Shown: in pieces, positions 1 through 43,803 of the stretch
How the letters are laid out: each line of letters starts with the position of its first letter
Position numbering within the stretch: position 1 is the first letter of the stretch
Assembly: GCA_040004225.1 (NCBI GenBank)
Contig: JBDUBI010000184.1
Coordinates: 1 to 43,803, forward strand
Direction: 5' to 3'
Length of the DNA: 43,803 bases
Source of the DNA: Acidobacteriota bacterium
GTDB taxonomy: Bacteria > Acidobacteriota > Thermoanaerobaculia > UBA5066 > Gp7-AA6
Translations under genes and position numbers: made by a program
The notes under the pieces: generated by a model
The model's database searches: none
What the model was told of the DNA's origin: nothing
Seen by the model: only the letters and a program-made list of their open reading frames with translations

Positions 1-1
1 G

Positions 2-324
2 CGAGCTCTATGGAGCTTCCGGCAGGGCGGCGACCTTCCCGTACCGGCCGCGATATGCGGATATCGTGCAGTGGCCAAACGTCCTGCTCGAAAGCGGAGC
101 GTTCCTCTCGGCGGTGGAGCGCCTCCTTCGGCGGCAGCGTCGCCTTCGAAATGGAGATGGCCCGCCAGCTCGAGGCGTCCGGGCCTCGCTTGGCTACCCC
201 CGCCACCTCCGGGTCCGGAGTCCCGAAAGCCTCGCGTCCCGAGGAGCCGCTCCGTCGCTACGCTCGCTGCGCGGCCCGTCGGCCACTGCCGTGGCAGACC
301 CGAAAACCCCTACTTCTTCCATGA
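2..324 (+). pseudogene. Frameshifted, truncated thioesterase-like (alpha/beta-hydrolase GxSxG) remnant
   Basis: One frame reads '...SVPLGGGA' up to about 121. After a 2-nt slip another frame reads 'SFGGSVAFEMEMARQLEASG'. Joined, this gives 'PLGGGASFGGSVAFEM(EM)ARQLEASG', which closely matches the intact TE core 'FLLAGASFGGRVAFEMARQLDQSG' at 36878-36950; the similarity is also visible at nucleotide level. No single open frame spans it and the downstream TE motifs are missing. Confidence 0.3.
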
Positions 325-820
325 TCGCCCCAAAGTCCTTCCTCTCACTCATATTGGTACAGAGGACGCCGAGCGGCACGAGAGCGAGGCTCCCGGCGGG
401 TGGGGAGAGGCATCCGGAAAGTCGCAGAATCGCCGGGCTTAGGAGATTCCGTGGAAAATCGGGGACCAAGCATCGCAATCGCCGCGAGGCCGATCGAAGC
501 GCCCGAACATTCCCCCGGCGTAGCGCATCGGCGCGAGCGGCTCGCGCAACTTGGCGCCGGCCGCCGCACCCTCATGGCGGCCGCTCCGCAAAACTTCCAC
601 TTCGCCTGTACGCTGGGGTACATTCCGAGCGACGGTGGCGTCCGACCTGTTTCCGTTTCCAGCCGAGCGTCTAGGCGCTCGACCCCTGCGAAACCCTCTG
701 TAGAATAAGGCTATCCGGGGCGCGCGTCCGCGGCCGCAGCGCCCTTCTCCCTCCCTTTTTCTCCCTAGTCCCGCCTCTATCGCGGCGACAGCTGTTCTGC
801 TATTCTTCGCCGCCACAGCG

Positions 821-1070
821 ATGAAAAACCAAAGCTAAATGCCGGTACCTCCCGCGCAAAAATTGTTCGTTTACGGCGCGCTTTGTTCCTGTGCTGACCA
901 CTTAGACGCCGGCTCTCTAAGCTAACCGATGAAAGCGAAATGCAACGGCGGATACCTCCCCGGGCCAAACTCCACCTGCTTTCGCTGCGTCTCCTCTTCT
1001 TCGGATACGGGCCGCTGAAGCTGCGACGGATCCATGAAAACCCAAAACGCAACGGCGGGTACCTCCCGGG
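821..1070 (+). repeat. Array 1: three spaced copies of a 36-37 nt conserved motif (ATGAAAAACC..N..GGTACCTCCCGGG)
   Basis: Copies at 821-856 'atgaaaaaccaaagctaaatgccggtacctcccgcg', 929-964 'atgaaagcgaaatgcaacggcggatacctccccggg' and 1034-1070 'atgaaaacccaaaacgcaacggcgggtacctcccggg'. Core-to-core spacing is 107 and 107 nt. The array lies in the lower-GC intergenic region upstream of the first NRPS gene. A possible degenerate fourth copy starts at 1241. Confidence 0.8.
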
Positions 1071-1411
1071 TTAAAATCTGTGCGGGACGGCGGTCGCGCC
1101 CTTCGTCTTTAGGCGCACTGACCGGCGCGGGGTGCCGTCTGGCTCGACGGCCCGACTCTTCGGATCCCACTGCCGTGACCGCCGAAGTCTTCCTGCGCCA
1201 GAACGCACCCGAGATGGCGGAACGCCCCTTCTTGTATTTAATGAAACAAGGTCCCCGCCGTTACGCGGCTGATGGCTGCGTCGGACGTTTTCGCGCTGAG
1301 GGCGCCCCTCGCGGATTCCGATGACGCGCGAAGCGCGCAAAGCGTCTTCAGCAAGCCCAACCGTTCGAGTGGCAGGGCGCCCCGGCGGAGGGCGGCGATG
1401 ACGGCAGGCGG

Positions 1412-4400
1412 ATGAGCTCCGAGACGATCGAAGGTTATCGGCTCGCGCCTCAGCAGAGCCGCCTCTGGTCTTTTCAAGAAGAGGACGGCGCGGCGGCCTA
1501 TCGAGCCCGCGCTCGAGTCGCGATAGATGGGCCCGTGGATGCGGGACGCCTGCGCCGGGCGCTCGACTCGGTCGTGCGGCGGCACGAGATCCTCCGCACG
1601 ACCTTCCGCCGTCTCGCCGGGATGCACGCGCCGCTGCAGGTGGTCAACGAGCTCCTTCCGATCGCGTTTGCAGCCGGCTCGGAAGCTCCGACGCCGATCG
1701 ATCCCGAAGCCGGTCCCGTTCTCGTTGCCTCGCTCGAGAGACGTTCCGCGGAGGCGAGCGAGTTGTTCCTGGAGCTTCCGTCGCTCTGTGCCGACCGCTC
1801 GACTCTCGAACGACTCGTTTTCGAGCTCGGCGTCCTCTACGAAGACCCGGGCGCCGAAGGGAGCCTCGGCGACATCCTCCAATACGCGGATGTAACCGAG
1901 TGGCTCCTCGAGCTCGGGCAGAAAACCGAGTCGGCGCCCGGGATCGAATACTGGCGCGGCCTGGACTTGTCTGCCGTCGGAGCGCTCGCCCTGCCCTTCG
2001 AGGAGGTTCCGGGGCACGCGGCGCGCTTCGACCCCCGGACTTTCGACGTCCTGGACTCCGCCGCGACGGCAAATCTCGTGGACGGGCTCTGCAGGCATCT
2101 CGACTCCACGCCTCGCACGCTGCTCTTGACCTGCTGGCAGATCTTGCTCGGGCGTCTGGTCGACGATGAGCGGCTCGTCGTCGGATACGAGACGGATGGG
2201 CGGGGGCTGCCGGAGCTCGCGGCGGCGCTCGGTCCCTGCGGGCGCTATCTGCCTCTTGCCGGGAGGGCGGCGGAGGATTCTTCGCTTCGGGTCGCGGTCT
2301 CGCGCGTCGAGGAATCGATCGAGGAGCAGAAGGTCTGGGAAAACGTCTTCGCCTGGAACGCGCAGCTCCCTCCCGGCTCTCCGGAGACCCCCTTCTTCCC
2401 TTTTTCCTTCGACTACGCCGACCGCGTGTCTTTTCCCGGCGGAGACGCGATGTTCCACGTCGGAGACCGGCGCGTGGTCCTGGACCGGTTCAAGGTCCGG
2501 CTCCGGTGCACGCGGAGCGGCGGCGCGCTCGCGGTGGCGCTCGACTACGACGCGAACCGGATCTCCGCCGGCGAGGTGGAGCGGCTCGGCGCGCGGTTCG
2601 AACGGCTGCTCGAGAGCGCGGCGGCCGAACCGGAGAGCGCGGTGCGCGCTTTGGACATCCTGCCGGAGGCGGAAAAGCGGCGCCTCTGGTTCGAGTGGAA
2701 CGACACGCGCCGGAATCTCGATCCGGCGCCGATTCTCGAGCGCTTCGAAGACCTGGCCGCGCGCTTTCCAGAAAGGATCGCCGTCGTGGGAGAGCGCGGG
2801 CGGCTCACCTATTCGGAGTTGAACGCGCAGGCGAATGGGGCCGCCCACGGCCTGCGAGAGGCGGGCGTCGCACCCGACACCATCGTCGGTCTCTGCGTCG
2901 AGCGATCCGTCGAGATGATCGTCGGCGTTCTCGCGATCTGGAAAGCGGGCGGGGCGTATCTCCCCCTGGATCCCTCGCTGCCCGACGGGCGCCTGGCGTT
3001 CCTTCTCGACGATACGAAGACTTCTCTCGTTCTGACGCAGGCGCCGCTCGAAGAACGGTTTTCGGGAACGCGGGCGAAGACGTTGCTTCTCGAGGGGAAA
3101 ACCGGGGGCGCCGCGGCGAACCCGGTGCGCGTCGCGCGGGCAGACCACCTCGCCTACGTGATCTTCACTTCGGGATCGACGGGCCTGCCCAAGGGCGTCG
3201 CGGTCGAGCACCGGCAGGTCGCGAATTACGTCGGCGCCATCCTGGAAGTCCTCTCGCCGGAGCCCGGAGAGGTCTTCGCGACGGTGACGACTCTCGCGGC
3301 CGATCTCGGCAACACCTCCATCTTCGCCTCGCTCGCCTCCGGCGGGACTCTTCGGGTCTTGCCGGAATCCCTCGCAAAGGACGCCGCGGCGCTCGCCGAG
3401 GATTTCGAGGCCGAGCCCGTGGACTATTTGAAGATCGTGCCGTCGCACCTCGGCGCTCTTCTTTCCGTCGCTCGCCCCGAGCGGTTGCTGCCCCGGCGCT
3501 GCCTCGTCCTCGGCGGGGAGGCCGCGAGCTGGGATCTCATCGAACGGGTGAGGGGGCTCGCGCCCGGGTGCACGATCGTGAACCATTACGGGCCGACGGA
3601 GGCGACGGTGGGGGCGGCGGCATTCCGGATCCCATCGGATCTGGCCGGCCCGCGGCCACGGACGGTGCCGATCGGCCGGCCGCTCGCCAACTATCGGGTG
3701 TTCCTTCTCGACACAGCCGGCCGGACGGCTCCGCTCGGCACCTCCGGGGAGCTGCACATCGGGGGCGCCGGGCTCGCGCGCGGGTATCTGAACCGGCCCG
3801 AGCTGACGGAGGCCAGATTTCCGACCGTCGAGATCGCGGGCGAAATGCAGCGGCTCTACAAGACAGGCGACGTGGCGCGGTATCTGCCGAACGGTGACAT
3901 CGAGCTCCTCGGGCGCAACGACGACCAGGTCAAGCTGCACGGCTTCCGAATCGAGCCCGGAGAGATCGAGGCGGCGCTCCGACGCCACCCCGGGGTCCGC
4001 GAAGCCGTCGTCCTGGCGCGCGAGGTCGACGCATCGGCAAGACGTCTCGTCGCCTACGTCGTCCCCGAAGCCGCGGCCGAGGCGCCCGCATCCGCCGAGC
4101 TCCGGCAATTCCTCCGGACGGCATTACCGGAGTTCATGCTGCCGTCTGCGTTCGTCCGGGTGCCCCGAATCCCGTTGACCGCGAATGGGAAGGTTGACCG
4201 TGCGGCGCTTCCGCTTCCCGATCCCGCCCGGCCGGATCACGGTGAGCCTCTCGTTGCTCCGCGAACGTCGAACGAGCGCATTCTCTTCAAGGTCTGGGCG
4301 GACGTCCTGCGTCACGACCGGTTCGGAATCCACGAGAACTTCTTCGACCTCGGCGGAGACTCGATTCTCGGCATTCAGATCGTCGTCGGCGCCGCCCGGG

Positions 4401-5923
4401 AGGGTTTGCGAGTCACGCCGAGGCAGCTCTTCGACAGCCAGACGATCGCCGAGCTCGCCGAGGTGGCGGAGAAGCCGATCGTCCACGAGGGGCGCGGGGA
4501 AAGCGCCGCGACGGGGCCCTTCCCGCTCACCCCGATCCAGCACTGGTTTTTCGAGCAGCACCTTCGCGATCCGCACCATTTCAACCAGGCGATGTTTCTC
4601 GAAGGGCGGGAGCTCCTCGACGCATCCGCCCTGGAGGCGGCGGTCGACCTGCTCGTTGCGCGCCACGACGCGCTCCGCCTGAGGTTCTTCCTGGAGGCCG
4701 ACCGCTGGCGTCAGACTGAGGTGGAGAGCCATGCCCGGGGCGTCTTCTCGGCGGTCCGGCTCGAGGGCCGTTCCGACGCGGAGCAGGCGAAAATGATCGA
4801 GGAGGCGGCCGACACGGCGCAGGCATCGCTCGACCCGTTTCGCGGTCCGCTCGCCCGCGCGCTGTTCTTCGATCTGGGTCCGGCGAGGCCGCCCCGTCTC
4901 CTTCTCGTCGTCCATCACCTCGCAGTGGACGCCGTGTCGTGGCGCGTTTTGCTCGAGGATCTCCAGGTGTCGTATCGACAGCTCCTCGCTGGCGAGCCGC
5001 CCCACCTGGGCCCGAAAACGGCTTCGTTCCGCGCCTGGGCAGAGATACTGAACGAGGCGGCGGCGTCCGGCGTCTTCGATGAGGAATCCGGCTACTGGCA
5101 GTCTCGGCGCGACCCGGCGGGTTTTGACGTGCCGTTCGATTTCGAAGGCGAGAACACGGTTGCGTCCGAGCGGAGCGTCGAATCCCTCTTTTCACGGGAA
5201 GAAACGTCGGCGCTCCTCACGGAGGTTCCGGGGATCTACCGCACCCGCATCAACGACGTGCTGCTCGCCGCGCTCGCCGACGCGCTCACGCCGTGGACGG
5301 GGTCTCGCGTCGTTTCGATCGTTCTCGAAGGCCACGGACGCGAGGAGATCGCGCCCGGAATCGACGTGTCGCGAACAGTTGGATGGTTCACGTCCCGTTT
5401 CCCCGTGCTGCTGGAGGTTCCGGAGGCCGCGGACCCCGGCGAGAAGCTCGTCGCGGTCAAGGAGCAGCTGAGGGCGGTTCCGCGGAACGGCATCGGGTAC
5501 GGAGTCTTTCGTTATCTCGGCCCAACGGACCGGCTCGGCGCCTCGCCCGACCCCTCGGTCAGCTTCAACTACCTGGGTCAGCTCGACCGGCTTCTTCCCG
5601 AAGACTCTTTGTGGAAGCCGCTGGCCTCCGTTCCGGGCGCCCCGCGCAGCGCGCGAAACCGCCGGCGGTATCCGCTTTCGATCGAGGGGATGGTTCGGGA
5701 CGGGCGCCTGCGCTTCTCTTGGCTGTACAGCGAGAACCTTCACCGCCGCGAGACGGTTGCCGCACTGGCGGAGCGCTTCGAAGTGTCCTTGAGGGCAATC
5801 CTTCTACACTGCCGTACGGCGGAGCCTCGCTACACGCCCTCCGACTTTCCCGGCGCGAGGATGAGCTCGAAAGACCTCGAAACGCTCGTCGCCAGGATGA
5901 AGCCACCGACGGCCGGACGGTAG
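1412..5923 (+). CDS. NRPS, C(non-canonical)-A-T-E; predicted D-Asp module
   Basis: 1503-aa ORF. C-like domain: 'LAPQQSRLWSF' and 'RRHEILRTTF' are present, but the HHxxxDG position reads 'LPSLCADRS' (nt 1775-1801). A domain: 'LAYVIFTSGSTGLPKGV', 'NHYGPTEATVG', 'YKTGDVARYLPNGDIELLGRNDDQVKLHGFRIEPGEIE', 'NGKVDR'; code read by eye is DLTKVGHVGK, close to the Asp code. T domain: 'FFDLGGDSILGIQ'. E domain: 'PIQHWFF', 'HHLAVDAVSW' (nt 4913), 'LEGHGREE', 'RTVGWFTSRFP', 'FNYLGQ'. C-terminal tail: 'TPSDFPGARMSSKDLETLV'. Confidence 0.93.
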   Translation: MSSETIEGYRLAPQQSRLWSFQEEDGAAAYRARARVAIDGPVDAGRLRRALDSVVRRHEILRTTFRRLAGMHAPLQVVNELLPIAFAAGSEAPTPIDPEAGPVLVASLERRSAEASELFLELPSLCADRSTLERLVFELGVLYEDPGAEGSLGDILQYADVTEWLLELGQKTESAPGIEYWRGLDLSAVGALALPFEEVPGHAARFDPRTFDVLDSAATANLVDGLCRHLDSTPRTLLLTCWQILLGRLVDDERLVVGYETDGRGLPELAAALGPCGRYLPLAGRAAEDSSLRVAVSRVEESIEEQKVWENVFAWNAQLPPGSPETPFFPFSFDYADRVSFPGGDAMFHVGDRRVVLDRFKVRLRCTRSGGALAVALDYDANRISAGEVERLGARFERLLESAAAEPESAVRALDILPEAEKRRLWFEWNDTRRNLDPAPILERFEDLAARFPERIAVVGERGRLTYSELNAQANGAAHGLREAGVAPDTIVGLCVERSVEMIVGVLAIWKAGGAYLPLDPSLPDGRLAFLLDDTKTSLVLTQAPLEERFSGTRAKTLLLEGKTGGAAANPVRVARADHLAYVIFTSGSTGLPKGVAVEHRQVANYVGAILEVLSPEPGEVFATVTTLAADLGNTSIFASLASGGTLRVLPESLAKDAAALAEDFEAEPVDYLKIVPSHLGALLSVARPERLLPRRCLVLGGEAASWDLIERVRGLAPGCTIVNHYGPTEATVGAAAFRIPSDLAGPRPRTVPIGRPLANYRVFLLDTAGRTAPLGTSGELHIGGAGLARGYLNRPELTEARFPTVEIAGEMQRLYKTGDVARYLPNGDIELLGRNDDQVKLHGFRIEPGEIEAALRRHPGVREAVVLAREVDASARRLVAYVVPEAAAEAPASAELRQFLRTALPEFMLPSAFVRVPRIPLTANGKVDRAALPLPDPARPDHGEPLVAPRTSNERILFKVWADVLRHDRFGIHENFFDLGGDSILGIQIVVGAAREGLRVTPRQLFDSQTIAELAEVAEKPIVHEGRGESAATGPFPLTPIQHWFFEQHLRDPHHFNQAMFLEGRELLDASALEAAVDLLVARHDALRLRFFLEADRWRQTEVESHARGVFSAVRLEGRSDAEQAKMIEEAADTAQASLDPFRGPLARALFFDLGPARPPRLLLVVHHLAVDAVSWRVLLEDLQVSYRQLLAGEPPHLGPKTASFRAWAEILNEAAASGVFDEESGYWQSRRDPAGFDVPFDFEGENTVASERSVESLFSREETSALLTEVPGIYRTRINDVLLAALADALTPWTGSRVVSIVLEGHGREEIAPGIDVSRTVGWFTSRFPVLLEVPEAADPGEKLVAVKEQLRAVPRNGIGYGVFRYLGPTDRLGASPDPSVSFNYLGQLDRLLPEDSLWKPLASVPGAPRSARNRRRYPLSIEGMVRDGRLRFSWLYSENLHRRETVAALAERFEVSLRAILLHCRTAEPRYTPSDFPGARMSSKDLETLVARMKPPTAGR

Positions 5924-5925
5924 AC

Positions 5926-7782
5926 ATGTGCGGAATCTGTGGTGTCGTGAACATCCGGGAGCGCCGTCCGATCGACGAGAGGCAGCTCCAGGCCATGACC
6001 CGGACGCTGACGCATCGCGGACCCGACAACGACGGATACTTCGCGGGCGAGCGCGCCGCGTTCGGCGTCCGGCGGTTGAGCATCATCGACCTTCCTACCG
6101 GCAACCAGCCCATGTCGAGCGAGGATGGATCGATCCACCTGGTCTGCAACGGGGAGATCTTCAACTACCTGGACCTCCGGCACGAGCTCATCGCGCTGGG
6201 TCACCGGTTCCATTCGAACTCCGACGTGGAGGTGATTGTTCATCTGTACGAAGAGGAAGGCGAGGGATTGCTCCGGCGGCTGAACGGCCAGTTCGCCTTC
6301 GCGATCCTCGACGAGCGCGCCGATCGCGTGCTGCTCGCCCGGGACCATTTCGGCGTTCTGCCGCTGTTCTACACACGAGTCGGCGATACGCTGATCTTCG
6401 GCTCGGAAATCAAGGCGATTCTCGTCGATCCTCGCGTCGAGCGGAGGGTCGACCTGACGGGATTGGATCAGGTCTTCTCACTTCCAGGCCTGGTCAGCCC
6501 CCGAACCATGTTCTCGGGAATCGAGAGTCTTCGCCCGGGTCACCTCCTCGAGATCCGGAACGGTACCGTGCGCGAGGCCGAGTACTGGGACGTCTCCTAT
6601 CCGCGCGAGTCGGACGCGGTTTACGATCGGTCGGAGAGTGAGGATCTCGCGGACCTCGAGCAAAGACTCCTTTCTTCGGTCCGAAGCCGGCTGCAGGCCG
6701 ACGTTCCCGCGGGCGCGTACTTGAGCGGCGGGCTCGACTCGTCGCTCGTGACGAGCATGATGCGGTCCGTCTCGTCCGGTGACAGGAAGACGTTCTCAGT
6801 CGCCTTCGACGACCCTTTCTTCGCCGAGCGCGAGTACCAGGCGCTCATGGTCAACCATCTCGATGTCCCGCACCGGCAAATCGAGTTTGGCGTCGGAGAC
6901 GTCGCGACGCACATGCCTCAGGTCATATGGCACTGCGAGTGCCCGCTGAAAGAAACCTATAACGCGGCGACGTTCGCCCTTTCGGCCGCGGCGCAATTGG
7001 ACGGCGTGCGTGTCGTGCTGACGGGAGAGGGAGCGGACGAGCTTTTCGCGGGCTACGCGAGCTACCGCTTCGACGCCTTTGCCCGGGAACAGACCAGTCG
7101 ACCGGCATCTTGCGAGGAGTCCGCGATTCGGGAGCGACTCTGGGGAGACCCCCTGTTTCATTACGAAACCACCCAGTCGGCGTTCCAGGCCGTCAAGCAG
7201 GGACTTTTTTCCGACGCCGTGAATGCCCTGTACGCCGGATTCGACTTCACGCGTTTCGGCGTGATCGACCGGACCAAACTCGAGGGCCTCCATCCCCTCC
7301 ACAAGCGCTCGTACGTGGACATGAAGGTCCGACTGGCCGATCACCTTCTCGCGGATGCCGGGGACCGGATGCTGCTCGCCCATTCCGTCGAGGGGCGCTT
7401 TCCATTCCTGGATCTCGGCGTGTTTGATTCCGTGGCCCGCATGCCGCCTGATTTGAAGCTCCATGGATTCCGGGAGAAGTACGTGTTGCGAAAGATCGCG
7501 GCTCGGTACGTTCCGAAGGCGATCGCGGAGCGTGAAAAGTTTCCTTTCGCTGCCCCGGGCAGCCCCCAGCTGCTCGCCCGGAAGGCCGACTGGGTCGAGG
7601 ATCTGCTGTCGGAAGAGACGCTCGCGCGGCAGGGCTACTTCAACCCCGCCGAAGTCCGAAAACTGAGAGATCGATACGCCGCTCCCGACTTCATGTTGAA
7701 CATTCCATACGAGACCGATCTCCTGCTCATCGTCCTGACGTTCGGACTCTTTCTCCGCCTCTTCCAGATGCCGGACCTGTGA
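5926..7782 (+). CDS. Asparagine synthetase (glutamine-hydrolysing) family amidotransferase, AsnB-like
   Basis: The ATG lies 2 nt after the NRPS stop. N-terminal 'MCGICG' (Ntn nucleophile Cys), 'HRGPD', 'LVCNGEIFNY', 'SDVEVI', PP-loop 'YLSGGLDSS', 'LTGEGADELFAGY'. The ORF-track entry 5293..7782 is a 5' extension overlapping the NRPS. Confidence 0.88.
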   Translation: MCGICGVVNIRERRPIDERQLQAMTRTLTHRGPDNDGYFAGERAAFGVRRLSIIDLPTGNQPMSSEDGSIHLVCNGEIFNYLDLRHELIALGHRFHSNSDVEVIVHLYEEEGEGLLRRLNGQFAFAILDERADRVLLARDHFGVLPLFYTRVGDTLIFGSEIKAILVDPRVERRVDLTGLDQVFSLPGLVSPRTMFSGIESLRPGHLLEIRNGTVREAEYWDVSYPRESDAVYDRSESEDLADLEQRLLSSVRSRLQADVPAGAYLSGGLDSSLVTSMMRSVSSGDRKTFSVAFDDPFFAEREYQALMVNHLDVPHRQIEFGVGDVATHMPQVIWHCECPLKETYNAATFALSAAAQLDGVRVVLTGEGADELFAGYASYRFDAFAREQTSRPASCEESAIRERLWGDPLFHYETTQSAFQAVKQGLFSDAVNALYAGFDFTRFGVIDRTKLEGLHPLHKRSYVDMKVRLADHLLADAGDRMLLAHSVEGRFPFLDLGVFDSVARMPPDLKLHGFREKYVLRKIAARYVPKAIAEREKFPFAAPGSPQLLARKADWVEDLLSEETLARQGYFNPAEVRKLRDRYAAPDFMLNIPYETDLLLIVLTFGLFLRLFQMPDL

Positions 7783-7858
7783 AGGAAGCCATCGTATTGC
7801 GCCCGCAACGCCGCCGGCACGCGGCCGACCCGCCGACCGGGCGGTCCGGGGGGCTCTC

Positions 7859-10800
7859 GTGATCCCAGAAAGCGGAGAATTGAGAGCGCCGCTCTTCCGG
7901 CATGTCTTCGAATTGCTTGCCGGTAACGAGCAGCTGCGACCGGACGCGGTCGCTATCGTCGCGGCCGGCCGTTCTCCGACGACCTACCGCAGTCTTCTGG
8001 CAAACGCCCTGGGACTCGCCGACCGATTGAAGGAGTTGGGCGTCGGGAGGGCGGACCGGGTCGCGGTCGTCTTGCCGAACGGTCCGGAGATGGCGACGGC
8101 GTTCCTCGCGGTCTCAATGGCCGGAGTCTGCGCGCCTTTGAATCCCGGCTATCGCGCCAACGAGTTCCGGTTTCTTCTTCCCGACCTCGGCGCGCGGGCG
8201 CTGATCGTCTCCGCGGGCGATGAAACCTCACCTGCCCGCCTGGCGGCGCGGGAGCTGGCAATACCCATCTTCGAAGCGCGGCCGGCGGTTGATTCGGGCG
8301 CGGGCGGCTTCACTCTGACGGGCGATTCGACGGGCCCGCCCGCTTCCCCCGGTTCCCCGGACGCAGACGACCTCGCGCTCGTCCTCTACACCTCGGGGAT
8401 GACGTCGAGGCCGAAGGCGGTTCCCCTCTCTCACCGTCGGATCTGCATCTCCGCGCACAACATCGCGGTCGCGCTCGAGCTCACGCCGGGCGACCGCTGT
8501 TTGAACGTCATGCCGCTCTTTCACGCGCATGGCCTGATCATCGCGCTGCTCTCCTCCTTGACGGCGGGAGGGTCGGTCGTGTGCTCCGGCGGATTCTCGG
8601 CAGAGGATTTCTTCGCCTCGGTCCGGGACGCGCGGCCGACCTGGTATACGGCGGCGCCGACTATCCACCATGCGGTCGTCGAGAGCGCGCCGGAGTACCG
8701 GGGGATCCTCCGGGGCCACGGCGTGCGCTTCATCCGATCCTCCGCCGCCTTTCTGCCCGCGAACGTGAAGGCGGGGCTCGAGCGGGAGTTCGCCTGTCCG
8801 GTGATCGAGGCGTACGGGATGACGGAGTGCACGCAGATCACGTCGAACCCTCGGACGCCGGACGGACGGAGGGAGGGCTCCGTGGGCGTCCCCGCAGGCC
8901 CGACGGTCGCCGTTCTGGACGAGACTGGGAGGGTCCTGCCCCCGGGCGACGCCGGAGAGGTGGTCGTCCGGGGTCCGGCGGTCGTCACCGGTTATCTGAG
9001 CAATCCCGCCGCGGACCAGAGCGCGTTCTTCGACGGCTGGTTCCGGACCGGCGACCAGGGGGTCCTCTCGGCAGACGGGTACTTGACACTGACGGGTCGC
9101 CTGAAGGAAATCATCAACTGTGGCGGCGAGAAGCTCTCTCCCTATGAAGTGGATGAAGTCCTGATGGATCATCCCGCGGTTTCCCAGGCGGTCGCCTTTG
9201 GGGTCGCGCATCCGACACTCGGGGAGGACGTCGCCGCGGCGGTTGTCCTGCGCGGCGGCGCCGTGGCGACGGAGACGGAGCTCCGCGACTTCGCCGCGAC
9301 GCGTCTGGCGGATTACAAGGTTCCCCGCCAGATTCTGATCGTCGCCGAGATCCCGAAGAGCGCGACAGGAAAGCTTCGCCGCGTGGGTCTCGCCGAGGCG
9401 CTCGGGCTCGCGGCTCCGGCGGAGGGCCGCTCCGCGGCGGCCGCTCCCGCTCCCGCGCCAGAGGAGTCGGTGGAGCGGAGGCTCGCGAAGATATGGGCGG
9501 AGCTTTTGAAACTCGACAGCGTGGACATGAATGCCAACTTCTTCCGACTCGGGGGGGACTCCATCCTGGCATCGCGCCTCGTCGCGAGAGTTCGAAAAGA
9601 ATTTCGGGTGGAGCTTCCGTTGCGCAGCCTCTTCGCGACGCCGACGGTCGCGGAGCTGTCCTCCACGATCGAACGGAGCAAGTCCCAACCGGCGCCGCCG
9701 ACCGCGCCGGCGCGGGAGCGGTCGCGCCCTGCGGAGCCCCCCTCTCCCGAGCCCGAGGGCTTCCCGACTCCCGCGTCCTTCCCCTCGGTCTCGTCGCCCG
9801 CCGCCGTCCCGGCCGCGGAAGCGCTGTCCAGTTCGCCCGTGGGCGAGAGGGTGCACTTCAGCCTCATCTTCTTCTCCGCGGACGGCTCGACGGCGTCATC
9901 CGACAAGTACCGGCTCGTTCTCGAGGCGTCGCAGTTCGCCGACCGGCACGGCTACACGGCGGTCTGGACCCCCGAGCGCCACTTTCACCCCTTCGGAGGC
10001 CTGTATCCGAATCCGGCGGTCCTCGGAGCCGCGATCGCGGCGACGACGAACCGCGTTCAAATTCGCGCCGCGAGCGTCGTGCTTCCGCTTCAGAACCCCA
10101 TCCGGGTGGCGGAGGAGTGGGCCTTAGTCGACAACCTCTCGCGGGGGCGCGTCGCCGTCTCGTTCGCCTCCGGCTGGCACGTCAACGATTTCGCGCTCTG
10201 GCCGTCGACTTTCGAGAACCGGAAGAAAGTCATGTTCGAGCGTCTTCGCATCGTTCGGGACCTGTGGGCCGGCAAGCCGTTCATGACACGAAACGGCGCT
10301 GGCATCGAGATTCCGGTGACGAGCTACCCGAGGCCGATCCAGCCCACCCTGCCTTTCTGGCTGTCGTGCCAGTCCGATGAAACGTTCGCGATGGCGGGCG
10401 AGCTCGGGGGAAATGTCATCACGTCGATGTTCCTGATGTCGGTCGAGGAGCTGGCGGGGAAAATCGCCGTCTACCGCCAGGCCCGCGCCCGCGGCGGCCA
10501 CGATCCGGCGACGGGACAGGTGACCGTCAGCCTCCATACCTTCCTGGCGGAGGACGCGGCCACCGTGCGGGAGAAGGTGGGCGGGGCCTATCTCGACTAT
10601 CTTCTCGTCAACCTCGGTCTCCAGGCCGACCGCGTTCGCGCAGCGGGCGACGAGTTCGAGCCCTCCGACGCCGACAAGGAGTTTCTCACCCGACAGGCGA
10701 GCGAGCGGCTGTTCAACGAGCGCGGTCTCGTCGGGACCGTCGCCGCCTGCGCCGCGAGGGTCGCCACCTTGACGGCGATCGGCGTGGACGAGATCGCCTG

Positions 10801-10915
10801 CCTCATCGACTTCGGGATCGACTTCGACTCCGTGATGGCCAGCCTCTATCAGTTGAACCGCCTCAAGGACCTCTGCGCCGTCCGGTCCGCTTCCACCCCG
10901 GCGATCTCCGGATGA
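7859..10915 (+). CDS. Tri-domain loading protein: acyl-activating (AMP-binding) domain, carrier protein, luciferase-like monooxygenase (LLM)
   Basis: GTG start. AMP-binding motifs: 'LVLYTSGMTSRPKAV', 'MPLFHAHGL', 'WYTAAPTIHH', 'RFIRSSAA', 'IEAYGMTE', 'GWFRTGDQG', 'GGEKLSPYEVD', 'ATGKLRR'. Carrier: 'FFRLGGDSILASRL' (about 9550). A Pro/Ala/Ser linker follows. LLM domain from about 9845: 'FSLIFFSADG', 'YRLVLEASQFADRHGYTAVWTPERHF', 'VVLPLQNPIRVAEEWALVDNLSRGR', 'FASGWH'. Confidence 0.88.
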   Translation: MIPESGELRAPLFRHVFELLAGNEQLRPDAVAIVAAGRSPTTYRSLLANALGLADRLKELGVGRADRVAVVLPNGPEMATAFLAVSMAGVCAPLNPGYRANEFRFLLPDLGARALIVSAGDETSPARLAARELAIPIFEARPAVDSGAGGFTLTGDSTGPPASPGSPDADDLALVLYTSGMTSRPKAVPLSHRRICISAHNIAVALELTPGDRCLNVMPLFHAHGLIIALLSSLTAGGSVVCSGGFSAEDFFASVRDARPTWYTAAPTIHHAVVESAPEYRGILRGHGVRFIRSSAAFLPANVKAGLEREFACPVIEAYGMTECTQITSNPRTPDGRREGSVGVPAGPTVAVLDETGRVLPPGDAGEVVVRGPAVVTGYLSNPAADQSAFFDGWFRTGDQGVLSADGYLTLTGRLKEIINCGGEKLSPYEVDEVLMDHPAVSQAVAFGVAHPTLGEDVAAAVVLRGGAVATETELRDFAATRLADYKVPRQILIVAEIPKSATGKLRRVGLAEALGLAAPAEGRSAAAAPAPAPEESVERRLAKIWAELLKLDSVDMNANFFRLGGDSILASRLVARVRKEFRVELPLRSLFATPTVAELSSTIERSKSQPAPPTAPARERSRPAEPPSPEPEGFPTPASFPSVSSPAAVPAAEALSSSPVGERVHFSLIFFSADGSTASSDKYRLVLEASQFADRHGYTAVWTPERHFHPFGGLYPNPAVLGAAIAATTNRVQIRAASVVLPLQNPIRVAEEWALVDNLSRGRVAVSFASGWHVNDFALWPSTFENRKKVMFERLRIVRDLWAGKPFMTRNGAGIEIPVTSYPRPIQPTLPFWLSCQSDETFAMAGELGGNVITSMFLMSVEELAGKIAVYRQARARGGHDPATGQVTVSLHTFLAEDAATVREKVGGAYLDYLLVNLGLQADRVRAAGDEFEPSDADKEFLTRQASERLFNERGLVGTVAACAARVATLTAIGVDEIACLIDFGIDFDSVMASLYQLNRLKDLCAVRSASTPAISG

Positions 10916-12153
10916 GCCTTCGGCGTCCGAGCCTCGAGATCCCGGGGGAAGCGCTTTCGGAGGTCGACCGGGGCCCACTCGGCGGGATCGTAGTCCTCGA
11001 CGCCTCGCGGACGCTCTCCGGACCCTACTGCACGATGCTGCTCGCGGACATGGGCGCCACGGTCGTCAAGATCGAACAGCCGGGGCAGGGCGATCCCTCC
11101 CGGGGATGGCCCCCCTTTTTGCGGGATGAGAGCACCTATTTTCTGAGCGTCAACCGGAACAAGAGGAGTGTGACGCTCGATCTCCGGCAGCCGGATGGTC
11201 GACGGTTGCTCTGCGACATGGCGAGCCGCGCGGACGTTTTCGTCGAGAACTTCAAGACGGGCTTCCTGTCGGGGCTCGGTCTCGACTTCCCGGCGCTCCA
11301 CCGGGTCAACCCGCGCCTCGTGTACTGCTCGATCTCCGGATACGGACAGACTGGACCGCGCCGCCAGGAGACGGGATTCGACCTCACGATTCAGGCGGAG
11401 AGCGGGATCATGGACGTCACGGGCCAGCCCGACGGCCCGCCCACGAAAGTGGGCGTTCCTCTCACGGACGTGACGGCCGCTCTGTACGCGGCGTACGGCG
11501 TTCTCGCCGCGCTGCGCGCCCGGGACCGGACGGGGTCCGGGCAACTCGTGGACGTCGCGCTCTTCGACGCCGCGCTTTCGCTTCTGACGTTCCAGGCTTC
11601 GGGCGTGCTCGCGGGGACCGGCGAGCCGCGGCGGCTCGGGAATCTGCACCCCTCTCTCGCTCCCTACGAAGTGTTTCGAGCGTCCGACGCCAGTTTCGCG
11701 CTCGGCGTCGGCACGGACGCGCTCTGGAACCGCCTCTGCGCCGTGTTGACCGCCCACGGGTTCTCCAGCGAGCCCGCCTTTGCGACGAACGCCGGCCGCA
11801 TCGAACGCCGGGACACGCTCCACCAGCGGCTGGAGGAGGTCTTCGCCCGCCGGCCGACCGGGCACTGGCTTGCGGCCCTGAGAGAGGCGGGGATTCCGTG
11901 CGGCCTCATCCGCACGGTCCGCGGGGCGCTCGAGGGCGAGCAGGTCGCCGCCCGCGAAATGGTTCGCGAAATGGAGCATCCCGCGCTCGGGAAAATCCGC
12001 TCCGTCGGAATCCCCGTGAAGCTCTCCGCGACGCCGGGATCGTTCCGGCGCTCCCCCCCACTGTTAGGCGGCGACAACGAAGAGATCTATGGCGGCTGGC
12101 TCGGGATCTCCGCGGCCGAGCTTCAGGACCTGAAGAGCCGGGGGGTCGTTTGA
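10912..12153 (+). CDS. Family III CoA-transferase (CaiB/BaiF/Frc family)
   Basis: The ATG overlaps the upstream stop (ATGA, 10912-10915). 'LSGPYCTMLLADMGATVVKIEQPGQGDPSRGW' and 'GFDLTIQAESGIMDVTGQPDGPP' (catalytic Asp region) are typical family III signatures. Confidence 0.85.
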   Translation: MSLRRPSLEIPGEALSEVDRGPLGGIVVLDASRTLSGPYCTMLLADMGATVVKIEQPGQGDPSRGWPPFLRDESTYFLSVNRNKRSVTLDLRQPDGRRLLCDMASRADVFVENFKTGFLSGLGLDFPALHRVNPRLVYCSISGYGQTGPRRQETGFDLTIQAESGIMDVTGQPDGPPTKVGVPLTDVTAALYAAYGVLAALRARDRTGSGQLVDVALFDAALSLLTFQASGVLAGTGEPRRLGNLHPSLAPYEVFRASDASFALGVGTDALWNRLCAVLTAHGFSSEPAFATNAGRIERRDTLHQRLEEVFARRPTGHWLAALREAGIPCGLIRTVRGALEGEQVAAREMVREMEHPALGKIRSVGIPVKLSATPGSFRRSPPLLGGDNEEIYGGWLGISAAELQDLKSRGVV

Positions 12154-12275
12154 GCCGCGCGCCGCATTCCGGGATCCCCGACGCATCTTCCGCCGCGGAG
12201 GGGGGGAGAGGCCATCCGGCGACAGGACGCCCCTTCGAGAGCCCGCCGGGCTCCGACCAGGCGCCCGGACGTCCG

Positions 12276-13727
12276 ATGTCTTTCGGGCAGCAGCGGCTCT
12301 GGTTTCTGGATCAGCTGGAGCCTCAGAACCCCGCGTACCACGTGCAGGTGGCGCTCCGGTTGAGAGGGCCGCTCGACCTCGCGGCCCTCGAGGCAAGCCT
12401 CTCGGAGATCGCGAGGCGGCACGAGATTCTGCGGACGACCTTTCAGGTGGCCGGCGGCGAGCCGCGTCAGGTCATCGCTCCCGCGCAATCGCTCGCTTCC
12501 CGGGTCGCCGCCGTCCCCGACGGCTCCGGGGAGGATCGCGAACGGGAGGTCCTGCGGCTCGCCCACGAAGAATCGCTGCGGCCGTTCGACCTCGCGCGAG
12601 GACCGCTCGTCCGGGTCTCCCTCTTCCGGATGTCGGAACAAGACCACGTGTTCGTCGTCGTGATGCATCACATCGTCACGGACGGCTGGTCGACGTCGGT
12701 CTTTTTCCGCGAGCTCGGTGCTCTGTACAGAGCCTTCCGCGACCGCGAACCGTCGCCCCTTCCGGAGCCGCCGATGCAATACGCGGACTTCGCGGAGTGG
12801 CAGAGGCGATGGCTTCTCGGAGACGTTCTCGAGGAACAACTCACCTTCTGGAAGCGGCAGCTCGGGCAAAACCTCCCCATGCTCGATCTACCGCTCGATC
12901 GTCCGCGCTCGAGCCACCAGGGTCAGGGAGCGAGGCAGTCCTTCCGTGTTTCGAGAGAGACGGCGGAGGGATTGAAGTCGCTCGGCCTCGACGAAGGAGC
13001 GACTCTCTACATGTCGCTCCTCGCCGTGTTCGCGATGCTGCTCCACGCGCGAACGGGTCAGGAGGACATCGTCATCGGCACCCCGATGGCCGGGCGCACG
13101 CAGCTCGAGACCGAGGATCTTATCGGATTCTTCGTCAATCCTCTCGTGCTGCGAATCGACCTCTCCGGCGACCCGACGTTCCGAGAGCTGCTCGGACGCG
13201 TGCGCGAAGTCGCGCTCGACGGATATGCGCACCAGGATCTCCCGTTCGAAAAGCTCGTCGAAGTTCTGCATGCGCAGCGAACGCTGAGCTCGTCGCCCCT
13301 TTATCAGGTCTGGTTCGCGTTTCAGAACGTGCCCGACCCGCGGCCCGAGCTTCCGGGGATTCTCGTGACCGCGCTCGAACCGGACTGCCGGCAACTCGAC
13401 CGCGGACCGACCGGCACCGCGCGTCACGATCTGAGGTTCGGCCTCTCTCAGACGCCCGATGGGCTGCGCGGAGACGTGGAGTACAAGACGGACCTCTTCG
13501 ACGCACCGACCATCGCCTCCCTGGTCTTCGATTACGAAACACTTCTCCGGATCGCCGTCGAGGACTCGGGACGGACGTTGCGCCGTTGTATGGAGCGGCT
13601 CCGGGAAGCCCGCAGACGGGAAGGCGCGGGCCGCAGGAGCCGGCACTCGGAGGCGGCGCGCGGCTCGCTGCTGACTTCGCGTCGAAAGCCGCTGCACGGC
13701 GACGCGCCGGACGAGACGTCGAAATGA
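12276..13727 (+). CDS. Stand-alone NRPS condensation domain protein (LCL-like)
   Basis: 'MSFGQQRLWFLDQLEPQNPAYH', 'RRHEILRTTF', canonical 'MHHIVTDGWS', 'QYADFAEWQR', 'IGFFVNPLVLR'. No A or T domain is attached. The start is chosen at the first ATG that gives a normal C1 motif; ORF-track 11898 is a 5' extension overlapping the CoA-transferase. Confidence 0.85.
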   Translation: MSFGQQRLWFLDQLEPQNPAYHVQVALRLRGPLDLAALEASLSEIARRHEILRTTFQVAGGEPRQVIAPAQSLASRVAAVPDGSGEDREREVLRLAHEESLRPFDLARGPLVRVSLFRMSEQDHVFVVVMHHIVTDGWSTSVFFRELGALYRAFRDREPSPLPEPPMQYADFAEWQRRWLLGDVLEEQLTFWKRQLGQNLPMLDLPLDRPRSSHQGQGARQSFRVSRETAEGLKSLGLDEGATLYMSLLAVFAMLLHARTGQEDIVIGTPMAGRTQLETEDLIGFFVNPLVLRIDLSGDPTFRELLGRVREVALDGYAHQDLPFEKLVEVLHAQRTLSSSPLYQVWFAFQNVPDPRPELPGILVTALEPDCRQLDRGPTGTARHDLRFGLSQTPDGLRGDVEYKTDLFDAPTIASLVFDYETLLRIAVEDSGRTLRRCMERLREARRREGAGRRSRHSEAARGSLLTSRRKPLHGDAPDETSK

Positions 13728-16700
13728 CGAGAGGTCCGGGTGGTCGTGGCGAGCAGGATACCGGGATCAATCAGATCGACCTCGAGGACGTGTACGAGCT
13801 CTCCCCGATGCAACAGGGCATCCTGTTCCACACACTCTACGATCCGGTCAACGACGTGTACCTGGAGCAGAGCGTCGTGACCCTCCGCGGAAAGCTCGAC
13901 GTCGCCCGCTTCGCGGAGGCGTGGCGGCGAGTCGCCGAGCGGCACTCGATCCTGAGAACCTCTTTCCATTGGGAGGATCTGGAGAAGCCGGTGCAGGTCG
14001 TCCAACGGGATGCTCGAGTCTCCCTCGACGTTCGGGACTGGCGCGCGCTCCCGGGGGACGAGCGGTCGAGCCGTCTCGCCGCCTTCCTCGAAGAGGATCG
14101 CGGAAGAAGCTTCGATCTGACGTCCGCTCCTCTTTGGCGCGTCGCGCTCCTGCAAACGGAGGACGACGTCCACGAATGCGTTCTGAGCTTTCAGCATCTG
14201 CTTCTCGACCGGTGGTCGCGCCTACTGCTCTTCAAAGAGATCTTCACTCTCTACGCTGCCTCGGTTTCCGGCAACGAGGCGGCCCTGCCTCGGGCGCCCT
14301 CGTACTCCGAATACATCGCGTGGCTGCAGAAGCAGGACCGGAACAGGACGGAATCGTTCTGGCGGGGTACGCTCGCCGGGTTCTCGGCCCCGACGCCGCT
14401 GCGAAGCGTGGGGGCAAGTGCGGCTGGAGGCGGTTCGGGCTTCACCGAGGCGAGTGGTCGACTCTCGCCGGACCAAACCGCCCGCCTTCAGGCTCTTGCC
14501 CGAAACAGCCGGGTGACACTGAATTCGGTCATCCAGGGCGCCTGGGCGATTCTCGCGAGCCGGTACAGCGGTCAGGACGACGTCGTCTTCGGCGTCACGG
14601 TATCCGGCCGCCCTCCCGGCCTGCCGGGCGTCGAAACAATGGTTGGGCTCTTCATCAACACGGTGCCCTTTCGAGTCGCCGTCCCGCGAGAGACGACCGC
14701 GCGGGAATTCCTCCAGGCCGTCCAGCGGAGGTTCATGAAGCTTCGCGAGTACGAGTACAGCGCACTTCTGGACGTTCAAGGGTGGAGCGAAGTGCCCCGG
14801 GGCACGCCTCTTTTCGATAGCCTCGTCGTCTTCGAAAACATCGACAGCGATTTCGACTCCGACGCCGCGTCCGGCGGCTTGAAAGTCGTCCGGACCCGCG
14901 GCTTCGGTGGGCGTACGAATTTTCCGCTCACTCTGGTCGTGAACGCGGAGCCGGCGCTTGCACTGCGGGTCTTCGGCGAGGGGGGGATCTTCGATCCTAC
15001 GACTCTGTCTCGGATGCTCGGGCATCTCGAGACGCTGCTCGACGCGATGACCGACCGGCCGGAACAATCGGTGTCTAACCTCCCGATCTTGACCGACGCG
15101 GAGCGCCGTCAGATCCTCGACGATTGGAACCGGCGTCCGGCAACAAACTCTCCGACGGAGTGCCTCCACCGGCGGTTCGAGGCGCAGGCCGACCGAGCTC
15201 CGGAATCGATCGCGGTCGAGTTCGACGGCCAAACCCTCGGCTATCGGGAGCTCAACCTTCGCGCCAACCGGCTTGCCCGACACCTGCGGCGGTTCGGGGT
15301 CGGCGCCGAAGTTCTCGTCGGCGTTCTTCTGGAGCCGTCGCTCGATCTCGTCGTCGCTCTGATGGCGGTGCTCAAGGCCGGTGGCGCCTACGTTCCGCTC
15401 GATCCGACCTATCCCCCCGAGCGGATCGGCTTCATGCTCGAGGACGCTCAAGCCGTCCTTCTCGTCACGGACGGACGAGCGGCTGAGTCGCTCGAGGTCC
15501 CGGCCGGCGTGCTCTCCGTCCGGATCGACGCGGACGCCGCGTCGATCGCCGGGGAAGATGGCCAGAACCTCGACCACGAGGATTCCCCGACGAGCCTCGC
15601 CTACCTGATCTACACCTCCGGGTCGACGGGTCAGCCGAAAGGCGTGTTGGTGGCGCACGCGAACGTGGACCGGCTCTTCACGTCGACGGAGCCGTGGTTC
15701 CGGTTCGACGAGCGCGACGTGTGGACGCTCTTCCATTCCCATGCCTTCGACTTTTCGGTGTGGGAGCTCTGGGGCGCGCTGAGGTACGGAGGCCGGCTCG
15801 TCGTGGTTCCGCGTTCCGTCGCCCGCTCGGCGGACGCATTCCACCACCTGCTCGCCGCCTCCGGCGTGACCGTTCTGAATCAGACGCCCTCGGCATTTCG
15901 CCAGCTCATTCCGATCGACGCAAGCTCCGATACCCCCCTCGGCCTGCGCCTCGTGATCTTCGGCGGCGAGGCGCTCGACGCCGGGATGCTCGCGCCCTGG
16001 CTCGAACGCCACGGCTGCGAAACACCCCGGCTCGTGAACATGTACGGGATCACCGAAACGACCGTGCACGTGACCTATCACCCGATGACGTCGGCGGATG
16101 TTCGCAAGCCGTTCGCGAGCGTGATCGGACGGCCGATACCGGACCTTCAGGTGCTCGTGCTCGATGACGAGCTCCGCCTCTGTCCGATCGGAGTCTCGGG
16201 CGAGCTCTGCATCGCTGGGGCGGGTTTGGCGCGAGGCTACCTGCGCCGACCCGATCTCACTGCTCGGAAGTTCATTCGAAACCCCTTCGCGGAGGACCCC
16301 GCCGATCATCTCTACAGATCGGGCGACCTCGGGCGCTTCCTTCCCGACGGCAATATCGAGTACCTGGGCCGGATCGACGACCAAGTCAAGATCCGCGGAT
16401 TTCGAATCGAGCTCGGAGAGGTCGAGTCGGTCCTCGCGCGGCACCCATCCGTAGCGGCGAGCGCCGTGATCGTGCGCGAGGACGCGTCAGGGGACAAGCG
16501 CCTGGTCGCTTACGTCGTGGGACCCGGGGGTAGCGCGCCGGCCGCTTCCGAACTGCGCCCGTTTCTGAAGCGCACGCTGCCCGAATACATGGTGCCTTCA
16601 TCGTACATCGCGCTCGAGAAGCTTCCGATGACTTCGACCGGAAAGCTTGATCGACGGGCATTGCCCGAGCCCGGGGAGACTCACCTAAGCGTGGCGTCCT

Positions 16701-19700
16701 TCGTTGCGCCGAGAAACCCCGTCGAAGAGATGCTGGCGGGAATCTGGGCCCACGTCCTGCGGCTGCCCTCAGTCGGAATCGACGACGACTTCTTCTCTCT
16801 CGGAGGCCACTCTCTCATCGCGACGCAGGTCATCTCGAGGATAAGAGACGCGTTCGGGGTCGAGTTGCCGCTGCGGTCGCTCTTCGAGTCCCCGACGGTC
16901 GCGGGTCTCGCGGAGTTGATTGTGGTTGCGCAGGGTGAAGGCTCCGGTGCTGCGTCGCCTCCCCTCGTTTCCTGCGAGCGCTCCGAGAAACTCCCCCTGT
17001 CCTTCGCGCAGCAGCGTCTCTGGTTCCTCGACCAGTTCGAGGCCGGCAACGCCTTCTACAACGCTCCGCTGCTCCTTCGTCTCGCGGGCGAATTGCACGT
17101 TGATGCGCTGGAAGGCGCGTTCCACAGGGTGATCGCGCGTCAAGATTCCCTCCGGACGAGGTTCGACTCGATGGACGGAAACCCGGTACAGACCATCGAA
17201 GTCAGCGTCGAGTTCCGGGTCGCGCGCGTGGACTTGACCGGCCTGGCCGAGCCGCAGCGCGAAGCGGCGGCGGCCGCGAGGATCGCGGAAGATGCCGCTT
17301 TTCCGTTTAATCTCGAGAAAGCTCCGCTTCTCCGGGCCACTCTCTACCGTCTCGATCCCCGCGAGCACCTTCTTCTCGTTACGACGCATCACATCGTCAG
17401 CGACGGCTGGTCGATGGACGTATTCATGCGTGAGCTCGCCGCTTTTTACGAGGAGCTGTCCACCGGAAAGCCGGCCGCGCTTCCGCGTCTGCCGATTCAG
17501 TACGCGGACTTCGCCGAGTGGCAGCGTCGGTGGCTGTCCGGAGAAGTGCTCGAGAGCCAGCTTTCCTACTGGAAGGAGAGGCTCGTCCGGCTGCCCGTCC
17601 TGGAGCTGCCGACAGACCGACCCCGCCCGCCGGTGCAGAGCCACCGCGGCGCCCGGTGCTCCCTCTCGCTTTCGAACGATCTTGCGGAAGGCTTGCGCCG
17701 TCTGAGCCGGCGGGAGGGCGTCACCCTCTACATGACTCTTCTCTCGGCCTTTCAAACCCTCTTGACCTTCTACACCGGGCAGGAAGACATCGTGGTGGGC
17801 TCGCCGATCGCCGGTCGGACACGCGCCGAGGTCGAGGGACTGATCGGTTTCTTCGTCAACGCTCTCGTTTTGCGCACGAGCTTCTCCGGAGACCCTTCCT
17901 TCCGGGAGGTCCTGGGGAGGGTTCGGCAGGTCACGCTCGGTGCGTACACGCATCAGGATCTTCCATTCGAAAAACTGGTCGAGCACATGCATCCGGATCG
18001 AAACCTCGCGTCCAATCCGCTCTTTCAGGTCCTGTTCGCGGTCCAGAACACCCCGGCGGTGACCGTCGCGCTGACGGGTCTTGAGGTCGTGCCTCTCGCG
18101 GTGGACATGCCGACGACCCGGTTCGATCTCGAGGCCTACGTCTCCGAGACCCCGTCGGGCCTCGTCTGCACCTTCGTCTACGCCACGGATCTGTTCGAGC
18201 CGGAGACGATCGTTCGAATGATGTCCCACTATCAGCGGCTGCTCGAAAGCGTGGTGGAAGATGCGACCCGGCCGCTTTCGAGACTGACGATTCTGACGGC
18301 GACGGAGCGCCGCCAGATCCTCGAGGACTGGAATCGCACGGAGAAGCCGTATCCGCGGGACCGAACGGTGCCGGCCCTCTTCGAACGGCAGGCGGAAAAG
18401 ACCCCGGAGCGCACCGCCGTCGTCGCGCGCGCCGCCCGGTTGACGTATCGGGAATTGAACGAACGAGCGAATCGACTGGCCTGGTACCTCAAGGATCGCC
18501 GCGTCGGTCCCGAGGTCCTTGTGGGGCTCTGCGTCGAGCGGTCGCCTGAAATGCTCGTCGGATTGCTGGGCATTCTGAAGGCCGGCGGCGCGTATGTGCC
18601 GCTCGACCCGACCTATCCCCGCAACCGGCTGGAGTTCATGCTGGGTGAGACCGCGGCCCCGGTCGTCGTGACGCTGGAGCCCTCCTCGCACAGCCTTCCG
18701 GCCGGCCAATTCGAAGTCGTGCGCCTCGACTCCGACTGGCCGCGCATCGCCGCGGGGAGCGTCGAGAACCCTCCCGCCATCGCCGCTCCGGAGAACCTCG
18801 CGTACGTCCTTTACACGTCCGGGACCACGGGGAGACCCAAGGGCGTGGCGATCGAGCACCGCAGCACGGTCGGATTGCTCGCGTGGGCGAGGGAGGCCTA
18901 CTCCGACCTCGAGCTTCAGGGCACGCTCGCCTCGACCTCTATCAACTTCGATCTTTCGGTGTTCGAGATCTTCGCGCCGCTGTGCTGGGGCGGGACCGTG
19001 CATCTCGCGCAGAACGCCCTGGAGCTCGCCGATCTCCCGACGCGCGGCGACGTGACGCTGGTCAACACCGTTCCTTCCGTTATGAAGGAGCTTCTCGGGA
19101 TCGGGGCGCTGCCGAGGTCGGTCGCCACGGTCAACCTCGCGGGCGAACCTCTTTCGGCGTCGCTCGTCCGCGAGATCCTGCGCGGCGGAACCGCGGAGCG
19201 GCGCCTGTTGGATCTCTACGGACCGACGGAAGACACGACGTACTCGACCTGCGCAACGCGGTTTTCAGAAGGTCCGGTGACGATTGGGCGTCCGATCTCG
19301 AACAAGCGCATCTATATCCTCGATCGGCACCTGCGGCCGGTTCCCGTCGGCGTGCCTGGAGACCTCTATACGGCGGGCGTCGGCGTCGCCCGGGGCTATC
19401 TGCATCGGGTCGATCTGACCGCGGAGAGATTTCTCGCCGACCCGTTCCGCCCCGGCGAGAGGATGTACCGGACGGGTGATCGGGCCCGGTTCCTGCCCGA
19501 CGGGAACGTGCAGTATCTGGGCCGTCTCGACCAGCAGGTCAAGGTCCGGGGATTCCGCATCGAACTCGGGGAGGTGGAGGAGGTGCTGGCGCAGCACCCG
19601 CGGGTGGGGGCCTGCGCGTTGACGGCCTGGCAGTCGGCCACCGGCGACAAGCGGCTGATCGCGTACATCGCACCTCGAATCGGCGAAGAGGCGCCGCCGG

Positions 19701-20209
19701 TTTCTTCGTTGCGGGATTTCATGGCGGCCACTCTGCCTTACTACATGATTCCCTCGACCTTCATCTTCCTCGAGGCGCTTCCGCTCAGCCCGAATGGCAA
19801 GGTGGACCGGCGGGCGCTCCCGGATCCATCGCCGAGCTCACCCGAGCGGGAAACCGCTCCGGTGCCGCCCCGAACCAGAATCGAGCGCACCATCGCGGAA
19901 ATCTGGGAGCAGGTCCTCGGCGTGGAGCGCGTCGGGGTTCACGACAACTTCTTCGATCTCGGAGGTCACTCCCTCCTGGCGACCCTCGTCTTCGCACGCC
20001 TGCTGAATGCGTTTCCGATCTCGCTGCCGTTGCGCACGCTCTTCGAGAAACCGACGGTCGCGGAGCTCGCGGAAACCATCGAGCTCTCCGGCGAGATCGA
20101 TCCCGCGATACGCCGCTCGCCAATCGCCGCGGTCTCGCGCGAGGCGATGCGGGGCGACGGAGCTCCCGGAATGCGTCCTGCCGGCCCGAAAGACAAGAAC
20201 CGGGTCTAG
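13724..20209 (+). CDS. Bimodular NRPS, C(DCL-like)-A-T-C(LCL)-A-T; predicted Thr and Ala
   Basis: The ATG overlaps the upstream stop (ATGA, 13724-13727). C1 domain: 'LEDVYELSPMQQGILFH' with 'QHLLLDRWS' (nt 14192). A1: 'LAYLIYTSGSTGQPKGV', 'NMYGITETTVH'; code DFWNIGMVHK, the Thr code. T1: 'FFSLGGHSLIATQ'. C2: 'LSFAQQRLWFLDQ', 'HHIVSDGWS' (nt 17387). A2: 'LAYVLYTSGTTGRPKGV', 'DLYGPTEDTTY'; code DLFNNALTYK, an Ala-type code. T2: 'FFDLGGHSLLATL'. No TE domain. Confidence 0.93.
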   Translation: MTRGPGGRGEQDTGINQIDLEDVYELSPMQQGILFHTLYDPVNDVYLEQSVVTLRGKLDVARFAEAWRRVAERHSILRTSFHWEDLEKPVQVVQRDARVSLDVRDWRALPGDERSSRLAAFLEEDRGRSFDLTSAPLWRVALLQTEDDVHECVLSFQHLLLDRWSRLLLFKEIFTLYAASVSGNEAALPRAPSYSEYIAWLQKQDRNRTESFWRGTLAGFSAPTPLRSVGASAAGGGSGFTEASGRLSPDQTARLQALARNSRVTLNSVIQGAWAILASRYSGQDDVVFGVTVSGRPPGLPGVETMVGLFINTVPFRVAVPRETTAREFLQAVQRRFMKLREYEYSALLDVQGWSEVPRGTPLFDSLVVFENIDSDFDSDAASGGLKVVRTRGFGGRTNFPLTLVVNAEPALALRVFGEGGIFDPTTLSRMLGHLETLLDAMTDRPEQSVSNLPILTDAERRQILDDWNRRPATNSPTECLHRRFEAQADRAPESIAVEFDGQTLGYRELNLRANRLARHLRRFGVGAEVLVGVLLEPSLDLVVALMAVLKAGGAYVPLDPTYPPERIGFMLEDAQAVLLVTDGRAAESLEVPAGVLSVRIDADAASIAGEDGQNLDHEDSPTSLAYLIYTSGSTGQPKGVLVAHANVDRLFTSTEPWFRFDERDVWTLFHSHAFDFSVWELWGALRYGGRLVVVPRSVARSADAFHHLLAASGVTVLNQTPSAFRQLIPIDASSDTPLGLRLVIFGGEALDAGMLAPWLERHGCETPRLVNMYGITETTVHVTYHPMTSADVRKPFASVIGRPIPDLQVLVLDDELRLCPIGVSGELCIAGAGLARGYLRRPDLTARKFIRNPFAEDPADHLYRSGDLGRFLPDGNIEYLGRIDDQVKIRGFRIELGEVESVLARHPSVAASAVIVREDASGDKRLVAYVVGPGGSAPAASELRPFLKRTLPEYMVPSSYIALEKLPMTSTGKLDRRALPEPGETHLSVASFVAPRNPVEEMLAGIWAHVLRLPSVGIDDDFFSLGGHSLIATQVISRIRDAFGVELPLRSLFESPTVAGLAELIVVAQGEGSGAASPPLVSCERSEKLPLSFAQQRLWFLDQFEAGNAFYNAPLLLRLAGELHVDALEGAFHRVIARQDSLRTRFDSMDGNPVQTIEVSVEFRVARVDLTGLAEPQREAAAAARIAEDAAFPFNLEKAPLLRATLYRLDPREHLLLVTTHHIVSDGWSMDVFMRELAAFYEELSTGKPAALPRLPIQYADFAEWQRRWLSGEVLESQLSYWKERLVRLPVLELPTDRPRPPVQSHRGARCSLSLSNDLAEGLRRLSRREGVTLYMTLLSAFQTLLTFYTGQEDIVVGSPIAGRTRAEVEGLIGFFVNALVLRTSFSGDPSFREVLGRVRQVTLGAYTHQDLPFEKLVEHMHPDRNLASNPLFQVLFAVQNTPAVTVALTGLEVVPLAVDMPTTRFDLEAYVSETPSGLVCTFVYATDLFEPETIVRMMSHYQRLLESVVEDATRPLSRLTILTATERRQILEDWNRTEKPYPRDRTVPALFERQAEKTPERTAVVARAARLTYRELNERANRLAWYLKDRRVGPEVLVGLCVERSPEMLVGLLGILKAGGAYVPLDPTYPRNRLEFMLGETAAPVVVTLEPSSHSLPAGQFEVVRLDSDWPRIAAGSVENPPAIAAPENLAYVLYTSGTTGRPKGVAIEHRSTVGLLAWAREAYSDLELQGTLASTSINFDLSVFEIFAPLCWGGTVHLAQNALELADLPTRGDVTLVNTVPSVMKELLGIGALPRSVATVNLAGEPLSASLVREILRGGTAERRLLDLYGPTEDTTYSTCATRFSEGPVTIGRPISNKRIYILDRHLRPVPVGVPGDLYTAGVGVARGYLHRVDLTAERFLADPFRPGERMYRTGDRARFLPDGNVQYLGRLDQQVKVRGFRIELGEVEEVLAQHPRVGACALTAWQSATGDKRLIAYIAPRIGEEAPPVSSLRDFMAATLPYYMIPSTFIFLEALPLSPNGKVDRRALPDPSPSSPERETAPVPPRTRIERTIAEIWEQVLGVERVGVHDNFFDLGGHSLLATLVFARLLNAFPISLPLRTLFEKPTVAELAETIELSGEIDPAIRRSPIAAVSREAMRGDGAPGMRPAGPKDKNRV

Positions 20210-20353
20210 CGGCACTCCCCGGCACCCGGGCGCCTGTGATCCGTAAAGTATTGAAAACAAGGCGATCTGACTTCGCACGCCTTCCGCCTGCTCCGCGGAT
20301 CCGGATTCCCTCTTCTCCCGGGGTCGCAGATCTGTTATCTTCTTTCGTCCATC

Positions 20354-20570
20354 ATGAACAATAAATGCGCAACCCCGGGTACCTCCCCGGCGAAGGACCA
20401 TCTGCCGGCTGCCTCCGGCACTCTCGCGGCGCATTTCCCTTCCTTCGACTGAACCATGAAAAACCGAACGCGGGAACGGGTACCTCCCGGGCGGAGCTGT
20501 CGAGTCGTTTTCTTATTTTAACGAACGCAACGCATGTACAACTCAAACGCGGCGGCGGGTACCACCTGGG
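20354..20570 (+). repeat. Array 2: three further copies of the same 36-37 nt motif
   Basis: Copies at 20354-20390 'atgaacaataaatgcgcaaccccgggtacctccccgg', 20456-20491 'atgaaaaaccgaacgcgggaacgggtacctcccggg' and 20534-20570 'atgtacaactcaaacgcggcggcgggtaccacctggg'. Core spacing is 101 and 80 nt. The array lies in the 473-nt gap between the bimodular NRPS and the CmlA-like gene. Confidence 0.8.
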
Positions 20571-20682
20571 CCGACGTTTGTTCCGCGGGGCCCTCGTCTC
20601 GACTTTCTGAGAGTCATCCTCCCGCGGCGCGCGCCGGCGCTTCGCGGATCACGGCGGATCGCCCGCGGACACGGGGAGAGCG

Positions 20683-22278
20683 GTGTCGGTCATGACGCCC
20701 GTTTACCTGCGCCCCAACGCGTTCGTCGAGCCGCTTTTCAACCGCTGGTATGCGTGGCCCTACCTCGTCTCGCCGATGACGGCGGCGATGTATGTCGAAA
20801 GCCTGCACCTGCCCCTGCTGGAATCGTTCCTGGCGAATCCCCGGATGCATGTGGCGGCGCTCTCGAATCCCGAGATGGCGGGAGGGCCGTTCGTCGGGCA
20901 CGGGGAGGCGAGCGCGCCGGCCGTCGCGCGACTCCTCCAGGAAACGCGCCGGGCGAGCGCGCCGCTGCTGGAGTTCGCCGCGGCCGTGCGCGAGCTCACG
21001 AAGATCCTCGCGGAACGTGCCGACGGGTGTTCGCTCCAGTCGGTCTACAGCGCCGTCCCAGAGGCCCTTCGCGGATTCGTCGAGCTCGTCTACGACGTCA
21101 ATCACCATGCTTCCATTCGATTCCTGGAGCCGCTCCTGTACCGAAGCCGGTTCTTCGACGAGAGCGCGCAGAGCGTGTTGCTCTCGCTGGTCGGGGGAGA
21201 CGATCGCGCTTTCGTCTTTAACACGCCCCGACTCGAAGAGGGCGGCGGCCTGCGGCTCGACCTGCCCTATCGCTCCGAAGCGCTCGACGCGCTCTTTCGG
21301 ATGCGAGAGCACGCGCGACCACTCGCCTTCGCGCGGGAGGCCCTCGGAGTGGCGGAGTCGTCCGGAGGAAACTTCGAGCGCCTCTTCACGGACCGTCCGC
21401 CGCGTCTGCAAAGCCTCCCCCCGTCTTCCGGAGTCCGTGTCCGATATTTTGGCCACGCCTGCGTCCTCGTCGAGACCCGGGGAACGAGCGTGCTGACGGA
21501 CCCTCTGATCCCGTACGAGCACGGCGCCGGAATCCCGCGATACAGCTGGAGCGACCTCCCCGCGTCGATCGACTACGCGCTGATCACCCACGCCCATCAG
21601 GACCACTGCATGCTCGAGACGCTGCTGCAGCTGCGCCACCGGATTCGAAACATCGTGGTGCCCCGCAATTCGGGTGGGGGGCTCGCCGACCCGTCCTTAA
21701 AGCTCATCCTCGAGGCCGCGGGATTCCGCAACGTCTACGAGCTCGACGAGCTCGGTGAGATCGCGACGCCGGGCGGCTCCATCACCGCCGTTCCGTTCCT
21801 CGGCGAGCACGGGGACCTGAACATCCGCAGCAAGACAACCTATCTCGTCAAGCTGCTCGGCCGGTCCTTTCTCTTCTGCGCGGACTCGAACGCCTTCGAG
21901 CCGGCCATCTACGATCACCTTCGCGACCTTCTCGCCGGGCTCGACGCCGTCTTCGTGGGGATGGAATGCGAAGGCGCTCCGATGAGCTGGATGTACGGGC
22001 CAGTCCTGACGGCGCCGCTCGCGCGCCGGATGGACCAGTCGCGCCGGCTCGACGCGTCCGATTGCGAGCGGGCCATGGCGATGGTCGAGAGACTTCGGCC
22101 GCGCTCCGCGTACGTCTATGCGATGGGCTCCGAGCCGTGGCTCGGCTATCTCACCTCGATCCACTACACCGAACAGTCGCGTCCGATCGTGCAGTCCCGC
22201 GCGTTCGTCGCCGCCTGCGAGGCCGCCGGAGTCCCGGCCGCCGTCCTCCACGGCTCGAGCGAAATGTCGTTCGCATGA
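20683..22278 (+). CDS. Metallo-beta-lactamase-fold protein with N-terminal extension; CmlA-like non-heme diiron beta-hydroxylase candidate
   Basis: 531 aa. The C-terminal half carries 'ALITHAHQDH' (HxHxDH), 'FLGEHGD', 'FCADSN' and 'GMECEGAPMSWMYGP'. It is preceded by an N-terminal domain of about 250 aa. The stop overlaps the start of the stand-alone A-T gene. The family assignment rests on recalled CmlA architecture, not on a search. Confidence 0.65.
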   Translation: MSVMTPVYLRPNAFVEPLFNRWYAWPYLVSPMTAAMYVESLHLPLLESFLANPRMHVAALSNPEMAGGPFVGHGEASAPAVARLLQETRRASAPLLEFAAAVRELTKILAERADGCSLQSVYSAVPEALRGFVELVYDVNHHASIRFLEPLLYRSRFFDESAQSVLLSLVGGDDRAFVFNTPRLEEGGGLRLDLPYRSEALDALFRMREHARPLAFAREALGVAESSGGNFERLFTDRPPRLQSLPPSSGVRVRYFGHACVLVETRGTSVLTDPLIPYEHGAGIPRYSWSDLPASIDYALITHAHQDHCMLETLLQLRHRIRNIVVPRNSGGGLADPSLKLILEAAGFRNVYELDELGEIATPGGSITAVPFLGEHGDLNIRSKTTYLVKLLGRSFLFCADSNAFEPAIYDHLRDLLAGLDAVFVGMECEGAPMSWMYGPVLTAPLARRMDQSRRLDASDCERAMAMVERLRPRSAYVYAMGSEPWLGYLTSIHYTEQSRPIVQSRAFVAACEAAGVPAAVLHGSSEMSFA

Positions 22279-24206
22279 GACCCGATCCGTTCCGCAATCT
22301 GTCGCCGGAGGACGCTCGCTTCCTGCAGGAGTGGAACCAGACCCGCACCGATTATCCGAGAAACAGGACCGTCCCCGGTCTGTTCGAAGACGAGGCGCGG
22401 CGGTCGGGCACGTCGATCGCTCTCCTCTCCGCCGCCGCCGAAGGATCGCTCACGTACGACGCGCTGAACCGGCGGGCCAACCGTCTCGCGTGGCATTTAC
22501 GGGGAATGGGAGTCGGAGAAGGGGCCCTCGTCGTCCTCCACCTCGAGCGCTCGTTCGACCTGATCGTCGCGATGCTCGGCGTGCTGAAGACCGGGGCGGC
22601 CTTTTCCCCCCTGGAACCCGGCCTGCCATTGAAACGCGTCGCTTTTCTCCTCGGAGACCTCGCCCCCGCCGCCATCGTGACTCGGGACGGTCTCGCCGGT
22701 TCGCTCCCCGCCACGTGGTGCCCTGTGGTCTGCGTCGACTCCGACGGCTCGTCGATCGCGGCGCGGAGCGACGAGAATCCGCTTCGCACGGACGATCCGC
22801 TCGGACTGGCGCACGTCCTCTACACCTCCGGCTCGACCGGAGAGCCGAAGGGGGTTGAGGTCGTCCATCGCGGCGTCGTGAGGCTCGTGAAAGGGGCGGC
22901 TTACGCGCGTTTCGGGCCGGACGAAGTCTTTCTGCAGGCCGCCCCGGCTTCGTTCGATGCTTCGACGTTCGAGATCTGGGGCGCTCTCTTGAACGGCGGC
23001 GTGCTCGTCCTCCTCCCGCCGCGCCCGCCGAGCCTCGACGACCTCGGAGCCGCCATCCGCGATTTCGGCGTCACGACGCTGTGGCTGACGGCGGGCCTCT
23101 TCCACCTGGCCGTTTACGAACGGCCGGACTACCTGCGGCCGCTGCGCCGGCTGATCGCGGGCGGCGAAGTCCTTTCGCCGGCGCGCGTGCGGGATGCCCT
23201 CCGCGAGCTTCCGGGCTGCGTGCTCGTGAACGGATACGGGCCCACGGAGAGCACGACGTTCGCTGCCTGCCACGAAATTTCGTCCGTCGAGCCGGACGGC
23301 GGCTCGATCCCGATCGGGCGCCCGATTGCCAACACCCGGATTCACCTGCTCGATTCCGACGGCCGGTGCGTCGCCCCGGGGGAGCCGGGGGAGATCCACA
23401 TCGGAGGCGACGGGCTGGCCCGCGGATACTGGCGGCGCCCCGATCTGACAGAGGCCGCCTTCGTGGACAGCCCGTTTGAGTCCGCCGGTGAGCGCGAGCG
23501 TCTCTACAGGACGGGGGACCTCGGGCGGCTTCGGGAAGACGGCTGTCTGGAGTTTCTCGGCCGGTCCGATCGCCAGCTGAAGATCCGGGGATTTCGAATC
23601 GAGCCCGGAGAGATCGAAGCGGCCCTCGAGCGGCATCCCGACGTTTGCCGGAGCGCCGTGGACGCCCGGGCGAGTGGCGCGGGCGTCCGGACGCTGGCGG
23701 CATACGTCGTCCCTCGCCGGGAAGGCACGTGCGACGAGGCGGAGCTCCGCCGGTTCCTCCAGGGCGAGCTCCCGGACCATATGATCCCGGCGGCCTTCAT
23801 CCGGCTCCCGTCTCTCCCGCTGACGGCGAACGGCAAGGTCGATCGCGATGCGCTGCCGGATCCGGGACAGGCGTCCGCCGGACCTCCGGCGCTTCCGTTC
23901 TCCGACACGGAATCGCTGATCGCGGAAGTCTGGCAGGCCGTTCTGGGAATCGCCTCGATCGATCGGGACACGAACTTCTTCGACGCGGGCGGAAGCTCTC
24001 TTCACTTGATCGAGGCCCACGCAAAGCTGCAGACGCGGCTCCGCGTCACTCTCCCGATCACGGCGCTGTTCGAGCACCCCACCATCCGGGCGATCGCCTC
24101 GTTCCTCCGGGAGAGACGCGACCCGGTCGCCGATCTGAGCGCCCTGCGGGATCGCGTCCGCGGCCGAAGGGCGGCAGGGTCGCCCGCTACGGAAGGAGCG
24201 TCGTGA
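22275..24206 (+). CDS. Stand-alone NRPS A-T didomain; predicted Val
   Basis: The ATG overlaps the upstream stop (ATGA). 'LAHVLYTSGSTGEPKGV', 'SFDASTFEIWG', 'NGYGPTESTTF', 'YRTGDLGRLREDGCLEFLGRSDRQLKIRGFRIEPGEIE', 'NGKVDR'; code DAFWIGGTFK, the Val code. T domain: 'FFDAGGSSLHLIEA'. Confidence 0.9.
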   Translation: MRPDPFRNLSPEDARFLQEWNQTRTDYPRNRTVPGLFEDEARRSGTSIALLSAAAEGSLTYDALNRRANRLAWHLRGMGVGEGALVVLHLERSFDLIVAMLGVLKTGAAFSPLEPGLPLKRVAFLLGDLAPAAIVTRDGLAGSLPATWCPVVCVDSDGSSIAARSDENPLRTDDPLGLAHVLYTSGSTGEPKGVEVVHRGVVRLVKGAAYARFGPDEVFLQAAPASFDASTFEIWGALLNGGVLVLLPPRPPSLDDLGAAIRDFGVTTLWLTAGLFHLAVYERPDYLRPLRRLIAGGEVLSPARVRDALRELPGCVLVNGYGPTESTTFAACHEISSVEPDGGSIPIGRPIANTRIHLLDSDGRCVAPGEPGEIHIGGDGLARGYWRRPDLTEAAFVDSPFESAGERERLYRTGDLGRLREDGCLEFLGRSDRQLKIRGFRIEPGEIEAALERHPDVCRSAVDARASGAGVRTLAAYVVPRREGTCDEAELRRFLQGELPDHMIPAAFIRLPSLPLTANGKVDRDALPDPGQASAGPPALPFSDTESLIAEVWQAVLGIASIDRDTNFFDAGGSSLHLIEAHAKLQTRLRVTLPITALFEHPTIRAIASFLRERRDPVADLSALRDRVRGRRAAGSPATEGAS

Positions 24207-27200
24207 GCGCGAGAGATCCGAAGCGCGAGGCCGTCGCGATCGTCGGAATGGCCGGACGATTCCCGGGGGCCGCCTCGGTCGAGGAACTCTGGGAGAATCT
24301 GAAAGCTGGCCGGGAGTCGATTTCCACTCTGACGGACGAGGATCTGCTCGCCTCCGGAATCGACGCCGCGCGGCTCGCCGACCCTCTCTACGTCAAGGCC
24401 CGCGGGATCCTGGCGGACGTCGACCTTTTCGACGCCCCCTTCTTCGGCTTCACTCCGAAGGAAGCGGGCCTCACGGATCCTCAGCACCGGCTGTTCTTGG
24501 AGACGTGCTGGCAGGCTCTGGAGAACGCCGGCTGCGACCCCGGGGCGGCCGGCCGGCGTATCGGCGTCTTCGGTGGGATGAGCATGAACACCTACCTCCT
24601 GGCGGCGCGCGGGCGTGACGCGAGCTTCTGGAAGAACCTGACGGAGGCCTACCAGATCGGTGAGTACCCGTCGCTCGTCGGGAACGACAACAACTTCCTG
24701 ACGACGCGGGTCTCGTACAAGCTCGACCTCAAGGGACCGAGCCTGGACGTTCAGAGCGGCTGCTCGACGTCTCTCGTGGCGATCTGCCTCGCGGCCCGGG
24801 CGCTGCTCGAGCACGACTGCGACGCGGCGCTCGCCGGCGGCGTCTCCATCACGTTCCCGCAGAAGCGCGGCTACGTCTATCAGGACGGCGCGATGGGATC
24901 CCCGGACGGGCGTTGTCGCGCCTTCGACGCGGCCGCGGCGGGTACCGTGTTCGGGGCGGGGGTCGGCGTCGTCGTATTGAAAAGACTTTCGGATGCGCTG
25001 GCCGGCGGCGACTCGATTGTCGCGGTGATCCGGGGTTTCGCGTTGAACAACGACGGTGCCGCAAAAGTCGGTTACATGGCACCGAGCGTCGAGGGGCAGG
25101 CGGAGGTGATCGCGACGGCGCAGGCCCTGGCCGACGTCGATGCCGACTCGATCGGGTACGTGGAGACGCACGGGACGGGAACCCCGCTCGGCGATCCGAT
25201 CGAGATTGCGGGATTGACTCGCGCCTTTCGCGCCTCGACGGACGGGAAGAGGTTCTGCGCGATCGGCTCGGTGAAGCCGAACGTGGGTCATCTCGACACC
25301 GCCTCCGGAGTCACCGGGTTCATCAAGGCCGCGCTCGCGGTGAGCACCGGAGTCATTCCGCCAAGCCTCCATTTCGAGAGCGCGAATCCCGCGGCGGACC
25401 TCGACAACTCTCCGTTTTTCGTGAACACCCGCCTTTCCGACTGGCGGCCAGCGGAGGGCGCGCCGCGGCGAGCCGGAGTCAGCGCGTTTGGAGTCGGCGG
25501 CACAAATGCCCACGTGATCCTGGAAGAAGCTCCGCTCGCCCGGACGCCGGCCGCGCGCTCTTCCGAGCTCCTCGTGCTTTCCGCGAAGACGCCCGACGCC
25601 CTCGACGCGGCCGCCTCGAACCTGGCCGCATATCTGTCGGATCACCCCGACGCGAACCTCGCCAACGTCGCCTTCACGCTCCAGTCCGGGCGGAAGCATT
25701 TCGTTCATCGGCGCGCCGTCGTCTGTGCGGACCCCGCCCAGGCCTCCGTCGCCCTCCGGGAACCGTCCAGATCGGGTGCCGCCGCGGCAGGACGCGCGTG
25801 CGGCTCGCAATCTCCGACGGTCGCCTTTATCTTCCCCGGACAGGGCGCCCAGCATCCGGGCATGGCCCGCGAGATTTATCGCACCGAGCCGAGGTTCCGG
25901 GAAGAGGTCGACCGGTGCATCGCGCTGCTCGGGCCCTCGGGCGGCGTCGTTCTTCAGGCGATCGATCCGCCCGGCGGACTGGAGACGATCGAGGCGTGGA
26001 AGATCCATCGCACGTCCGCCGCTCAACCGGCGATCTTCGTCGTCGAGTTCGCTCTCGCGCGGCTCTGGGAGAGCTGGGGAGTCCGGCCGGCCGCGATGCT
26101 CGGACACAGTATCGGGGAATTCGCCGCGGCGACACTGGCGGGCGTCTTTACCCTCGAAGATGCCCTGTCGCTCGTCGCGGCGCGCGGCCGGCTCGTCGAG
26201 GCGCTTCCGGACGGGGCGATGCTGGCGGTTCGAGTCAAGGAAGAGGAGCTCGCAACGGTGATGCGGCCCGGCATCTCGCTCGCCGCCGTGAACACACCGT
26301 CACTGTGCGTGCTGGCAGGCTCGCTCGAAGACATCGAGACGCTCCAGTCGGACCTCACGGAACGGGGCATTGCGCACCGCCGTCTCCCGACGTCGCACGC
26401 CTTCCACTCCGAAATGATGGATCCGGCCGTTGCTCCCTTCGAGGATCTCGTCCGGAGCGTGCGCCGGTCGCCGCCCTCGATCCCGTTCGTCTCTAGCGTG
26501 ACGGGTACGTGGATCCGGCCCGAAGAAGCCGTCGATCCCGCGTACTGGTCCGCTCACCTCCGGCGGCCGGTCCGCTTCGCGCGCGCCCTGGCCGAGCTCA
26601 TGACCGAGAAAGATCGGGTCCTGCTCGAGGTCGGTCCGGGCCAGACCCTCGCGCTCCACGGCCGCCGGCATCCGCAGAGACTTCGCGAGCAGGTCGTGCT
26701 CTCGTCGCTCGGCCATTCCGAGGAGGGGCGGGAATCGGATCGCGCGTGCCTGCTGGCCGCCGTCGGGGAGCTCTGGACCGCGGGAGCGCGAATCGAGTGG
26801 CCGTCCCTGCAGGAGGGGAGAGGTCTCCGGCGCGTGCCGCTTCCGACGTATCCCTTCGAGCGCCGCAGCCACTGGATAGACCGTGAGCAGTCCCACGACC
26901 TCTTGGCCGACGGGATGGAACACCCCTCGGACGCGGCGCGTCCGATGAAAACGGAGAGCCCTGTGATCAGCACAACCGCCTCGGACGCCGCCGCCCGGCA
27001 ACCACGAATCCTGGCGAAACTCCAGGGCGTATTCGCGGATCTCTCCGGGCTCGCCCCCGAGGACATCGTTCCGTCCGCGACTTTTCTGGAGCTCGGCTTC
27101 GACTCTCTTTTTCTCACTCAGGCCTCGCAGCAGGTCCAGAAGGAATTCGCCGTGACCGTCTCGTTCAGACAGCTGCTCGGCGATGCCTCCACGGCCGGCG

Positions 27201-30200
27201 CTCTCGCGTTGTACCTGGACGCGCGGATGCCGCCGGATTTGGCGCCGGCGGCTCGACCCGGAGCGACGTCTCTTCGGGTGGTCCCCCCGTTTGCGCCGGC
27301 GGCGGTCGCCCCGGCCGGGGCGGGGGAGGCCGCGGGGCAAGGCGCGCTCGAGCGCATCTTCGCCGATCAGATGCGCGTGATGTCCGAACAGATCGCGATG
27401 CTTCGCGGCGAGGTCCCCGCGCCGTCCGCGGCCGCCGGCGTCCCGGCGCCGCGGGAAGGAACCGGCGCCCGCGTGGCCGAGCACCCCGGTTTTCAGGCGT
27501 TCGGTCCCTACAAGCCGATCGAAAAAGCGCCCGGGACGGGCCTCTCGGAGCGGCAGCAGGAACACCTGTCCCGGTTGATCGCCCGCTACCAGCGGCGCTC
27601 GGCGGAATCGAAGCGTCTGGCGCAGGAACACCGGTCGCACTTCGCCGACCCCCGGGTCGTTGCCGGCTTCCGTCTGGAATGGAAGGAAATGGTCTATCCG
27701 ATCGTCGCGGCCGGGTCCTCGGGGTCCCGCATACGCGACGTCGACGGCAACGAGTATGTCGACCTTCTGATGGGTTACGGCCTGAACCTCTTCGGCCACT
27801 CCCCGCCGTTCGTGACGGAGGCGGTCGCGGAGCAGCTTCGCAAGGGCGTAGAGATCGGACCGCAGTCTCCCCTCGCCGGCGATGTGGCGCGGCGCATCTG
27901 CGAGCTCACGGGAATGGAGCGCGCGACCTTCTGCAACACTGGATCCGAAGCCGTGATGGCGGCGATCCGTCTGGCGCGGACCGTCACGGGGCGCGAGAAG
28001 ATCGCCCTCTTCACCGGCTCGTACCACGGAACGTTCGACGAGGTGCTCGTCCGCGGCATCCACTCGGGCGGCATGCACCGGTCGTTGCCGATCGCTCCGG
28101 GAATTCCCGGCGCGAAGGTGGAAAACGTCCTCGTGCTCGACTACGGCACCGACGAGTCTCTGCGCATCCTCGAATCCCGCATGCCGGAGCTCGCGGCCGT
28201 CCTCGTCGAGCCCGTCCAGAGCCGGCATCCCGATCTTCAGCCGCGTGAGTTCCTGACCCGGTTGCGCGAGGTGACCGAGCAGAGCGGGACGGCGCTGATC
28301 TTCGACGAGGTCATCACCGGTTTCCGCGTGCACCCGGGCGGCTGTCAGGCCCTCTTCGGAATCCGTGCGGACCTGGCGACCTACGGAAAAGTTCTCGGGG
28401 GAGGCATGCCGTTTGGAGTCGTCGCTGGCCGCCGGGGCTTCATGGATGCCCTGGACGGCGGGGCGTGGCAATTCGGCGACGACTCCATTCCCGAGGCGGG
28501 TGTCACATTCTTCGCGGGCACGTTCGTGCGTCATCCGCTCGCTCTGGCCGCCGCCTCCGCCGTTCTGGAGCGCCTTCAAGCGGCAGGGCCGGCGTTTCAG
28601 GAAAGTCTGAACGCGAAGGCGGAGAAACTCGCGATGCGGCTGAACCGGTGCTTCGAGGAGTACGGAGTTCCGAGCCGCGTGCAGCGATTCGGTTCGATTC
28701 TCTTCTTCGGATTCTCGAGCGAGCACCGGCTCGCGAGCCTGCTCTTCTACCACCTCCGCGAAAAGGGAGTTCACCTCTGGGAAGGCTTTCCCTGCTTCGT
28801 GACGGAGGCGCATTCGGAGGCCGACCTCGATCTCGTCGTCCGCGCCTTCGAGGAAAGCGCGGCGGACATGCGATCCGGCGGATTCCTCCCGGCGCCCTCC
28901 GGGGAAGGAAGGGTCGGCGCGCCCGCGTTGCCGGCGGTGGCGGTGCAAACGGAAGAAGGGGACTTCGGATTTCCTCTGACCGATGCCCAGAGGGAAATCT
29001 GGCTCGCGTGCCAGATGGGACCGGAGGCGTCCTGTGCGTTCAACGAGAGCGTGACGCTCAAATTTCGCGGATCGCTCCAGGTGGAGGCGCTTCGGGCTTC
29101 CCTCGACGAACTGGTCGTCCGCCACGAAGCCCTGCGGACGACGTTCGACGGGGAGGGAGAGCGGCAGCGAGTCCTCCCGGCCTTTTCCGTCCCGCTCGCC
29201 GATGCGGATCTCTCCCGCTGCGGGCCCGCGGAAGCCTCGGCGAGTCGGCAGCGAATCCTGCGGGAGGAGGCCCGGACCCCGTTCGACCTGGCGCAGGGGC
29301 CACTCGTGAGAGGCCGGCTGCTCCGCCTCGATTCCGAGGTCCACGAGCTCATCCTGACGGCCCATCACCTCGCCGCCGACGGCTGGTCGACGAACGTGCT
29401 CCTGAAAGACCTCGCTCGCCTCTACTCTTTGCGCCGCGGAGAACTTTCGGGGACGCTGCCGCCCGCATCCCGGTTTCGCGATTTCGCCCTCCGGGAGGCG
29501 GCGCACGCGAGCGGGCCGGACGCGGCGGCGACCGAGGCGTACTGGCTCGAGCAGTTCGCGTCTGCGCCTCCGGTCCTCGACCTGCCGGCCGACCGGCCGC
29601 GGCCCTCCGTGAAGACCTATGCGGGGGCGACCGCGAGGCGGCTCGTGTCCCGCGAGCTCGCGAAGTCGATTCGCCAGGCCGGGACCCGGGAAGGTTGCAC
29701 CCTCTTCGGCACCCTGTTCGGCGCGTTCACAGCGCTCCTCCATCGCCTGACGGGCGAGGAGGACCTTGTGGTCGGGATCCCCGCGGCGGGCCAGGCCGGC
29801 GACGGTTCCGAGGACCTTGTCGGCCATTGCGTCCATTTCCTTCCCATCCGCTCGCGCGTGACGAATCGGACGGAGACGCGGGAGCACCTGCGAGCGTCCG
29901 GGAAGGCGATCCTGGACGCTTTCGAGCACCAGGACACCACCTACGGCAGGCTCATCCAGAAGCTTTCGCTTCCTCGAGACCCGAGTCGCTTGCCCCTGAT
30001 CGAAGCGCAGTTCAACCTCGAGCGGGTCGGGGCCGGCATCGAGTGGCCGGGGGTGAGTGTCGACGTGGATACGAACGCGAAATCGTTCGTGAACGACGAC
30101 GTGTTCTTGAACGTCGTCGAAACGCAGGACGGGCTCGTTCTCGACTGCGACTTCAACACCGACCTCTTCGACGCGGAAACCGTGGAGCGATGGCTCGGGT

Positions 30201-33200
30201 ATTACGAGAAGCTTCTGGCGGCCATCGTCGAAGATGCGGCACGGCCGCTGAACGGACTTCCCGTGTGGAGCGACGCGGAGCGGGATCGCGTGCTGGTCGA
30301 GTGGAACCGGACGGCCCGCCGTCCCTCGAAGCCCGCTTGCGCGCACGATCAATTCGAGGCGCAGGCCGTCCGGTCTCCGAACTCGATCGCGATCGTTTTC
30401 CGGGAGGAGCGGCTCTCCTACGCGGAGGTCAACGCGCGCGCAAACCGCCTGGCGCATTATCTCGGATCGATCGGCGTCCTGCGGGGTGGTGTCGTCGCGC
30501 TCTGCCTGGAGCGCACGCCCGAGCTGCTCGTCGCGATGCTGGCGGTTCTGAAAGCGGGAGCCGCCTATCTGCCGCTCGATCCGGGCCATCCGGCGGAACG
30601 GACCGGCTCAATTCTCGAAGACGCCGCAGTCTCCTTCGTTCTGGCAGACCGCGCTCTCTCTGCCCCGGCGGGTATTCGGGTCGTGGACCTCTCAGCGGAG
30701 CACGAGAGGATCGCCGGGGCGAGCGCCGACAATCCGACGTCCGGGACGCAGCCGGACGACCTCGCCTACGTGATCTACACGTCCGGCTCGACCGGCAGGC
30801 CCAAGGGTGTCGCGGTGGAACACCGCGCTCTCGCGAACTTGCTCCAGTCGATGCGGGAGAGCCCGGGAATCGACCGGAACGACACGCTTCTCGCCGTGAC
30901 GACCGTGACGTTCGACATCGCGACGCTCGAATTGCTCCTGCCGCTGACGGTCGGAGCCAGAACGGCGCTGGCGGAATCGGAAGCCGCCCCCGACGGAAGG
31001 GCGCTCGCCGAAGAGCTGTTCCGGTCTCAGGCGACCGTCATGCAGGCGACCCCGTCTACCTGGCGCCTCCTGATCGAGTCCGGTTGGAAGGGTCAGTCGA
31101 ACCTGAAGATGCTGTGCGGGGGCGAGCCGCTCTCGCGGGACCTGGCCGACGCCCTGCTCTGCCGGGGAGGCTCTCTCTGGAACATGTACGGACCGACGGA
31201 GACCACCATCTGGTCTGCCGTCCTGCGGGTCAGCGCCGGCGAGGGACTTCCCGGCATCGGGCCGCCCATCGCGAACACCCAGCTCTACGTTCTCGACGAG
31301 GAGCTTTCTCCGGTGCCGATCGGGGTTCGTGGCGAGGTGTTCATCGGCGGGACCGGCCTCGCTCGCGGGTACTGGAAGCAGCCTTCGCTGACGGCGGAGC
31401 GGTTCGTGCCGGATCCCTTCCGGCACGAACACGGCGCGCGGCTCTTTCGGACGGGAGACGTGGGCCGCTTCCGAGCGAACGGGACGATCGAGCTCCTCGG
31501 CCGCATCGACCGGCAAGTCAAGCTTCGGGGATACCGCATCGAGCCGGGCGAGGTCGAGGCCGCGCTGGCGGGCCACGCCGAGGTTCGAGAAGTCGCGGTG
31601 ATGGTGCGGGAGGACATCCCCGGTGATCGAAGGCTCGTCGCTTACGTGGTGCCCCGGGTTTCGGAGGCGGGCGAAGTCGAGGCGCAGTGGCAGGCCGAGA
31701 TGAGCTCGCAATGGCAGGCGCAGTACGGAGCGGCGATCGGAGAGAGCGATACGCAGGGGGTCAGCCTCTACGGTTGGGCCGACCTCGGCAACGTCGCCGA
31801 GGAGCTGGAGGCGTGGCTCGCGCCTGTGGCCGAGGACATCCTCTCCTGGAGTCCCCGGCGCGTTCTCGAGATCGGATGCGGTACCGGGCTCCTCCTCGAA
31901 AGGCTGGCTCCCCGCTGCACGCATTACGCGGGGACGGATCTTTCGCAGGAGGCGCTCGACAGCCTTCGCAGGCGCCTCGACGCGACGGAGCTTGCCGGTG
32001 AGCGCGTGGCTCTCCGGCGTCGGATGGCGGATGACTTCGGAGGCATCGAACCGGGTTCATTCGACACTGTCATTCTCAACTCGGTCGTCGAGTACCTCCC
32101 GGGGGTCGAGACCCTCCTGCGGGTGGTCGAAGGGGCGGTCCGCGCGGTGGGCGCCCGGGGGCACGTGTTCCTGGGAGACATCCCGAGCCTGCCGATGTGG
32201 GAGATCTTTCACGCGGCGGCGCAGCTCGAGCGCGCTCCCGACGCGCTTCCCGTCTCGCAGCTCCGCGACCGCGTGCGCCACGCGTCCTCTCAGGGAAGCC
32301 GTCTGCTGGTCGATCCGGATTTCTTCCGGGCGCTTTCTCATCGAATCGCCGGGATCGGGAGCATCGAGGTCCGCCAGTCCCGGGCCCGGTTCTCCCACGA
32401 GGTCTCGAGGCTCCACGCCGATGCCTACTACGACGTGGTGGTGCACGTCGGAGAGTCGTTCCCGGAGCGAGACCGGGAGCGCGTCACGCGCGACTGGGAG
32501 AAAGACGGGATGTCGACGCCCGCTCTCGAGGATCTGCTGGCCGGCACGCGCGATTCGCTTCTCGTGCTCGGAGTCCCGATCCAGCGGCTCGCCACCGAGG
32601 CCAGGCTCCTCGAGCTTCTCGAAGGCGACGACGCTGCCGGAACGGTGCGGGATCTCCGGAGGCGCCTGGACGAGGTTTCAGGCGTCGACCTGGAGACCAT
32701 CGTCGATCTCGCCGGGCGCCGCGATTGGGCCGTGGACCGGGTGTGGTCCGAGTCCGGTCGCGACGGCCGCTGCGACCTTCTATTCCGGAGTCCCGTGCAC
32801 CATGCGGGACACCTCGGTTCCGGTCTGTCAAAGGAAACCGGACGTCGCAGGCCGTGGGCAGACTACACGAACAGCCCGGCCCGCGCGGCCCTGTCCCGCC
32901 GTCTGGCGCCGGAGCTTCGATTCTTCGCCCGGCGAAAATTGCCGCCCTTCATGGTTCCGGCAGTCATAGAAATTCTGGACGTGCTCCCGCTGACGGCGAA
33001 CGCCAAGGTGGACTATCGCGCCCTGCCGCCGCCGCAAGGAGTCACCGCGCTCTCGGGCGAGTTATTTCTCGCGCCGCAGACGGAGGCCGCGAAAGCCCTC
33101 GCGGCAATCTGGTCCGAGATCCTCGGGATCGCCCGAGTGGGGATCCGCGACGACGTCTTCGATCTCGGCGCCGACTCCCTCCTGATTTTTCGGATCGCCA

Positions 33201-33373
33201 CGCGGGCCAGGGCGGCCGGATTCGACGTCATGCCGAGGGATTTTTTCCGGCATCGCACGATCGCGGCGCTCCTGGAGGTTCTCGATGAAAGGCAGCCCCG
33301 GCGCGCGAGCGAGCAGACTCCGTTAGTCTCGGTTCCTCGGGATGCTCACCGTATGAGGCGGTCAAGCCTGTGA
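24203..33373 (+). CDS. Hybrid PKS/NRPS megasynthase: KS-AT-ACP-aminotransferase-C-A(interrupted by methyltransferase)-T
   Basis: GTG start after 'GGAAGGAG', overlapping the upstream stop (GTGA). KS: 'DPQHRLFLE', 'GCSTSLVA' (Cys at 24761), 'HGTGTPLGDPIE', 'KPNVGHL'. AT: 'GQGAQHPGM', 'GHSIGE' (26102), 'HAFHS' (malonyl type). ACP: 'LGFDSLFL' (27101). Class III PLP aminotransferase: 'GSEAVMAAIRLAR', 'LIFDEVITGFR', 'TYGKVLGGGMP' (Lys at 28388). C: 'HHLAADGWS' (29363). A: 'LAYVIYTSGSTGRPKGV', 'NMYGPTETTIW'; code DILQLGMIWK, a Gly code. MT insert: 'VLEIGCGTGLLLERL' (31862), 'ILNSVVEYLPG'. A10 motif: 'LPLTANAKVD'. T: 'VFDLGADSLLIFRI'. Confidence 0.93.
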   Translation: MSARDPKREAVAIVGMAGRFPGAASVEELWENLKAGRESISTLTDEDLLASGIDAARLADPLYVKARGILADVDLFDAPFFGFTPKEAGLTDPQHRLFLETCWQALENAGCDPGAAGRRIGVFGGMSMNTYLLAARGRDASFWKNLTEAYQIGEYPSLVGNDNNFLTTRVSYKLDLKGPSLDVQSGCSTSLVAICLAARALLEHDCDAALAGGVSITFPQKRGYVYQDGAMGSPDGRCRAFDAAAAGTVFGAGVGVVVLKRLSDALAGGDSIVAVIRGFALNNDGAAKVGYMAPSVEGQAEVIATAQALADVDADSIGYVETHGTGTPLGDPIEIAGLTRAFRASTDGKRFCAIGSVKPNVGHLDTASGVTGFIKAALAVSTGVIPPSLHFESANPAADLDNSPFFVNTRLSDWRPAEGAPRRAGVSAFGVGGTNAHVILEEAPLARTPAARSSELLVLSAKTPDALDAAASNLAAYLSDHPDANLANVAFTLQSGRKHFVHRRAVVCADPAQASVALREPSRSGAAAAGRACGSQSPTVAFIFPGQGAQHPGMAREIYRTEPRFREEVDRCIALLGPSGGVVLQAIDPPGGLETIEAWKIHRTSAAQPAIFVVEFALARLWESWGVRPAAMLGHSIGEFAAATLAGVFTLEDALSLVAARGRLVEALPDGAMLAVRVKEEELATVMRPGISLAAVNTPSLCVLAGSLEDIETLQSDLTERGIAHRRLPTSHAFHSEMMDPAVAPFEDLVRSVRRSPPSIPFVSSVTGTWIRPEEAVDPAYWSAHLRRPVRFARALAELMTEKDRVLLEVGPGQTLALHGRRHPQRLREQVVLSSLGHSEEGRESDRACLLAAVGELWTAGARIEWPSLQEGRGLRRVPLPTYPFERRSHWIDREQSHDLLADGMEHPSDAARPMKTESPVISTTASDAAARQPRILAKLQGVFADLSGLAPEDIVPSATFLELGFDSLFLTQASQQVQKEFAVTVSFRQLLGDASTAGALALYLDARMPPDLAPAARPGATSLRVVPPFAPAAVAPAGAGEAAGQGALERIFADQMRVMSEQIAMLRGEVPAPSAAAGVPAPREGTGARVAEHPGFQAFGPYKPIEKAPGTGLSERQQEHLSRLIARYQRRSAESKRLAQEHRSHFADPRVVAGFRLEWKEMVYPIVAAGSSGSRIRDVDGNEYVDLLMGYGLNLFGHSPPFVTEAVAEQLRKGVEIGPQSPLAGDVARRICELTGMERATFCNTGSEAVMAAIRLARTVTGREKIALFTGSYHGTFDEVLVRGIHSGGMHRSLPIAPGIPGAKVENVLVLDYGTDESLRILESRMPELAAVLVEPVQSRHPDLQPREFLTRLREVTEQSGTALIFDEVITGFRVHPGGCQALFGIRADLATYGKVLGGGMPFGVVAGRRGFMDALDGGAWQFGDDSIPEAGVTFFAGTFVRHPLALAAASAVLERLQAAGPAFQESLNAKAEKLAMRLNRCFEEYGVPSRVQRFGSILFFGFSSEHRLASLLFYHLREKGVHLWEGFPCFVTEAHSEADLDLVVRAFEESAADMRSGGFLPAPSGEGRVGAPALPAVAVQTEEGDFGFPLTDAQREIWLACQMGPEASCAFNESVTLKFRGSLQVEALRASLDELVVRHEALRTTFDGEGERQRVLPAFSVPLADADLSRCGPAEASASRQRILREEARTPFDLAQGPLVRGRLLRLDSEVHELILTAHHLAADGWSTNVLLKDLARLYSLRRGELSGTLPPASRFRDFALREAAHASGPDAAATEAYWLEQFASAPPVLDLPADRPRPSVKTYAGATARRLVSRELAKSIRQAGTREGCTLFGTLFGAFTALLHRLTGEEDLVVGIPAAGQAGDGSEDLVGHCVHFLPIRSRVTNRTETREHLRASGKAILDAFEHQDTTYGRLIQKLSLPRDPSRLPLIEAQFNLERVGAGIEWPGVSVDVDTNAKSFVNDDVFLNVVETQDGLVLDCDFNTDLFDAETVERWLGYYEKLLAAIVEDAARPLNGLPVWSDAERDRVLVEWNRTARRPSKPACAHDQFEAQAVRSPNSIAIVFREERLSYAEVNARANRLAHYLGSIGVLRGGVVALCLERTPELLVAMLAVLKAGAAYLPLDPGHPAERTGSILEDAAVSFVLADRALSAPAGIRVVDLSAEHERIAGASADNPTSGTQPDDLAYVIYTSGSTGRPKGVAVEHRALANLLQSMRESPGIDRNDTLLAVTTVTFDIATLELLLPLTVGARTALAESEAAPDGRALAEELFRSQATVMQATPSTWRLLIESGWKGQSNLKMLCGGEPLSRDLADALLCRGGSLWNMYGPTETTIWSAVLRVSAGEGLPGIGPPIANTQLYVLDEELSPVPIGVRGEVFIGGTGLARGYWKQPSLTAERFVPDPFRHEHGARLFRTGDVGRFRANGTIELLGRIDRQVKLRGYRIEPGEVEAALAGHAEVREVAVMVREDIPGDRRLVAYVVPRVSEAGEVEAQWQAEMSSQWQAQYGAAIGESDTQGVSLYGWADLGNVAEELEAWLAPVAEDILSWSPRRVLEIGCGTGLLLERLAPRCTHYAGTDLSQEALDSLRRRLDATELAGERVALRRRMADDFGGIEPGSFDTVILNSVVEYLPGVETLLRVVEGAVRAVGARGHVFLGDIPSLPMWEIFHAAAQLERAPDALPVSQLRDRVRHASSQGSRLLVDPDFFRALSHRIAGIGSIEVRQSRARFSHEVSRLHADAYYDVVVHVGESFPERDRERVTRDWEKDGMSTPALEDLLAGTRDSLLVLGVPIQRLATEARLLELLEGDDAAGTVRDLRRRLDEVSGVDLETIVDLAGRRDWAVDRVWSESGRDGRCDLLFRSPVHHAGHLGSGLSKETGRRRPWADYTNSPARAALSRRLAPELRFFARRKLPPFMVPAVIEILDVLPLTANAKVDYRALPPPQGVTALSGELFLAPQTEAAKALAAIWSEILGIARVGIRDDVFDLGADSLLIFRIATRARAAGFDVMPRDFFRHRTIAALLEVLDERQPRRASEQTPLVSVPRDAHRMRRSSL

Positions 33374-33410
33374 CGGGAAAATCGGAGGACGCCTGAGACC
33401 CGGCGTCATC

Positions 33411-36400
33411 ATGGAAATGAGCGACCCGGTCCCCTCTTCGCCGCCCGCGAAAACAGCAGAGCCTGCGGCCGCATCGCCCGAAGACGTCTTCGTCTTTCCC
33501 GCCTCATTTGCGCAGCGTCGGTTCTGGTTTGTCGATCGATACAACCCGGGAACCTCGGCCTACTGTCTTCCAATCCTCCTGCGCCTTTCCGGGCCGCTGG
33601 ATGCCGCACTCCTGGAACGAGCCTTGAACGAGATCCTGCGGCGGCACGAGGTCCTGAGAACAACCTTCTCTTTTCGGGAAGGGGAGGTGGTGCAGGTCAT
33701 CGTCCCGGTAGCGCGTCTTCGTCTGTCGCGGGTCGACCTCTCGCTTCTTCCCGAGAGCGACCGCGAATCACGTGCCCTGACGGAGGCGCGCTCGGAGAGT
33801 CAGCGCCCGTTCGATCTGGGCCAGGGGCCGCTTTTCCGGGCACACCTGTGGCGACTCTCCGAGGGTGACCATCTGCTGCTGCTCGACATGCACCACATCG
33901 TTGCAGACGGGTGGTCGTTTTCGGTGCTCCTGCGGGAGCTTTCCATCCTCTATCAAGCCTTTCGCGAGGGCCGCCCGTCGCCGCTGCCCGAGCTCTCGCT
34001 CCAGTACGCCGATTTCGCGCAGTGGCAGACGGAGTCAGTGGGAGGTCCCGATCTCGAGGAGGATCAGTCCTACTGGAAGACCGCGCTCGCCGGTGCGCCT
34101 CTCGTGCTCGAGCTGCGGACGGATCGGCCGCGGCCTCCACGACAAACCTTCGATGGCGACTACGTTACCGAGTTGCTGCCGGGCGGTCTTGCAACGCAGA
34201 TCAAGGCTCTTTCCCGCCGCGAAGGGGTCACTCCGTTCATGACCTTGCTGGCGGCCTATTTCACCCTGCTTTACCGGCACACGGGGCAGACGGACCTGAT
34301 CGTTGGATCTCCGATCGCCAACCGTTCGCGCGCCGAGCTCGAGCCCCTCATCGGCCTCTTCATGAATACGCTCGTCTTGCGCGCAGATCTCTCCGGGAAT
34401 CCGAAATTCCGCGATCTTCTCGCCCGGATCGGGCGCGTCTGCGTCGATGCCTATACGCACCAGGACGTGCCGCTGGAAAAGGTCGTCGAAGATCTGAAAC
34501 CGGAGCGCGATCCGAGCCGGAATCCCGTATTCCAGACCATGTTCGTCCATCAAAAGGCCTTCATCCAGCCCTTCGTCGCGGGAGACGTTCGATTCGAGCC
34601 CATCAAGGCGGAACGAGGAGGCTCTCTGACCGATCTCTCCCTCTTCGTCATCGAGCGGGACGATGGCTATACCGCAGGCATCGAGCACAACACAGACCTC
34701 TTCGATGGCTCGACGATCCGGCGCATGCTCGGGCATCTGCGGATGCTCCTGCAGGCTGTCGTCGAGAACGCCGAGCTACGGATCGACGAGATCCCGATCC
34801 TCACTCCCGCCGAGCGCCATCAACTTCTGGTCGAGTGGAACCAGACCGCTTCCGATTCTCCGGCGAAATGCCTTCACCGTCTCTTCGAGGATAGTGTCGA
34901 AAAGAATCCCGACGCCCCAGCGGTGCGATTCTATGGAGAGGAAATCAGCTATCGCGAGCTGAACCGGCGCTCCAACCGGCTGGCACACCACCTCGTGCGT
35001 TTGGGCGTCGGTCCCGACACGCGAGTGGCGATCTGCCTGGATCGCTGCACCGAGGCCGTCGTGGCAATCATTGCGATCCTGAAAACGGGCGGTGCCTATG
35101 TGCCGCTCGATCCCGCCTACCCCCGGGAAAGCCTCGCTTTCATGCTGGAGGACGCGGAACCTTCCGTCGTCCTGACGCACTCTCGATACGAAGCAGCGAT
35201 TCCTTTTTCCGGCACCGTGCTCTTCCTGGACGTGTTGGCTGGGACCCTGGAAGGAGGCGAGGCGGGGAACCCGGAAGGCCACGTCGACCCGGACGATCTC
35301 GCCTATCTCATCTACACGTCCGGTTCATCCGGACGGCCCAAAGGGACGATGGTTCCTCATCGAGCGGTAGTCAACTATTTGACGTGGTGCGTGGGCGCCT
35401 ATTCCGTCGCGTCGGGTCGGGGGGCGCCCGTTCAGTCATCTCTTGCATTTGACCTGACGGTGACTTCGCTCTTCGCCCCGCTCCTGTGCGGCGGCATCGT
35501 CGAGCTCCTGCCGCAAAGGCCGGCCGGCACGGCTCTGGCCGATGCGCTCGCGCTCGAGCAGACGAACCCCTGGAGCCTGGTCAAGACGACGCCCGCCGAA
35601 CTCGAACTCGTCACGAGGCAACTCACCCCGGAGAACGTCCGCGGGCGCGTCCGAACGCTGGTGATCGGAGGCGAGAGCCTGCCGGCGAAGACCGTTTCTT
35701 TCTGGCGTACCCACTCCCCCGAAACGAGGATCTTCAACGAGTACGGTCCCACCGAGACCGTCGTTGGGTGTGCGGTTTACGAGGTTGGAGACGGGACTCT
35801 TTCCGGCCCGGTTCCCATCGGGCGCCCGATCGCAAATACCCGCCTCTACGTTCTGGGGCCGGAGAACCAGCCCGTCCCGATCGGGGTGGCGGGAGAGCTC
35901 TGCATCGCGGGAGCCGGAGTGGCGACGGGCTATCGTGGACGGCCGGAGTTGACGGATGAGCGGTTCGTTCCCGATCCGTTCGGCCGACCCGGTTCGAGAA
36001 TGTATCGATCCGGGGATTTCGCGCGCTACCTCCCCGACGGGAACCTGGAATTCCTAGGACGGCGCGATTTGCAGGTGAAGCTGCGGGGCTACCGCATCGA
36101 GCTCGAAGAGATCGAAGCGTCGCTGACGATGCATTCTGCGGTGCGCGGGTGCGCCGTTCTCGCGCGAGAAGACGTCTCCGGAGAGAAAAGGCTCGTGGCC
36201 TATGTCGAGGCGGTTTCCGGGGCGGAACTGCATGAGTGGGGACTGCGCGCTTTCCTCAAGGAAAAGCTCCCCGGGCACATGGTTCCCTCTACGTTCCAGC
36301 TTCTGACGGAGCTTCCTCGAACGCCCAACGGGAAGGTCGACCGCCGCGCTCTTCCGGCGCCGGGACTCGGATCCCGGGAAATCGAAGCGCGCGGGGTCCT

Positions 36401-37505
36401 TCCGCGGGACTCCCTGGAGGCCAAGCTGGCGGCAATCTGGGAGGAGGTCCTCGGGGTCTCGGGCATCGGCGTTTTCGACGACTACTTTGACATGGGCGGG
36501 CATTCTCTGCTGGCGGCCTTGCTGTTCTCGCGGATCGGCGAATCTCTGGAACGCCATTTGCCGCTCGCGACGATCTTCGAGGCCCCGACGATCTCCCAGC
36601 TAGCCCGAAAGTTGCGCGAGGAAGGCTGGAGCCCCCCCGATTCCTCCCTCGTCATGATCCAGCGAGGAGTCGCCGGACGCGCCCCCCTCTTCTGCGTGCC
36701 AGGTGTCGGAGGGAACATCGTCGGGTACGTGGATCTGGCCCGAGAGCTGGGCGTCGACCAGCCGGTCTATGGGTTGCAGGCTCGGGGGCTGGACGGAAAG
36801 CGCGAACCCTTCACGTGCGTCGAGGACATGGCGCGCCACTACATCACCGAGATGCTCGCGCTGTTCCCCAACGGGCCTTTCCTGCTGGCGGGAGCCTCCT
36901 TTGGGGGGAGGGTCGCCTTCGAGATGGCTCGGCAACTCGACCAGTCAGGCCATGGCGTGGCTCTGGTCGCCCTGTTCGACGCGTTCGCCCCGAGGACGGC
37001 TTACTCGCCGGCCGGGGTCTCGCGAAGACGTCTCAGGAGGTCTGTCGAGCGGATCGCGTACCACGGGAAGAATCTGCTCTTTGGCTCTCACCGAGTCCGC
37101 TATGTGGCCCGAAAATCTCGCACTCTTCAGCGCCGGATTCGGAGCAGGCTCTGGCGAATGGTCTACAAGTTCTATCGAAAGATCTCGCGACCGCTGCCTC
37201 TCGTGTTGCAGGACGTGCGGGAAGCCGGATACCTCGCGAATCGGGAGTACGCGCCCGGCCCCTATCCTGGCAAAGTGACCCTGTTCCGGGCGACGGTCCG
37301 GTCCCTGGCGGATTCCGAAACCGCGGATATGGGCTGGAGGCAGCTGGCGCAGGGCGGAGTGGAGATTCGAGCGGTATCCGGCGACCACGTCGACATGTTG
37401 ATCCGGCCGCAGGTCGCGTTTCTGGCCGGGCAGCTTCACGAATGCATGGATGCCGCTCTCGCATCGCCCTCCCGGGAAGAGGGGTTGCGGACTCCGGGGT
37501 CATAA
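33411..37505 (+). CDS. Terminal NRPS module C-A-T-TE; predicted Asn
   Basis: 'FPASFAQRRFWFVD', 'HHIVADGWS', 'LAYLIYTSGSSGRPKGT', 'NEYGPTETVVG'; code DLTKVGEVGK, an Asn-type code. 'YRSGDFARYLPDGNLEFLGRRDLQVKLRGYRIELEEIE', 'NGKVDR'. T domain: 'YFDMGGHSLLAALL'. TE domain: 'FCVPGVGGN', 'GASFGG' (36890), 'VSGDHVDML'. Confidence 0.93.
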   Translation: MEMSDPVPSSPPAKTAEPAAASPEDVFVFPASFAQRRFWFVDRYNPGTSAYCLPILLRLSGPLDAALLERALNEILRRHEVLRTTFSFREGEVVQVIVPVARLRLSRVDLSLLPESDRESRALTEARSESQRPFDLGQGPLFRAHLWRLSEGDHLLLLDMHHIVADGWSFSVLLRELSILYQAFREGRPSPLPELSLQYADFAQWQTESVGGPDLEEDQSYWKTALAGAPLVLELRTDRPRPPRQTFDGDYVTELLPGGLATQIKALSRREGVTPFMTLLAAYFTLLYRHTGQTDLIVGSPIANRSRAELEPLIGLFMNTLVLRADLSGNPKFRDLLARIGRVCVDAYTHQDVPLEKVVEDLKPERDPSRNPVFQTMFVHQKAFIQPFVAGDVRFEPIKAERGGSLTDLSLFVIERDDGYTAGIEHNTDLFDGSTIRRMLGHLRMLLQAVVENAELRIDEIPILTPAERHQLLVEWNQTASDSPAKCLHRLFEDSVEKNPDAPAVRFYGEEISYRELNRRSNRLAHHLVRLGVGPDTRVAICLDRCTEAVVAIIAILKTGGAYVPLDPAYPRESLAFMLEDAEPSVVLTHSRYEAAIPFSGTVLFLDVLAGTLEGGEAGNPEGHVDPDDLAYLIYTSGSSGRPKGTMVPHRAVVNYLTWCVGAYSVASGRGAPVQSSLAFDLTVTSLFAPLLCGGIVELLPQRPAGTALADALALEQTNPWSLVKTTPAELELVTRQLTPENVRGRVRTLVIGGESLPAKTVSFWRTHSPETRIFNEYGPTETVVGCAVYEVGDGTLSGPVPIGRPIANTRLYVLGPENQPVPIGVAGELCIAGAGVATGYRGRPELTDERFVPDPFGRPGSRMYRSGDFARYLPDGNLEFLGRRDLQVKLRGYRIELEEIEASLTMHSAVRGCAVLAREDVSGEKRLVAYVEAVSGAELHEWGLRAFLKEKLPGHMVPSTFQLLTELPRTPNGKVDRRALPAPGLGSREIEARGVLPRDSLEAKLAAIWEEVLGVSGIGVFDDYFDMGGHSLLAALLFSRIGESLERHLPLATIFEAPTISQLARKLREEGWSPPDSSLVMIQRGVAGRAPLFCVPGVGGNIVGYVDLARELGVDQPVYGLQARGLDGKREPFTCVEDMARHYITEMLALFPNGPFLLAGASFGGRVAFEMARQLDQSGHGVALVALFDAFAPRTAYSPAGVSRRRLRRSVERIAYHGKNLLFGSHRVRYVARKSRTLQRRIRSRLWRMVYKFYRKISRPLPLVLQDVREAGYLANREYAPGPYPGKVTLFRATVRSLADSETADMGWRQLAQGGVEIRAVSGDHVDMLIRPQVAFLAGQLHECMDAALASPSREEGLRTPGS

Positions 37506-37816
37506 GACCCGCGGGGTGACTGGCGCTCCCCCGTGGGCGCTCATCTCCGAGGAGCAGGTCGGGAGGCTTAACGTGCCTTTCGCTGCCTTGCAGCATCTGG
37601 GTGAGGCGGCGGAGGGAGGCCGCAGCGCCCGCTCTGCGCGAGGTGATCACCGCGGGCGAGGCGCCCGGTCGGCGTGCGGCGAACTCCACGTCGGAGGCGC
37701 GGCTATCGCCTCCGGCTAATGGAATCGCCCGGAGCTGCGAAAACGGCCACGAACGACCTGCGTAAAGCCCTGCGCCCGCTCCACTTCCGGATTCCGTCGA
37801 GGGGAGGCATTTTTGC

Positions 37817-37846
37817 TTGCCGGTCGGAGAGGGATACTTATATAAA
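37817..37846 (+). promoter_or_regulatory. Possible sigma70-like promoter (TTGCCG-N18-TATAAA) ahead of the small ORF and GT2 genes
   Basis: 'ttgccg' at 37817-37822 and 'tataaa' at 37841-37846, in the only markedly AT-richer stretch after the TE gene. Pattern match only. Confidence 0.2.
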
Positions 37847-37867
37847 GTGATTGGAGAAGGTCTGTCC

Positions 37868-38107
37868 ATGTCAATCGCGGAATTCTTGGGATCCCTCGAT
37901 CTGGCCGACGACCCGGTCTCTCTGAGCTGTTCGAGGTTCCAAAACGGGACGGTCCGCGGCGAGTTGGTCATTATTTCAGCTCCTGTCATGTTGCGGCGCT
38001 CGCTGTCCCGCCCGGATCTTTCGACCTGTTACATAACAACCGGCCCCCCTCTGGCCTTCGTGCTGAGGCAGCCGCCCCGTCCTCTGTCAGTCGAAATTCC
38101 GGGATGA
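37868..38107 (+). CDS. Hypothetical small protein (79 aa)
   Basis: The ATG is preceded by 'GGAGAAGG' with 7-nt spacing. The stop overlaps the GT2 start (ATGA, 38104-38107). Translation is 'MSIAEFLGSLDLADDPVSLSCSRFQNGTVRGELVIISAPVML...' and no motif was recognised. Confidence 0.3.
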   Translation: MSIAEFLGSLDLADDPVSLSCSRFQNGTVRGELVIISAPVMLRRSLSRPDLSTCYITTGPPLAFVLRQPPRPLSVEIPG

Positions 38108-39210
38108 CTCCCTCGGCCATCGCCGCCGAGATCGCATTACTCCCTTCGGGCATCCGGGAGTCTCTGAGAGATTCGGACGTCGTGTATGCCCTCCACCGGG
38201 GCAATGCCTGCGCCGGCCATGACTCGCCCGACAATTCCAGGCTCGTGACCGGTTGCACAGTGGTTGTTTGCACGCATCGCCGCGAGAAGAGTCTCGCGGC
38301 CTTCCTCGAATCGCTTCGTCGTCAGGACCCTCCGCCTCAGGCCATCGTGATCGTGGACGCGAGTTCGGACGAGGATACGCAGCGGCTCGTGTCCGAAGAT
38401 CCGGAGCTCTATTCCTTTAGCGGATGTTTGACCTACCTTCGCGTTCAGGGGCGCTGGAAAGGCCTGACCCGACAGCGCAACTTCGCGCTGCAGTGGGTCA
38501 GGACTGATCTTCTCGTTTTCTTCGACGACGATGTGGTTCTGCTGCCCGGTTGTCTCGCCGAAATGCAGAGGGTGCACCGTGAGTACGGACCTGCGGTCGT
38601 CGGGGTGGGCGCGATCGTACATAACGAGGGACCTGAACCGCACCTGAGAAAGGTCTGGCGGTTCAGGCGCCGGCTCGGGATCGTTGCGACGCTCGAGCCG
38701 GGCCGATACAGCCGATCGGGAATGTCGACGCCCTGGGGCGCCATCGGCGCCGACAGGGCGCTTCTCGAGGGCGATTGGTTGCCGGGCTGCGGCATGATGT
38801 GGAAAACGGCAACGGTTGTCGATCTCGGGTTCAACGACGCGTTCGAAGGATATTCGCTGGGCGAGGACGTCGATTTTTCTCTTCGCGCGCGCCAGAAGGG
38901 AAAACTGATCATGACGCCGGCTGCTCGTCTCCTTCACCTGCAACCGAAAGGGGGACGGCCGGACGGTTTCAAACTGGGATATTTCACGATCTATAATCGG
39001 TATCAGATCCATCGGAGAGGGCTTAACGATCGGACTCGCCGAGATGTCGCCGCATTCATTTATGCATGGACCCTGGATTCTTTGATCGTCTCGAGACGCC
39101 TGGTCTACCCGAAGCGGGCGGGCTCGATTCTCGAGCATCTCCGTGGCCGCTTGCGAGCGGCCCTTGATCTTCTGAAAGAGGCGGTCTCCCGGACTCGCGC
39201 GCAGAGCTGA
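38104..39210 (+). CDS. Family 2 glycosyltransferase
   Basis: 'VVVCTHRREKSLAAFLESLRRQDPPPQAIVIVDASSDE' (GT-A N-terminal signature), DxD-like 'FFDDDVVLLPG' and 'GEDVDFSLR'. Confidence 0.8.
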   Translation: MTPSAIAAEIALLPSGIRESLRDSDVVYALHRGNACAGHDSPDNSRLVTGCTVVVCTHRREKSLAAFLESLRRQDPPPQAIVIVDASSDEDTQRLVSEDPELYSFSGCLTYLRVQGRWKGLTRQRNFALQWVRTDLLVFFDDDVVLLPGCLAEMQRVHREYGPAVVGVGAIVHNEGPEPHLRKVWRFRRRLGIVATLEPGRYSRSGMSTPWGAIGADRALLEGDWLPGCGMMWKTATVVDLGFNDAFEGYSLGEDVDFSLRARQKGKLIMTPAARLLHLQPKGGRPDGFKLGYFTIYNRYQIHRRGLNDRTRRDVAAFIYAWTLDSLIVSRRLVYPKRAGSILEHLRGRLRAALDLLKEAVSRTRAQS

Positions 39211-39333
39211 ACCCGAAACCGACGACGGTTCCCCGGGTTTCGCCGCACGCTGTCCACACTCGTGAGGCGTAGAGCGAACGCCCGACGTATCCGAGCGGTC
39301 GCCCTCTCGTGCTCTCCCGAAACGACACCCGGT

Positions 39334-40284
39334 CTATTGACGGCGGCTCAGGAACCAGCCGAGGGTCGCGAAGGCGCCGGCGAGAGCCGCGAGCATCCAG
39401 GGCGAGAGCGTCGGTACGGGCGAAGACGGCCCGACTCCGCCGATCGGCGTCGACGACGGGCTAGGACCAGGCGTCGGCGTACGCGTCGGTGTCGCGGTGG
39501 TAGCCACGACCGTCGATGTCGGAGTGGCCGTCGATGTCGGGGTCGGAGTGATCGTCGGGGTCGCGGTGGGCGTGATCGTTCCCGTCGGCGTGTTCGTGGG
39601 TGTCGGAGTGACGGTGGCTGTGCTCGTCGGCGTTCTGGTTGGCGTGTTCGTCGGAGTGCTTGTCGAGGTCGGAGTGCTTGTCGAGGTCGGTGTGCTTGTC
39701 GGCAAGGCGCCGAGCGTTCCCGTCACCGAGAGCGTGTAGGGGCCTGCGGAAGTCGAGACCGGAGCCGCGTAAAAGGAGTCGACGTAAAAGTAGTAGGTTC
39801 CGGGCGCGAGTCCCGCGACCGCTATCGTTTCGGTGGCGGGATTTCCGGGCACCGTATCGGCGTAGGCGACGCACGTCGTGCCGTCGTCGCAGGTGCTGAG
39901 AATATAGATGCTCGGGTCATACGGCAGGGTTCGTCCGAGGGTGAACGTCAGACTGTTGCCCGTTCCGACCGTGAAGGAGTAGATGAGATCGGGCCCTTTA
40001 TCGGTGGGGGAAGCGAGTAGAGGATGGGAGCAGCTGACGTCGTTGACCTTGTTCGTGGCACCGGTGGTATCACCCGTGTCGTTGAAGGGGAGAGTGGTGA
40101 TGGGCGTCGCCGTCGCGCACGTGTTGCCGCCCGATTGGGGACGACGAGCCTGGCTGGCTGAGAGGGTGCTCGAAGTGGACGGGGCGGAATTCCCCGGATT
40201 CGCACGAGGCGCTCCCTGACTCGTCGCGACCACGGCCAGGAAAAAGACGGCGAGGACCGAAGAATGCTTGAGCTTGGATTTCAA
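39334..40284 (-). CDS. Secreted protein: signal peptide, PPC-like beta-sandwich domain, Pro/Thr linker, IPTL-CTERM-like sorting tail
   Basis: TTG start 5 nt after 'GGGAGA', giving 'MKSKLKHSSVLAVFFLAVVATSQG|AP'. The domain contains 'GPDLIYSFTV...LAPGTYYFYVDSF...YTLSVTG'. A (P/T/S)-rich linker follows. The C-terminus 'VPTLSPWMLAALAGAFATLGWFLSRRQ' has a PTL motif, a TM helix and a basic tail. The ORF-track 5' extension to 40848 is Arg-rich and was rejected. Confidence 0.7.
   Translation of the reverse strand: MKSKLKHSSVLAVFFLAVVATSQGAPRANPGNSAPSTSSTLSASQARRPQSGGNTCATATPITTLPFNDTGDTTGATNKVNDVSCSHPLLASPTDKGPDLIYSFTVGTGNSLTFTLGRTLPYDPSIYILSTCDDGTTCVAYADTVPGNPATETIAVAGLAPGTYYFYVDSFYAAPVSTSAGPYTLSVTGTLGALPTSTPTSTSTPTSTSTPTNTPTRTPTSTATVTPTPTNTPTGTITPTATPTITPTPTSTATPTSTVVATTATPTRTPTPGPSPSSTPIGGVGPSSPVPTLSPWMLAALAGAFATLGWFLSRRQ
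39418..39704 (-). repeat. Coding low-complexity Pro/Thr/Ser repeat, including a tandem 18-nt unit x3
   Basis: It encodes 'PTSTPTSTSTPTSTSTPTNTPTRTPTSTATVTPTPTNTPTGTITPTATPTITPTPTSTATPTST...'. The + strand shows 'tcggagtgcttgtcgagg' at 39651-39668 and again at 39669-39686, then the variant 'tcggtgtgcttgtcggca' at 39687-39704. Confidence 0.85.
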
Positions 40285-40400
40285 TTCTATCTCCCGGTTC
40301 GCTTTTTGAATGGAAAGACGCCAATTTCTCCGAATGGATTCATTATGCACGCCTGAGCGCCGCGCCGTCAACGGATTCGGCCGCGAGACCTTCCGGCGGT

Positions 40401-42497
40401 TTATCGAAGAAGGCTGGCCAGGGCTGGATTGGCCGCGGCCCGCGAGCGCAGGGAAGGTGATGCTGTGAGGGCGGTCCCGAGATCTTTTTTCGCGGCGACT
40501 TTGTCGCCTGCGTAAATCTCTATCGTCGCGAGCTCGAACCTGGCTTCCGCGAAGTCGGGCTCCTTCGTTTGGCTGCGACGGAGCCATGGCGCTGCCTGCG
40601 CCGTCTCTCCCTTCTTCAGGTAGAGCAGACCGAGCGTGCCGGGATACGGGAACCGGTCCCCGGAGAGCGAGGCGGCGCGGGCGAGATGGAGGAGCGCCGC
40701 CTCGTCCTTCCCGGTTCCGCGTTCGGCGAACGCGAGGTTTGCGAGGAGCAGCGGATCTCCAGGATCGACTTCCACCGCTCGCGCAAAGGCGACGGCGGCT
40801 TCCGTGAGCTTGCCGGCGCGTCCCAGGGCGGTTCCGAGGTTCGACCACGCAGCGGGCCGGCGCGGCTGGAGGCGGGCCGTTTCCATCCAGTGGGGAATCG
40901 CTCGAGCGTACTGGCCGCTCCTCGTCAGCACATCCGCGAGCGCGAACTGACTCTCCGCCTGCTCGGGGTCGAGGCGGACAGCCTCCTCCAGGGGAGCGAT
41001 CGCGCGGAGGAGATCGCCCCTTTTCGAGAGCGCCACACCCGTACGGAAGAGGGCGAAGTGATTGCCGGGGTCGCGCCGGAGGGCTTCCGAAAAGACCGCC
41101 ACCGCCTGATCGAACTTCCCTGTCCGCAGGAGATCCTCTCCCTGGAGGAGGAGAACCCGTTCGGCGAGGCGATCCTTCGGGTCGGCGAGGGTGCGCCCTG
41201 CCGGCGGCCCCGAAGACCCGCTTCCGAGGTATCCGAGCGATCGCAGGCGAGCGACCGTTTCCGGGTCGGCGATCCGCCGGGAGTCGGTCGCCGGGGCCGC
41301 CTCGAAGCGCTGCAGTTCGCGCAGGAGAGCGACGGTCTGTTCACGACTGCCGGAGAAAAGGTTCTTCGCCTCATGCGGATCCGCCCGGAGGTCATAGACC
41401 TCGGGGCGCGGGGCCCTCACGAGCTTCCATGCCGCTTCCCGAACTCCGGAGAGCGGGGCCCACCCGTAGGCGAGCCATGGCTGCAGCGTCTCCAGGTACG
41501 CGGTTCCCGGATCGTCTTTCGCTCCGGAGAAGATCGGCGTCAGGCTCCGGCCGTCCATCCCCGCGAGCGGGGGCAGCCGAAGCAGGTCCAGCAGCGTGGG
41601 AGTAATGTCGATCAGCCGCGCCGGCAGGCTGCTCACCCGGGGCGTCACACGTCCAGGCGCGTGGAAGAGGAGCGGGACGAGCACCGTGCTGTCGTAAAGG
41701 AAGAATCCGTGCGTGCTCTCGCCGTGCTCGCCCAGGCTCTCGCCGTGATCGCCCGCGAGCACGGTGATTCGCGATTCGGGAGGGGCCGCGGGCAACCCGC
41801 GGAGCAGCGCACCGAGGGCCGAATCGACATAAGCCACTTCCCCGTCGTAGGCCCCGCGGGGACCGGGGCGGAGGTAGGCGCGGGGCGGGGTGTAGGGATC
41901 GTGAGGATCGTAGTAATGGATCCAGAGAAACCACGGAGAGTGCGCGCGGGCGACCCACGCCAGGGCGGCGGCGGTCGTCTGTGTCGCGGGCCTCTCGACC
42001 CAACCTTCCGAGCCCGCCGGCAGGTGATCGTCGTAAACGTCGAATCCGCCGTCGAGGCCGAAAACCTTTCTCAGTGGATAACCGCTCACGAACGCCGCCG
42101 TCGCGTAACCGTTCGCCTTCAGCGCCCTGCCGAGCGTCGGCCGTTCAGAGCCGAGTACCTGCCCGTTGTCGCGGACGCCGTGCCGGCGGGGGAGCTCGCC
42201 CGTCAGAATCGAAACATGCGCGGGCAGCGTCAGGGGGACGGGTGACACAGCTCCGGAAAACCGGAACGAGGCGTTGGCCAGGCTGTCGATCACGGGCGTC
42301 GCGTTGCGGCCGGCCACCCAACCGAGGGCGTCCGGCCTCAGCGTGTCGACCGTGATGAGCAGCACGTTGGGCCGAGCCTGACGACGCGCGGGCTCGGGCG
42401 CGGCCCGGATCGCGAAGCGGCCGCCCAGAGTTGCGGAGAGCGCGACGAAGAAAAGTACACGGAACGTGTATCGTCTAGAGCGGCTCGGTGCATCCAT
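40401..42497 (-). CDS. Sulfatase-like (alkaline-phosphatase superfamily) protein with C-terminal TPR repeats
   Basis: Start chosen at 'MDAPSRSRRYTFRVLFFVALSATLGG' (signal-like). 'NVLLITVDTLRPDALGW' has Thr where sulfatases carry the Cys/Ser-x-Pro-x-Arg motif. 'GDHGESLGEHGESTHGFFLYD' is also present. The C-terminal third has TPR-like units ('FSEALRRDPGN', 'LEEAVRLDPEQ', 'METARLQPRR', 'FARAVEVDPGD'). The exact start is uncertain. Confidence 0.75.
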   Translation of the reverse strand: MDAPSRSRRYTFRVLFFVALSATLGGRFAIRAAPEPARRQARPNVLLITVDTLRPDALGWVAGRNATPVIDSLANASFRFSGAVSPVPLTLPAHVSILTGELPRRHGVRDNGQVLGSERPTLGRALKANGYATAAFVSGYPLRKVFGLDGGFDVYDDHLPAGSEGWVERPATQTTAAALAWVARAHSPWFLWIHYYDPHDPYTPPRAYLRPGPRGAYDGEVAYVDSALGALLRGLPAAPPESRITVLAGDHGESLGEHGESTHGFFLYDSTVLVPLLFHAPGRVTPRVSSLPARLIDITPTLLDLLRLPPLAGMDGRSLTPIFSGAKDDPGTAYLETLQPWLAYGWAPLSGVREAAWKLVRAPRPEVYDLRADPHEAKNLFSGSREQTVALLRELQRFEAAPATDSRRIADPETVARLRSLGYLGSGSSGPPAGRTLADPKDRLAERVLLLQGEDLLRTGKFDQAVAVFSEALRRDPGNHFALFRTGVALSKRGDLLRAIAPLEEAVRLDPEQAESQFALADVLTRSGQYARAIPHWMETARLQPRRPAAWSNLGTALGRAGKLTEAAVAFARAVEVDPGDPLLLANLAFAERGTGKDEAALLHLARAASLSGDRFPYPGTLGLLYLKKGETAQAAPWLRRSQTKEPDFAEARFELATIEIYAGDKVAAKKDLGTALTASPSLRSRAAANPALASLLR

Positions 42498-42540
42498 GCG
42501 CCCGGACGATGTCACGACTCTTCCCATCGATCTCAAGCAT

Positions 42541-43296
42541 ATGAGCAACCTGAAAAAGCCTGCCGGTTTGCCGCTCACCTTGGAGAAGGGAGAAGTGCAC
42601 GTCTGGATAGCCGACATCGGACCGGCGGCTGAAGACGTCGCAAGACTCGGCCGCGTGCTCGATCGCGCTGAGGTGGCACGGGCGTCGCGCTTCCACTTCG
42701 ACAGAGACCGCGAAGCATTCACTCTTTCGAGAGGAAGCCTTCGGGTTCTGCTCGGACGTTACATCGGCCAGGTGCCAGAGCGGGTTCGGTTCGGATATGG
42801 GCCTTACGGAAAGCCTTACCTCGCGCCCGAAATGGGCTCTGAAGAGATTCATTTCAACATTTCACATACCGAGAATGTGGCCCTCTTCGCGTTCGGGCGC
42901 TCGATGGAGGTCGGGATCGACGTCGAGCGAGTTCGCGCTCTCCCGGACCTGGAAGATCTCGCCGAACGCTTCTTTTCGAGGGAGGAATCCGAGGCCCTGC
43001 GCAATTTGCCTGAAAACGATCGAGCCAGGGCGTTCTTCCGTTGCTGGACCTCCAAAGAGGCATACATCAAGGGCATCGGAGAAGGTCTCTCCATGCCCCT
43101 CGACAGCTTCGCGGTTGCGCTCGATCCGGCAGAGGGTCCGATTCGTCTGCGGCTCTTCGACGCCCCCGGTGCCGTTCTCCGCTGGCGTCTCCAGCGTTTC
43201 GAGCCCTCCGCGGGGTATGTGGCGGCGCTGGCCGTCGAAGGGGAGAGTTTCGAGCTGCGCTTTTGCGGACACCCTGAGGGCGAAGGACCGTGCTGA
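42541..43296 (+). CDS. Sfp-type 4'-phosphopantetheinyl transferase
   Basis: 'GEVHVWIADI', 'YGKPYL', 'HFNISHT', 'VGIDVERV', 'FFRCWTSKEAYIKGIGEGL'. The start is chosen at 'MSNLKK'; in-frame starts at 42466 and 42496 are possible. Confidence 0.85.
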   Translation: MSNLKKPAGLPLTLEKGEVHVWIADIGPAAEDVARLGRVLDRAEVARASRFHFDRDREAFTLSRGSLRVLLGRYIGQVPERVRFGYGPYGKPYLAPEMGSEEIHFNISHTENVALFAFGRSMEVGIDVERVRALPDLEDLAERFFSREESEALRNLPENDRARAFFRCWTSKEAYIKGIGEGLSMPLDSFAVALDPAEGPIRLRLFDAPGAVLRWRLQRFEPSAGYVAALAVEGESFELRFCGHPEGEGPC

Positions 43297-43430
43297 GCGG
43301 CTGCCGTGCGGCTTGGCTTCCGCAAGAGTTGCGCGTCCCGGTGGCGGCCAGACGCGAGACGTCTTCGAGCGGGCGCGTGACTTGTCGAGAACGCATCTCG
43401 GACGCCCCTCCGAACTGAAGGGGAGCGAAC

Positions 43431-43802
43431 CTAGCGAATGACGGCGCGAGGACTCGTTCTTGGCGGAGCGGGGATCCGAACGGTGGGCGCTTGCTCCGAG
43501 AACAGGATGAAAACATTGAATCGGGGTCCAGTCGTGGGGGGCGTCGAGAAACCCGTTGGAAGAGCGCTCGAGAGGCCCGTCATTGGCAGGGAAATCGGAG
43601 AGCCGTCGTAGGTTCCCCTGAGGACGGGGGATCCGAAGAAGTTCTGAGCGTTTCGGATCTCGTAGGCTGCGCCCGGGGAGAGGACGCTCGAAAGGTCGAT
43701 CGAGACGGCGGGGGCATCGCCCCAGTTCAGAACGGTGATGTTGGCGCGTCCGGACTCGTACTGGTTGGGGCGCAGGAAGACGCGAGCGGCCGAAGGTCGG
43801 GA
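43431..43802 (-). CDS. Partial CDS (C-terminal 123 aa; the 5' end lies beyond the window), hypothetical secreted-protein-like
   Basis: An open minus-strand frame runs from the window edge to a TAG at 43431-43433, with GC-rich third codon positions. Translation: '...RVFLRPNQYESGRANITVLNWGDAPAVSIDLSSVLSPGAAYEIRNAQNFFGSPVLRGTYDGSPISLPMTG...FNVFILFSE...'. It is absent from the ORF track because no start codon lies within the window. Confidence 0.5.
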   Translation of the reverse strand, partial: SRPSAARVFLRPNQYESGRANITVLNWGDAPAVSIDLSSVLSPGAAYEIRNAQNFFGSPVLRGTYDGSPISLPMTGLSSALPTGFSTPPTTGPRFNVFILFSEQAPTVRIPAPPRTSPRAVIR

Positions 43803-43803
43803 G

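Follow-up and report, generated by a model that had tools for sequence, protein, structure and literature searches.

Tandem short-ORF leader arrays carrying a nearly invariant nucleotide box upstream of NRPS-cluster operons in Acidobacteriota

In classical leader-peptide attenuators and in coupling attenuators of the pyrBI type, a translated leader ORF lies between the promoter and the operon. The mycobacterial "ribulon" consists of leaderless short-ORF attenuators, in each of which a single short ORF senses an amino acid through a polycysteine codon tract (Canestrari et al., bioRxiv 10.1101/834739). Ordinary protein genes can be joined by termination-reinitiation coupling at ATGA or TGATG overlaps (Huber et al. 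2019, PMC6728339). At the level of transcription, ops is a 12-nt element that matches the pause consensus, and RfaH, the targets of which are devoid of Shine-Dalgarno sequences, induces a delay that is thought to aid ribosome recruitment; LoaP and TaA serve antibiotic operons, and UpxY is another NusG paralogue of long operons (PMC7819879).

Acidobacteriota are among the richest untapped soil sources of NRPS/PKS clusters, and the switching of these clusters is almost undescribed. Here, we followed up an original prediction of a repeated motif in front of an NRPS operon, made on a 43,803-nt stretch of DNA from an Acidobacteriota bacterium (the entire contig JBDUBI010000184.1; hereafter, the window). 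The motif defines a previously undescribed family; literature searches for the motif sequence and for leader ORFs of Acidobacteria yielded primers and general background only.

Two arrays in the window and the family to which they belong

A repeat search of the window recovered a single family, with copies at 824-863, 931-970 and 1038-1077 spaced by 107 and 107 nt; these are the same three copies that the original prediction had placed at 821, 929 and 1034 with a 107-nt period (ATGAAAAACCAAAGCTAAATGCCGGTACCTCCCGCG, ATGAAAGCGAAATGCAACGGCGGATACCTCCCCGGG and ATGAAAACCCAAAACGCAACGGCGGGTACCTCCCGGG, respectively). Their ATG frames enter the core differently, as had been claimed, the translations being MKNQS followed by a stop for copy 1 and MKAKCNGGYLPG and MKTQNATAGTSR for the others. 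The core GGTACCTCCC occurs 8 times in the window at no more than one mismatch, against 2.2 occurrences expected, and none of 100 shuffles reached 8. With respect to the two palindromes that had been ascribed to the core, GGTACC and CCCGGG, the latter is present in copies 2 and 3 but not in copy 1, which reads CCCGCG. A degenerate fourth copy had been suspected at 1241; a profile HMM of the box, applied at E of at most 1, finds six copies in the window, none of them at that position, along with one additional match at 32092 (8.9 bits, E 0.85) that sits within an NRPS gene. The stretch 1249-1265 is a reverse-complement match (15 of 17) to 1048-1064.

Array 1, in front of the first NRPS operon, comprises the following features:

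684..722, + strand: conserved upstream box GAAACCCTCTGTAGAATAAGGCTATCC, some 85-115 nt ahead of the -10 box and only tentatively assigned to the element
798..806, + strand: extended -10-like box TGCTATTCT, 14 nt ahead of the first ATG
821..857, + strand: unit 1 box, ATG at 821, core GGTACCTCCC at 844-853; HMM E 5.7e-4
929..1018, + strand: unit 2, a 29-codon ORF with core GATACCTCCC at 951-960; stop 15 nt ahead of the next ATG
1034..1324, + strand: unit 3, a 96-codon ORF with core at 1058-1067; ATGA overlap with the next small ORF
1175..1206, + strand: stranded cmlA-like 5' end GTGACCGCCGAAGTCTTCCTGCGCCAGAACGC inside unit 3, aligning base for base with the cmlA starts of L010 and L058
1321..1401 and 1398..1415, + strand: two relay mini-ORFs, each joined by ATGA overlaps, the second overlapping the NRPS start at 1412

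Unit 1 is a degraded copy, in which the 5-codon ORF (821..838) ends at TAA and is immediately followed by an ATG at 839 (ORF 839..925). Unit 2 is orthologous along its full length to unit 2 of locus L010 and unit 1 of locus L058. The presence of 32 nt of a cmlA-like gene within unit 3 indicates that the leader cassette was relocated ahead of the NRPS gene. In the orthologous leader of L003, both mini-ORF overlaps (GTGA ... ATGA) are retained despite a 3-nt indel.

A second array, missed by the original prediction, occupies the gap 20210-20691 in front of the gene for a cmlA-like hydroxylase, with ATGs at 20354, 20456 and 20534 and cores at 20378, 20479 and 20558:

20232..20272, + strand: upstream conserved box GATCCGTAAAGTATTGAAAACAAGGCGATCTGAC, from the alignment of array upstream regions
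20333..20341, + strand: extended -10-like box TGTTATCTT, 12 nt ahead of the first ATG
20354..20452, + strand: unit 4, a 32-codon ORF with core at 20378-20387; stop 3 nt ahead of the next ATG
20456..20521, + strand: unit 5, a 21-codon ORF with core at 20479-20488; stop 12 nt ahead of the next ATG
20534..20695, + strand: unit 6, a 53-codon ORF with the variant core GGTACCACCT at 20558-20567; its TGA overlaps the cmlA-like ATG at 20692 as ATGA

The product from the start at 20692 is the recorded 528-aa protein (P0001), which contains a CmlA_N domain.

From 185,579 species genomes and a metagenome collection, we recovered 56 distinct units, distributed over about 28 loci of Acidobacteriota MAGs and soil metagenomes; many of these loci are related, such that the counts of units and loci overstate their independence. 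The units come in tandems of 2-3 per locus, with a single unit in two distant loci, and all of them are on the coding strand and immediately precede the gene with which an NRPS-cluster operon begins. The genes served encode a cmlA-like hydroxylase, a C-domain starter, a formyltransferase-NRPS or a TauD-like protein, and the upstream neighbours of the arrays are co-directional cluster genes (nearest ORFs, scanned in nine loci). Single-copy matches in other phyla are at chance level only. A lineage limit is set by L065, a distant homologue that has no box and carries a conventional ribosome-binding site, AAGGA. Thus, the search of related genomes suggested along with the original prediction yielded no scattered repeat, in that all recovered members are upstream of NRPS-cluster genes, and the copies are conserved in orthologous clusters. 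For the members recovered, a dispersed repeat of the REP/MITE type is rejected on the same grounds. A CRISPR array is rejected, too: only 2-3 copies are present, 79-119 nt apart, different genomes share the "spacers", and beyond a stretch of 15 nt the repeats have become degenerate.

Probable leader ORFs, promoter-like boxes and conserved nucleotides

The motif ATG is present in all 52 aligned units of tandem arrays, and the distant single-copy locus L068 has GTG instead. Among the 29 internal units, the ATG frame closes at most 25 nt before the next ATG in 27, compared to 5 for the +2 control frame, with the stops of the 27 lying 1-22 nt ahead of that ATG; at the stop codon preceding unit 2, only TAA, TGA and TAG interchange. 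In ten loci, the last short ORF (22 to 56 codons) and the main start overlap in the manner of termination-reinitiation, as ATGA for unit 6 of the window (20692) and in L006, L010, L011, L012, L050, L058, L066 and L067, and as TTGA in L037. In L057, L063, L064 and L007, the motif ATG is the sole possible start of the main ORF, through in-frame fusion, and 8-9 of the 23 closest CmlA homologues start with M..RNA.AGTSRAKVYLRQN. Frame closure, the stop pattern, the overlaps and these sole-start cases together argue that the units are most likely translated leader ORFs, selected for their 5' nucleotide sequence and not for the peptide.

A relay of such ORFs reaches the main start in 19 of 20 leaders, compared to about 45% of shuffles, although this test is permissive and weak for any one locus. 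In L028, L043 and L048, about 150 nt separate the last unit from the main start, such that a relay would need further mini-ORFs. The premature stop in unit 1 of the window and a 3-codon unit in L043/L048 show that a long ORF is not needed by every unit. All units lack a Shine-Dalgarno sequence, which is not distinctive because the genes of this organism generally have weak ones.

Upstream of the first ATG, at a distance of 11-15 nt, GTTcTGnTATnnT is kept in 24 of 24 aligned arrays. This conserved extended -10 box precedes unit 1 only, the later units being without one, apart from the L022 family, where decayed -10-like boxes are retained at units 2 and 3; its position predicts a 5' UTR of about 3-9 nt. 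The box at 684..722 aligns with boxes upstream of the arrays in L003, L010, L011, L012, L031 and L063 and of array 2 in the window, and a sigma-70-like match, TCGACC-N16-TAGAAT, is found at 679-706. Readings of the box as a sigma-54, ECF or sigma-32 promoter were considered by eye and rejected, given that the spacing and the conserved positions misfit and that the would-be -35 part is the variable part.

The invariant part of the box is CGGGTACCTCCC, whereas the GGCGG-like stretch upstream is variable. Across the three frames, the constraint amounts to 12 invariant positions plus GG, and the variation shows no 3-base periodicity. CGGGTACCTCCCnGG is invariant across all three reading frames and at synonymous sites (always GGT ACC TCC). 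These observations bear out the claim that conservation is at the nucleotide level. The further claim, that the motif is an RNA or DNA element and not a peptide, holds as far as the irrelevance of the peptide is concerned, but the differences in frame do not mean that the ATGs are unused. Admittedly, about 38 of the 52 units read M-x-x-x-N-A-x-A-G-T-S in one frame and their ORF lengths are similar, as would be the case if MKKRNATAGTS... were a peptide with a function or a sensory role, such as a small protein or a sensor that stalls as a nascent chain. This reading is nevertheless very unlikely: in about a quarter of the units, an intact core is read in another frame (RRVPP, GGYLP); nearly identical orthologues are offset by frameshifts, with 1-nt indels between close ones; variation affects first and second codon positions but not synonymous sites; and the C-terminal parts are unrelated between units. 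A RiPP precursor or conserved small protein is rejected by the use of three frames, the frameshifted orthologues and the invariant synonymous sites.

The anti-Shine-Dalgarno-like CCUCC pointed out in the original prediction is present as sequence. No reverse-complement copy of the box that could act as an antisense partner occurs in any locus of the family, and no sequence complementary to the box was found in the fetched loci. As a query for the rRNAs and intergenic regions of the carriers, we put forward GGGAGGUACCCG.

Could the units be neutral remnants? On this view, the promoter, start and first codons of a cmlA-like gene were duplicated in tandem, and gene conversion has since preserved the likeness of the copies, which would have no function of their own. 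In cmlA homologues with an in-frame box, the box together with GCGAAGGTC makes up the N-terminal codons (G T S R A K V), the decayed -10-like boxes of the L022 family would be relics of duplicated promoters, and the cassette in the window has moved along with 32 nt of cmlA. However, flanks past +20 are fully diverged between paralogous units, yet 12-15 bases are invariant over about 28 loci, even in frame-shifted copies, and gene conversion of 15 nt is implausible. Furthermore, the frame and stop architecture survives indels, and genes other than cmlA are served. On balance, we consider an origin of the pattern as neutral remnants quite improbable.

The recurrence of the same box at several operon starts of a cluster (the two arrays of the window; L050 and L056 on one contig) would be expected of a DNA operator for a cluster regulator, for example, of the LuxR/NarL/GerE type; copies bound in the transcribed leader would form roadblocks or loops, and the presence of ATGs and short ORFs would be incidental. 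GGTACC is palindromic, TACCTCC resembles the NarL heptamer, which we take to be TACYYMT, the single-copy locus L064 is the only one with a GerE-domain gene as its immediate upstream neighbour, and a response regulator with a GerE domain is encoded 8 kb upstream in L063. An operator is nonetheless improbable, if somewhat less so than neutral remnants, given that it offers no reason for the strand to be fixed, the frames to stay open, the stops to be conserved, ATGA overlaps to occur or an ATG to stand invariably at 22-25 nt. Pfam scans revealed no regulator gene in the window, which is the whole contig, nor was there one beside the arrays in the nine loci scanned (nearest upstream ORFs). Moreover, the spacing of 79-119 bp shows no helical phasing, only 6 bp are palindromic, and each unit has a single TACCTCC, with no inverted or direct heptamer pairs. 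Near-total invariance across about 28 loci is, in addition, unusual for operators.

RNA structure and a proposed mechanism

The tandem placement within 5' leaders and two possible hairpins, GGG-UACCU-CCC and a CGC/GCG mini-hairpin, invite the reading of each unit as a small riboswitch or protein-binding RNA. We find this extremely unlikely. The motif had not been recognized as a known riboswitch in the original prediction, and the covariance-model check proposed there agrees: Rfam 15, searched with both arrays and five related loci at E thresholds of 1-10, matched no family, the hits being chance miRNA/sRNA matches far below threshold and one unrelated tRNA. The RNAalifold consensus has 3 pairs and 0 compensatory changes; in a two-hairpin structure named by hand, the mini-helix is 84% paired with almost no double-sided changes; folding energies are no better than those of shuffles (z from -0.04 to +0.7); folding of box-length segments as RNA and as DNA gave no supporting structure; and minimum-energy folds of whole units vary from unit to unit. 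The region from -20 to +14 is predicted to be more open than at control ATGs, with a modelled unpaired probability of 0.40-0.57 (mostly at least 0.5) versus 0.34-0.41. Intrinsic terminators after the units are at background level, the scan having flagged a single weak site for array 1 and, for array 2, nothing on the + strand, and U-rich tracts mostly lack a preceding stem. A minus-strand terminator (the A-run reversed) was flagged at units 5 and 6 only, with weak stems, and is rejected because the orientation relative to the genes is constant.

We propose, tentatively and with a confidence that falls a little short of even, that the arrays are portable promoter-plus-leader cassettes of translated short ORFs that form a termination-reinitiation relay and that the box targets either the mRNA or the elongation complex. 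A complete element would consist of a sigma-70-type promoter with an extended -10, a 5' UTR of a few bases without a Shine-Dalgarno sequence, two or three tandem short ORFs of about 20-40 codons each, and the first gene of the operon; the motif would be the first ~45 nt of a short ORF, that is, the ATG, an A-rich unstructured tract and CGGGTACCTCCCnGG. Ribosomes would enter at the first, almost leaderless ATG and be handed between successive short ORFs by termination-reinitiation, until the 4-nt stop/start overlap delivers them to the biosynthetic gene. From the sequence architecture, we infer both translation and this coupling; a relay with such closely spaced stops and starts implies that the whole 200-600 nt leader would be translated, with gaps of at most about 20 nt. 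Placed at a constant 22-25 nt from every start codon, the box would work in cis, either on the mRNA or on the complex transcribing it, and would serve as a checkpoint for the loading of a ribosome close behind RNA polymerase, such that only transcripts translated from their 5' end would proceed into the 20-40 kb operon. A putative sequence-specific reader of the box would set the fraction of transcripts that continue, and repetition of the unit would multiply the control, the peptides being irrelevant.

The relay does not account for the invariance of these particular 12-15 bases. In an ops-like reading, a specialized factor, of the NusG family or similar, would recognize the invariant 12 bases on the non-template DNA strand of a paused elongation complex, render polymerase processive over the giant operon and recruit ribosomes to the start without a Shine-Dalgarno sequence, with the short ORFs still translated. 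We consider this reading unlikely. The block is 12 nt long and strand-specific, it is found in the leaders of very long secondary-metabolite operons and is sometimes repeated, and RNA covariation is lacking; nearly every variant retains GG-N8-Y-G, and none of the 56 units has A at position +10. This pattern fits the elemental pause consensus, which we take to be G-10 Y-1 G+1, although the match is post hoc and based on a consensus of 3-4 bases. The box ends about 33-36 nt past the ATG, roughly the length expected if the RNA within polymerase is added to what an initiating ribosome covers downstream. However, the likeness to ops (GGCGG-TA) falls in the variable part of the motif, and ops is normally upstream of its start codon, whereas the box is 22 nt downstream. 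No ORF resembling NusG or RfaH was detected in the fetched loci (phmmer E>0.3, with E. coli NusG and RfaH as queries), although such factors need not be linked. Somewhat more doubtful is the stronger proposal of a new ops counterpart specific to this phylum, in which the 12-15 nt of the box act as a signal, either in the nascent RNA or in the transcription bubble, possibly with a dedicated elongation factor. If so, polymerase would be held about 33 nt beyond a start that lacks a Shine-Dalgarno sequence until the pioneer ribosome loads, and the two- or threefold repeat would constitute a checkpoint of transcription-translation coupling for giant NRPS operons of Acidobacteriota.

Significance and comparison with known systems

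The cassette marks the starts of operons within NRPS/PKS clusters, and the window shows its transfer from one gene to another. The box could become a practical handle for finding co-regulated operons in metagenomes, and it would need to be kept, or deliberately removed, when clusters are expressed in other hosts. The arrays may represent a natural case of several leader ORFs chained by reinitiation, and a nucleotide signal at a set distance inside an ORF makes the relation between ribosome loading and polymerase progress on starts without Shine-Dalgarno sequences directly testable.

Among the known systems, the classical and pyrBI-type attenuators share with the arrays a leader ORF and, in many units, pyrimidine-rich tracts 45-60 nt past the box, but the arrays have no regulatory codon runs and no conserved terminator/antiterminator pair. 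The ribulon is similar in that unannotated short ORFs without Shine-Dalgarno sequences stand at the extreme 5' end of polycistronic mRNAs, ahead of several operons of the same pathway, and that the behaviour of ribosomes on the short ORF controls the downstream genes, as we suggest for the arrays. Here, by contrast, a nucleotide box is read in any frame and 2-3 ORFs are chained; no metabolite-sensing codon tract is shared among the units, the peptides of which differ by frame and contain no codon runs. As in the coupling of ordinary protein genes, the stop and start overlap by 4 nt and the downstream start needs little or no Shine-Dalgarno sequence, the difference being that the arrays form a chain of non-conserved leader ORFs, down to mini-ORFs of 5 codons, for which the hand-over is the only apparent job. 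Finally, with ops/JUMPStart the arrays have in common a short, nearly invariant, strand-specific leader element of very long operons, targets without Shine-Dalgarno sequences, an association with secondary-metabolite clusters and, as proposed for the box, a connection of polymerase delay to ribosome recruitment. The two elements show no meaningful sequence similarity, the ops sequence GGCGGTAGnnTG not being matched by the box, and the box, unlike ops, lies within short ORFs, at a fixed distance downstream of the start, and is repeated two or three times.

Motif arrays and the operons that they precede

The three motif copies originally predicted upstream of the NRPS gene are present in the window, with ATGs at 821, 929 and 1034 and a period of 107 and 107 nt. 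Each belongs to a unit, a short leader open reading frame (ORF) consisting of an ATG, an A-rich tract and an invariant box, and two or three such units in tandem form an array. The window contains 8 matches to the core of the box (≤1 mismatch) versus 2.2 expected; two of the extra matches, together with one variant, make up a second, previously overlooked array.

Motif units in the window
821, ATG of unit 1 (array 1), core GGTACCTCCC at 844
929, ATG of unit 2 (array 1), core GATACCTCCC at 951
1034, ATG of unit 3 (array 1), core GGTACCTCCC at 1058
20354, 20456 and 20534, ATGs of units 4–6 (array 2), between a 2470-aa NRPS ORF (end 20209) and a cmlA-like diiron hydroxylase gene

With a profile HMM built on the box, these six copies alone are recovered at E≤1, apart from one match at 32092 (8.9 bits, E 0.85) within an NRPS gene. 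The degenerate fourth copy proposed at 1241 does not hold up: this stretch has only ATGAAAC in common with the motif, gives no box HMM match, and is part of a 17-nt inverted match (15/17), seen in the window only, between the unit 3 box at 1048–1064 and positions 1249–1265, 185 nt downstream, which may be due to chance.

When one genome per bacterial species was scanned for the exact pattern, 13 loci emerged, namely, 7 in Acidobacteriota or Thermoanaerobaculia MAGs, with 2–3 tandem copies in all 7, and 6 in other phyla, with single matches at chance level. Metagenome contigs, scanned for tandem cores, contributed 18 further family loci, mostly from soil, amid unrelated repeats, and look-ups of cmlA homologues six more, four of which have one copy or tandem copies. 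The family totals 56 distinct units, but many loci are akin, so that these counts do not represent independent events. Unrelated metagenome tandem-repeat families also contain GGGTACCTCCC (L015, L016, L019/L025/L054, L024/L039, L029, L049/L052), with periods of 24–25, 91–93, 110, 121 and 116 nt and no ATG at the distance that is fixed in the family.

All family arrays share the strand of the first gene of a cluster operon (the main gene) and precede it by 0–250 nt, and among the recovered loci the genome-wide scatter expected of a generic repeat was not seen. Nor is conservation lacking in orthologous clusters, given that window units 2 and 3 have full-length orthologues among the units of the related loci L010 and L058. 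Both outcomes favour a real element.

Main genes served by the arrays (L handles denote related loci)
cmlA-like hydroxylase: most loci
NRPS gene with the condensation domain first: window 1412, L003, L009, L028, L043
formyltransferase-NRPS: L018 group
TauD-like gene: L007

The arrays are preceded by cluster genes that run in the same direction (A-T-TE modules, PPTase, a dehydrogenase), and two arrays may share a contig, as they do in the window and in L050 with L056. No recognisable regulator gene is present in the window, the entire contig. In four related loci (L012, L037, L063, L067), the array and cmlA come directly after a PPTase gene; the window PPTase gene (42466–43296) lies at the far contig end, with no array following. 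L003 carries a tRNA gene (2090–2162, + strand, 63 bits) upstream of its array, on the opposite strand. The product may be a siderophore-type lipopeptide, as suggested by the gene content of window 1412–37505 and the related loci: CmlA-like and TauD-like beta-hydroxylases, the formyltransferase starter of the L018 group, and AsnB-like and luciferase-like enzymes.

Nucleotide conservation of the box

In the 56 units, aligned by anchoring on the core, C-G-G-G-T-A-C-C-T-C-C-C is invariant or nearly so and is followed by C, G or T, never A, then by GG and a weaker GAAnGT. Upstream lie the A-rich tract and, 22–25 nt from the core, a near-invariant ATG (52/52, alignment A1); past about +20, paralogous units are unrelated in sequence. 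Among 52 units, the box is read as M-x-x-x-N-A-x-A-G-T-S in about 38, RRVPP in about 9 and GGYLP in about 4, and 1-nt indels in the A run separate near-identical orthologues (L022, L032, L042). Furthermore, the Gly-Thr-Ser codons are constant (GGT ACC TCC), and codons upstream of the core vary least, rather than most, at their third position. The three frames, the 1-nt indels and the fixed synonymous sites bear out the original prediction of conservation at the nucleotide rather than the peptide level. A functional peptide encoded by the units, although the majority frame does give a single one, is therefore highly improbable, the box being read in three frames. In near-identical metagenome variants, the ATG is followed by A7 (L022 6848), A6 (L042 1871) or A7 plus G (L032 185); these differences put the first short ORF into another frame and displace its stop, and could reflect phase variation or homopolymer assembly error.

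A structured RNA, which the tandem placement in a leader might suggest, is hardly credible, given that covariation is absent. RNAalifold gives GGG-UACCU-CCC alone, with zero compensatory changes, and a hand-named mini-helix has almost none. Whole units share no common fold, the folds varying from unit to unit, and folding of the box, whether as RNA or as DNA, does not surpass that of shuffles. In line with the initial failure to recognise a known riboswitch, nothing matched the motif in Rfam.

It is conceivable, but unlikely, that the box is an ops-like pause or recruitment element, a comparison that draws on the pause consensus and on ribosome and polymerase footprints. The 12 invariant bases approximate the length of a transcription bubble, and GG-N8-Y-G is retained in every variant; ops itself is a pause-matching 12-mer with targets that lack Shine-Dalgarno sequences (PMC7819879). 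However, this reading is post hoc, and E. coli NusG and RfaH queries found no NusG paralogue in the DNA of the fetched loci. We give less credence to a DNA operator, considered by comparison with the NarL heptamer: several operon starts of one cluster do bear the same box, but the ORF architecture would be left unexplained.

Promoter and chain of short ORFs

An extended -10 box, GTTcTGnTATnnT, is common to 24/24 aligned arrays, 11–15 nt before the first ATG only, so that the predicted 5′ UTR has only a few bases. A Shine-Dalgarno sequence is absent from every unit, but clear ones are often missing from this organism's genes in any case, and are rare before the genes of this contig.

Promoter-proximal boxes
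798–806, -10 box of array 1, TGCTATTCT
20333–20341, -10 box of array 2, TGTTATCTT
684–722 and 20232–20272, second conserved box (approximately cgCAAACgCCTGcAGGAcAAGGC.ATC), also in L003, L010, L011, L012, L031 and L063

In many arrays, the second box precedes the -10 box by 85–115 nt and might serve as an activator site or as an alternative promoter; a sigma-70-like match, TCGACC-N16-TAGAAT (679–706), overlaps with it in the window.

The motif ATGs appear to behave as start codons. In 27 of the 29 distinct internal units, the ATG frame is open up to a stop no more than 25 nt ahead of the next ATG, whereas the +2 control frame closes likewise in 5 units and overshoots in 15. The stop right before unit 2 varies among TAA, TGA and TAG only (gagcTAAccc, gagcTGAacg, ccTAGcc). 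The last short ORF, that of unit 6, overlaps the main start as ATGA (TGA 20693–20695, ATG 20692), as in L006, L010, L011, L012, L050, L058, L066 and L067, with TTGA in L037; these ORFs span 22 to 56 codons with the overlap kept, such that indels must have preserved the frame. The overlap is 9–15 nt in L031, L053 and the L018 group, and in L057, L063, L064 and L007 the motif ORF continues in frame into the main gene, other starts being absent. Indeed, 8 or 9 of the 23 closest CmlA homologues start M..RNA.AGTSRAKVYLRQN; homologues at ≤60% identity have no N-terminal extension. Predicted openness from -20 to +14 of motif ATGs is 0.40–0.57, mostly ≥0.5, versus 0.34–0.41 at control ATGs, with a paired segment predicted at +20 to +24.

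Chain of ORFs from array 1 to the NRPS start
821..838, 5 codons; TAA, then ATG 839 directly
839..925, 3-nt gap to next ORF
929..1018, 15-nt gap to next ORF
1034..1324, ATGA overlap with next ORF
1321..1401, ATGA overlap with next ORF
1398..1415, ATGA overlap with NRPS start 1412

In the orthologous NRPS leader of L003, the last two overlaps are retained (GTGA, ATGA) despite a 3-nt indel. Such a relay extends to the main start in 19 of 20 leaders versus about 45% of shuffles, a test that is weak by itself. In L043 (2830–2960; also L028 and L048), a perfect GGAGGT past the last unit, complementary as GGAGGU to ACCUCC of the preceding box, is followed 7 nt on by a GTG opening a 13-codon ORF; the end of this ORF overlaps, as TTGA, a 10-codon ORF whose stop is 5 nt ahead of the NRPS ATG. 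Ordinary window genes are also tightly joined, with TAG-ac-ATG before an AsnB-like gene (5923–5926; start MCGI) and an ATGA overlap at a CoA-transferase gene (10912–10915).

Origin, possible mechanism and known counterparts

The units resemble tandemly duplicated copies of the promoter-proximal cmlA 5′ end, because the box plus GCGAAGGTC equals the N-terminal codons G-T-S-R-A-K-V of cmlA genes carrying the box in frame; the conserved enzyme start in CmlA homologues is KV(Y/F)LRQN. This resemblance could mean that the units are neutral duplication remnants, but the box is invariant although its flanks diverged, making neutrality very improbable. Between array 1 and the NRPS gene lies a stranded 32-nt cmlA-like 5′ end, GTGACCGCCGAAGTCTTCCTGCGCCAGAACGC (1175–1206), identical to L058; compared with L010 and L058, 24 nt are deleted just before it and its ATG is GTG. 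Array 1 thus keeps a cmlA start yet serves the NRPS gene, which shows that the promoter-leader cassette is mobile and was transplanted before another gene.

Comparison of MAGs and metagenome contigs, the basis of all our readings, establishes a putative promoter box, 2–3 short ORFs each opening with the nucleotide-invariant box, and stop/start hand-overs to the first biosynthetic gene, with no conserved structure. We tentatively propose that ribosomes enter at the almost leaderless ATG and are relayed by termination-reinitiation to the main gene, so that the leader would be translated nearly end to end, which might protect against premature Rho-type termination ahead of a 20–40 kb operon. The constant 22–25 nt spacing would link the box to events at that start codon, so that the box would act on the mRNA or on the elongation complex, possibly gating the loading of ribosomes behind polymerase; some sequence-specific factor would read it, with repetition multiplying the effect.

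The box is without a described counterpart, and the element is best regarded as a variant of leader-ORF control outside any named family. The hand-over between ORFs is ordinary ATGA coupling, which experiments have established elsewhere (PMC6728339). Among known systems, the element comes nearest to the leaderless sensory short ORF that defines the mycobacterial 'ribulon' (10.1101/834739), which occupies an equal position, with one short-ORF type ahead of several operons, but there a codon tract is the shared feature and the ORF is single.

Follow-up and report, generated by a model that had tools for sequence, protein, structure and literature searches.

An oxalate-ligase-type loading protein with a fused luciferase-like monooxygenase as the core of a conserved starter cassette in Acidobacteriota

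Introduction

To a large extent the chemistry and activity of a non-ribosomal peptide depend on its starter unit, and loaders consisting of a ligase and a carrier protein are known for fatty and aryl acids. In a stretch of 43,803 nucleotides from an Acidobacteriota bacterium (contig JBDUBI010000184.1, hereafter the window) one gene codes for an acyl-activating ligase (AL), an acyl carrier protein (ACP) as well as a luciferase-like monooxygenase (LLM) in a single chain, which raises the questions of which acid such a protein loads, what the monooxygenase does to it and to which partner the product is handed over. The producers are uncultured members of a phylum from which hardly any natural products are known. 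To our knowledge, no loader built on an oxalate-ligase scaffold, with a fused alpha-hydroxylase and with its own CoA-transferase and condensation (C) domain, has been characterised so far, and a literature search found no paper on oxalate-ligase-type loaders of non-ribosomal peptide synthetases (NRPSs) or on AL-ACP-LLM proteins.

Domain architecture of the loading protein

The gene encodes a true three-part initiation protein of an NRPS line (Table 1). Pfam assigns AMP-binding to residues 27-380, AMP-binding_C to 430-505, PP-binding to 541-603 and Bac_luciferase to 667-978, and together with the NCBIfam profile TIGR04020 these domains bear out the AL-ACP-LLM architecture of the original prediction; all ten motifs quoted there for the ligase and the LLM were found at the expected positions. 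The database copy of the protein comprises 1011 amino acids, and the stop codon of the reading frame overlaps the ATG of the following CoA-transferase gene (ATGA at 10912-10915). In the AlphaFold model (mean pLDDT 77) three folded domains are connected by disordered linkers at residues 520-535 and 611-662. The phosphopantetheine site of the ACP is Ser568 in a GGxS motif (LGGDSI, residues 564-569), and this serine is invariant among 28 homologues. Since about 40 other database proteins, 43-71% identical and about 35 of them metagenomic, share the same three-domain architecture, the gene is a conserved one and not a chance fusion.

Table 1. Positions in the window of the loading protein gene, its domains and the neighbouring cassette genes
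Feature	Position	Strand	Remarks
AsnB-family glutamine amidotransferase	5926..7782	+	TIGR01536 at 463 bits; MCGICG and SGGLDS motifs present
AL-ACP-LLM loading protein gene	7859..10915	+	1018 codons, GTG start; alternative TTG start at 7880
Acyl-activating (ANL) domain, assigned to the oxalyl-CoA-synthetase clade	7937..9373	+	PDB phmmer, Foldseek, pocket mapping
Carrier protein (ACP/PCP)	9479..9667	+	PF00550 at 59 bits
Pro/Ser/Ala-rich disordered linker, ACP to LLM	9668..9856	+	pLDDT about 30 at residues 611-662
FMN-dependent luciferase-like monooxygenase domain, MupA/Atu3671/PuwE-Ox family	9857..10867	+	TIGR04020, PuwE OX match
Family III CoA-transferase, translationally coupled to the loader	10912..12153	+	PF02515 at 436 bits
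Free-standing condensation domain, LCL-like, HHIVTDG	12276..13727	+	Proposed partner of the loader ACP

Ancestry of the ligase domain

From its motifs the ligase had been taken for an AAE3/Pcs60-type enzyme rather than for one of the fatty acyl-AMP ligases (FAALs), and comparisons of sequence as well as of fold confirm this. In a phmmer search of the PDB the best matches are AAE3 (5ie0, 365 bits), LsOCS (6qjz, 353 bits) and Pcs60 (8aff, 337 bits), as against about 210 bits or less for the next families, i.e., MatB and the benzoate ligases. Foldseek matches 5ie3 (TM 0.81, 40% identity), and ranks 1 to 7 are all oxalyl-CoA synthetases. The alignment to AAE3 is collinear from motif A5 (YGMTE) to the hinge, with gaps of one or two residues only, and therefore the FAAL-specific insertion of about 20 residues in the N-terminal domain is absent, as judged relative to AAE3 and to the Pfam profile. 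In addition, residues 27-380 match 377 positions of that profile, the fold alignment takes 512 columns for a 504-residue target, and no FAAL is found among the 60 best sequence matches in the PDB or the top 50 fold matches. By these comparisons the domain is assigned to the oxalyl-CoA-synthetase clade of the ANL enzymes (AAE3/Pcs60/FadD7) and not to the FAALs; against the NCBIfam equivalog profile for FadD7 (NF004511) it scores 431.7 bits, which is below the cut-off of 650 bits.

Like AAE3 from A. thaliana (5IE0-5IE3), LsOCS (6QJZ) and Pcs60 (8AFF), the domain keeps the length, the catalytic lysine and the core motifs of the ANL family, namely TSGMTSRPK (178-186, P-loop), YGMTE (319-323), GWFRTGD (393-399), the hinge GRLKE (413-417) and Lys505, all of them invariant among the 28 homologues. 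In contrast to those enzymes, however, its chain continues into an ACP and an LLM, so that it presumably charges a carrier protein instead of CoA. It has in common with the FAAL-ACP(-LLM) and the MycA-type AL-ACP-KS-AT-ACP-AMT starters of lipopeptides that an adenylating enzyme charges a dedicated ACP and starts an NRPS/PKS line, but it differs from both in having no FAAL insertion, in having short-acid ligases as its closest relatives, and in being accompanied by a C domain and not by a KS.

The substrate pocket

The oxalate pocket of AAE3 is made up of V215, H216, C288, S289, A313, M314, H319 and K500, of which S289 and H319 are conserved only in oxalyl-CoA synthetases (PMC8905533). The loader has A223, H224, S295, A296, G320, M321, Q326 and K505 at these positions, so that both oxalate contacts are exchanged (S289 for Ala296 and H319 for Gln326), and the replacement of Ile/Val by Ala223 opens and enlarges the pocket. 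The S/H pair is lost in all homologues fused to an LLM (26 of 26 counted on the tree, 41 representatives in all) and kept in 96 of the 109 homologues that have no LLM. The LLM-fused ligases do not form one clade, the deep branches of the FastTree phylogeny being unresolved, and since fusion to the LLM changes state only about three times on this tree, giving three independent contrasts, its coincidence with the loss of the pair does not lend itself to a statistic. In a second LLM-fused clade, found among the metagenomic homologues, the pair reads Ala/Leu, with Leu taking the place of Gln at the H319 position; a neutral distal group would suit this residue better than a carboxylate would. A bona fide MatB for a comparison of pockets was sought in the genome and the controls, but none scored above the cut-off.

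Oxalate itself is unlikely to be the substrate, because its contacts S289 and H319 are replaced and an oxalyl group, which has no alpha hydrogen, offers none to the LLM. Of the short-acid starter originally proposed, the part concerning oxalate is not supported, the two contacts being replaced both here and in every LLM-fused homologue, while short dicarboxylates as a substrate class remain plausible. The ligase descends from oxalate-activating enzymes, and the loader probably loads and hydroxylates a small acid that is slightly larger than oxalate.

The monooxygenase domain

The assignment of the LLM to a natural-product subfamily is substantiated by TIGR04020 (MupA/Atu3671 LLM), which matches residues 667-1003 over its full length (profile positions 1-341 of 341) with 438.6 bits at a curated cut-off of 244.45. 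The closest solved structure is the OX domain of PuwE (6ket; 354 bits, 47% identity, TM 0.87). At 86 positions residues are conserved at 90% or more both in the LLMs of the AL type and in those of KS-AT-ACP-LLM proteins, including E706, R707, H708, F709, S771, G772, H774 and D777, and the same motifs are present in PuwE. With these family-conserved residues kept, the domain, which is not decayed, looks like an intact member of the MupA/PuwE family and is predicted to be a carrier-protein-dependent alpha-hydroxylase. A consistent difference from the KS-AT-ACP-LLM set is seen at four positions (Q745/H, L780/F, A910/P and Y911/F). As the phosphate-binding R107 of LuxA aligns with Ser771 of the loader, the flavin contacts of LuxA are not simply transferable to this domain.

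MupA hydroxylates only ACP-bound beta-keto thioesters and requires an external flavin reductase (PMC10952193), and the Ox domain of PuwE makes 2-hydroxy-3-amino acyl units (PMC4219810). Both MupA from mupirocin and the PuwE Ox/MOX domain from puwainaphycin (6KET) belong to the same TIGR04020 family as the LLM of the loader and act on carrier-bound thioesters; here, however, the ACP in front of the LLM is a loading ACP, which receives its cargo from a ligase, and not a PKS ACP with a beta-ketoacyl chain made by a KS. The same ACP-LLM didomain stands at the end of many KS-AT-ACP-LLM proteins, in which the substrate of the LLM is borne by the ACP before it. Short substrates are not guaranteed for this family, as MupA did not accept acetoacetyl-ACP (PMC10952193).

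The cassette and its neighbour genes

The loader is the core of a portable 'starter kit' cassette of the order (AsnB)–AL-ACP-LLM–family III CoA-transferase–free C domain. A genome search with a junction-spanning query revealed that the AL-ACP-LLM–CoA-transferase–C arrangement is syntenic in four related Acidobacteriota genomes (G646, G586, G618 and G514), the CoA-transferase following the loader and the free C domain following the CoA-transferase in all four. The AsnB gene adjoins the loader upstream in G646, G586 and G514 as well as in L001, but is not adjacent to it in G618. Contig searches of genomes and metagenomes gave, among the matches listed, stand-alone and AL-ACP-C ligases and no LLM fusion except the truncated L001. 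In the window, G646 and G618 the cassette has NRPS genes on both sides. In G586 and G514 there is none within at least 15 kb of it in either direction; there it comes directly after the gene of a TonB-dependent receptor, which shows 84% identity between these genomes, and related NRPS genes are found on other contigs of both.

The CoA-transferase keeps the catalytic Asp186 (in GVPLTDV), its best solved relatives being 10uh, human SUGCT (9br7) and YfdE (4hl6), and it resembles the dicarboxylate-handling enzymes SUGCT and YfdE. For the AsnB homologue the closest solved relative is 7ylz, a 'hydroxyamidotransferase'. The best solved relatives of the free C domain are the in-line elongation C domains of Txo1/2 and TycC, with VibH not among them. 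It is 49% identical to the second C domain of NRPS2 and has no specific kinship to loader-fused C domains, although it shares its LCL-like class with the C domain that follows the ACP in 84 AL-ACP-C loaders of the oxalyl-CoA-synthetase type. It might instead work with the Val A-T didomain, which has no C domain of its own. In NRPS1 the N-terminal C-like domain is without the HH motif, both in the window and in G618.

A proposed pathway

The reading that we prefer, with about even chances of being right, is that the loader loads a short beta-carbonyl acid and alpha-hydroxylates it, and that the product is used as an N-terminal cap via the free C domain of the cassette. The ligase would adenylate a short acid slightly larger than oxalate, with an enolisable alpha-CH2 group next to a second carbonyl, and would charge its own ACP with it; malonate or malonamate may be the best guess, methylmalonate and acetoacetate being candidate alternatives. 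The guess of malonate draws on the reasoning about the pocket and on one characterised family member, MupA. With FMNH2 from an unlinked reductase the fused LLM would then hydroxylate the alpha-carbon, and the free LCL-type C domain would pass the 2-hydroxyacyl (tartronyl-type) group so formed on to an NRPS-bound amino acid, at whose amino group it would form the N-terminal cap.

The CoA-transferase would most likely free the acid from its CoA ester, e.g., by converting malonyl-CoA and succinate to malonate and succinyl-CoA, although we know of no precedent for a family III CoA-transferase that supplies a free acid. A possible role of the AsnB homologue is the amidation of the distal carboxylate, in the way of OxyD with the malonamyl starter of oxytetracycline. 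The OxyD/OxyP system likewise combines an AsnB homologue with a starter derived from a C3 dicarboxylate, but it operates in a type II PKS context without ligase, LLM or CoA-transferase, and its link to the cassette is one of analogy only. A more far-reaching proposal, which is conceivable but doubtful, would be that the cassette represents an undescribed, FkbH-independent route to a carrier-bound unit of the hydroxymalonyl type (tartronyl or 2-hydroxymalonamyl) by means of a CoA-transferase that frees malonate, a re-tooled oxalate ligase that puts it on an ACP and a fused MupA-type LLM that hydroxylates it, and that this unit caps peptides, possibly iron carriers, with an alpha-hydroxy-carboxylate ligand. 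On this proposal the exchanges S289A/H319Q would be a readable code separating oxalate-type from malonate-type members of the ligase clade, and the hundreds of AL-ACP-C loaders that keep the S/H pair would be expected to make N-oxalyl peptides.

If the preferred reading is true, the cassette would be a compact and portable means of installing a small polar 2-hydroxy-acyl cap, a potential metal-binding group, and the logic of MupA-type hydroxylases would extend from PKS modules to loading modules. The two exchanged pocket residues would, moreover, be a marker for predicting the substrates of a clade of NRPS loaders that is large, widespread and unstudied.

Alternative explanations

The alternative that survives best, though rather unlikely, has a small neutral acid (e.g., acetoacetate, pyruvate, lactate, glycolate or propionate) in place of a dicarboxylate as the substrate of the ligase; the LLM would oxidise this acid, and the CoA-transferase and AsnB would serve other steps. 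The loss of Ser and His, by which two polar contacts for a distal carboxylate are removed, and the sister clade with Leu at the His position would be in line with such a substrate. However, the loader always has the CoA-transferase as its neighbour, and this enzyme is similar to dicarboxylate-specific ones; carboxylates are what AsnB-type enzymes act on, and the 1,3-dicarbonyl system that MupA requires excludes simple monoacids except beta-keto acids.

Lower still, and equal to each other, are the chances of two further explanations. According to the first, the four-gene cassette would be a self-sufficient route to a small metal chelator for secretion, e.g., the amide of an alpha-hydroxy acid or a hydroxamate, with the C domain condensing the ACP-bound acid and a soluble amine in the manner of VibH, the NRPS context being secondary. 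The isolated position of the cassette behind a TonB-dependent receptor gene in G586 and G514, the hydroxyamidotransferase as closest structure to the AsnB homologue, and the suitability of alpha-hydroxy carboxylates, which are classic ligands of Fe(III), all fit this explanation. Against it stand the relationship of the free C domain to ordinary elongation domains and not to VibH, the position of the cassette between NRPS genes in the window and in two of the relatives, and the NRPS genes elsewhere in G586 and G514, which make a use in trans possible.

The second of the two involves a KS-AT-ACP-AMT-C-A-T protein of the MycA/PuwE type (at 24203), which the cluster also holds and which has no Ox domain of its own. 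The LLM would act in trans, in the manner of the PuwE Ox domain, on a beta-keto or beta-amino intermediate bound to the ACP of this PKS module, giving a 3-amino-2-hydroxy acid, and the AL-ACP part would deliver an unmodified short acyl group. The kinship to PuwE, the closest solved LLM, speaks for such a role, as does the fact that MupA itself works in trans; but ACP and LLM form a conserved fused unit in the roughly 40 AL-ACP-LLM proteins and in many KS-AT-ACP-LLM proteins, in the latter with the LLM behind the substrate-bearing ACP, the cassette persists in genomes in which no KS-AMT module was found, and the altered ligase pocket of every LLM fusion points to a link between the loaded acid and the LLM.

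An orthologue of the KS-AMT protein (72-74% identity) accompanies the cassette in the genomes G586 and G646; a search with the KS-AMT query did not find the module in G514 or G618, and in all four relatives the neighbourhood of the cassette is free of KS and AMT. In the window a distance of 13 kb and one operon separates the loader from the KS gene, whose start overlaps the stop of the Val-type A-T gene and which is thus translationally coupled to it. As regards membership among the MycA/iturin-type starters, the loader is neither fused to nor always encoded with a KS-AT-ACP-AMT module, and in the window it belongs to a separate operon. Least probable of all, and in our view very unlikely, is therefore the hand-over of the original prediction, in which the ligase loads oxalate or another short dicarboxylate and the module at 24203 extends it by one malonyl unit and transaminates it in MycA fashion to an iso-aspartate-like unit: the clade of the ligase, the presence of the module in the cluster and its co-occurrence with the cassette in two relatives favour it, but the oxalate contacts are replaced, oxalyl-ACP has no alpha hydrogen for the fused LLM, the companions of the loader are a CoA-transferase and a free C domain and not a KS, two genomes hold the cassette with no KS-AMT module found, and the KS is coupled to another gene.

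Two other candidates were discarded. A corramycin-like cluster (beta-hydroxy-Val, PKS) is not at hand, as corramycin uses a FAAL and a HAD-type starter. The use of a hydroxymalonyl-ACP made by the loader as a PKS extender unit was set aside because the AT of the PKS module carries the malonyl-CoA signature GHSIG...HAFH.

Architecture and family of the loader

The gene of the loader, the AL-ACP-LLM protein composed of an acyl ligase (AL), a carrier protein and a luciferase-like monooxygenase (LLM), is real and belongs to the single NRPS/PKS cluster that fills the window, which has a G + C content of about 67% and is itself a complete contig from an Acidobacteriota genome bin with 82% completeness. 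Its alternative TTG start agrees with the 1011-aa database copy of the protein (see table). The predicted domain architecture is borne out by the Pfam domains and by the NCBIfam model TIGR04020 (MupA/Atu3671 natural-product LLM), which matches residues 667-1003 over its full length with 438.6 bits (cut-off 244 bits), and all motifs quoted in the original prediction are found at the expected places. In the AlphaFold model, built from 28 homologues, there are three folded domains and disordered linkers at residues 520-535 and 611-662.

Coordinates of features in the window, in the loader and at related loci
Feature	Location	Strand	Remark
Loader ORF	7859-10915	+	1018 codons, GTG start; alternative TTG start at 7880
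AMP-binding	loader residues 27-380		Pfam
AMP-binding_C	loader residues 430-505		Pfam
PP-binding	loader residues 541-603		Pfam
Bac_luciferase	loader residues 667-978		Pfam
AsnB homologue	5926-7782	+	
NRPS1 N-terminal C-like domain	1412-2740		
Orthologue of this domain in G618	L212:13504-14799		
NRPS2 first C domain	13724-15070		
Val-type A-T didomain	22275-24206		
Methyltransferase-bearing A domain	30900-32400		
Terminal module	34900-36400		
TonB-dependent receptor gene, G514	L214:13882-16410	+	directly upstream of detached AsnB–AL-ACP-LLM–CoAT–C cassette
TonB-dependent receptor gene, G586	L211:4477-7005	-	directly upstream of detached cassette
Second loader in the window's genome	G000:C109:1490-3262 (L208)	-	
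AL-ACP-TE protein	L107:301-3093	-	
AL-ACP-TE protein	L103:1438-4266	+	
PanE-type reductase homologue	L039:14778-15779	+	Methyloversatilis universalis

With respect to the ligase (residues 1-534), the oxalyl-CoA synthetases are the closest family both by sequence and by fold, as had been predicted from its motifs. The best solved relative is Arabidopsis thaliana AAE3 (5ie0, E = 5e-108, 365 bits), and Lathyrus OCS (6qjz) and yeast Pcs60 (8aff) score 353 and 337 bits, whereas malonyl-CoA synthetase, benzoate ligases and FadD13, which come next, score no more than about 190-210 bits. Likewise, 5ie3, 5ie2, 5ie0, 6qjz and 8aff fill ranks 1-7 of a Foldseek search with the loader model (identity 38-40%, TM up to 0.81). 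The best NCBIfam model, the FadD7 family, scored under its cut-off, and no FAALs were among the top matches. Since the ligase aligns collinearly with AAE3, the stretch from YGMTE to the hinge containing no gap longer than two residues, and since the Pfam core is matched without added length, the FAAL-type insertion, the check proposed at the outset, appears to be absent.

The substrate pocket

The oxalate pocket of AAE3 consists of V215, H216, C288, S289, A313, M314, H319 and K500; oxalate is contacted by S289 and H319, whose conservation is restricted to oxalyl-CoA synthetases (PMC8905533). The loader aligns A223, H224, S295, A296, G320, M321, Q326 and K505 at these positions, so that both oxalate-specific residues are replaced (A296, Q326). 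Compared to the bacterial oxalate type, Ile is changed to Ala223 and Ser to Ala296, which is predicted to make the pocket larger. The oxalate-type signature (PLFH[IV]HG / R[FL]IRS[SC]S[AS] / EAYGMTEA[AS]H) is carried by most AL-ACP-C-A-T NRPS proteins from many phyla and also by stand-alone ligases (about 500 aa; 52-58% identity) that occur in Alphaproteobacteria, Betaproteobacteria and Acidobacteriota. It is gone in every LLM-fused ligase, the window's clade having Ala/Gln and a second clade Ala/Leu. On the tree, residues other than Ser/His occur in all 26 LLM-fused rows versus 13 of the 109 LLM-less rows, a consistent pattern that falls short of statistical proof, LLM fusion switching state only about three times and the deep branches being unresolved. 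Judged by these residues, oxalate is an unlikely substrate of the loader.

Several other members of this ligase group were observed. The window's genome encodes a second loader of the ligase clade (AL-ACP-C... architecture, 52% identical) with the Ser/His oxalate-type signature, and therefore both pocket types coexist in one organism. The AL-ACP-C-A-T proteins that keep Ser/His in an oxalate-ligase-type first domain (about 1700 aa; P0032-P0121; loci L002-L010, L014 and L037) number in the hundreds and come from cyanobacteria, Chloroflexota, Gemmatimonadota, Binatia and other phyla; they may make N-oxalyl peptides, on which a literature search found no paper. Two single-module AL-ACP-TE proteins (930-943 aa) of Acidobacteriota family f41 have ligases of the loader's clade with non-oxalate pockets. 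In M. universalis, a homologue of PanE-type 2-dehydropantoate reductases is encoded about 3 kb 3' of a stand-alone Ser/His-type ligase; as oxalyl-CoA is reduced by PanE2 in Methylobacterium extorquens, this neighbour would fit an oxalate role of that ligase type.

The monooxygenase domain

The solved structure closest to the loader LLM is the OX domain of PuwE (6ket, 354 bits, 47% identity, TM 0.87), to which the 2-hydroxy group in the 3-amino-2-hydroxy fatty acid of the puwainaphycins is attributed (PMC4219810). In vitro, MupA, after which the family is named, depends on FMNH2 and an external flavin reductase and accepts only beta-keto thioesters on an ACP, which it hydroxylates at the alpha carbon, refusing beta-hydroxy and free pantetheine substrates (PMC10952193).

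A search with the ACP-LLM part showed this didomain to be a mobile unit, placed at the end both of AL-ACP-LLM proteins and of numerous KS-AT-ACP-LLM proteins (about 1400 aa); the ACP of the latter must carry a beta-ketoacyl chain. Because the two sets of LLMs have 86 positions in common that are conserved to at least 90% in both, with four fixed differences, the loader LLM, as predicted a member of the natural-product subfamily, is to all appearance intact and in all likelihood catalyses the same reaction. The absence of an alpha hydrogen from oxalyl-ACP is in keeping with the lost oxalate residues; the cargo should rather be a short acid in which an enolisable alpha-CH2 lies beside a second carbonyl. 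The large KS-AT-ACP-LLM family (P0138-P0210) stems from Acidobacteria and Chloroflexota MAGs, and there are also LLM-glycosyltransferase fusions (about 762 aa), the ACP-LLM or LLM parts being 46-56% identical to the loader's.

The conserved cassette

A junction-spanning query retrieved the three-domain loader from four related genomes (66-70% identity), namely G646, G586 and G514 of the same genus and G618 of the same family. In all four it is followed by a family III CoA-transferase (CoAT; 67-70% identical) and then a free C domain (56-60%), and in three of them, as well as in the Thermoanaerobaculia fragment L001, it is preceded by an AsnB homologue. In the window, loader stop and CoAT start overlap (ATGA). 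The CoAT retains the catalytic Asp, and its best solved relatives are a 409-aa 'formyl-CoA transferase' (10uh), human succinate–hydroxymethylglutarate CoA-transferase (9br7) and YfdE; at the 80 LLM-less ligase loci listed, no such CoAT was found beside the ligase. The solved structure closest to the AsnB homologue is the 'hydroxyamidotransferase' 7ylz (220 bits; E. coli AsnB, 178 bits), so that it may transfer either ammonia or hydroxylamine.

In G646 and G618 an NRPS2-like C-A-T-C-A-T gene follows the cassette. In G586 and G514 there is no NRPS gene for at least 15 kb, related NRPS genes sit on other contigs, and directly upstream lies a gene for a TonB-dependent receptor (843 aa, 84% identity between the two). 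G586 also has a second outer-membrane barrel gene downstream.

The architecture of the loader, the family placement of its three domains, the lost oxalate contacts and the conserved cassette are established. The parts (ANL ligase, carrier protein, MupA-type LLM, family III CoA-transferase, C domain) are of known kinds. Their combination is uncharacterised: a ligase scaffold of the oxalate type, altered in its pocket, is fused to ACP-LLM and accompanied by a CoA-transferase and a C domain. A literature search found no paper on it.

Proposed route and destination of the starter

We suggest that the CoAT would free a short beta-carbonyl acid from its CoA ester, malonate or malonamate being the best guess and methylmalonate or acetoacetate the alternatives; that the ligase would adenylate it and load it onto Ser568; that the LLM would hydroxylate it at C2; and that the free C domain would use it in a condensation that caps the N-terminus. 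Amidation of the distal carboxylate may be the task of the AsnB homologue, OxyD providing a precedent. As a 2-hydroxy-carboxylate, the cap would act as a ligand for metals, which would fit the receptor gene beside the detached cassettes.

Canonical in its motif (HHIVTDG), the free C domain is LCL-like and 49% identical to the second C domain of NRPS2, its best solved relatives being Txo1/2. The C domain following the ACP in 84 AL-ACP-C loaders is of its class and not of that of the first C domain of NRPS2. In the N-terminal C-like domain of NRPS1, LPSLCADRS replaces HHxxxDG and there is no HH motif; because its G618 orthologue, also without HH, reads LPALCADRA, it is a conserved non-canonical domain and not a product of decay. 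On account of the C class in AL-ACP-C loaders and of this C-like domain without HH, it is proposed that the acceptor of the modified acyl group, passed on by the free C domain, is an amino acid bound to an NRPS, probably NRPS1. Alternatively, it might serve the Val-type A-T didomain, which has no C domain of its own. Hand-over of the starter to the KS-AT-ACP-aminotransferase protein to give an iso-aspartate-like unit, as originally speculated, is disfavoured, because eight codons precede the KS fold in the KS gene, which overlaps by its start with the stop of the Val-type A-T gene, because the AT of the protein carries a malonyl-CoA signature, and because an orthologue, found in G586 and G646, did not turn up in G514 or G618, which are 92% and 95% complete. 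The same signature, gene layout and orthologue distribution argue against a role of the loader in providing a hydroxymalonyl-ACP extender.

As to the remaining domains of the cluster, the first C domain of the bimodular NRPS2 reads QHLLLDRWS at the active-site motif and has about 26% identity to other C domains. Rough, motif-read specificity codes are DAFW(I)GGTFK (Val) for the A-T didomain served by a CmlA-like hydroxylase, Gly-like for the methyltransferase-bearing A domain, and DLTKVGEVGK (Asn/Asp-like) for the terminal module.

Follow-up and report, generated by a model that had tools for sequence, protein, structure and literature searches.

The gap ahead of the second operon of an Acidobacteriota NRPS-PKS cluster carries three copies of a short module, and the chain of upstream open reading frames (uORFs) built from these copies very probably constitutes a relay with a cis-regulatory role. 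The window, meaning the whole stretch of DNA that was analysed, is an entire 43.8-kb contig (43,803 nt) of high G+C, and its cluster is a hybrid NRPS-PKS system arranged in two co-directional operons, each preceded by a module array. The module spans ~40 nt, cc-ATG-AAAAAC..AAACGCGACGG-CGGGTACCTCCC-N-GG-CGAAgg, and consists of an ATG that lacks a Shine-Dalgarno (SD) sequence, an A-rich stretch, and an invariant box, CGGGTACCTCCC(N)GG, located 22-25 nt past the ATG. The leader is a real control region, apparently undescribed so far: literature searches returned no paper joining Acidobacteria, NRPS and uORF, and the papers containing GGTACCTCCC are unrelated by title among the matches listed. Leaders with uORFs, ATGA coupling and ops-like boxes are known kinds of element; their combination is apparently new, with several SD-less, peptide-agnostic mini-ORFs in series, each with the same box at a fixed distance, forming a portable cassette of NRPS operon heads within one phylum.

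Array B occupies the gap 20210-20691, directly ahead of operon 2 (20692-37505), which encodes a CmlA-like diiron beta-hydroxylase, an A-T protein, a PKS-aminotransferase-NRPS and an NRPS-TE. Its features are the following.

20331-20341, + strand: extended -10-like element TCTGTTATCTT (TGn + TATCTT), 12 nt before the first module ATG
20354-20452, + strand: uORF B1, 32 codons plus TGA, without SD; the stop lies 3 nt ahead of the next ATG
20376-20390, + strand: box B1, CGGGTACCTCCCCGG, 24 nt after the ATG; motif copy 20378-20390, GGTACCTCCCCGG
20456-20521, + strand: uORF B2, 21 codons plus TAA, followed by a 12-nt gap
20477-20491, + strand: box B2, CGGGTACCTCCCGGG; motif copy 20479-20491, GGTACCTCCCGGG
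20534-20695, + strand: uORF B3, 53 codons; its TGA (20693-20695) overlaps the cmlA-like ATG at 20692 as ATGA
20556-20570, + strand: box B3, CGGGTACCACCTGGG, the most diverged; motif copy 20558-20570, GGTACCACCTGGG
20673-20680, + strand: SD of the main gene, GGGGAGAG, inside uORF B3, -7.9 kcal/mol against the anti-SD
20692-22278, + strand: CmlA-like diiron beta-hydroxylase, 528 aa, first gene of operon 2

The motif core is GGTACC(T/A)CC, with three + strand copies in this gap. The original prediction placed copies at 20354, 20456 and 20534 and matched them to an array at 821-1070; all three are confirmed, the coordinates being those of the module ATGs, and the third copy is indeed the most diverged of array B. 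Across the window the motif occurs six times, always on the + strand and confined to the two gaps ahead of the two NRPS operons, with the copies of array A (array 1) at 844, 951 and 1058. Scanning the window with the degenerate 13-mer GGTACCWCCYNGG, allowing at most 1 mismatch and using 100 shuffles as control, gives 7 matches against 0.46 expected, a count reached in 0 of the 100 shuffles. All seven are + strand matches: six belong to the two gaps, and one, at 32091 within the PKS-NRPS gene, appears to be due to chance. An independent nhmmer profile, built from 44 modules of other contigs only, recovers exactly the six array copies (E 4.6e-12 to 5e-4), the next-best match having E = 0.22, and the proposed restriction of the motif to the two operon-head gaps is therefore upheld.

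Other parts of the same description require correction. The gap is not the only other large one, as a further stretch of ~600 nt without a convincing gene lies at 37506-38103, where the profile search of the window detects no module. Nor is it plainly non-coding, being filled by a series of short ORFs, none with an SD, that is coupled to the first gene. The start of operon 2 had been assigned to a GTG at 20683; the ATG at 20692 is more likely, with the SD GGGGAGAG in front of it and the 528-aa form on record for this contig. Spacing in array B is 101 and 79 nt from box to box and 102 and 78 nt from ATG to ATG, so that the predicted 101 and 80 nt were right to within one base; in array A it is 107 and 107 nt.

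Array A precedes operon 1 (1412-20209), which comprises genes for an NRPS, an AsnB-like protein, an A-T-luciferase-like protein, a CoA-transferase III, a C-domain protein and an NRPS. The features of this region are as follows.

795-806, + strand: extended -10-like element TTCTGCTATTCT
821-838, + strand: uORF A1, 5 codons, cut by an in-frame TAA; weakest copy (E = 5e-4)
842-856, + strand: box A1
929-1018, + strand: uORF A2, 29 codons
949-963, + strand: box A2, CGGATACCTCCCCGG
1034-1324, + strand: uORF A3, 96 codons, crossing a dead cmlA-like 5' stub
1056-1070, + strand: box A3
~1176-1206, + strand: dead 5' stub of a cmlA-like gene (VFLRQNA), inside uORF A3
1321-1401 and 1398-1415, + strand: two further small ORFs
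1412-5923, + strand: NRPS with C-A-T-C domains, 1503 aa, first gene of operon 1

Here the NRPS start is reached through a chain of three ATGA overlaps, leading from uORF A3 to the ORF at 1321-1401, then to the ORF at 1398-1415, and finally to the NRPS ATG at 1412. The history of this array can be followed in part. Modules resemble the 5' coding end of cmlA-like genes, and the module of locus L003 continues into VYLRQNA. Window positions 769-1206 are collinear with L021 6519-6984 (74% over 468 nt), a stretch comprising the promoter, three modules and the first ten cmlA codons, and positions 1340-1500 align at 81% with the NRPS-first locus L007. This collinearity indicates that array A is a cmlA-type leader cassette set before the NRPS operon's own proximal leader.

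The dead cmlA stub and the cmlA-like modules together show that the cassette has clearly been duplicated and moved, and A1 and A2 look decayed. The copies could on these grounds be taken as functionless leftovers, produced by tandem duplications of the cmlA-like 5' end or by a small mobile repeat. Such an origin without function is very improbable, because the ATG, the box and the stop placement are kept at 61-74% CmlA-like identity while the flanking bases have diverged freely, and because the copies are confined to the heads of NRPS operons, in a single orientation, and are not scattered. The window copies, present only at the two NRPS operon heads, do not follow the pattern of a REP/MITE-type dispersed repeat, which would be spread over many unrelated intergenic regions in both orientations, and in the contigs around the arrays outside the window the copies are co-oriented with, and ahead of, NRPS-related genes. 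A recent local duplication, which would have undermined the original prediction, is likewise not what is observed: beyond the module itself, arrays A and B share ~78% over ~50 nt only, and each is closer to arrays of other genomes.

The distribution of the module among related clusters carries much of the argument. Loci were also fetched through the CmlA-like protein, independently of the motif. In 8 of 8 such loci where the gene heads an operon beside NRPS genes (the window, L001, L003, L004, L147, L148, L151 and L155; protein identity 61-100%), one to three modules lie directly upstream of the CmlA-like gene; all three loci with the gene in mid-operon or away from an NRPS setting (L149, L154, L153) are without modules. 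CmlA-like homologs at a greater distance (55-57% identity) also lack the module, their genes being mid-operon or in a context other than NRPS. The synteny comparison suggested earlier, namely whether arrays precede operon starts in homologous clusters, thus gives a positive answer. Where relatives of the CmlA-like protein are named, they are Acidobacteriota, for the most part Pyrinomonadaceae MAGs, and an exact look-up of the window's own protein returned no other contig.

When one genome per species was scanned for pairs of boxes separated by 85-115 nt, 22 matches were obtained. Ten of them carry the full module with an ATG on both copies, and these belong without exception to Acidobacteriota or Thermoanaerobaculia MAGs. 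In the remaining 12, from Streptomyces and others, the ATG part is missing, and they are chance matches. A metagenome scan adds at least 9 further contigs, at least 8 of them distinct (L113 repeats L041). The leader layout is found in at least 23 other contigs, all labelled ones being Acidobacteriota, and always at the heads of NRPS operons. The gene following the array encodes a CmlA-like hydroxylase, a TauD-like dioxygenase followed by an NRPS, a C-domain NRPS, or a formyltransferase-domain NRPS, and one MAG carries arrays on two contigs (L022 and L025). Since the downstream gene varies, is always NRPS-related, and one MAG holds two arrays, the cassette belongs to NRPS operon heads and not to one gene.

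The original prediction was a shared cis-regulatory element, in the form of either multiple operator sites or a repeated leader-RNA module, coordinating the two halves of the cluster. The comparative evidence strongly supports an element that marks both operon heads, and a repeated leader-RNA module fits; operator sites fit poorly, since every module has the orientation of its operon and lies 3' of the conserved extended -10-like element. The cluster's two halves may be co-regulated. Were the boxes DNA operators for a transcription factor (e.g. LuxR/GerE-type), acting as a roadblock or an activator with the short ORFs incidental, the short palindromes GGTACC and CCCGGG in the box would be accounted for, as would regulator genes near two loci: in L148 a gene combining GerE and sigma70_r4_2 lies immediately upstream, and in L003 a response regulator that carries a GerE domain is encoded ~8 kb upstream. 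This alternative is quite improbable, as no regulator gene is a regular neighbour, and the position of the co-oriented copies downstream of the -10-like element, the asymmetry of the invariant TACCTCC and the irregular spacing of 79-115 bp all depart from a transcription-factor operator array, whose sites would be expected no further downstream than the promoter and are usually dyad-symmetric or in helical phase. It also leaves unexplained the ATG at a fixed 22-25 nt, the stops before the next ATG and the ATGA overlaps.

Within the module, constraint falls on nucleotides. The distance from ATG to GGTACC is 24 nt in 31 modules, 23 in 9, 25 in 5 and 22 in 1, and the box accordingly encodes G-T-S, V-P-P or Y-L-P by frame, its nucleotides unchanged. 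Box B2, lying 23 nt after its ATG, is for this reason read in a different frame. Substitutions in uORF1 between close relatives are even over the three codon positions (36:43:43), and the four-fold-degenerate third positions of GGT ACC TCC show no variation, including in the protein-ascertained loci, with diverged flanks on either side. Both collection scans required an exact GG(G)TACCTCC, so the loci obtained from them overstate the invariance of the box; the fair sample is that of the protein-ascertained loci. Among the rare variants of the box are C-to-U changes. Judged from these alignments, conservation of the box CGGGUACCUCCC(N)GG is at the nucleotide level, whichever of the three frames it falls in; the peptide is not conserved, though reading frame and stop placement are kept. 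The box must be read as sequence. The reading of the repeats as a protein or RiPP precursor was rejected on the use of three frames and the even substitutions, and the same two observations (36:43:43; three frames) leave no conserved peptide of the kind expected of an arrest or inducible leader peptide (erm/cat type).

Upstream of the arrays, a conserved extended -10-like element lies 12-15 nt ahead of the first ATG. The pattern T.TG.TA...T is found 22-27 nt ahead of the first ATG in 17 of 24 first modules, later modules being without it, and L155 has a perfect TGATATAAT as its extended -10-like element. A simple two-hexamer scan detects no -35/-10 pair at the array B promoter site. With the extended -10 in this position, the transcript would start only a few bases before the first ATG, leaving a very short 5' leader in front of it. 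Two other promoter classes were considered and rejected. For an ECF-type promoter (TGAAAAC-N16-GGTA), the invariant part is the ATG and not the AAC, which is unconserved, and the first module sits just 3' of a sigma-70-like extended -10. For a sigma-54 promoter (GG-N10-GC; TGGCAC-N5-TTGC), the GG-to-GC spacing on the - strand is one base too long and TTGC occurs in some copies only; on the + strand the C of GC is present in 49% of copies. A sigma-54 activator gene is seen near L006, as a single case.

The start codons of the modules differ from those of the genes that follow. Against the anti-SD, 0 of 43 module ATGs reach -6 kcal/mol (mean -0.7), versus a mean of -6.4 kcal/mol for main-gene starts after arrays, whose SDs are mostly CGGGAG, GCGGAG or GGGGAG. 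In the frame of the ATG, the first stop falls 3-8 nt ahead of the next module ATG at 16 of 25 junctions; the same placement is found at 0 and 2 of 25 junctions in the other two frames. uORF1 usually ends 2-3 nt before the uORF2 ATG. The junction stop varies among TGA, TAA and TAG and hence behaves as a working stop codon, and among relatives the lengths of uORF1 differ by whole codons (29 vs 30; 35, 35 vs 33). At the end of the chain, the last uORF overlaps the main start as ATGA in 10 arrays (window B, window A, L004, L021, L022, L025, L105, L147, L151 and L155). In L003/L016 (cmlA-like), L012/L024 (tauD-like) and the single-module locus L148, the main gene has no available in-frame start other than the module ATG; L011, a relative of L012/L024, has a second in-frame ATG where those two have ACG.

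Overlaps or gaps of a few nucleotides, all on one strand, correspond to the layout of termination-reinitiation coupling. Some junctions are looser (12 nt from B2 to B3, 18 nt after the first module of L004, 22 nt after that of L116), and together with the truncation of A1 to 5 codons they show that some modules are imperfect as relay steps. At ~65% G+C, open frames of ~30 codons are in themselves not rare.

A structured RNA receives little support from folding. Rfam 15 gives no family in the whole window at the gathering score, and a relaxed threshold over 20200-20700 gives two chance-level matches only (E = 4.9, 9.9). From 50 modules, RNAalifold predicts only a 3-bp GGG/CCC hairpin without compensatory change. 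The whole leader folds no better than its shuffles (z = +0.93), and z-scores are >=0 in five of six modules, with A2 at z = -2.2. Pairing among a module's own flanks, compared with pairing to the flanks of other modules, amounts to -11.6 vs -11.2 kcal/mol, giving no gain; a long hairpin joining the A-rich start to a downstream U-rich stretch, present in some modules, was rejected because cognate flanks pair no better.

A tandem array of structured cis-RNAs, as riboswitches or terminator/antiterminator attenuators, would suit a long 5' leader ahead of biosynthetic operons, and could draw on the longer hairpins in some modules, on A2, and on the possible pairing of AAAUGCGC with GCGCAUUU in B1. 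With neither Rfam threshold giving a real match, no covariation, no advantage of cognate flanks and no + strand terminator-like site in 20100-20750, this possibility is largely refuted and can be given next to no weight. A classic trp-type attenuator shares the short leader ORF, here the array B uORFs of 21-53 codons; terminator and alternative hairpins are absent from this region and regulatory codon runs from the uORF peptides. Also rejected were a terminator of antisense transcription, for which there are two weak - strand sites with stems of 5-6 pairs and interrupted T-runs, and kissing between modules through the self-complementary GGGUACCU, which leaves the invariant UCC and the single-module L148 unexplained.

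All steps past the anatomy of the leader are hypothesized as follows. The two or three uORFs would form a ribosome relay into the first gene of the NRPS operon: ribosomes would load on the 5'-proximal SD-less AUG and be passed by termination-reinitiation from uORF to uORF and then to the main gene. According to passages in two sources, such coupling requires overlaps or very short gaps (PMC6728339, PMC10666635). The act of translation would matter in this relay, and the peptide would not. The leader is C-rich and G-poor, with a GC skew down to -0.29 to -0.33. Such a composition is expected of Rho loading sites, and an untranslated leader of this kind would probably end transcription before the 17-19 kb operon. 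Translating ribosomes would cover the C-rich leader, thereby avoiding premature (Rho-type) termination and allowing the operon to be read through. The box, in turn, would pause RNA polymerase ~33-36 nt past each AUG, leaving room for a ribosome to engage, so that transcription and translation would start coupled; this distance is, as an estimate, roughly the space for one ribosome plus polymerase. The full mechanism, a translated uORF relay coupling ribosomes to RNA polymerase at the start of a long operon, is put forward as a tentative account, plausible though somewhat short of probable.

The part played by the box is the less secure element. On the reading preferred here, it may be a pause or factor-loading signal in the transcription complex, a possible though doubtful assignment. 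The box fits the GG-N8-YG consensus pause in either register, a pattern that is near-automatic for a GGG...CCCNGG box, and the pause consensus is that of E. coli, not Acidobacteriota. No NusG-like gene is seen in the 2-22 kb around each array. It is unlikely, if conceivable, that the CGGGUACCUCCC box is a new kind of coupling station for Acidobacteriota megasynthase operons, which would unite ribosome and polymerase ahead of the 17-19 kb operon. It would act either as an ops-like pause and loading site for an unrecognised NusG-type or other elongation factor, or as a mimic of the 16S 3' tail recruiting a factor whose usual target is that tail. Era, through its KH domain, binds GAUCACCUCC.

With the relay unchanged, the box might instead be read on the RNA by a trans-acting RNA-binding protein or by a small RNA with a GGGAGGUACCCG-like seed. 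Binding just past each start would block or allow ribosomes, and two or three serial checkpoints would keep a costly pathway off. An invariant, single-stranded box without structure of its own is compatible with such a reader, as are the several copies per leader and the regulon-like sharing of the box by the two window operons and by L022/L025; C-to-U variants of the box would still pair with G. Pairing blocks initiation within roughly five codons of the start, and the site, at +22 to +36 from the AUG, lies beyond this zone. The complement of the box, as a small-RNA gene would contain, is absent from the window and from every fetched locus, and no RNA-binding protein gene is a regular neighbour of the arrays, so that a trans-acting reader appears rather unlikely.

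The box also contains ACCUCC, which is the anti-Shine-Dalgarno sequence, and the main SDs, mostly CGGGAG, GCGGAG and GGGGAG, are complementary to CUCCCG. It could accordingly mask the main SD (CGGGAG/GGGGAG) until the ribosome of the last uORF, which crosses this SD and ends in ATGA, melts the pairing, or it could bind a factor of the 16S tail. Such mimicry has little likelihood. There is no SD to mask where the module ATG is the main start (L003, L016, L011, L012, L024, L148), in the predicted fold of the window leader the SD is not paired with a box, and this leader has no stability beyond that of shuffles, one copy would suffice where two or three are present, and the invariant GGGUA is left unexplained.

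The coupled uORF relay can be set beside several known systems, the closest being RfaH and its ops element. The ops sequence is GGCGGTAGCGTG. Like the arrays, RfaH/ops (JUMPStart) in Proteobacteria combines a short invariant 5'-leader element with very long, costly operons and SD-less starts, and the Acidobacteriota box fits GG-N8-YG and shares GGCGG..TA with ops. The likeness is partial. The 12-nt consensus GGCGGTAGnnTG is not found in the leader, the box CGGGTACCTCCC agreeing with ops at no more than 7 of 12 positions in a hand alignment, a weak similarity. SD-less starts hold for the modules (0 of 43 with an SD), but most main genes after the relay do have an SD. Here, moreover, there are 2-3 copies, each with its own AUG and short ORF, in another phylum. 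RfaH targets are without SD, and ops is a consensus pause whose delay is thought to aid ribosome recruitment (PMC7819879). NusG paralogs serve long antibiotic operons, and LoaP- and TaA-type paralogs likewise provide read-through control dedicated to secondary-metabolite megasynthase operons (PMC7819879). The arrays differ from LoaP/TaA in that no structure is supported in their leaders and that the LoaP/TaA paralog gene is usually adjacent, none being seen here. The targets of LoaP rely on an RNA hairpin in the leader.

Acidobacteriota abound in soil; most are uncultured, and they hold many silent NRPS/PKS clusters. As a portable leader cassette, the module would offer a scan-based handle for finding co-regulated clusters, and keeping, removing or rewiring the relay could help to activate clusters in heterologous hosts. 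The arrays are also a compact natural case in which SD-less mini-ORFs, a nucleotide box at fixed distance and ATGA coupling are combined, making coupled transcription and translation at the entry of a very long operon testable outside Proteobacteria and Firmicutes.

Control by leader ORFs is exemplified by trpL and pyrL, with pause synchronisation, and by the Rho-dependent tnaC, mgtL and toiL-topAI. As in these, translation of a short leader ORF would decide the progress of the polymerase, the peptide often being unimportant; the arrays differ in having no codon runs, alternative hairpins or terminator, and in placing serial uORFs with an identical box. Termination-reinitiation coupling through ATGA or TGATG shows the same overlap of stop and start, or their separation by a few nt, with downstream starts that are SD-less (PMC6728339, PMC10666635). 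It is known between real operon genes, whereas the mini-ORF chain linked by it here has no existence apart from the leader. Leader peptides inducible by antibiotics (erm, cat, cmlA attenuation) differ in that the array peptide is not selected, the frame shifts between copies, and no SD-masking hairpin is supported. They share a short ORF before the regulated gene, and the commonest module frame gives a similar N-terminus, MKNxNATAGTS.

The leader that contains array A, the three modules ahead of operon 1, is, by sequence comparison, a cmlA-type leader that has been transplanted. Within the region 769-1273, collinearity with L021, a module-bearing locus of another contig, extends through the first ten cmlA codons, which are followed by further cmlA sequence. 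The region 1340-1500 matches the proximal leader of L007, an NRPS-first locus, and this match begins at 1340. The cmlA-derived parts of the window are:

about 1176-1206, VFLRQNA, within the L021-collinear cmlA codons
1208-1273, a second fragment, cmlA-internal

The stretch 1232-1265 holds an AT-rich patch, TTGTATTTAATGAAACAAGG, and after it the module centre as an inverted partial copy, AGGTCCCCGCCGTTACG, with 88% complementarity to 1048-1064. The patch and the inverted copy may mark a recombination joint.

In five other loci (L003 10001, L016 3227, L012 1586, L024 6950 and L148 3001), the main gene, the first gene of the operon after the array, is cmlA-like or tauD-like and has no in-frame start available other than the module ATG. 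The module thus also provides the region from which translation of that gene begins.

An Sfp-type phosphopantetheinyl transferase gene lies immediately 5' of the array in several loci (L003, L147, L006, L025), and the window carries one at the cluster's far end. Regulator genes are found near some arrays (L148, L006, L003), with none recurring as a regular neighbour. The genes located are:

L003 9068-9766, Sfp-type phosphopantetheinyl transferase gene, directly upstream of the array
L147 1943-2692, Sfp-type phosphopantetheinyl transferase gene, directly upstream of the array
window 42466-43296, Sfp-type phosphopantetheinyl transferase gene, cluster's far end
L148 2161-2892, gene for a GerE/sigma70_r4_2 protein, immediately 5' of the array
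L006 3407-4372 (original coordinates), - strand, sigma-54 activator gene, near the array
L003 1428-1886, response regulator with a GerE domain, near the array

Upstream of array A, the first 800 nt of the window hold no clear gene; the ORFs present there are all Arg-rich, and the two tested from the window start, 66-674 (+) and 439-816 (-), gave no Pfam match. Neither a module nor a convincing gene was found in the third gap:

37506-38103, about 600 nt, flanked by the genes for NRPS-TE and GT2 glycosyltransferase

Inside the PKS-NRPS gene, a single box match with one mismatch, AGTACCTCCCGGG, occurs at 32091-32103. The ATG part is absent and the nhmmer E value is 0.22, so the match is probably due to chance. 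In array B, the three modules before operon 2, the terminator scan returned weak terminator-like sites on the - strand at 20471-20489 and 20549-20565, where the box together with the A-rich stretch is scored as a stem of 5-6 bp with a T-rich tail behind it. Their score is probably a side effect of motif composition.
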